DNA from: Turicibacter sp.
Lineage (GTDB): Bacteria > Bacillota_I > Bacilli_A > MOL361 > Turicibacteraceae
Assembly (NCBI GenBank): GCA_009787345.1
Contig: WRGF01000207.1
Coordinates: 1-24,000, forward strand
Direction of reading: 5' to 3'
Length of the DNA stretch: 24,000 nt
Positions within the stretch are counted from its first letter, which is position 1. Each line of letters starts with the position of its first letter. The position numbers and the translations under genes were made by a program. Below are positions 1-24,000 of this stretch, piece after piece. A model generated the notes under the pieces. The model was not told where the DNA came from. It saw nothing but the letters and a program-made list of their open reading frames with translations, and did no database searches.

Positions 1-10
1 CATATCCCAC

Positions 11-36
11 AAAAAAAAGCCCCCCAGTTGGGAAGC
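11..36 (-). terminator. Rho-independent terminator after the TauE/SafE-like gene
   Basis: On the minus strand there is a GCTTCCC-AACT-GGGGGGC hairpin (19-36, two G-U pairs). An 8-U run follows it (A11-A18 on the plus strand). It starts about 10 nt past the stop codon at 46-48. Confidence 0.6.
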
Positions 37-45
37 CCTGAAGAT

Positions 46-825
46 TTAAACAAACAACATGATCCCGTTATAGACATTCAGGGAAATGACCCCCACCAGC
101 ACCATTTTGAATACGAGGCGGACGCTTTTTTCGCTTAGGCGGACACCGAACAATGCGCCCAGCAAACCGCCAATAGCCGCTGCCGGCAAAATCCAGGCAA
201 GGATCGCCAGGTCAAATGCCCCGAAGCCGCTGGTAAATGTTGTGGTCACCAAGCGGGAAGCCTGTGCGAAGAAAATGGTAATAATGGAATATCCCGCTGC
301 GTCCTTCATGGACATCCCGAACAAGAGCATAAAGGCCGCCACATTGATTGGGCCCCCGCCAATCCCAAGGAGGGAAGCCATGCCGCCAAGAACAATCCCA
401 GTCAAAAATACCAAGAACATGTTGTTGACTTTATAGGATTTGAAAATGCCGAACGAATAAAGGAGGGCAAAAAGCAGAGTAATGACGGATAAGGTGATTT
501 GGACCAGGTTGACGGTGTTTTCCTGGAACATGCCAAGGAGCCATTCAAGCTTTACGTTGCCCAGCATCCCGCCTACGATGGATCCGACGGATACGAAAAT
601 GGCTAGTCCCAGTTGGATGTCCATCCCTTTTTTAAATCGTTTCCATGTTGAGACCAGCGACATGACAATCACCGCTACACTAGCATAAAACGTCATGGAC
701 GCTACGTCGTGGTAACCTACCGTGTCAAAGACCGGGCGCATGATGACGCCGCCACTCATCCCGGAGATTGCCCCCAATAAGGTAGAAATGATGATGATGA
801 TTGCATAAATGATTCCGATTTCCAT
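46..825 (-). CDS. TauE/SafE (TSUP, DUF81) family membrane permease / sulfite-exporter-like protein
   Basis: Polytopic hydrophobic protein with the glycine-rich LLGIGGGPINVAAF motif typical of the TauE/SafE family. I place the start at ATG 825 (MEIGIIYAI...), preceded by GGGAG 6 nt upstream. The ORF-track start at 915 lies inside the promoter -10 box. Confidence 0.75.
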   Translation of the reverse strand: MEIGIIYAIIIIISTLLGAISGMSGGVIMRPVFDTVGYHDVASMTFYASVAVIVMSLVSTWKRFKKGMDIQLGLAIFVSVGSIVGGMLGNVKLEWLLGMFQENTVNLVQITLSVITLLFALLYSFGIFKSYKVNNMFLVFLTGIVLGGMASLLGIGGGPINVAAFMLLFGMSMKDAAGYSIITIFFAQASRLVTTTFTSGFGAFDLAILAWILPAAAIGGLLGALFGVRLSEKSVRLVFKMVLVGVISLNVYNGIMLFV

Positions 826-913
826 AATAAACTCCCACTTTCCCTTGGCCGGGCGCCTTATCTCGCTGGATAAGTCCATCGCCGGCCGGCTAATTTTATT
901 TCTGTTTTGAAAC

Positions 914-922
914 ATTATACCA
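914..922 (-). promoter_or_regulatory. Extended -10 promoter element (TGGTATAAT) for the TauE-like gene
   Basis: The reverse complement of 914-922 reads TGGTATAAT. The -35 is weak. It sits about 90 nt upstream of ATG 825. Confidence 0.5.
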
Positions 923-982
923 TTATTTTCAGTCCAGAGCTACGTAAAGATTGTGTAAATTTTACGCATTTTTTCAATAAAT

Positions 983-1246
983 TTAGGTTTTTTGGAGAAA
1001 AAGCAGGAGAAGCTGGATCACAAAAAGTATCGGGACCCCATATGAAAACTTCGGTTTCCCCGTCTTATGGCGCACCCTGTGCATCGCCACCCACATGGCC
1101 AGCGCCCCGCCTAGTGATGCCACGAGGAGCAGCGTCCGTTCCCGCACCCGCCTTTTTCCTTGGACCGCCGCCCGTTTATCATAAACCATCAATACCACTG
1201 CAACACTTGAAACCAAGATAAAATATGACTGCATCCCTTCACCCAT
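983..1246 (-). CDS. DUF1294 family small membrane protein
   Basis: The sequence YDKRAAVQGKRRVRERTLLLVASLGGALAMWVAMHRVRHKTGKPKF matches the DUF1294 pattern (DK.A....R.pE..L...a.lGG..Ga...m....HKT.K..F). The start is ambiguous, with in-frame ATGs at 1264, 1252, 1246 and 1234. GAGGTG lies 6 nt upstream of ATG 1246, so I favour that one. Confidence 0.7.
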   Translation of the reverse strand: MGEGMQSYFILVSSVAVVLMVYDKRAAVQGKRRVRERTLLLVASLGGALAMWVAMHRVRHKTGKPKFSYGVPILFVIQLLLLFLQKT

Positions 1247-1275
1247 GGCCATCACCTCTTCCATATATACAGGGT

Positions 1276-1284
1276 ATTATACCA
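1276..1284 (-). promoter_or_regulatory. Extended -10 promoter element (TGGTATAAT) for the DUF1294 gene
   Basis: The reverse complement of 1276-1284 reads TGGTATAAT. It lies about 30 nt upstream of the favoured start codon. Confidence 0.5.
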
Positions 1285-1430
1285 TAGCCGCAGCCCCAAG
1301 GACGCAGGTTTTTTTATTTTCGGTTCATGCTAGTTGGCTCCATTCCTGGGAACGCCCCTTACTAACCGTTGATTTTACATAAATTTTATACCTGAATTAC
1401 AAAATTATCAAACTGTATTCGCTTCCACTA

Positions 1431-1459
1431 TTGAAAGGTGCCGATTCATGGGGTATAAT
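1431..1459 (+). promoter_or_regulatory. Sigma-A type promoter of the APC permease gene
   Basis: TTGAAA (1431-1436), a 17-nt spacer, then TATAAT (1454-1459). It is followed by the RBS AAGGAGGAG and ATG 1489. Confidence 0.65.
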
Positions 1460-1488
1460 GACGTAAACCGAGTCAAGGAGGAGCTGTC

Positions 1489-2874
1489 ATGGAAAATAAA
1501 TTAACGAGGAAGTATGGGTTGGCAACGTCGATGTGCATGGTCATCGGGACCGTTATCGGAAGCGGTGTCTTTTTCAGGAACGAAGTCATTTTGGCAGCTG
1601 TTGGCAAGCACATGGGACAAGGGATTGCCGCTTGGGCCGTCGGTGGCTTGATTACGCTGGCCGCAGCTTACGTCTTTGGCGTCTTGGCCATGAAATATGA
1701 AAAGAGCGATGGGCTTGCCAGCTTTGCAGAAGTCCTGGTGGGCAAACGCTTTGGCTATCTGTTCGGCTGGTTTTTAGCTGTTATTTTTTACCCTGCCACC
1801 ACTGGCATCCTGGCCTGGGTCGCCGCCCGCTTCACCGTTATTTTATTCGGTTTCCATGCCAGTGCCGAATTCAGCGGGCAAACGTATATGCTGGCCCTCT
1901 TTTACCTGATTGCCATCTTCGCCCTCAACACCTTCAGCCCAAAATTTTCCGGGAAGTTCCAGGTCTCCACCACCGTCATTAAAATCATCCCCTTGGTGTT
2001 GATGGGGGTTGTAGGGACCGTGGTTGGGCTTTCCAATGGCATGACGGTCGCCAACCTGCACTCCACTTATGTGGCACAGGCCAGCGGGAACCCCTTTTTA
2101 GTTAGCCTAGTTGCAACCGCCTTCGCCTATACCGGCTGGGACACGCTGATTAACCTGACGGCGGAAATCAAAAACCCGAAACGAAACGTCCCGGCAGCCT
2201 TGGTTAGCGGGATGCTGATCATCATTTCGGTATATGTCCTTTATTTCATCGGCATATTTGGTTCTGCGCCGATCCAGGAAATCTCAGGAGGTTACGGTAT
2301 CCAAGGGGCATTCAGGAGCATTTTCAGCCACTTTGCCGGGACCGGCCTGTTCGTCTTTATCGTGATTTCTTGCCTGGGCACCCTTAATGGGCTGACTACC
2401 GGCGGGCAACGGATGTTTTACTCCTTAGCCACCCGGGGCAATAGCATCAACCCAAAAATGTTTTCCCAAATCGATGAAGTCAGCAATGTCCCGAATAATT
2501 CCGCGACGTTATTTTTGCTTTGTACCGCTGTTTGGATTGTCAGCTATGGTGCCAATTATGCCGGCTGGTACGGGGACTTTTTCTTCGATGTTTCCTCTTA
2601 CGTGCCAGTCACCTTCAACGCGTTTTTAATCCCGATTTTCATCCGGGTCATGGCCAGGGAAAAAGGGCTTGGGGTTTTCAACCGCTTTATTGCCCCTGCA
2701 CTTGCCACCCTTGGCGCCCTCTTTATGATTTACGCCGTCATTTATGCCGAAGGGATGGCTGTCCTCATTTACCTCATTGTCTTTAGCGCCATCATGGCAC
2801 TTGGCCTGAAATTTTATCACGGGAAAAAAGCCGTTGCTGCCGAACCTGTCAAAAGAAAAGTGGCACTCAATTAA
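1489..2874 (+). CDS. APC superfamily amino acid permease
   Basis: 461 aa with about 12 predicted TM segments. The N-terminal signature SMCMVIGTVIGSGVFF is typical of amino acid/polyamine/organocation permeases. It has a strong RBS and a terminator directly downstream. Confidence 0.85.
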   Translation: MENKLTRKYGLATSMCMVIGTVIGSGVFFRNEVILAAVGKHMGQGIAAWAVGGLITLAAAYVFGVLAMKYEKSDGLASFAEVLVGKRFGYLFGWFLAVIFYPATTGILAWVAARFTVILFGFHASAEFSGQTYMLALFYLIAIFALNTFSPKFSGKFQVSTTVIKIIPLVLMGVVGTVVGLSNGMTVANLHSTYVAQASGNPFLVSLVATAFAYTGWDTLINLTAEIKNPKRNVPAALVSGMLIIISVYVLYFIGIFGSAPIQEISGGYGIQGAFRSIFSHFAGTGLFVFIVISCLGTLNGLTTGGQRMFYSLATRGNSINPKMFSQIDEVSNVPNNSATLFLLCTAVWIVSYGANYAGWYGDFFFDVSSYVPVTFNAFLIPIFIRVMAREKGLGVFNRFIAPALATLGALFMIYAVIYAEGMAVLIYLIVFSAIMALGLKFYHGKKAVAAEPVKRKVALN

Positions 2875-2880
2875 AAAAAA

Positions 2881-2916
2881 GCCCCGCTACAACTGCCCGG
2901 TTGCAGCGGGGCTTTT
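2881..2916 (+). terminator. Rho-independent terminator of the permease gene
   Basis: GCCCCGCTACAAC (2881-2893) pairs with GTTGCAGCGGGGC (2900-2912) with one mismatch. A TTTT run follows (2913-2916), and an A-run at 2873-2880 precedes the stem. Confidence 0.85.
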
Positions 2917-3093
2917 ATGCTAAATGATAAACTTTATAGGAAATTCCGATATAAAACGCCCCCATCCGCCATAAGATGGGTTAAGGGGGGATGCGCCTTG
3001 GAACCTGTAAAAAATCCGAAAACCAGTTGCCAGTACCCAGAGCCCGGCTTTAAGCGGCCCATTTTAAGGAGCCTTTCCAGGGAATGGTGCGAG

Positions 3094-3555
3094 TTGGAAT
3101 TTTCAAACAAAATCGTCTTGCTGATTGGCTTCGTCTTATTTTTAGAGCTTCTTTTTGCCGTTTTTTGGGGTGGGGAGTATAACTGGAAGACCATTAGTTT
3201 TAGGACGAGCCTCGGGGCGATTATGGGGTATGTCATCGGCGGGATGGGCAGCGCATCCGTTGAAAAACCAGAACAACCGGTTGCAACACCAACTGCTGTG
3301 CAAAGTGAAACCCCTGTTTCGCCCGTGCCCGCAGATGCCGGTGGTGATTGCCTGCCCGATAGCCGCTCCATCCAAAGCATGGTCCATTTGCGCAATGCGG
3401 TAGCCGGCTTTGTTTGCCTGACTTCAGTGGTCGTCTTATTTTTAATCAACATCACCGGAAGCGAAAATACCTTTGCCGAGGGCGTCCTGCAAATCAGGGA
3501 CATGATGTCCACCACCCTTGGCTTCCTGATTTCTGCCTCGGGGCGAAAAAAATAA
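3094..3555 (+). CDS. Hypothetical membrane protein (start uncertain)
   Basis: The open frame runs 2917-3555. It has predicted TM stretches (IVLLIGFVLFLELLFAVFWGG, LGAIMGYVIGGMG, VAGFVCLTSVVVLFLINI) and a Pro/Thr/Val-rich linker. ATG 2917 abuts the upstream terminator and has no RBS. TTG 3094 is the first in-frame start downstream of any SD-like sequence (GGTG). I recognise no family. Confidence 0.35.
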   Translation: MEFSNKIVLLIGFVLFLELLFAVFWGGEYNWKTISFRTSLGAIMGYVIGGMGSASVEKPEQPVATPTAVQSETPVSPVPADAGGDCLPDSRSIQSMVHLRNAVAGFVCLTSVVVLFLINITGSENTFAEGVLQIRDMMSTTLGFLISASGRKK

Positions 3556-3594
3556 TGCAAAGGGGAGGCCAACATATAGGCATCCCCCTTTGCA
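3556..3594. terminator. Bidirectional terminator between convergent genes (mainly ends the met operon)
   Basis: TGCAAAGGGG(A) at 3556-3566 pairs with (T)CCCCCTTTGCA at 3583-3594. On the minus strand the hairpin is followed by TTATTTTTTT. On the plus strand only TTT follows. Confidence 0.75.
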
Positions 3595-3595
3595 T

Positions 3596-4732
3596 TTAAG
3601 ATGCCTCGGCAGCCAAGGCTGAATCTTTGATGTCACGCGCTGCTTCTTTGAATGCCTGTTCCAAGTCCCCCATCAAATCCCAGGCATCCTCAATCCCCAC
3701 GGAAAAACGCAGGAGGCAGTCGCAGACTCCCCGGGCAACCCTTATCTTTTCAGGGATGTCCATGTGGGTCTGAGTTGTTGGATAAGTGATGAAGCTCTCT
3801 GTCCCCCCCAGGCTTTCCGCGAAGGTAATGAGCTTTAGGTGGCGCAAAAACGGGTCGACCAAATCGCTGGATGCCATTTTAAAGGAAACCATCCCTCCTT
3901 TTCCCGGATAAAAAACTTGTTTCACCAAGGGGTGTCCTTCAAGGAAGCCTTTCATCTGGACCGCATTGGCCTGATGCTGCTTCATCCTTAGGGCAAGCGT
4001 CTTCATCCCCCGCATCAAAAGCCAGCAATCCATCGGGGCAAGCACCGCCCCCCCTCCATTATGATGCAAAAAAAGTTCCTCGCATAAATCTTTTCCCTTC
4101 GCCGCAATCAGCCCCGCCAACACATCGTTATGGCCGCTTAAATACTTGGTGGCGCTATGGATCACAACGTCCGCCCCGACGTGGATTGGCTTTTGCAGGA
4201 CCGGCGTGTAAAACGTGTTGTCGACAATAAGCAAAAGCCCGTGTTGTTTGGCGATTTCCGCCACCATGGCAATGTCCGTTTCTTGCATGAGGGGGTTGGT
4301 CGGCGTTTCCAAAAAAATTGCCTTTACTTGCGGATTGATGCTAAGTTCCACCTTCTCTTTTTGGGAAGTGTTCGTATAAATGGCCTTCAGGCCCCATTTT
4401 TTGAAGCCCCGTTCGAAAATCCGGTAGGTCCCGCCATATAAATCTTCGCTGACGATGATTTCATCCCCTGATTTGAATAAAGATAAGACCGTCTGGATTG
4501 CAGCCATCCCGGAAGCACAGGCAAATCCCCTATCCCCGCCTTCAAGGTCTGCAATGGCCTGCTCCAAAAGATCCCGGGTAGGGTTCCCGCTGCGGCTATA
4601 ATCGTACCCGGTCGACTGCCCTATCCCTTCATGGCGGTAAGCCGTCGAAAAATACACAGGAGCGTTCACAGCCCCGGTGGCAGACTCGCTCCGGTTCCCA
4701 ATTTGTGCTAGTTTCGTTTCGATTTTATGCAT
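3596..4732 (-). CDS. metI: Cys/Met-metabolism PLP-dependent enzyme, MetI-like (cystathionine gamma-synthase / O-acetylhomoserine thiolyase type)
   Basis: 378 aa. The N-terminus ETKLAQIGNRS...APVYFSTAYRH, the motif YSRSGNPTR and the PLP-lysine motif HSATKYLSGH are characteristic of the family. It closely resembles my recollection of B. subtilis MetI. The subfamily call is tentative. Confidence 0.8.
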   Translation of the reverse strand: MHKIETKLAQIGNRSESATGAVNAPVYFSTAYRHEGIGQSTGYDYSRSGNPTRDLLEQAIADLEGGDRGFACASGMAAIQTVLSLFKSGDEIIVSEDLYGGTYRIFERGFKKWGLKAIYTNTSQKEKVELSINPQVKAIFLETPTNPLMQETDIAMVAEIAKQHGLLLIVDNTFYTPVLQKPIHVGADVVIHSATKYLSGHNDVLAGLIAAKGKDLCEELFLHHNGGGAVLAPMDCWLLMRGMKTLALRMKQHQANAVQMKGFLEGHPLVKQVFYPGKGGMVSFKMASSDLVDPFLRHLKLITFAESLGGTESFITYPTTQTHMDIPEKIRVARGVCDCLLRFSVGIEDAWDLMGDLEQAFKEAARDIKDSALAAEAS

Positions 4733-4758
4733 GATGCTCTCCCCTTTTAGTTGATATA

Positions 4759-5928
4759 TTACGCCAGTTTCAAGCTTCGCACCTTTACTTGCCCGAGTGC
4801 CTGTTCAAAGTCGGCAATCAGGTCATCCACTTGCTCAAGGCCCACCGACAGCCGGATCAGGCCATCGCTGATTCCCCGTTTTTGCCTCTCGGCTGCCGGC
4901 ATGGCGGCATGGGACATTTTGGCAGGGTAAGACAGGATGGATTCCACCCCGCCAAGGCTGACTGCATAGGCCGGCAGTTTCACATGCTTCAAAAAGATTT
5001 TCAACTCATTGACGCTTCCCAGTTCAAAGGACAAGACAGCGCCGGGCCCTGATGCCTGGCTTTTATGCTGGCGGTACTGGGGGTGGCTTTTAAGGCCAGG
5101 ATAATGGACTGCTTTTATTAGCGGGTGGCTTTCCAAATAACCCGCCATTTTTTGGGCAGACCTTTGGGATTCCGCCAAACGGACATGGAGGGTCTTAAGA
5201 CCCCGAAGGACCAGCCAGCAATCCTGGGCGCCAAGGACCGCACCAAAGGAATTTTGCAAAAACCCAAGGCGCTTGGCCAGGTCCTTGTTTTTCACGACGG
5301 CAAGCCCCGCCACCACATCGCTATGCCCCGACAGGAATTTGGTGGCGCTATGAAGGACGATGTCTGCCCCCAGGTCCAAAGGTCTTTGAAGCTGTGGCGT
5401 CAAGAAGGTGTTGTCCACGAAAGTCAATGCCCCTACCCCTTTTGCCAAGGCTGCAACCGCCCCTATATCCGTCACTTTCATGGTTGGGTTTGAAGGGGTT
5501 TCGATGTAAAATGCCTTCGTATTGGGGCGGATCCCCTGGCGGACGGCATTCAAGTTGGCCATGTCCACGAAGCTATGCTCCACCCCGAGGCGGCTCAAGA
5601 CTTCACTGACCAGCCGGTAGGTGCCCCCATAGACATCTTCCGAAATCAGCAAGTGGTCCCCAGCGGACAGTAATAGCAGCGCAGTGGAAATAGCAGCCAT
5701 CCCAGAGGCAAAAGCAAAGCCTGCCACCCCGCCTTCCAGTTCGGCGATAATCGACTCCAGCGCTTCACGGGTCGGGTTGCCGCTCCTTGAATAATCGAAT
5801 TTCCCAAAGCTGTCGAAATCGAATTGATGAAACGTCGAGGTGTGGTGCAATGGCGTGGATAAGGCCCCTGTTTCTTGGTCTACCTTATAATCGTTATGGT
5901 GAAGCTTCGTTTGAAATGTCACATCCAT
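4759..5928 (-). CDS. metC: Cys/Met-metabolism PLP-dependent enzyme, MetC-like (cystathionine beta-lyase type)
   Basis: 389 aa with YSRSGNPTR, the PLP-lysine motif HSATKFLSGH and a C-terminal GGVESILSYPAKMSHA...DGLIRLSVGLE. AGGAGG lies 8 nt upstream of ATG 5928. A SAM riboswitch precedes it. The beta-lyase versus gamma-synthase assignment is tentative. Confidence 0.8.
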   Translation of the reverse strand: MDVTFQTKLHHNDYKVDQETGALSTPLHHTSTFHQFDFDSFGKFDYSRSGNPTREALESIIAELEGGVAGFAFASGMAAISTALLLLSAGDHLLISEDVYGGTYRLVSEVLSRLGVEHSFVDMANLNAVRQGIRPNTKAFYIETPSNPTMKVTDIGAVAALAKGVGALTFVDNTFLTPQLQRPLDLGADIVLHSATKFLSGHSDVVAGLAVVKNKDLAKRLGFLQNSFGAVLGAQDCWLVLRGLKTLHVRLAESQRSAQKMAGYLESHPLIKAVHYPGLKSHPQYRQHKSQASGPGAVLSFELGSVNELKIFLKHVKLPAYAVSLGGVESILSYPAKMSHAAMPAAERQKRGISDGLIRLSVGLEQVDDLIADFEQALGQVKVRSLKLA

Positions 5929-5952
5929 CTTTAAATCCTCCTTTTCCAGTCC

Positions 5953-5998
5953 AGGCTATTTTCATAGCAAAAATTGGTTTTTGCTATGAAAATAGCCT
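5953..5998. repeat. Perfect 21-bp-arm palindrome in the metC/metI leader
   Basis: AGGCTATTTTCATAGCAAAAA (5953-5973), TTGG, then TTTTTGCTATGAAAATAGCCT (5978-5998). The arms are exact reverse complements. The palindrome overlaps the last 5 nt of the riboswitch terminator stem and its U-tract. Confidence 0.8.
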
Positions 5999-6020
5999 TC
6001 CTATCAGTGATAGGAAGGCT
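5986..6020 (-). terminator. SAM-riboswitch expression-platform terminator (metC/metI leader)
   Basis: 13-nt arms AGCCTTCCTATCA and TGATAGGAAGGCT span 5994-6020. On the minus strand ATTTTCAT follows. The 5' arm CCTATC mimics the P1 5' strand CTTATC, as expected for S-box terminator/antiterminator switching. Confidence 0.7.
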
Positions 6021-6033
6021 ACGTCCAAAATCA

Positions 6034-6118
6034 CTCATCTACGGGAATTAGCACCGTGACCCATCCGTCCGGTTGCCGGGTTTCACAGGGCCTGTCCCTC
6101 CACCACTCTCGATAAGAA
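6034..6118 (-). promoter_or_regulatory. SAM-I (S-box) riboswitch aptamer upstream of metC/metI
   Basis: The minus strand reads CTTATCGAGAGTGGTGGAGGGACAGGCCCTGTGAAACCCGGCAACC...GGTGCTAATTCCCGTAGATGAG. This matches the conserved S-box core (TTATC.AGAG.GG.GGAGGGA..GGCCC..TGAA.CCCGGCAACC...GGTGC.AATTCC). The P1 helix is CTTATC/GATGAG. Confidence 0.92.
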
Positions 6119-6126
6119 TTGAATAT

Positions 6127-6942
6127 TTAGTTATCCCAAACCGCAAACGCTGCGTTGTTGGTAATGCGGGCGATGATGTCTGCCACTTCGTCTGTCTGGA
6201 AATGCTCGACCACAGTGCGCAAAAGTTCGCTGTCAGCATCTTCTGGACGGGCGACGATGGCATTGATAAATGGCGAGTTGACATCAAGCTCTTCAAGAAG
6301 CAAAGCTTCTTCGTGCGGGTTGATGCCTGCATCGTTGGCAACGGAAGCATTCATCAATGTCAACGTAACATCTGGCATCGTGCGTGGAAGCATCTGCGCC
6401 TGTACCGATACAAGTTCAAGCTCAAGCGGGTTGGCGACGATATCCTCAGCTGTTGGCAACCAACCAGAATCTGGTGCCAGTTCAATAAAGCCAGCTGCTT
6501 CTAAAAGCAATAAGCCGCGGGCAAAGTTGGCGACGTCTTCCGGCAAAGCAACGGTTGCCCCTACAGGGACGTTATCCAGGGAATCCAGAGTATCGGAATA
6601 AATCCCGAAGTACATGATCATCGTATTCCCAATCGGCACCAAGTTTTGGCCATTTGTTGCATTGTAGTTATCCAAGAAGTTGATGCTTTGGAAAGCGTTG
6701 ATGTCAAGGTCGCCTTCGACCAGGGCTGTGTTCGGCGCAACCCAGTCAGTAAAACGGACAATTTCAAGGGTAATCCCTTCTTCTGCCAATGTATCGCGGA
6801 CATGTTCCCACTGGTCAAGCTGCTCCCCAACGACACCGACGCGCACGGTCTGTTCGCTGTCGCTGCTGCCACCAGTTGCCCCACAAGCTGCAAGGCTTGC
6901 TACTGCCAATCCACTAAGTAATAATGTTGCAAATTTTTTCAT
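6127..6942 (-). CDS. metQ: Methionine ABC transporter substrate-binding lipoprotein (MetQ/NlpA family)
   Basis: Lipoprotein signal MKKFATLLLSGLAVASLAAC with a LAAC lipobox. The NlpA-family core is present (FTDWVAPNTALVEGDLDINAFQS). AGGAGG lies upstream of ATG 6942, and the ORF-track start at 6981 has no RBS. A SAM riboswitch sits upstream. No metN or metP/metI permease gene is adjacent. Confidence 0.85.
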   Translation of the reverse strand: MKKFATLLLSGLAVASLAACGATGGSSDSEQTVRVGVVGEQLDQWEHVRDTLAEEGITLEIVRFTDWVAPNTALVEGDLDINAFQSINFLDNYNATNGQNLVPIGNTMIMYFGIYSDTLDSLDNVPVGATVALPEDVANFARGLLLLEAAGFIELAPDSGWLPTAEDIVANPLELELVSVQAQMLPRTMPDVTLTLMNASVANDAGINPHEEALLLEELDVNSPFINAIVARPEDADSELLRTVVEHFQTDEVADIIARITNNAAFAVWDN

Positions 6943-6992
6943 GTGTTTATTCCTCCTAAAACTCTCTGCGAATTTCCTCATACTCTTTCCTT

Positions 6993-7154
6993 ATACTATT
7001 TCCGTTCCAAAAGCTACTTCCTGAGCGGTCTTTTCCGCCCTGGACCGTCGTCGCTCCTACGCACACGATATTCCACATCGCTTAACTCCGTCGCTCCTCG
7101 GCCAAAACGCAAAATCCTCGCTGATAAGGCAACTTTTTAGAACGGAAATAGTAT
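6993..7154. repeat. 162-bp element bounded by ~21-bp terminal inverted repeats (MITE/REP-like) inside the metQ leader
   Basis: ATACTATTTCCGTTCCAAAAG (6993-7013) faces CTTTTTAGAACGGAAATAGTAT (7133-7154), with one mismatch and one indel. The interior carries the direct repeats CCGTCGTCGCTCCT and CCGTCGCTCCT plus short GC hairpins. It has no credible ORF. Confidence 0.6.
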
Positions 7155-7175
7155 TAATCGCTGAGCGCTGCCTTC

Positions 7176-7211
7176 AAAAATGAAAAAGCCCCTCTGCCGG
7201 TGACAGAAAGG
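7176..7211 (-). terminator. SAM-riboswitch expression-platform terminator (metQ leader)
   Basis: The minus strand reads CCTTTCTG-TCACCGG-CAGAGGGG (two G-U pairs) followed by CTTTTTCATTTTT. The upstream AGAGAAAG next to the P1 3' strand can pair with CTTTCTGT as an antiterminator. Confidence 0.7.
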
Positions 7212-7235
7212 ACCAATCCTAAAAAGGTGCTTTCT

Positions 7236-7323
7236 CTCATCTCTAGGAATTGGCACCGTATCCATAATTGGATTGGTTGCCGGGCTTCACAGGGCCTGTC
7301 CCTCCGCCGCTCTTGATAAGAAA
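7236..7323 (-). promoter_or_regulatory. SAM-I (S-box) riboswitch aptamer upstream of metQ
   Basis: The minus strand reads TTCTTATCAAGAGCGGCGGAGGGACAGGCCCTGTGAAGCCCGGCAACC...ACGGTGCCAATTCCTAGAGATGAG. This is a near-textbook S-box core. Confidence 0.92.
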
Positions 7324-7338
7324 TATGAAGTTACCCCT

Positions 7339-7366
7339 ATTATACAGCGTTCTAGGTGAAAGTCAA
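7339..7366 (-). promoter_or_regulatory. Sigma-A type promoter driving the metQ SAM riboswitch
   Basis: On the minus strand: TTGACT (7361-7366), a 16-nt spacer, then TATAAT (7339-7344). It ends about 15 nt upstream of riboswitch P1. Confidence 0.7.
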
Positions 7367-7468
7367 TGTTTTTTTTATGCTTTTTGTGGGGAATCCCGAA
7401 GAAAACGTTTCAAAAATGTGGCGGTTTTTAGCATATATTCCCAAAAAAGCCGTTGGGCGGTTAATTAA

Positions 7469-7477
7469 TGGTATAAT
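7469..7477 (+). promoter_or_regulatory. Extended -10 promoter (TGGTATAAT) driving the cobalamin riboswitch
   Basis: TGGTATAAT at 7469-7477. The riboswitch P1 begins about 10 nt downstream. The -35 is weak. Confidence 0.6.
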
Positions 7478-7483
7478 GATTCC

Positions 7484-7655
7484 ATGCCCATGGGGTTCAC
7501 GCAGTGATTAATAGGGAACGGTGTCAAAGCACCGGCAGCCCCCGCTACTGTAAGGCAAACGAAACTGAAAATGCCACTGGCCAAGTGCTGGGAAGGCCCA
7601 GGAGTAGGAAGATAACTTATCAGGTGCCAAGCCAGGAGACCTGCCCCATGGAGGA
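7484..7655 (+). promoter_or_regulatory. Cobalamin (B12) riboswitch
   Basis: The conserved core is present: AATAGGGAACGGTG..AAGCACCGGCAGCCCCCGCTACTGTAAGG, then ATGCCACTGG...CTGGGAAGGC, then the B12 box GCCAAGCCAGGAGACCTGCC (7626-7645). P1 is CCCATGGGG (7487-7495) with CCCCATGG (7644-7651). No intrinsic terminator follows, so control is probably at translation initiation. Confidence 0.9.
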
Positions 7656-7675
7656 TAATTCGGGAGGAATGAGTC

Positions 7676-8620
7676 ATGAAAAAAGTTTTAAGAAGCAGTT
7701 TGATGGCAGCAATATTAGCGGTACTTGCCGCCTGCGGTAATGCACCAACCACTGAGGTGGTGCAATCCGGGCGCAACACCATTTCCATGGTTGATCCATT
7801 AGGAAATAACATCGAAGTTTTGGAAAATGCCGAAACCATCGTCTCCCTGGCACCCGCCATTACCCAGGTGCTGATTGACCTTGGCGCCGCAGACCGCATA
7901 GTGGTGGTGGATACATGGACGGCGGGGCAGATGGACGGGTTTGATCAGTTGCCGCAGCTTGACATGATGGCACCCGACATGGAAACCCTACTGGCCCTGG
8001 CGCCGGAACTGGTCTTGGCGGGAGAAGTCAGCTTCGGGATGGACGGGGATATTTTCCAGCCGTTGATGGATGCGGGGATAGCCGTTGCCCAAATCCCGAC
8101 CAGCAACAGCATCCAGGCCATCAAGGAGGATGTGCAGTTCATCGCCGATGTGGTGGGGCTTCATGATGAGGGGGCAATGCTTCTCGACGACATGCAGTCC
8201 GCCATTGACGAAATTACTTCATTGACACAGGATGTGGAAGAACCAAAACGCGTTCTGTTTGAAATCAGCCCCCTTCCGGACATTTTCAGTTTCGGGACAG
8301 GGACATTCCTGAATGAAATGCTTGAATTGGCAGGCGCTGTCAACGTTTTTTCCGACCAGCAAGGGTGGTTGCCCGTAACGGAAGAAGCCGCTGTTGCCGC
8401 CAACCCGGATGTGATTTTGACCAACGTGGATTTCCTTGAAGATCCAGTTTCAGAAATCTTGGGACGCAGTGGCTGGACCCATGTCGCCGCCATCGAAAAT
8501 GGTGCGGTCCATTATGTGGACAATGGCTATACCAGCTTGCCGAACCACCGCATCGTTAATGGGCTTCGGGAAATGGCAAAAGCCATCCATCCTGAAACTT
8601 TCCAATCACTGGGAGAATAA
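7676..8620 (+). CDS. btuF: Cobalamin/chelate ABC transporter substrate-binding lipoprotein (BtuF/FhuD-type, PBP type 8)
   Basis: Lipoprotein signal MKKVLRSSLMAAILAVLAAC. The layout is typical of periplasmic binding protein type 8 (IVSLAPAITQVLIDLGAADRIVVVD ... NPDVIL). It lies directly behind a cobalamin riboswitch. Confidence 0.8.
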   Translation: MKKVLRSSLMAAILAVLAACGNAPTTEVVQSGRNTISMVDPLGNNIEVLENAETIVSLAPAITQVLIDLGAADRIVVVDTWTAGQMDGFDQLPQLDMMAPDMETLLALAPELVLAGEVSFGMDGDIFQPLMDAGIAVAQIPTSNSIQAIKEDVQFIADVVGLHDEGAMLLDDMQSAIDEITSLTQDVEEPKRVLFEISPLPDIFSFGTGTFLNEMLELAGAVNVFSDQQGWLPVTEEAAVAANPDVILTNVDFLEDPVSEILGRSGWTHVAAIENGAVHYVDNGYTSLPNHRIVNGLREMAKAIHPETFQSLGE

Positions 8621-8626
8621 CTAGCA

Positions 8627-10474
8627 TTGGACAAAAAAATTAAATTCATCCTGTTGGGTGCTGCTGCCTTTGCCGCTATCATTTTAGCCGTGGGCATCGG
8701 CACTGTTTCCATCCCGCCCACCCACATCCTGGCCATCCTTGGAAACCGCTTGTTCGGGTTCAGCTTGCCGGATTCAGTATCCGCCAACTGGGTTCCCATC
8801 GTCTTCAACATCCGCCTGCCCCGGGTGCTCCTCGCTTTCATCGTCGGCGCAGCCATGTCGGTGGCGGGCACCCTCATGCAGTCCCTCCTCCAAAATCCCC
8901 TGGCCTCCCCTTTCACCATCGGGGTCTCGGCCGGTGCGTCACTGGGCGCAGCCGTCTTTATCGTCTTTAGCCTCTCCATCCCTTTCCTTGGGATTTTCGG
9001 CCTGCCCCTCATGGGATTTTTAAGCGGCCTCGCCACCGTCCTTCTCATCCTGGGGCTCACCCTCCGCCTGGACCGACACATGGGCAACCACACCCTCCTT
9101 TTGGTAGGCATGGTCGTTTCCCTCTTCATCAACGCACTCATCACCCTGCTCATTGCCACCTCCCGCCAATTCATGGAACAGCTGATTTTATGGCAGTTGG
9201 GGAGTTTTGCAGGAAGGGGATGGAACGCTGTCGGAATCATGCTGGGGATTTCCTTGATTGGAACTGGGCTTAGCCTGTGCCTTTTTAAAGAACTTGATAT
9301 GCTGGCCTTCGGCGAAGAACAGGCCGCCTTTATGGGGGTGAACATCAAGCGGGTCAAGCCGCTGCTCTTGACCCTGAGCGCCTTCTTAGCAGGCGGAGCC
9401 GTTTCCTTCGTGGGCATCATCGGCTTCGTGGATTTGATTTCCCCCCACCTTGCCAGGCGGATTTTCGGGGCTTCCCACCGGGTGGCCATACCTGGAGCCG
9501 CCTCACTAGGAGGAACCCTGATGGTCATCGCCGACTTGGTGGGGCGCACTTTGATTTCACCCCAAGAAATCCCAGTAGGTGCCATCACCGCCCTCATCGG
9601 CGCACCTTTTTTCATCTACATCTACGGGAAAAAGGGTCCAGCGGGGCAAAACCGTTCCCCGTTGGACCCATTGCCTGCTTTAAAGACCAGTCACGGTGAA
9701 ACTGCCAACCAAATTGACATCCAAAACCTCTCGGCGGGATATGGCGAGACACCTGTTATTCAAAATTTAAACCTGAAAATCAATAAAAACCTCGCCATTT
9801 TAGGCCCTAACGGCTGCGGGAAAACCACGTTGCTCAAAGCCATCGCGGGTATGCTGCCTTTTAACGGCAACATTTCCTTGGATGGTACTGATTTATCTAT
9901 GTTCAGGCGGCGGGAACTTGCGGGGCAGATTGCCATGCTTCCCCAAATCCGCCACATCCAGTTTCCTTATACGGTGTGGGAGGCGGTAAGGATGGGCCGT
10001 TACCGCTGTCAAAAAAGCAGCCTATTTTCCAGCAGCCCCACGAAAGAGGATTGTCAGGTGATTGAGGGGCTCCTGGAAGCCTTGGGGCTGTCACCTTATC
10101 AGGAATCCCAACTGGACCAATTATCCGGCGGGCAGCTGCAACGGGTATTTTTAGCCCAGGCATTGGCACAGGACCCGAAAATCATCCTGTTGGATGAGCC
10201 CACCAACCATTTGGACATGAAATACCAGTTAGAACTGATTGATTACCTGAAAAACTGGGCGGCAACCCATAACCGCTTGGTCATCGGGGTGTTCCACGAC
10301 ATCAACCTGGCCCTAAGGCTGACTTCCCAAACCTTATTTTTAAAGGACGGCAAGATTGCCGGGCTAGGCGATGCAAAAAGTGTCATCACCAAAGATTTCC
10401 TCAAAGAAGTTTATGGCATCGACATGGCTTCCTATATGAAGGATTCGCTTGCCATATGGGAACATTTCGGCTAA
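8627..10474 (+). CDS. Fused FecCD/BtuC-type permease and BtuD-type ATPase (single 615-aa polypeptide)
   Basis: The N-terminal ~335 aa form a FecCD-family permease (GTLMQSLLQNPLASPFTIGVSAGASLGAAV). A ~30-aa linker follows (GKKGPAGQNRSPLDPLPALKTSHGETANQ). The C-terminal ~250 aa form an ABC ATPase with Walker A GPNGCGKTT, signature LSGGQLQRV, Walker B IILLDEPT and H-loop VFHD. The start is TTG 8627, with GGGAGAA about 9 nt upstream. Confidence 0.8.
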   Translation: MDKKIKFILLGAAAFAAIILAVGIGTVSIPPTHILAILGNRLFGFSLPDSVSANWVPIVFNIRLPRVLLAFIVGAAMSVAGTLMQSLLQNPLASPFTIGVSAGASLGAAVFIVFSLSIPFLGIFGLPLMGFLSGLATVLLILGLTLRLDRHMGNHTLLLVGMVVSLFINALITLLIATSRQFMEQLILWQLGSFAGRGWNAVGIMLGISLIGTGLSLCLFKELDMLAFGEEQAAFMGVNIKRVKPLLLTLSAFLAGGAVSFVGIIGFVDLISPHLARRIFGASHRVAIPGAASLGGTLMVIADLVGRTLISPQEIPVGAITALIGAPFFIYIYGKKGPAGQNRSPLDPLPALKTSHGETANQIDIQNLSAGYGETPVIQNLNLKINKNLAILGPNGCGKTTLLKAIAGMLPFNGNISLDGTDLSMFRRRELAGQIAMLPQIRHIQFPYTVWEAVRMGRYRCQKSSLFSSSPTKEDCQVIEGLLEALGLSPYQESQLDQLSGGQLQRVFLAQALAQDPKIILLDEPTNHLDMKYQLELIDYLKNWAATHNRLVIGVFHDINLALRLTSQTLFLKDGKIAGLGDAKSVITKDFLKEVYGIDMASYMKDSLAIWEHFG

Positions 10475-10489
10475 GGAGCGTGTTAGCAT

Positions 10490-10660
10490 ATGTCCAAAAA
10501 ATACCGAAGCCCACACGAGGCTTACCCATTTTTAAGCGAGCCGTCCCATGACCTTCGCTGTGATTTTGAATTGGAAACGAACAGGGTGGAAGAAATCCCA
10601 TTTAAGAGCCGGAATTATAAATTCCCTACCAAAGCTATTGCCGAAACAAAAGCCATTTAA
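10490..10660 (+). CDS. Small hypothetical ORF (56 aa), below the ORF-track cutoff
   Basis: ATG 10490 is preceded by AAGGAG (10473-10478) at 11-nt spacing. The translation is MSKKYRSPHEAYPFLSEPSHDLRCDFELETNRVEEIPFKSRNYKFPTKAIAETKAI. The ORF ends 10 nt before a strong terminator. I recognise no family. Confidence 0.3.
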   Translation: MSKKYRSPHEAYPFLSEPSHDLRCDFELETNRVEEIPFKSRNYKFPTKAIAETKAI

Positions 10661-10670
10661 TCCGCAAAAA

Positions 10671-10698
10671 AACCGCCAGGAAAAATCTTGGCGGTTTT
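10671..10698. terminator. Bidirectional rho-independent terminator
   Basis: AACCGCCAGG (10671-10680) pairs with CTTGGCGGTT (10687-10696). It is flanked by an A-run upstream and a T-run downstream. It sits between convergent units. Confidence 0.8.
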
Positions 10699-10700
10699 AA

Positions 10701-10892
10701 CTATCTGATGGAAAGGTCCTCCCACTCTTTGTCCGTAATCCGGCGGCCAATCTGTGCTTCGATGATAGGTACATAGCGAAGGCCGGTTAAACTGTTGCGG
10801 TCAACTCCGGGAACAACCCCATGTCCCTGTTCCTGTATAATTTTTTCTCCTGCCCGGATAACCAAATCTTTCTTCTCCTCTTCTGTCAACAT
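10701..10892 (-). CDS. Hypothetical 63-aa protein, translationally coupled to the upstream GNAT-like gene
   Basis: ATG 10892 lies 5 nt after the GNAT stop codon. Its RBS GGAGGTG is inside the end of the GNAT gene. The product is acidic and helical-looking (MLTEEEKKDLVIRAGEKIIQEQG...). I recognise no family. Confidence 0.55.
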   Translation of the reverse strand: MLTEEEKKDLVIRAGEKIIQEQGHGVVPGVDRNSLTGLRYVPIIEAQIGRRITDKEWEDLSIR

Positions 10893-10897
10893 AGGAT

Positions 10898-11314
10898 TTA
10901 CACCTCCAGATAAGTTTTAATCAAATGTGCGGCTGCCTGCGAATCAAAATGCAAACGGCGGCCCGGCAATGGCTTAGCGCCATATTTTTCGATATAATAC
11001 TTATAGGTCACGGTCTTGCTTTCAAAAACGACAAACCCATCAAATCCATTTTGAAACGAATCCATTGCAATAAAAGCCAACAGTTCCCCAGCAACGGTTG
11101 TGCCACGAAATTTTTTGGAAACTTCAATCAAGTACATGAAATTGTATAATTCACTGCTCATACGCTCAAATTCAATCAGCCCCGCAATTTCGCCTTGCAC
11201 TTGGGCAGAAAAAATTTTTGTTTGGGGATAGGTGTGGACACTCCAATCAAATTCAAAGCCTTCCAACGCTTGAAGGGAAGCAGTGTCCTCAACTTCTAAT
11301 ATTTTTGCCAACAT
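10898..11314 (-). CDS. GNAT-fold N-acetyltransferase-like protein (138 aa)
   Basis: The core LIEFERMSSELYNFMYLIEVSKKFRGTTVAGELLAFIAMDSFQNGFDGFVVFESKTVTYKYYIEKYGAKPL has the beta4-alpha3-beta5 layout of small GNAT proteins. The CoA-loop is degenerate (RGTTVA instead of R/QxxGxG/A). The start is ATG 11314, with AAGGAGG 8 nt upstream. The ORF-track GTG at 11332 overlaps that RBS. Confidence 0.6.
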   Translation of the reverse strand: MLAKILEVEDTASLQALEGFEFDWSVHTYPQTKIFSAQVQGEIAGLIEFERMSSELYNFMYLIEVSKKFRGTTVAGELLAFIAMDSFQNGFDGFVVFESKTVTYKYYIEKYGAKPLPGRRLHFDSQAAAHLIKTYLEV

Positions 11315-11348
11315 CCCATGTCCCTCCTTCACTAAAATACATAACTTT

Positions 11349-11357
11349 ATTATACCA
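11349..11357 (-). promoter_or_regulatory. Extended -10 promoter (TGGTATAAT) of the GNAT + 63-aa pair
   Basis: The reverse complement of 11349-11357 reads TGGTATAAT. It lies about 35 nt upstream of ATG 11314 and immediately downstream of a strong terminator. Confidence 0.55.
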
Positions 11358-11399
11358 CAAATAGCTCGACTCGAACGGTTTCCAGCTGTTTTTTTACAA

Positions 11400-11450
11400 C
11401 CCCATGCAAAAAGAGATTACCCGGAAGGGATAATCTCTTTTTGCATGGGG
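11400..11450. terminator. Bidirectional terminator (long palindrome)
   Basis: CCCCATGCAAAAAGAGATTA (11400-11419) pairs with TAATCTCTTTTTGCATGGGG (11431-11450). On both strands the inner stem GAGATTA.../...TAATCTC is followed by TTTTTGC. It begins 5 nt after the stop codon of the binding-protein remnant. Confidence 0.8.
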
Positions 11451-11454
11451 CGAG

Positions 11455-11643
11455 TTAATCAATCGACACGGTATCCAACCGTTGCTGCCCGTTTTGGCGT
11501 TGGGTGTAACCATGGACATTGGAGCGGGTCGCTACCAGCCTTTCGCCGGCGTGCATGAAAATCCAAGGTGCCTGCTCGTTGATCATCAGGACAAGCTCCC
11601 GGTACATTTCGGCACGAACGTCGTCATCGAATTTTTGTGGCAT
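11455..11643 (-). pseudogene. C-terminal remnant of a family-5 (OppA/DppA-type) ABC substrate-binding protein
   Basis: The 62-aa frame ...DDDVRAEMYRELVLMINEQAPWIFMHAGERLVATRSNVHGYTQRQNGQQRLDTVSID matches the extreme C-terminus of SBP_bac_5 proteins (..R..ly.e.q.il.edAP.ipl.......a....V.G......G.......v.). The ~450 N-terminal residues are missing. An in-frame stop lies a few codons upstream, and the MATE promoter follows directly. Confidence 0.65.
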
Positions 11644-11703
11644 AGTGTAAAAAAGTCTCCCCTGGGATTTTTCAGAAATCGCCGATAAAATTGTCGAATA
11701 CTG

Positions 11704-11712
11704 TGATATAAT
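11704..11712 (+). promoter_or_regulatory. Extended -10 promoter (TGATATAAT) of the MATE gene
   Basis: TGATATAAT at 11704-11712, about 40 nt upstream of ATG 11753. Confidence 0.55.
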
Positions 11713-11752
11713 GAGAGGGATTGTTTACTTTTGGATACGGAGGATTGCAACG

Positions 11753-13084
11753 ATGAAACAAAAACCTTTGCTTATGGCCACCTTGGCCCTGGCCATCCCA
11801 AGCATTGTCCAACAGCTTTTTACCAATGCCGCCCAGATGGCGGATAATTTAATGGTGGGGCAACTCCAAGAAAGCGCCATTGCCGGGGTGACCATTACCA
11901 ACCAGGTGTTTTTTATATTCACCTTGGTGATTTTTGGCATCACAAGCGCTGCCGGGATTTATATGACTCAATATTTCGGTACCGGCAACAAGGGAAAAAT
12001 GCTGGAAATCTTTCGCATCTCCCTTCTATTCGGCCTTTTGACCGGGGGGTTCTTTTACGCCATCATGCACTTTTTTCCCAGATACGTCCTTTCATTTTTC
12101 GCCAGTTCACAAGACACCATTGCGCATGCCAAGGAATATCTTCGCTACATCCAATTCACCTTCCTGCTGTTTCCGGTTACCATGATGGTCACCTCAGGCT
12201 TTCGCTTCAACGGCTACGTCCGCCTACCCATGTACCTCTCCCTTTTCACCGTCGCCGTGGGGATTTTCCTCAATTACGGCCTGATTCATGGGAACTTTGG
12301 AATGCCTGCCCTTGGGGTGGCTGGAGCCGGCCTTGCTACACTCATTGCCCGGGTGCTGGAAATGTCCCTTGCCATTTTGCTCACTTTGGTCTTGGATACC
12401 CCCATCAAATTGAGCGCCCTTAAAGTCTTCGGTTTCACTAAGGAACTGCTTATGGACTTCATTAAAAAAGGGTATGGCCTGGTGATGAATGAATTTTTTT
12501 GGGCGTTCGGGGTCCAGGCCCTGACCGTCATTTACACCCAGCGCATCAGCGCCAACATTGCTTCCTTGAGCATTTCGCAGGCCCTTGGCAACCTGATTTT
12601 CATCGGTACTGGAGGCATGAGCGTGGCCTTTTCCATTATTTTGGGGGAGCACCTGGGACGGGGCGAATTCGGGGAAGCCAAGGACAAAGCACGTTCCCTC
12701 CTGAGGATTTCTGCCGGCACCGGCCTGATTTTGGGCGCCCTTGTCTTTTTGCTCTCTTTCCCACTTTTTGGATTTTACGACGTAGCCCCTGCCACCATCC
12801 AGACTGCCCGCACCCTTTTATTGATCAACGCGGTTTTTAGCTGGCTTTACTACATCAACGCCGGGCTTTACTTTATTTTAAGGAGCGGCGGCGACACGAA
12901 AGGGGTTGTCATGATCGACTCGGGCTTCAACTGGATCATTATGATTCCCGTCGCTTTTTTACTTGGGCGCTTTGAAATCCTTTTGCCCCTGCATTTTTTA
13001 TTGGTCCAGCTCCTTGAACTGCTGAAACTGGCAGTGGGCAGGAAATTGACAAATAGGGATGCCTGGCTTAAAAATTTGACATAA
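11753..13084 (+). CDS. MATE family multidrug/toxic-compound efflux transporter
   Basis: About 443 aa with 12 TM segments. The N-terminus KPLLMATLALAIPSIVQQLFTNAAQMADNLMVGQL is typical of MATE (MatE repeat) proteins. The start is ATG 11753, with GGAGGA 8 nt upstream. Confidence 0.85.
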   Translation: MKQKPLLMATLALAIPSIVQQLFTNAAQMADNLMVGQLQESAIAGVTITNQVFFIFTLVIFGITSAAGIYMTQYFGTGNKGKMLEIFRISLLFGLLTGGFFYAIMHFFPRYVLSFFASSQDTIAHAKEYLRYIQFTFLLFPVTMMVTSGFRFNGYVRLPMYLSLFTVAVGIFLNYGLIHGNFGMPALGVAGAGLATLIARVLEMSLAILLTLVLDTPIKLSALKVFGFTKELLMDFIKKGYGLVMNEFFWAFGVQALTVIYTQRISANIASLSISQALGNLIFIGTGGMSVAFSIILGEHLGRGEFGEAKDKARSLLRISAGTGLILGALVFLLSFPLFGFYDVAPATIQTARTLLLINAVFSWLYYINAGLYFILRSGGDTKGVVMIDSGFNWIIMIPVAFLLGRFEILLPLHFLLVQLLELLKLAVGRKLTNRDAWLKNLT

Positions 13085-13092
13085 CGTGTTCT

Positions 13093-13119
13093 GCCGCCTT
13101 TAAATTGGGCGGCTTTTTT
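13093..13119 (+). terminator. Rho-independent terminator of the MATE gene
   Basis: GCCGCC (13093-13098) pairs with GGCGGC (13108-13113) around a 9-nt loop. A TTTTTT run follows (13114-13119). Confidence 0.7.
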
Positions 13120-13229
13120 AATGGCTGCTGACAATGTGGCGTTCCTATCAACGAAGTGCCACTAGCAGTTTTTGCCGAAAAGGTCTATTCCCCCACATGC
13201 TCGAATAGGGTTAAATGGAGGTGAGCGTT

Positions 13230-14162
13230 ATGCAACAGACACAGGCGAACAAATTCACGATACTCATTATGGCAGCCGTCCTATTCCTCGCGCTTCATGC
13301 CACGCAGTTTTTCCCAATTTTTTACGCGACCCAAAAAAGCGCCTACGACCGCTATGTGGAAAATAAGGGCGGGATTTCCCTCTTGGCGGATTTCGCATTT
13401 ACGCATAAATTCGATGGCCTCGAAACTTATATGCTCCAGGTCATCACAGGGGTTTACGTGATGGGCCCGCCTGTTGGCACGGCTCCTCATGAATACAGCT
13501 ATTCCCCTACTGAAAAGGAGGTCAACACCATGCTTGGCAACGATCCAATCGTGTACATTTACAACACCCATTCTACCGAGAGCATCGCAGGTACCGTAGC
13601 AGCTGATGGAACCGTCACCGAAGGGGATGTCTTGGTGACCGATTTATCCCAGCTAATGGCCCAAGCCCTACAAAAAAGAGGGGTCCCATCCCTTGTGGAA
13701 GAGCGGGACACCCAAGACATCGTTGAAGGCCGCGGCTGGGAATATTACCAGTCTTATGATGTTTCCCGCGAGCTTTTAAAAAGCGCCTGGGAGCACTACC
13801 CAACATTTAAGTATTTTATCGACCTGCACCGGGATGCCACCATTGGAGATGAGGCAACCATTGTTTTAAACGGGAAACCCTATGCCATCATCCAAATCGT
13901 CGTAGGCACCCACCACACCGCTTTTGCCGAAAACGTAGCGGTCGCCAATGACATCGCCCAGCACCTAGAGAAGAACCATCCTGGATTGACCACTAAAAAC
14001 ATCGTCAGGCTCTCCGGCGGCGCCGGCAACAATGGCGTTTATAACCAGGATATTTCCCCAAATACGATTTTATTTGAAATCGGGGGACAGGATACCAGCC
14101 TTGAGGCAGCCACCAATTCCATCAACGCCATTGCGGATGTGTTGGCTGCAAGAATAAACTAG
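13230..14162 (+). CDS. spoIIP: Stage II sporulation protein P (SpoIIP) family cell-wall hydrolase
   Basis: It has an N-terminal TM anchor. The motifs IYNTHSTES, IDLHRDA, NNGVYNQD and ILFEIGGQDTSLEAA match the SpoIIP family. The start is ATG 13230 behind GGAGGTG. The ORF-track ATG at 13215 is part of that RBS. Confidence 0.8.
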   Translation: MQQTQANKFTILIMAAVLFLALHATQFFPIFYATQKSAYDRYVENKGGISLLADFAFTHKFDGLETYMLQVITGVYVMGPPVGTAPHEYSYSPTEKEVNTMLGNDPIVYIYNTHSTESIAGTVAADGTVTEGDVLVTDLSQLMAQALQKRGVPSLVEERDTQDIVEGRGWEYYQSYDVSRELLKSAWEHYPTFKYFIDLHRDATIGDEATIVLNGKPYAIIQIVVGTHHTAFAENVAVANDIAQHLEKNHPGLTTKNIVRLSGGAGNNGVYNQDISPNTILFEIGGQDTSLEAATNSINAIADVLAARIN

Positions 14163-14205
14163 GAACGGGCAGCATCCTAGCTTATCACGTCCCTATCAGA
14201 AACCT

Positions 14206-14242
14206 AAAAAGGGGAAGCCACCGATTTCTGGCTTCCCTTTTT
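14206..14242. terminator. Bidirectional rho-independent terminator
   Basis: GGGGAAGCCA (14211-14220) pairs with TGGCTTCCC (14229-14237). AAAAA lies upstream and TTTTT downstream. It sits between the convergent spoIIP and RnfD-like genes. Confidence 0.85.
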
Positions 14243-14248
14243 GATTAT

Positions 14249-15343
14249 TTAAAATGACAACAAGAAGACGATCAACGTGGAGGCGGCAATCAAGCCACCA
14301 TAGGTTGCCCATTGTTTTTTTTGCGGTTCTTTGTTCAGGGCCGACGTTTTTTCGTTGATGTAGGTGGTGAACATGTTCATGATGACTAGGCCGACCATGA
14401 CCCCTTCATGGAACAGTTCGGAATTGATGCGGATGGCCAACGTCAGCATCCCTAAAAGGATGGCGAAAACAATCTGCCCGGCTTTGTTTTTCGGGATGGT
14501 AACCGGGTCTGTCGCCATAAAGATGGCACCAAAGACCAAGCCGCCGCTTAGGACATGATACAGGGCGTAAGACCAGATGTATCCATGGAACAAGCCGATG
14601 ATGGCTGCCCCTACAAAGACCGTCCCCACATAAAATGCCGGCACTTCCCATTTCAGGGCTTTTTTATGGATCATGTACCCAAGGGCAATGAAAGAGGCAA
14701 TCCGGGTGGTCTCCGCCATGATGCCTGGGAAATTTCCAATCAAAAGATTCCATAACCCGCCAACCTGCTGTTGGATAAGGGCATAATTTTCTGCGGTGAA
14801 GCTCCAGCCTTCAAGGGCTTTCACACTTAAAGGCGTAGCAGCCGCAATGGCGTCCGTTGCCCCTGGAAGGGCTGGCATCAACAAGTACTGGTCAAATAAC
14901 ACACGGACTAAAAGGATGCTCACGGCAACCGGGTTCAGCTTGTTTTTACCAAAGCCGCCCCACATCAGCTTCCCAACTAGCTCGGCAATGACCGATGCGA
15001 TGATGATAATCAGGATGGGCGTGGCTATCTGCAACCGGATCCCAATGATAAGGGCCGTGATTTCCGGGACGCCCCGCTGGACTTTCTTCCAATTGGCAGA
15101 CACCCTAGCAGTGAACGTTTCAAAAACCTTGCCCTCTTTAGCATCCTCCACCATGTAAAAAATAATGTGGGTCAAATACGCTGTGGCGACGGCTACCAAA
15201 ATGTTGGCCAGCCCCCGCACGGCACCCATTAGGCCGAAGTTTGCGAATGTCGCCACGAGCCCCCAAGCAGCTACAAAAATCAATGCATTGCGGACCACCT
15301 GAAACATTGTCGACCGCTTCTTCTTCAACTTAAACCATTTCAT
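14249..15343 (-). CDS. RnfD/NqrB family (NQR2_RnfD_RnfE) integral membrane protein, solitary
   Basis: 364 aa. GGFGKNKLNPVAV matches GG.G.N.FNPA. DAIAAATPLS matches the D.IS.ATPL FMN-threonine region of RnfD. VLSGGLVFGAIFMATDPVT matches LLSG....GA.F..TDPVT. AAAGGGG lies 8 nt upstream of ATG 15343. Confidence 0.8.
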   Translation of the reverse strand: MKWFKLKKKRSTMFQVVRNALIFVAAWGLVATFANFGLMGAVRGLANILVAVATAYLTHIIFYMVEDAKEGKVFETFTARVSANWKKVQRGVPEITALIIGIRLQIATPILIIIIASVIAELVGKLMWGGFGKNKLNPVAVSILLVRVLFDQYLLMPALPGATDAIAAATPLSVKALEGWSFTAENYALIQQQVGGLWNLLIGNFPGIMAETTRIASFIALGYMIHKKALKWEVPAFYVGTVFVGAAIIGLFHGYIWSYALYHVLSGGLVFGAIFMATDPVTIPKNKAGQIVFAILLGMLTLAIRINSELFHEGVMVGLVIMNMFTTYINEKTSALNKEPQKKQWATYGGLIAASTLIVFLLSF

Positions 15344-15542
15344 TTTTCATACCCCTTTGCCTGCATTTTATTCATGATAATTCTCAACCCTTTAATCATA
15401 GCATAAAAATTCACAAAAGGGAAAAGATATGCACCTTTCTTACGAATTATATGCTATTTTTTTTAACCCCTTACATGGAAATGTGGATTTTTGGGGTATT
15501 CCAGCTGGCCAGGGCATAAAATGACAGTGAGGTGATCGATGG

Positions 15543-16484
15543 ATGGAACAGAATGTGAGAAGGGTCGTGTTGGTGGGAACGGGGCTCGTTGGTACGAGCT
15601 TTGCCTATTCTTTACTAAATCAGGGCGGCGTCAAGGAATTGGTGCTCATCAACCGGACGAGGGAAAAAGCGGTTGGGGAAGCCAGCGATTTAAGCCATGG
15701 GCTCCCTTTCTCACCCTACCGGATGAAAATCTGGGCGGGGGATTATTCAGATTGTCAAAGCGCCGACATCGTCCTCATTGCCGCCGGTTCGGGGCGGATG
15801 CCCGGCGGCGACCGGCTCAGCCTGCTTCAGAGAAACGCCGAAATGGTCAAAAACATCGTCAGGCAGGTGATGGACTCCGGGTTTGATGGCATCATCCTCA
15901 TGGCCAGCAACCCGGTCGACCTGCTCACCTACATCGCCTGGAAGGAGTCGGGGCTTCCTGCTTCACGGGTCATCGGCTCGGGGACCACCCTTGATACCGC
16001 CCGCTTCCGCTATGAAATCGGCAATTATCTGAACGTGGACCCCCGTGACATCAATGGCTACATCATTGGCGAGCACGGCGATTCCGAGTTTGCCGTTTGG
16101 AGCCATACGACCCTTGGGGTCACCCCAATCAGCGAGATCGTGGGCCGGCACCCTGAGTTTAAATTCAGTGATTTGGAGCAGATTTTCCAAAATGTCCGTC
16201 AGGCTGGTTATGAGATCATCAGCCAAAAAGGGGCGACCTACTACGGGATTGGCATGGCCCTGGCGAAGATTGTGCGGGCTATTTTAAACGACGAAAATAG
16301 CCTGCTGCCTGTCTCCGTTTATTTGAACGGACATTATGGGCACCACGATGTGTTCATCGGTTTTCCCGCTTTGCTCAATAAAAATGGCGTCCGCAAGGTG
16401 ATTGAAATGAACTTAAACGAAGAAGAACGGGCAAAGCTTGATGCTTCCGTCGGGGTGTTGAAATCGTACATAACAAAAATGTAA
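15543..16484 (+). CDS. ldh: L-lactate dehydrogenase
   Basis: Rossmann motif VVLVGTGLVGTSFAYSL, substrate-arginine region GSGTTLDTARFRY and catalytic-histidine motif IGEHGDSEF. 313 aa. GAGGTG lies 8 nt upstream. Confidence 0.9.
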   Translation: MEQNVRRVVLVGTGLVGTSFAYSLLNQGGVKELVLINRTREKAVGEASDLSHGLPFSPYRMKIWAGDYSDCQSADIVLIAAGSGRMPGGDRLSLLQRNAEMVKNIVRQVMDSGFDGIILMASNPVDLLTYIAWKESGLPASRVIGSGTTLDTARFRYEIGNYLNVDPRDINGYIIGEHGDSEFAVWSHTTLGVTPISEIVGRHPEFKFSDLEQIFQNVRQAGYEIISQKGATYYGIGMALAKIVRAILNDENSLLPVSVYLNGHYGHHDVFIGFPALLNKNGVRKVIEMNLNEEERAKLDASVGVLKSYITKM

Positions 16485-16534
16485 AGACGGATGATCATCC
16501 CAAAATCACAGGGATTATCAGCCGTCTTTATTTT
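16483..16534. terminator. Long imperfect hairpin terminator shared by ldh (+) and the pxp/acc operon (-)
   Basis: AAAGACGG..TGAT.ATCCC (from 16483) pairs with GGGAT.ATCA.CCGTCTTT (to 16529). On the plus strand ATTTT follows. On the minus strand ACATTTTTG follows. Confidence 0.75.
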
Positions 16535-16581
16535 AAACCCACTCTACGCGGATGATTGTCCAGCAAAATATTGACAAAAAA

Positions 16582-17355
16582 TTACCCGATAATCTCCGCC
16601 AATGGGGAGATTTTTATTCCCGCCCCTTGGAGGCCTTCCCTGATCTTTTCAATAAAAACCAAGGCTTTCTCACCATCGCCATGAACGCAGATGGAATCTG
16701 CCTGGATGGCGATGTCCTCCCCATTGACAGCCTTGACTTTCCTTTCGCTGACCATCCGCACGACCCTTGCCACCGCTTCTTCTTCATCATGGATGAAAGC
16801 ACCGGCTTTGCTTCTTGCCACTAACGACCCATCGGGCTCATAACTCCGGTCGGCAAAAACTTCCTGGGCAGCTTTAAGCCCTAAATCCTTTGCCGCACGG
16901 ATCGTTTCGCTACCGGAAAGCCCCATGACAATCAGCGACGGGTCGAATTCTTGGATAGCCTCACAGATGGCTCGTGATAACTCATAATCCTTGGCTGCCA
17001 TATTATACAGCGCCCCGTGGGGCTTGACATGCTGCATTTTGATACCTTTGGCCCGGCAAAAGCCATCCAGGGCCCCCAGTTGGTAAAGTACAGTGGCTTT
17101 CGCCTCTTCAAAGGAAAGGGACATATTGCGCCTGCCAAACCCTTGCAGGTCAGGGAAAGATGGATGGGCACCTATCCCAATCCCCGCTGCTTCGATCAAG
17201 CCCACGGTTTGCAGCATCACCACAGGATCGGCTGCATGAAACCCGCAGGCCACGTTGGCAGAGGAAATCAAAGGCATGGCCTGGGCATCCATTCCCAGCT
17301 GATAGCGCCCAAAGCTTTCACCAAGGTCGCAATTCAAATCCACCTTATTCGACAT
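16582..17355 (-). CDS. pxpA: 5-oxoprolinase subunit A (PxpA; LamB/YcsF family)
   Basis: The N-terminal VDLNCDLGESFG signature and GAHPSFPDLQGFGRR match the LamB/YcsF family. ATG 17355 lies behind AAGGAGG and overlaps the end of accC by 11 nt. Confidence 0.85.
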   Translation of the reverse strand: MSNKVDLNCDLGESFGRYQLGMDAQAMPLISSANVACGFHAADPVVMLQTVGLIEAAGIGIGAHPSFPDLQGFGRRNMSLSFEEAKATVLYQLGALDGFCRAKGIKMQHVKPHGALYNMAAKDYELSRAICEAIQEFDPSLIVMGLSGSETIRAAKDLGLKAAQEVFADRSYEPDGSLVARSKAGAFIHDEEEAVARVVRMVSERKVKAVNGEDIAIQADSICVHGDGEKALVFIEKIREGLQGAGIKISPLAEIIG

Positions 17356-18724
17356 CCTCACGCCTCCTTTCCAAATCAGAATCCATATTCAGCATTTTTT
17401 CCACAAAGCTGGTATCGGCTTTCCCAGCGACAAAGATGGGGTTGCGCATAATCTGGTATTGGAAATCCAAGTTGGTCTGAACGCCTAAAATCACCATTTC
17501 ATCCAAGGAAGTGCGCATCTTGCGGATAGCCTCCTTGCGGGTCGGTGCATGGACGAGGACCTTTGCCACCATGGAGTCGTATTCTGAAGGTATTTTATAA
17601 CCCGAATATAGCCCTGAATCAATTCGGATCCCGTTGCCCCCTGGAAAATGGACTTTTTCTACCAAACCTGGGCTTGGCATAAAATTTTTCTCCGGGATTT
17701 CTGCATTGATCCGGCACTCGATGCAATGCCCAACCATTTTAATGTCTTCTTGGTTGAAACTCAAAGGCCAGCCCATGGCGATGCGGATTTGTTCGATGAC
17801 CAAATCCGTCCCCGTCACCATTTCCGTCACGCCATGCTCCACTTGGATGCGGGTATTCATCTCCATGAAGTAGTAGTTCCCTTCCTGGTCCACGATGTAT
17901 TCGATCGTCCCGGCATTGGTATAACCCACGGCTTTGGCTGCCATTACTGAATCTGCGCTCATTTTTTGGCGCGTTTCCTCGGTAATGGCAGGGGACGGGG
18001 CTTCTTCAATCAGCTTTTGGTGGTTTCGCTGCACGGAGCAGTCCCGCTCCCCTAAAGAAACCACATTGCCATGATGATCCGCAATAATCTGGATCTCCAC
18101 ATGCTTGGGTTTTTCGATGAAGCGCTCGATATACATCGTATCGTCACCGAAGGCATTGGCGGATTCCGTCTGTGCCAAATTGAACTGCCCCTTGAAATCT
18201 GCTTCTTTCTTGGCAATCCGCATCCCTTTACCGCCTCCGCCGCTAGAGGCTTTGATAATGACGGGAAATCCGATTTTCTTGGCTTCCTTTAATGCCGCTT
18301 CTACAGCAAAGACCGGCTCTTTTGTTCCTGGGACAACGGGAACCCCTGCTGCCATCATCGTCTTCCTGGCTTCGGATTTATTTCCCATTTTATGGATGAC
18401 CTCAGGGGATGGCCCGATAAAAGCAATCCCATGCTCTTTGCATAAAGCAGCAAATTCCTCTTTTTCAGACAAGAACCCAAATCCGGGATGGATGGCATCA
18501 GCCCCCATGTTAAGGGCTGCCATAATTATCTGGGACTGGTTCAGATAGTTTTTGGTAATGGGCCCTTCTCCAATGCAAATCCTTTGGTCGGCCAGTTGGA
18601 CATGAAGGCTGTCTGCGTCTTCCTTGGCATAAATAGCTACGCTGCGGATCCCTAAATTGCGGCAAGCCCTGATGATCCTCACAGCAATTTCACCGCGGTT
18701 GGCGATTAAAATTTTTCGAAACAC
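17345..18724 (-). CDS. accC: Biotin carboxylase (AccC-type, ATP-grasp)
   Basis: It carries KILIANRGEIAVRIIRACR, the glycine loop SSGGGGKGMR and MEMNTRIQVEHGVTE. The start is GTG 18724 (VFRKILIANRG) with AGGGGTG 6 nt upstream. The 33-aa N-terminal extension in the ORF track overlaps accB and is not credible. Confidence 0.88.
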   Translation of the reverse strand: MFRKILIANRGEIAVRIIRACRNLGIRSVAIYAKEDADSLHVQLADQRICIGEGPITKNYLNQSQIIMAALNMGADAIHPGFGFLSEKEEFAALCKEHGIAFIGPSPEVIHKMGNKSEARKTMMAAGVPVVPGTKEPVFAVEAALKEAKKIGFPVIIKASSGGGGKGMRIAKKEADFKGQFNLAQTESANAFGDDTMYIERFIEKPKHVEIQIIADHHGNVVSLGERDCSVQRNHQKLIEEAPSPAITEETRQKMSADSVMAAKAVGYTNAGTIEYIVDQEGNYYFMEMNTRIQVEHGVTEMVTGTDLVIEQIRIAMGWPLSFNQEDIKMVGHCIECRINAEIPEKNFMPSPGLVEKVHFPGGNGIRIDSGLYSGYKIPSEYDSMVAKVLVHAPTRKEAIRKMRTSLDEMVILGVQTNLDFQYQIMRNPIFVAGKADTSFVEKMLNMDSDLERRREDVE

Positions 18725-18735
18725 AGGCTTCACCC

Positions 18736-19176
18736 CTAATCTATAATTGGCGTTACGCGAAACAAGGGTTGCCCGTATTCCACTTTTTGCTCGTTGCTGA
18801 CAAGGACCGCCTCGATCTTGCAATCAAAATCGCTTTCGATTTCGTTCAACAGTTTCATGGCTTCCAAAATACATACCTTCTGCCCAGCTTTTACCGTATC
18901 TCCAACGGTGACAAAAGGCTTTTCCTCTGGGGATGATGCCGAATAGAAAATCCCCACAATAGGGGAAATAATGTACATTTCCTCTTCTTCTGCTTCCAGT
19001 TCCTGGCTTTGGCTAACGGAAACTTTTACCGGTGGTTCTGCCCCTGCTGTCACAAAAGTCTCTGCGTTGGGCCGGCGGCTCATTTCGATTTTAACACCGC
19101 CCTCCTTGATGCAAAAATCCAGCATGGAAGAATTTTCTACGATTTTTACCAACTGCTCAATTTTATCTAAATCCAT
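18736..19176 (-). CDS. accB: Biotin carboxyl carrier protein (AccB-type)
   Basis: The C-terminal biotinyl domain SPIVGIFYSASSPEEKPFVTVGDTVKAGQKVCILEAMKLLNEIE carries the EAMK biotinylation motif. ATG 19176 lies behind GAAGGGAG. Confidence 0.85.
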   Translation of the reverse strand: MDLDKIEQLVKIVENSSMLDFCIKEGGVKIEMSRRPNAETFVTAGAEPPVKVSVSQSQELEAEEEEMYIISPIVGIFYSASSPEEKPFVTVGDTVKAGQKVCILEAMKLLNEIESDFDCKIEAVLVSNEQKVEYGQPLFRVTPIID

Positions 19177-19194
19177 TTGACCTGCTCCCTTCAT

Positions 19195-20199
19195 TTATCT
19201 CATCATCCTTTCCAAGCGCTTCGCCGTCAACCGGCAGTCCAGGACTTCACGGCATGGGTGATGGATCTGCCTTCTGTATTGATCCATTTCTTTGACTTCC
19301 TCACGCAAAAGTAGTTGGGCTTCTTCCACTGTGACTTCTTTGAACCGGACCTTATCCCCGGTTTTGCACTGCACCAATTTAGGCAAGTCCGCAGATATCA
19401 CCGTAGCGATTTTACCGTAACCGCCAGTTGTCTGCCGGTCGGCCAATAAGATAATCGGTTTTCCGTGGCTAGGGACTTGGATGGAGCCAAAAGCAATCCC
19501 ATCGGAAATAATATCACTGGTCGTTTTTGCGGCAATATAAGGGCCATCGAGGCGGCAGCCCATCCGGTCAAAATCACTGGTTACCGTATAGCTGCTTTTA
19601 TAAAATGTCTTCTTGCCCGCTGCTGTAAACAATTGGTCCTGAGGCCCTGGAACCACCCGAAGTTGGATTTCCTGCTCCTTGAATTCGTTGATTTGAAGCT
19701 TCCTTGAAAGGAAAAAGGGGATGTAGCGGCGCTTGACCCTAAAATATAGGTAATCATCTTTTTGCAGCTTGCGGCCATTAAAGCCCCCGACCCCGCTTTT
19801 TAAATTGGTGCTTCTGCTTCCCATGACCATTGGGATATCCAAATAGCTTGAAAAGGCTATATAGCCACGGGAGCCGGTTGCCGAACTGCCCAACTCCAAA
19901 ACATCCCCTTTGTTCACATAAATGGCTTGGTACATCGTAACCGGGGCTTCATTGATTTTGGGGCTGAAATCACCGCCAGTAATAGCAATAATCGTATCGG
20001 ACGTAAATTCCAGGGTGGGGCCGATGAGGGTAAATTCCAAAACTGCTTCATTTTCCGGATTATCCAGCAACAGGTTGGCTAATTTGAATGACCTGACATC
20101 CATCACCCCGGAAACGCCAAACCCCTGGCTTTGGAAACCGGTCCGCCCTAAATCCTGGACAGTGGTCAGCAAACCCGCTTTAATTACGCGAATCCCCAT
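19195..20199 (-). CDS. pxpC: 5-oxoprolinase subunit C (PxpC; KipA / allophanate hydrolase subunit 2 family)
   Basis: The N-terminus VIKAGLLTTVQDLGRTGFQSQGFGVSGVMD is the KipA-family signature. About 334 aa. ATG 20199 lies 1 nt after the pxpB stop codon, with its RBS AGAGGTG inside pxpB. Confidence 0.85.
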   Translation of the reverse strand: MGIRVIKAGLLTTVQDLGRTGFQSQGFGVSGVMDVRSFKLANLLLDNPENEAVLEFTLIGPTLEFTSDTIIAITGGDFSPKINEAPVTMYQAIYVNKGDVLELGSSATGSRGYIAFSSYLDIPMVMGSRSTNLKSGVGGFNGRKLQKDDYLYFRVKRRYIPFFLSRKLQINEFKEQEIQLRVVPGPQDQLFTAAGKKTFYKSSYTVTSDFDRMGCRLDGPYIAAKTTSDIISDGIAFGSIQVPSHGKPIILLADRQTTGGYGKIATVISADLPKLVQCKTGDKVRFKEVTVEEAQLLLREEVKEMDQYRRQIHHPCREVLDCRLTAKRLERMMR

Positions 20200-20200
20200 T

Positions 20201-20920
20201 TTACACCTCTTTTCTGCGGACCTGGCATTTATACCCCGCATCATTTTCTATTTTATCGAACATTTCCTTGGTTATTGGGACAAACTTGATATAGTCGCCG
20301 GCTTCAAATAAAATGGGCGGCTTTCGCAAAGCCTCATAGGTTTTCACCGGGGTCCGGCCAAGTAGCTGCCAGCCACCAGGCGACTCCAATGGGTAAATCC
20401 CCGTCTGGGCGCCGCCAATGCCGACGCTCCCCTGAGGGATCTTCAACCGGGGATCTTCAAGCCGTGGGACATGGATGCGCTCATCAAGCCCCCCTAAATA
20501 CGGGAACCCCGGCATAAAGCCAAGCATATAAATCAAGTATTCCGGCTCGCTGTGAATCTTGATGACCTCCTCAGCGCTAAGCCCGGAAAGCTTCGCAATG
20601 TTTTCCAGGTCAGGACCGCATTCCCCGTCATAACAGACAGGGATTTCAAATACCCGCCCCATAGCCCCAGCAGCTTGTGACGCAGTTTTAGAAAGTTCTT
20701 TCATTTTTTTGACGAGGGTAGCATAAGTTACCAGGCGCGGGTCATAGTTAATCAGTAACGAGCAAAATGCCGGGACCTGGTCGATGATGCCCGCTGTGGG
20801 CATGCTTTTCAAAGCCTTGGAAAATGCGGTAATCTTAGCATTGGTTTCTTCTGAAATATCATGCCCGAACTCCAATAAAACCGATGAATCCCCTACGGGG
20901 GAAAATTGAATGTCTGCCAT
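20201..20920 (-). CDS. pxpB: 5-oxoprolinase subunit B (PxpB; KipI / allophanate hydrolase subunit 1 family)
   Basis: 239 aa. The features FEIPVCYDGECGPDLENIA and PGFPYLGGLD are typical of the KipI family. ATG 20920 lies 2 nt after the transporter stop codon, with AGGAGG inside the upstream gene. Confidence 0.85.
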   Translation of the reverse strand: MADIQFSPVGDSSVLLEFGHDISEETNAKITAFSKALKSMPTAGIIDQVPAFCSLLINYDPRLVTYATLVKKMKELSKTASQAAGAMGRVFEIPVCYDGECGPDLENIAKLSGLSAEEVIKIHSEPEYLIYMLGFMPGFPYLGGLDERIHVPRLEDPRLKIPQGSVGIGGAQTGIYPLESPGGWQLLGRTPVKTYEALRKPPILFEAGDYIKFVPITKEMFDKIENDAGYKCQVRRKEV

Positions 20921-20922
20921 AG

Positions 20923-22128
20923 CTACCTCCTAATCAAATTCATTAAGCCGCCCAATGAGGTCACTCCCATATAAGCTGCGCCCACAGCCACTAAAATCCC
21001 CAAAACAAAGAGCACTGGCGGGTGGCGGTAATCGGCACCCATGATTTTTTTGTTTTGGGAGGCAATCAGGCAAACCCCTAGGGTAATCGGCAAAATCAAC
21101 CCATTGAGGGCACCCGCCAACACTAATAGCGTTGCGGGGCGGCCAATCGCTGCCATAATAACAGTGGATAAGGCGATGAAACCAATAATAAACCATTTTT
21201 CATAGCGTGCGACAAACCCGTTCAAAGTTTTAAGAAAGGAAACGGAAGTATAAGCTGCACCGATAATGGATGTCAGGGCTGCGGAAAATAGTACTAGCCC
21301 AAAGAAACGGTAACCGATTTGCCCTGCTGCTTGGGAAAATGCATCTGCTGCCGGGTTATCAGGGTTAAGCCCTGTGACAGACGTTAGGACCACCCCAAGG
21401 ACAGCCAAGAACAAAAAGGCACGGACAACAGTCGCCACAATAATCCCCATCACAGAACTTCGCCTGATTTGGGTAAGCTGTGACCAGCCGGTGATTTTGG
21501 CATCAATCAACCGGTGGGCACCTGAGAAGGTAATATAGCCCCCTACAGTTCCCCCAAGCAAAGTCAGGATCGGGAAAAATAAATCCGGAAGGTCATTGGA
21601 AGGCGCTACTGCTTCCCTTAAGGCATAGCCCATTGGCGGGCGGACCATAAAAATAACAACCAGCATCACGACGATCATCAAGCTCCCCAATGCCTTGGTC
21701 ACATTGTCCATAGCCTTCATGGCATCTTTCACTAAAAAGATAGCGATGGCCACAATCCCTGCCACGAAGAAACCAATGCCTTCCGGTACCCCAAGCATGC
21801 TATTAAGCCCCAGGGCACCGCCGCCCACATTTCCAATATTGAACGCAATCCCGCCCAAGATAATCAAAAAGGCGACAAAATGCCCAAGCCCTGGCAATAT
21901 TTTATTGGCGACATCTTGCCCCCTAAGCCCCGAAACGCAAAGGACCCGCCAAATATTGAGCTGAACAATACAAGCCAAAATGCTGGCGACTAAAATAACA
22001 AACCCAAAACTTCCTTGAAGAGTCCCCGTAAAAACTGCCGTTTGGGTCAAAAAACCTGGTCCTACTGCCGAAGCCGCCATAATAAAGGCCGCACTAAGAA
22101 GGGTTCCCCCCATTTTTTTCTTGGTCAT
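20923..22128 (-). CDS. NRAMP-superfamily membrane transporter (YcsG-like)
   Basis: About 401 aa with 11-12 TM segments. The N-terminus AASAVGPGFLTQTAVFTG resembles the NRAMP-related YcsG found next to pxp genes in B. subtilis. The start is ATG 22128 behind AAAGGAG. Confidence 0.75.
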   Translation of the reverse strand: MTKKKMGGTLLSAAFIMAASAVGPGFLTQTAVFTGTLQGSFGFVILVASILACIVQLNIWRVLCVSGLRGQDVANKILPGLGHFVAFLIILGGIAFNIGNVGGGALGLNSMLGVPEGIGFFVAGIVAIAIFLVKDAMKAMDNVTKALGSLMIVVMLVVIFMVRPPMGYALREAVAPSNDLPDLFFPILTLLGGTVGGYITFSGAHRLIDAKITGWSQLTQIRRSSVMGIIVATVVRAFLFLAVLGVVLTSVTGLNPDNPAADAFSQAAGQIGYRFFGLVLFSAALTSIIGAAYTSVSFLKTLNGFVARYEKWFIIGFIALSTVIMAAIGRPATLLVLAGALNGLILPITLGVCLIASQNKKIMGADYRHPPVLFVLGILVAVGAAYMGVTSLGGLMNLIRR

Positions 22129-22292
22129 ACTAATTTCTCCTTTCAAATTTCACTGGGCCTTGCGAAGGCTTTACAATAAAGCCTTTGGGTTAGCATTATC
22201 CTGCAAGAATTTCGCCACTATTCAATAGTTTCTCCAATCGTACCAATTTCTTCCACAAAAAGCAAGGAATTAACCCTTTTTTATCCAAATTC

Positions 22293-22324
22293 AAAAGGGG
22301 CTGCGGCAAACGGCCACACCCCCC
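22293..22324 (-). terminator. Rho-independent terminator of the xylanase gene
   Basis: The minus strand reads GGGGTGTGGCC-GTTT-GCCGCAGCCCC (imperfect stem, 22297-22324), followed by TTTT (22293-22296). It starts 8 nt after the stop codon at 22332-22334. Confidence 0.65.
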
Positions 22325-22331
22325 AAATCCA

Positions 22332-23831
22332 TTAACCTAAAATAATTTCACCAAAGTTGGCAGTTGTTTTGTAAGAATCCCCGCTGGCATCGTTCCATTT
22401 GGCGACGCTTTGGGTGAAGCCGTCAGGGTCGCAGTCTTTGACTTGAAGCTCCAGTCCGATGACTTGCCCTTTTTCCACTTGGGACAATGGGATTTCCAGT
22501 TGGACTTCATAGCCCGAACCGGTCATTTGGGTGCTAGTTTTCAAGCCATCTAAGGATTGGCCATGGAACTCAACAATGTTTTCGCTGGTTACCGTGAAGT
22601 GGAAATCATCTGCACCATAAGTTTCCGATTTGTTGCCCAGCAAATCCAGGTACACCGTCACGTAGTCGTTAGCGTGGACCTGATTGGCATGGACATCCAC
22701 TTTAAGGGTGAGTGCCCCATCATTGTATTTTGCCATGGCAGTAGCAGTCGCCCCTTCCCATGCCGTGGTCTGCAAGCTGGCTTCGAACGCCTCGCCCCAC
22801 GCATTGAACCCGGCAACCGCTTGTTTAGGCCCTGTGGGAGCCGCAGGCGGGTATTTCGCCAGGAACCCTTCCGGGTCCATCACCGCTTCAAAGGAATGTT
22901 TTGGCGATAAGTCGTGGTTCCATAAGTTAGGGAAGCGGTCGCCCCGCCAGCTGGAAGCGTCGTCAAACCCCCAAAAGGTCACCCGTTCGATGAGCCTCGA
23001 ATGGGATTTAAATAATTGGAAAAACCCAGCATATTTCTGCGCCTGGAGGATGCTTTGTTCCTCGGTCAGTTCCTCGTTTTTTTCCGAGCCCGTCACCGTA
23101 ATATCGAGCTCCGTAAAACTCAGTTTGATACCTGGGATTTTGGAGAACAACTGGATGCTATTTTCCACCGTCGAAAGTGGTGTGTTGGTGTGGTAATGCC
23201 CTTGCATCCCGATACCATGGATGGGGACGCCCGCCTCCCGAAGCTCCTTGACCATGTAATATGTGGCCTCGGCCTTGTTGCTGTAATTCAAGTTGTAATC
23301 GTTATAATAAAGGACCGCTTCTTGGTCGATTTCGTGGGCCAGTTCGAAGGCAATTTTGATGTAATCGTCCCCAATCAGCCGAAGCCACTTGGACTCCCGC
23401 AGATGCTCCCGCCAGTTGGAGGTGTCCGTGCGGATGTCATCCTTGATGGCCTCGTTGACCACATCCCAAGCCGCAATCTGCCCCTTATAACGCCCCATGA
23501 CCGTTTCCATGTGCTTTTTCATGAAAGCGATGGCCTCTTCACGTGTGCTGGCATGGTCCTCCAGCCACTTCAACGACTGCTGATGCCAAACTAATGTATG
23601 TCCCGCAACTTCCAAATGTTTGGCCTTGGCAAATTCAAACATCCCGTCCGCCAAATCGAACAGGTACTCCTCTTTTTTCGGCTGCATCAGGGCCGGCTTC
23701 ATAATGTTCTCCGGGGTGATGATGTCAAAATGCCTCGCAATGGCCTCCCCCTTCTTCGTGCCCGGGTCCTTCGGCGTGTAGATGTTCCCCATCTTGAAAT
23801 AATCTTGATATGCGTCTTTTAACAATCCCAT
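22332..23831 (-). CDS. Glycoside hydrolase family 10 endo-1,4-beta-xylanase with a C-terminal CBM9-like module; no signal peptide
   Basis: The GH10 features are ITPENIMKP, GHTLVWHQQ, the acid/base WDVVNEA and the nucleophile FTELDITV. The C-terminal ~170 aa (ALTLKVDVHAN..DYVTVYLDLLGNKSETYGADDFHF...GYEVQLEIPL...GLELQVKDCD...WND) look CBM9-like. The N-terminus MGLLKDAYQDYF goes straight into the catalytic domain. Confidence 0.85.
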   Translation of the reverse strand: MGLLKDAYQDYFKMGNIYTPKDPGTKKGEAIARHFDIITPENIMKPALMQPKKEEYLFDLADGMFEFAKAKHLEVAGHTLVWHQQSLKWLEDHASTREEAIAFMKKHMETVMGRYKGQIAAWDVVNEAIKDDIRTDTSNWREHLRESKWLRLIGDDYIKIAFELAHEIDQEAVLYYNDYNLNYSNKAEATYYMVKELREAGVPIHGIGMQGHYHTNTPLSTVENSIQLFSKIPGIKLSFTELDITVTGSEKNEELTEEQSILQAQKYAGFFQLFKSHSRLIERVTFWGFDDASSWRGDRFPNLWNHDLSPKHSFEAVMDPEGFLAKYPPAAPTGPKQAVAGFNAWGEAFEASLQTTAWEGATATAMAKYNDGALTLKVDVHANQVHANDYVTVYLDLLGNKSETYGADDFHFTVTSENIVEFHGQSLDGLKTSTQMTGSGYEVQLEIPLSQVEKGQVIGLELQVKDCDPDGFTQSVAKWNDASGDSYKTTANFGEIILG

Positions 23832-23863
23832 GCTCTCTCTCCTAACTTCTTTGTAATAGGTTA

Positions 23864-23891
23864 ATTATAGCATAGTGGGAGCGTTTTTCAA
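23864..23891 (-). promoter_or_regulatory. Sigma-A promoter of the xylanase gene
   Basis: On the minus strand: TTGAAA (23886-23891), a 16-nt spacer, then TGCTATAAT (extended -10, TATAAT at 23864-23869). It lies about 30 nt upstream of ATG 23831. Confidence 0.65.
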
Positions 23892-24000
23892 TGGTTTTCT
23901 TCACCAATAAAGGCTTCAACAAAGGAACTGCTGGAATGCCCCTTTGAATACATATTCCACTTCTCTTTAAACCTGCGGATTTGTGCTAAATCCACTTCGT
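23888..24000 (-). CDS. 3' end of a gene running off the window edge (unknown product)
   Basis: On the minus strand one frame is open from the window edge: ...EVDLAQIRRFKEKWNMYSKGHSSSSFVEAFIGEENH, then a stop at 23888-23890. The other two frames are closed. Only 36 codons are visible, and I recognise no family. Confidence 0.3.
   Translation of the reverse strand, partial: EVDLAQIRRFKEKWNMYSKGHSSSSFVEAFIGEENH

Follow-up and report, generated by a model that had tools for sequence, protein, structure and literature searches.

Canonical PxpABC loci carry no gene for biotin carboxylase (BC) or biotin carboxyl carrier protein (BCCP), as described for B. subtilis and C. difficile and as checked here for E. 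coli. Activity has reportedly been reconstituted from PxpA, PxpB and PxpC alone. Since co-purified PxpB/PxpC also shows ATPase activity (PMC8453981), ATP coupling is not obviously BC-dependent. A chemical precedent is the unrelated ATP-dependent caprolactamase, which has a strict requirement for bicarbonate and has been suggested to act via a carboxy-lactim (PMC8453981).

In a cryo-EM structure, mycobacterial PxpC/PxpB homologues hold biotinyl-BCCP, with the biotin, in the words of the authors, 'positioned to participate in a carboxylation reaction' (PMC13012033). Neither urea carboxylase activity nor carboxyltransfer was detected with this complex; with BCCP it sequesters biotin and inhibits the host propionyl-CoA carboxylase by approximately 50%. 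In S. aureus, an operon combining pxp and acc genes has been annotated and transcriptionally studied, with accBC being read by the authors as fatty-acid synthesis genes. In strain Newman, NWMN_1510-1505 encode PxpB, PxpC, BCCP, BC, PxpA and a transporter, and CcpE co-regulates them (PMC11315280). The searchable literature yielded no paper that defines the enzyme, in agreement with the initial annotation, according to which no such complex is known to be biochemically defined; the operon type itself, however, had already been annotated.

Organization of the operon

The window analysed here is a stretch of 24,000 nucleotides from Turicibacter sp. (contig WRGF01000207.1). Between positions 16582 and 22128 it contains six co-directional minus-strand ORFs, which code for a transporter, PxpB, PxpC, BCCP, BC and PxpA (Table 1). 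Judged from sequence comparisons, the chances are slightly better than even (probability about 0.55) that the six genes form one operon for one machine, consisting of the transporter and a five-protein, biotin-dependent PxpABC 5-oxoprolinase.

Table 1. Features of the pxp-acc locus and its borders in the window.
Feature	Position	Strand	Evidence
Intergenic leader ahead of the transporter gene; probable promoter region	22129..22331	-	Sequence read
NRAMP-fold (YcsG/PxpT-like) membrane transporter, 401 aa	20923..22128	-	Pfam Nramp 97.7 bits
PxpB/KipI-type subunit, 239 aa, carboxyltransferase subdomains C + D	20201..20920	-	Pfam CT_C_D 261 bits
PxpC/KipA-type subunit, 334 aa, carboxyltransferase subdomains A + B	19195..20199	-	Pfam CT_A_B 310 bits
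BCCP, 146 aa	18736..19176	-	TIGR00531 137, cut-off 115
BC, ATP-grasp enzyme, 459 aa, GTG start	17345..18724	-	TIGR00514 accC
PxpA (LamB/YcsF family), 257 aa	16582..17355	-	Pfam LamB_YcsF 349 bits
Bidirectional terminator hairpin, common to the convergent pxp operon and ldh	16483..16529	both	Fold energy, U-rich tails

Reading of the junctions reproduced exactly the spacing given in the initial annotation, i.e. 2, 1, 18 and 11 nt between genes and an 11-nt overlap of accC and pxpA. The ribosome-binding sites, all assigned there to the preceding genes, are so placed in three of five cases (pxpB, AGGAGG; pxpC, AAGAGG; pxpA, GGAGG), whereas accB (AAGGGAG) and accC (GGGGTGA) have theirs in the short intergenic gaps. 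As had been claimed, no internal terminator was apparent: terminator-like sites in the operon were weak 5-bp stems, and their number (nine) was close to the 9.6 expected from shuffled sequences. A strong hairpin is located between the convergent pxpA and ldh, with fold energies of -23.9 kcal/mol (z -4.3) for the minus and -24.6 kcal/mol (z -7.4) for the plus strand. A U-rich tail follows it on either strand; on that of the operon, the sequence after the hairpin is ACAUUUUUG. The leader also contains the terminator-like GC hairpin of the xylanase gene. A promoter scan of the leader gave no minus-strand match, and it contained no Rfam riboswitch; a small 5'-UTR hairpin in it (AAGGCUUUAuugUAAAGCCUU) was not significant (z -1.4) and showed no conservation across orthologous loci.

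Properties of the encoded proteins

PxpB scored 230 against NCBIfam TIGR00370 (PxpB; cut-off 145), and its best PDB matches were PH0987 (2PHC), KipI (2ZP2) and YbgJ (5DUD). PxpC exceeded the cut-off of TIGR00724 (298; cut-off 230) and stayed below that of the PxpC equivalog NF045499 (253 vs 500). In the PDB it matched YbgK (5DUD, 7e-54), MSMEG_0435 (3MML/9YX5, 3e-39) and urea carboxylase (3VA7, 3e-33). As had been put forward, the PxpB/PxpC module is homologous to the carboxyltransferase domain of urea carboxylase, with which PxpC aligns, but PxpB and PxpC are closer to canonical YbgJ/YbgK. By homology, PxpC would be the subunit that holds biotin. The database entry that matches it at 100% identity bears the name 'biotin-dependent carboxyltransferase family protein', and NCBI and JGI already use this name or 'biotin-dependent carboxylase-like' for the PxpC-like protein. 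PxpA (NF003814: 375, cut-off 226) presumably serves as the metal-dependent hydrolase of the system, acting on a lactam or amide.

Alignment with AccB of E. coli and of FASII and with fused BCCPs showed the BCCP to be of the ACC type, comprising an N-terminal domain, a linker, the 'thumb' and EAMK; its biotinyl-lysine is K108 (codon 18855-18853). The BCCP gene and pxpC share a reading frame, with one stop codon in between. BC scored 651.5 against TIGR00514 (cut-off 626.5) and retains 18 of the 18 active-site and glycine-loop residues of E. coli BC that were checked. Its identity to a FASII AccC is 64-65%, and in a small NJ tree the pxp-linked BCs were not monophyletic against one FASII BC. All motifs listed previously were recovered, namely EAMK (as LEAMKL) in BCCP, and ILIANRGEIA, GGGGKGMR and MEMNTRIQVEH in BC.

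The transporter had been described as NRAMP-like. This applies to its fold but not to the canonical metal ligands, which are absent: aligned with E. coli MntH, the protein has GPGF in place of DPGN and GGTVGGY in place of the AxxMPH region (GATIMPH in MntH), both replacements being invariant across nine aligned orthologues. The score against NCBIfam MntH was 35 (cut-off 430). An Mn2+ importer was proposed earlier for B. subtilis YcsG, and C. glutamicum PxpT is needed for growth on 5-oxoproline. The protein encoded here is a probable importer of an organic substrate.

Conservation of the pxp-acc linkage

A survey of gene neighbourhoods was based on the 80 best BC homologues among species-representative genomes (62-76% identity). 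The linkage proved conserved across two phyla: 79 of the 80 homologues lie in the order pxpB-pxpC-BCCP-BC(-pxpA), in Bacillota and Actinomycetota, a recurrence that places the arrangement beyond chance. The loci cover Lachnospiraceae, other Clostridia and the actinobacterial family Eggerthellaceae. Since any one flanking gene is common to at most 11 loci, the six genes constitute a conserved unit. In a metagenome sample, BCCP (plus BC where the contig was long enough) directly followed pxpC in all 18 evaluable loci with PxpC of at least 65% identity. In the 45-57% identity band, BCCP/BC was present in just seven of 50 evaluable loci, and 38 had a YcsI-like gene instead; acc-linked and acc-less pxp clusters belong to different clades or classes.

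The five proteins co-occur in at least three further gene orders: pxpA-pxpB-pxpC::BCCP-BC-NRAMP (L084; L087 has the same core order with the NRAMP gene upstream), pxpB-pxpC-dehydrogenase-pxpA-SDF transporter-BCCP-BC (L093) and pxpA-NRAMP-pxpB-pxpC-BCCP-BC-YcsI (L145). Among the 150 nearest PxpC cluster representatives, at least eight have BCCP fused to PxpC, as confirmed by Pfam. For one of them (P0275), the identity to the proteins of the window is 72% in the PxpC part and 64% in the BCCP part. In an AlphaFold model of a natural fusion the BCCP part was unreliable. The fusion loci adjoin genes for glutamate dehydrogenase and aminotransferases and, in L087, beta-carbonic anhydrase, which suggests a connection with glutamate and bicarbonate. 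Related pxp loci contain genes for pyroglutamyl peptidase and YcsI-like proteins, and Eggerthellaceae loci pair BCCP-BC with a gene of the D-glutamate cyclase family.

A second accB-accC pair was found both in relatives and in S. aureus Newman, which has distinct housekeeping AccB and AccC besides the pxp-linked pair. In four human-gut contigs (L107, L108, L110 and L118), a partial or complete FASII cluster is found upstream of the pxp operon; the one in L118, with the order fabH-fabK-fabD-fabG-fabF-accB-fabZ-accC, is approximately 6 kb distant. In these relatives, the pxp-linked accBC pair is a dedicated paralogue. An AccD/A query gave no match in 80 metagenome loci; accD/A was seen only in FASII locus L073 and in none of the pxp-linked loci. 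The pair is thus neither the sole copy in relatives nor joined to pxp by an unconserved linkage.

Substrate and role of the biotin components

The initial annotation had proposed a split, urea-carboxylase-like enzyme acting on a lactam. Functional coupling of BC/BCCP to PxpBC is well supported by synteny, fusions and the dedicated paralogue; the lactam would most likely be 5-oxoproline. A genuine biotin-dependent PxpBC/BC/BCCP enzyme might instead use a substrate other than L-5-oxoproline, with PxpA hydrolysing the carboxylated product. Candidates are another lactam, amide or ureide such as 5-oxo-D-proline, 2-pyrrolidinone, a hydantoin or a compound resembling urea or guanidine. In Aspergillus nidulans, the use of 2-pyrrolidinone depends on lamA, which encodes a biotin protein similar to urea carboxylase, and on lamB, which encodes a homologue of PxpA; this favours the alternative. 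So do the low score of PxpC against its equivalog model and the D-glutamate-cyclase-family gene next to BCCP-BC in Eggerthellaceae; the split into acc-linked and acc-less clades or classes could mirror differing substrates. We nevertheless regard another substrate as unlikely, given that PxpA and PxpB pass their subfamily and equivalog cut-offs, that YbgJ/YbgK, and not urea carboxylase, are the neighbours in the PDB, and that the window contains no gene for allophanate hydrolase or carboxyguanidine deiminase. The adjoining glutamate dehydrogenase and aminotransferase genes suggest glutamate as product, and the requirement for the homologous C. glutamicum transporter points to 5-oxoproline.

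Rather improbable is the idea of two separate functions, in which a self-sufficient PxpABC and a spare accB/accC that serves a different carboxylase or acetyl-CoA carboxylase (accA/accD being located elsewhere) are merely co-regulated with glutamate metabolism. It agrees with the reading of the S. aureus authors, with the equivalog scores of BC and BCCP, the 'thumb' retained by BCCP and the similarity of BC to a FASII AccC, and with the fact that canonical PxpABC has no need of biotin parts. However, two-phylum synteny, rearranged orders, PxpC-BCCP fusions and separate FASII or housekeeping copies speak for BC and BCCP functioning together with PxpBC and not in fatty-acid synthesis. The lack of accA/accD at pxp-linked loci, the complete FASII accB-fabZ-accC on the same contig in relatives and the persistence of the linkage through inter-phylum transfer point the same way, and co-regulation alone would hardly account for the fusion of BCCP to the PxpC C-terminus.

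A regulatory role, in which the complex tunes carboxylase activity or senses biotin/carboxybiotin status with BCCP/BC of the operon as regulated partner, follows the mycobacterial complex, the sole experimental PxpBC-like/BCCP case, but is very improbable because a dedicated BC with catalytic residues kept family-wide, a covalently fused BCCP and an adjacent carbonic anhydrase would be pointless for mere sequestration, and the set travels with PxpA and the transporter.

Proposed reaction cycle

For the favoured biotin-dependent 5-oxoprolinase, the following cycle may be envisaged, in which substrate, carboxylation site and order of steps are inferred: (i) the NRAMP-fold permease, having lost its metal ligands, would import the lactam, most likely 5-oxoproline; (ii) BC would carboxylate biotin on K108 of the dedicated BCCP, using ATP and bicarbonate; (iii) BCCP would swing into PxpB/PxpC, where the substrate would accept the carboxyl group at its ring nitrogen (or lactim oxygen); (iv) the activated ring would be opened by the metal hydrolase PxpA; (v) the resulting N-carboxy-glutamate would spontaneously lose CO2. 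The net reaction would be 5-oxoproline + ATP + 2 H2O -> glutamate + ADP + Pi, and the role of bicarbonate would be catalytic. In its logic, the cycle parallels urea carboxylase plus allophanate hydrolase. As the combination recurs in gut bacteria and in Staphylococcus, sometimes as a fusion, it probably represents one biotin-dependent enzyme.

Organization of the pxp operon

ORF listing and family scans (table below) bore out the operon marked in the initial annotation: six genes, all on the minus strand, span 16582-22128, with pxpA, pxpB and pxpC interleaved with genes for a biotin carboxylase (BC) and a biotin carrier protein (BCCP). Reading of the junctions gave exactly the gaps of 2, 1, 18 and 11 nt and the 11-nt accC/pxpA overlap reported there. 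The ribosome-binding sites had been described as embedded in the preceding genes; a Shine-Dalgarno sequence was found before all starts, but only three lie inside the upstream gene. Terminator-like sites within the operon are no commoner than in shuffled sequence, in agreement with the postulated lack of an internal terminator, and every one of the quoted biotin-carrier and carboxylase motifs was found.

A strong hairpin, followed on each strand by a U-rich tail and overlooked by a simple terminator scan, ends the operon between pxpA and the convergent ldh gene and is a probable bidirectional terminator for both. The flanking genes are unrelated, with a GH10 xylanase gene upstream and genes for an L-lactate dehydrogenase, an RnfD-like protein and SpoIIP downstream. 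An Rfam scan at the operon returned no family and no riboswitch upstream of it, and a palindrome in its 5'-UTR was neither significant nor conserved; control by a riboswitch or leader was therefore rejected.

Features of the window and their positions
Feature	Positions	Strand	Basis
NRAMP-fold transporter gene	20923-22128	-	ORF listing and family scan
Transporter TM1 motif GPGF	22051-22062		Alignment with E. coli MntH
Transporter TM6 motif GGTVGGY	21535-21555		Alignment with E. coli MntH
PxpB (CT_C_D) gene	20201-20920	-	ORF listing and family scan
PxpC (CT_A_B) gene	19195-20199	-	ORF listing and family scan
BCCP gene	18736-19176	-	ORF listing and family scan
Biotin carboxylase gene, GTG start	17345-18724	-	ORF listing and family scan
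PxpA (LamB/YcsF) gene	16582-17355	-	ORF listing and family scan
Hairpin, probable bidirectional terminator	16483-16529
Putative ORF (144 aa)	10898-11332	-
FecCD permease-ABC ATPase fusion (615 aa)	8627-10474	+
BtuF-like binding protein gene	7676-8620	+
Cobalamin riboswitch	7476-7662	+
SAM riboswitch	7234-7322	-
NlpA/MetQ-like lipoprotein gene	6127-6981
SAM riboswitch	6032-6118	-
Cys/Met-metabolism PLP enzyme gene	4759-5928
Cys/Met-metabolism PLP enzyme gene	3596-4732
Putative ORF (213 aa)	2934-3575	-

The remainder of the window consists of ordinary transport and methionine genes. The BtuF-like binding protein gene has the cobalamin riboswitch (102 bits) upstream and is followed by the gene for the FecCD permease fused to an ABC ATPase. 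One SAM riboswitch precedes the NlpA/MetQ-like lipoprotein gene and the other the two PLP enzyme genes, while the two putative ORFs are without a Pfam match. The window has a G+C content of about 50%, and the nearest relatives of the BC and Pxp proteins it encodes, at about 75% identity, are those of Lachnospiraceae. On these grounds the label Turicibacter sp., which is also borne by a metagenome-assembled genome with an identical PxpC (P0001), looks doubtful.

Family assignment of the encoded proteins

PxpA was recognized by Pfam LamB_YcsF (348.7 bits) and passed the PxpA subfamily model NF003814 of NCBIfam (375 versus a cut-off of 226). PxpB passed the TIGR00370 equivalog (230 versus 145), and its closest PDB matches include KipI and YbgJ. 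PxpC did not reach the equivalog NF045499 (252.6 versus a cut-off of 500) and passed only the domain-level model TIGR00724 (298 versus 230). In the PDB sequence search PxpC and PxpB were nearer to YbgJ/YbgK (5DUD), KipI and PH0987 than to urea carboxylase; they also align with the carboxyltransferase (CT) domain of urea carboxylase (3VA7, 5I8I) and with mycobacterial MSMEG_0435/0436. A protein 100% identical to the PxpC of the window is named "biotin-dependent carboxyltransferase family protein" by NCBI.

Both biotin components scored above their family cut-offs. BC reached 651.5 with TIGR00514 (cut-off 626.5) and keeps all 18 active-site and glycine-loop residues of E. coli AccC that were checked in the alignment. 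BCCP reached 137 with TIGR00531 (cut-off 115) and is of the acetyl-CoA carboxylase type, comprising an N-terminal domain, a linker, the "thumb" and the EAMK motif with K108 as the predicted biotinyl-lysine. No AccA, AccD or fab genes were identified among the annotated ORFs of the 24-kb window, and an AccD/A query had no match in the 80 metagenome loci described below. All modules of urea carboxylase are present, but as four proteins, and none reached the urea carboxylase model TIGR02712 (BC 520, PxpC 190, PxpB 69, BCCP 30; cut-off 1304).

The transporter belongs to the NRAMP fold (Pfam Nramp, 97.7 bits versus a cut-off of 29.8) and fails the MntH model NF001923 (35 versus 430). In the alignment with E. 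coli MntH, the DPGN motif of TM1 is replaced by GPGF and the AxxMPH region of TM6 (GATIMPH in E. coli MntH) by GGTVGGY, both being invariant across nine aligned orthologues. Canonical Mn2+/Fe2+ ligands are therefore absent, which puts the "divalent metal transporter" annotations of this NRAMP subfamily in question. A PDB sequence search with the transporter gave nothing at E <= 0.01. A protein devoid of these ligands fits the result for the homologous transporter PxpT of Corynebacterium glutamicum, which is required for growth on 5-oxoproline, and fits less well the role of Mn2+ importer proposed for YcsG of Bacillus subtilis.

Conservation of the pxp-acc linkage

To survey the linkage in relatives, one genome per species was scanned with the BC of the window as query, and the best 80 loci (62-76% identity) were inspected. 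The order pxpB-pxpC-BCCP-BC was present around BC in 79 of these 80 loci, with pxpA nearly always downstream. Where BC is about 66-76% identical to that of the window, the NRAMP-like gene is also found upstream. These NRAMP-bearing loci belong mostly to Lachnospiraceae (Blautia, Mediterraneibacter, Eubacterium ramulus, Robinsoniella) along with other Clostridia, and the remaining 17 or so mostly to Eggerthellaceae (Gordonibacter, Eggerthella, Adlercreutzia, Ellagibacter), a family of a different phylum. The lone exception, L073, is a textbook fatty-acid synthesis (FASII) cluster, fabK-fabD-fabG-fabF-accB-fabZ-accC-accD/A. With regard to regulators and flanking genes, no family was common to more than 11 of about 79 loci, which points to the six-gene block itself as the unit of selection.

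A second sample, independent of the species-genome scan, consisted of metagenome loci seeded with a diverse PxpC alignment. In all 18 evaluable loci whose PxpC is at least 65% identical to that of the window, pxpC is followed by BCCP, and by BC where the contig reaches. Among 50 evaluable loci with a PxpC of 45-57% identity, BCCP/BC occurred in seven (four of them also with a PF07286 gene), PF07286 without BC/BCCP in 38, and another arrangement in five. The PF07286 class (YcsI / D-Glu cyclase family) corresponds to the arrangement in B. subtilis. As judged from the two identity bands (18/18 versus 7/50), linkage to acc genes belongs to particular clades and not to all pxp loci; within the range covered by the two samples, the conserved linkage that had been asked for in the initial annotation was found.

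A PF07286 gene very often follows pxpC in the 80 metagenome loci and tends to alternate with BCCP-BC: YcsI alone was counted in 38 loci, BCCP/BC alone in 21 and both in four. Examples are L116, L117, L130 and L145, and the gene is also found in L064 (11407-12303). In L111 (11200-16100) and L112 (from about 11520) the operon ends after BCCP, and AT-rich DNA takes the place of the expected BC and pxpA genes. This stretch looks like an insertion or replacement; in L111, where ORFs were inspected, it contains a 1532-aa ORF.

In a small neighbor-joining tree with few housekeeping BCs, the FASII BC of L073 fell between groups of pxp-linked BCs. A single dedicated BC lineage is thus not supported, as the pxp-linked BCs were non-monophyletic in this thinly sampled tree.

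Housekeeping copies of accB and accC

The search for a second accB-accC pair was made in relatives. Four human-gut contigs (L107, L108, L110, L118) encode a PxpC about 72% identical to that of the window, and two of them, L107 and L118, keep a full BC (about 76% identity). L118 carries, on the opposite strand, a FASII cluster fabH-fabK-fabD-fabG-fabF-accB-fabZ-accC that ends about 6 kb upstream of the pxp operon, and part of this cluster is seen in L107, L108 and L110. The FASII AccB is 51% identical to AccB of the FASII locus L073 and only 38% identical to BCCP of the window.

In Staphylococcus aureus Newman, NWMN_1510-1505 form one transcription unit for PxpB, PxpC, BCCP (WP_001019337), BC (WP_000942744), PxpA and a "divalent metal cation transporter"; in the ccpE mutant the whole set goes down together, and separate AccB (WP_001009516) and AccC (NWMN_1431, WP_000756612) proteins are listed elsewhere (CcpE study supplement, PMC11315280). 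For Lactiplantibacillus pentosus an "additional" BCCP and BC together with pxpB and pxpC have been reported. In relatives, accB-accC of the pxp operon is a dedicated paralogue. According to the initial annotation, the idea of a dedicated biotin enzyme would fall if the pair were the only copy in the genome and its linkage were not conserved; the FASII accB-accC beside the pxp operon and the separate S. aureus copies speak to the contrary, as judged from relatives.

Rearrangements and gene fusions

The five soluble proteins stay together in gene orders other than that of the window. Examples are pxpA-pxpB-pxpC::BCCP-BC-NRAMP (L084), this core preceded by the NRAMP gene (L087), pxpA-NRAMP-pxpB-pxpC-BCCP-BC-YcsI (L145), and pxpB-pxpC-2-hydroxyacid dehydrogenase-pxpA-SDF transporter-BCCP-BC (L093).

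Fusions were counted in the 150 cluster representatives (50% identity) that best match the PxpC of the window. At least eight are Pfam-confirmed PxpC-BCCP fusions (maybe up to 11 by BLAST or motif), and another 14 are PxpB-PxpC fusions. The fused BCCPs retain the entire AccB-like module in the alignment. One PxpC-BCCP fusion, P0275, is 72% identical to PxpC and 64% identical to BCCP of the window and nests within the PxpC clade of the latter. In the window, pxpC and accB share a reading frame with a single TAA between them (19195-19197 / 19176-19194), such that its loss would give a fusion like P0275. Anything other than direct cooperation would scarcely account for a BCCP that is covalently joined to PxpC. 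The AlphaFold2 model of another natural fusion, P0129, had an overall pLDDT of 79, with values below 50 in a large part of its linker and BCCP regions.

Around the fusion loci lie genes for glutamate dehydrogenase, aminotransferases, and RraA-like, PrpD-like and AcnX proteins, joined in L087 by a beta-carbonic anhydrase gene (neighbors at L084, 195-1541, and at L087, 10837-12093 and 12139-12672). Such a neighborhood may indicate a more extensive catabolic island linked to glutamate or bicarbonate. Pyroglutamyl peptidase and DUF969/DUF979 genes were present in one acc-less relative.

Relationship to known systems

The operon type is already present in annotated genomes, notably that of S. aureus, and annotators call PxpC-like proteins biotin-dependent; the searchable literature contained no proposal or test of a biotin-dependent 5-oxoprolinase or lactamase. 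We rate the operon as PxpABC crossed with a biotin enzyme of the urea carboxylase type. It encodes homologues of all three PxpABC proteins (YbgJ/YbgK/YbgL in E. coli; KipI/KipA/YcsF, with YcsG and YcsI, in B. subtilis), which are its best sequence and PDB matches, next to a YcsG/PxpT-like transporter, and the context in relatives points to glutamate. It differs from PxpABC loci in that dedicated BC and BCCP genes, both missing in E. coli, are inserted between pxpC and pxpA, in that a gene for YcsI (PF07286), the usual partner in acc-less relatives, is lacking, and in its PxpC, which stays under the NCBI equivalog cut-off.

The same four modules (BC, CT A/B, CT C/D and BCCP) make up urea carboxylase/urea amidolyase (Kluyveromyces lactis, 3VA7, 5I8I) and guanidine carboxylases. 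The logic would be shared as well: carboxylation of an amide nitrogen at the expense of ATP, then the action of a separate hydrolase. Urea carboxylase is one chain of about 1200 aa, whereas the window encodes four polypeptides, which score far under the TIGR02712 cut-off and are accompanied by PxpA instead of allophanate hydrolase. A urea or guanidine carboxylase as primary reading was rejected because the CT parts are more like YbgJ/YbgK and no allophanate hydrolase or carboxyguanidine deiminase gene is present. In Aspergillus nidulans, the urea-carboxylase-like biotin protein LamA and the PxpA homologue LamB are genetically required for the use of 2-pyrrolidinone; lamA/lamB would be a fused counterpart of the split system, albeit eukaryotic and for a different lactam.

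The S. aureus operon (SAOUHSC_01712 and neighbors in NCTC 8325) specifies the same six products from one transcription unit, with housekeeping AccB and AccC encoded elsewhere. Its transporter gene is last whereas that of the window is first, and it is among the strongest CcpE/citrate targets whereas no CcpE-type regulator was identified for the window. Its biotin components have been read as fatty-acid genes.

The mycobacterial PxpC/PxpB homologues MSMEG_0435/0436 (138 and 106 bits) were seen by cryo-EM in 2026 in complex with BCCP domains of AccA3, one biotin sitting in a CT-like site "positioned to participate in a carboxylation reaction"; urea carboxylase activity was undetected, and the host carboxylase was partly inhibited (PMC13012033). 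This pair borrows the AccA3 carrier and appears inhibitory, and the paper describes no dedicated BC or BCCP.

Proposed function and alternative explanations

On comparative-genomic grounds, functional coupling of BC and BCCP with the Pxp proteins is well supported. In the likeliest scheme, BC would use ATP and bicarbonate to form carboxybiotin on the dedicated BCCP, PxpB/PxpC would transfer the carboxyl group to the lactam, and PxpA would hydrolyze the activated ring, whereupon the carbamate would decarboxylate. Because of this last step bicarbonate would be catalytic, and ATP would pay for an otherwise unfavorable ring opening. The cycle would parallel that of urea carboxylase and allophanate hydrolase. 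Glutamate dehydrogenase and aminotransferase genes at fusion loci support glutamate as product, as does the beta-carbonic anhydrase gene of L087 bicarbonate as reactant. Chemical precedent comes from the unrelated ATP-dependent caprolactamase, which has a strict bicarbonate need and for which a carboxy-lactim intermediate was proposed (PMC8453981). We tentatively propose, at a probability of about 0.4, that the pxp-acc module represents a new biotin-enzyme reaction class, a bicarbonate-catalytic lactam hydrolase, in which N- (or O-) carboxylation by carboxybiotin would only activate 5-oxoproline (or a related lactam) for PxpA; acc-less PxpB/PxpC that, like the mycobacterial pair, bind a housekeeping BCCP may take carboxybiotin from it in trans and not merely inhibit.

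Against coupling stand the canonical PxpABC loci without biotin parts, the many related pxp loci with YcsI in place of BC/BCCP, and the non-monophyly of pxp-linked BCs in the small tree. PxpABC is reportedly active on its own, a finding attributed to Niehaus in 2017. Co-purified PxpB/PxpC have been reported to show ATPase activity (PMC8453981). BC is therefore not obviously needed for ATP coupling.

A biotin enzyme of the same make that acts on another lactam or amide is the weightiest alternative, and it is rather unlikely. A somewhat smaller chance is given to an operon that serves two functions independent of each other, as in the "fatty-acid" interpretation applied to S. aureus. This alternative is at odds with the PxpC-BCCP fusions, with FASII accB-accC genes on the same contig in relatives, and with the lack of accA/accD at pxp-linked loci. 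Regulatory sequestration of BCCP as in mycobacteria is improbable in view of carriers fused to PxpC, a neighboring carbonic anhydrase gene and a BC with full conservation of its active site.

The pxp-acc module is widespread in the Clostridia of the gut, in Eggerthellaceae and in staphylococci. Should the coupling prove catalytic, a split five-protein member with a urea-carboxylase-type CT working on a lactam would be added to the biotin-dependent carboxylases. It would also account for the second accB/accC pair of S. aureus, routinely mis-read as fatty-acid genes, and would give a functional reason why PxpBC-like proteins of mycobacteria bind biotinyl-BCCP, which has been puzzling. At issue metabolically is how 5-oxoproline, which arises universally as a damage metabolite and also feeds gut bacteria, is disposed of or used.
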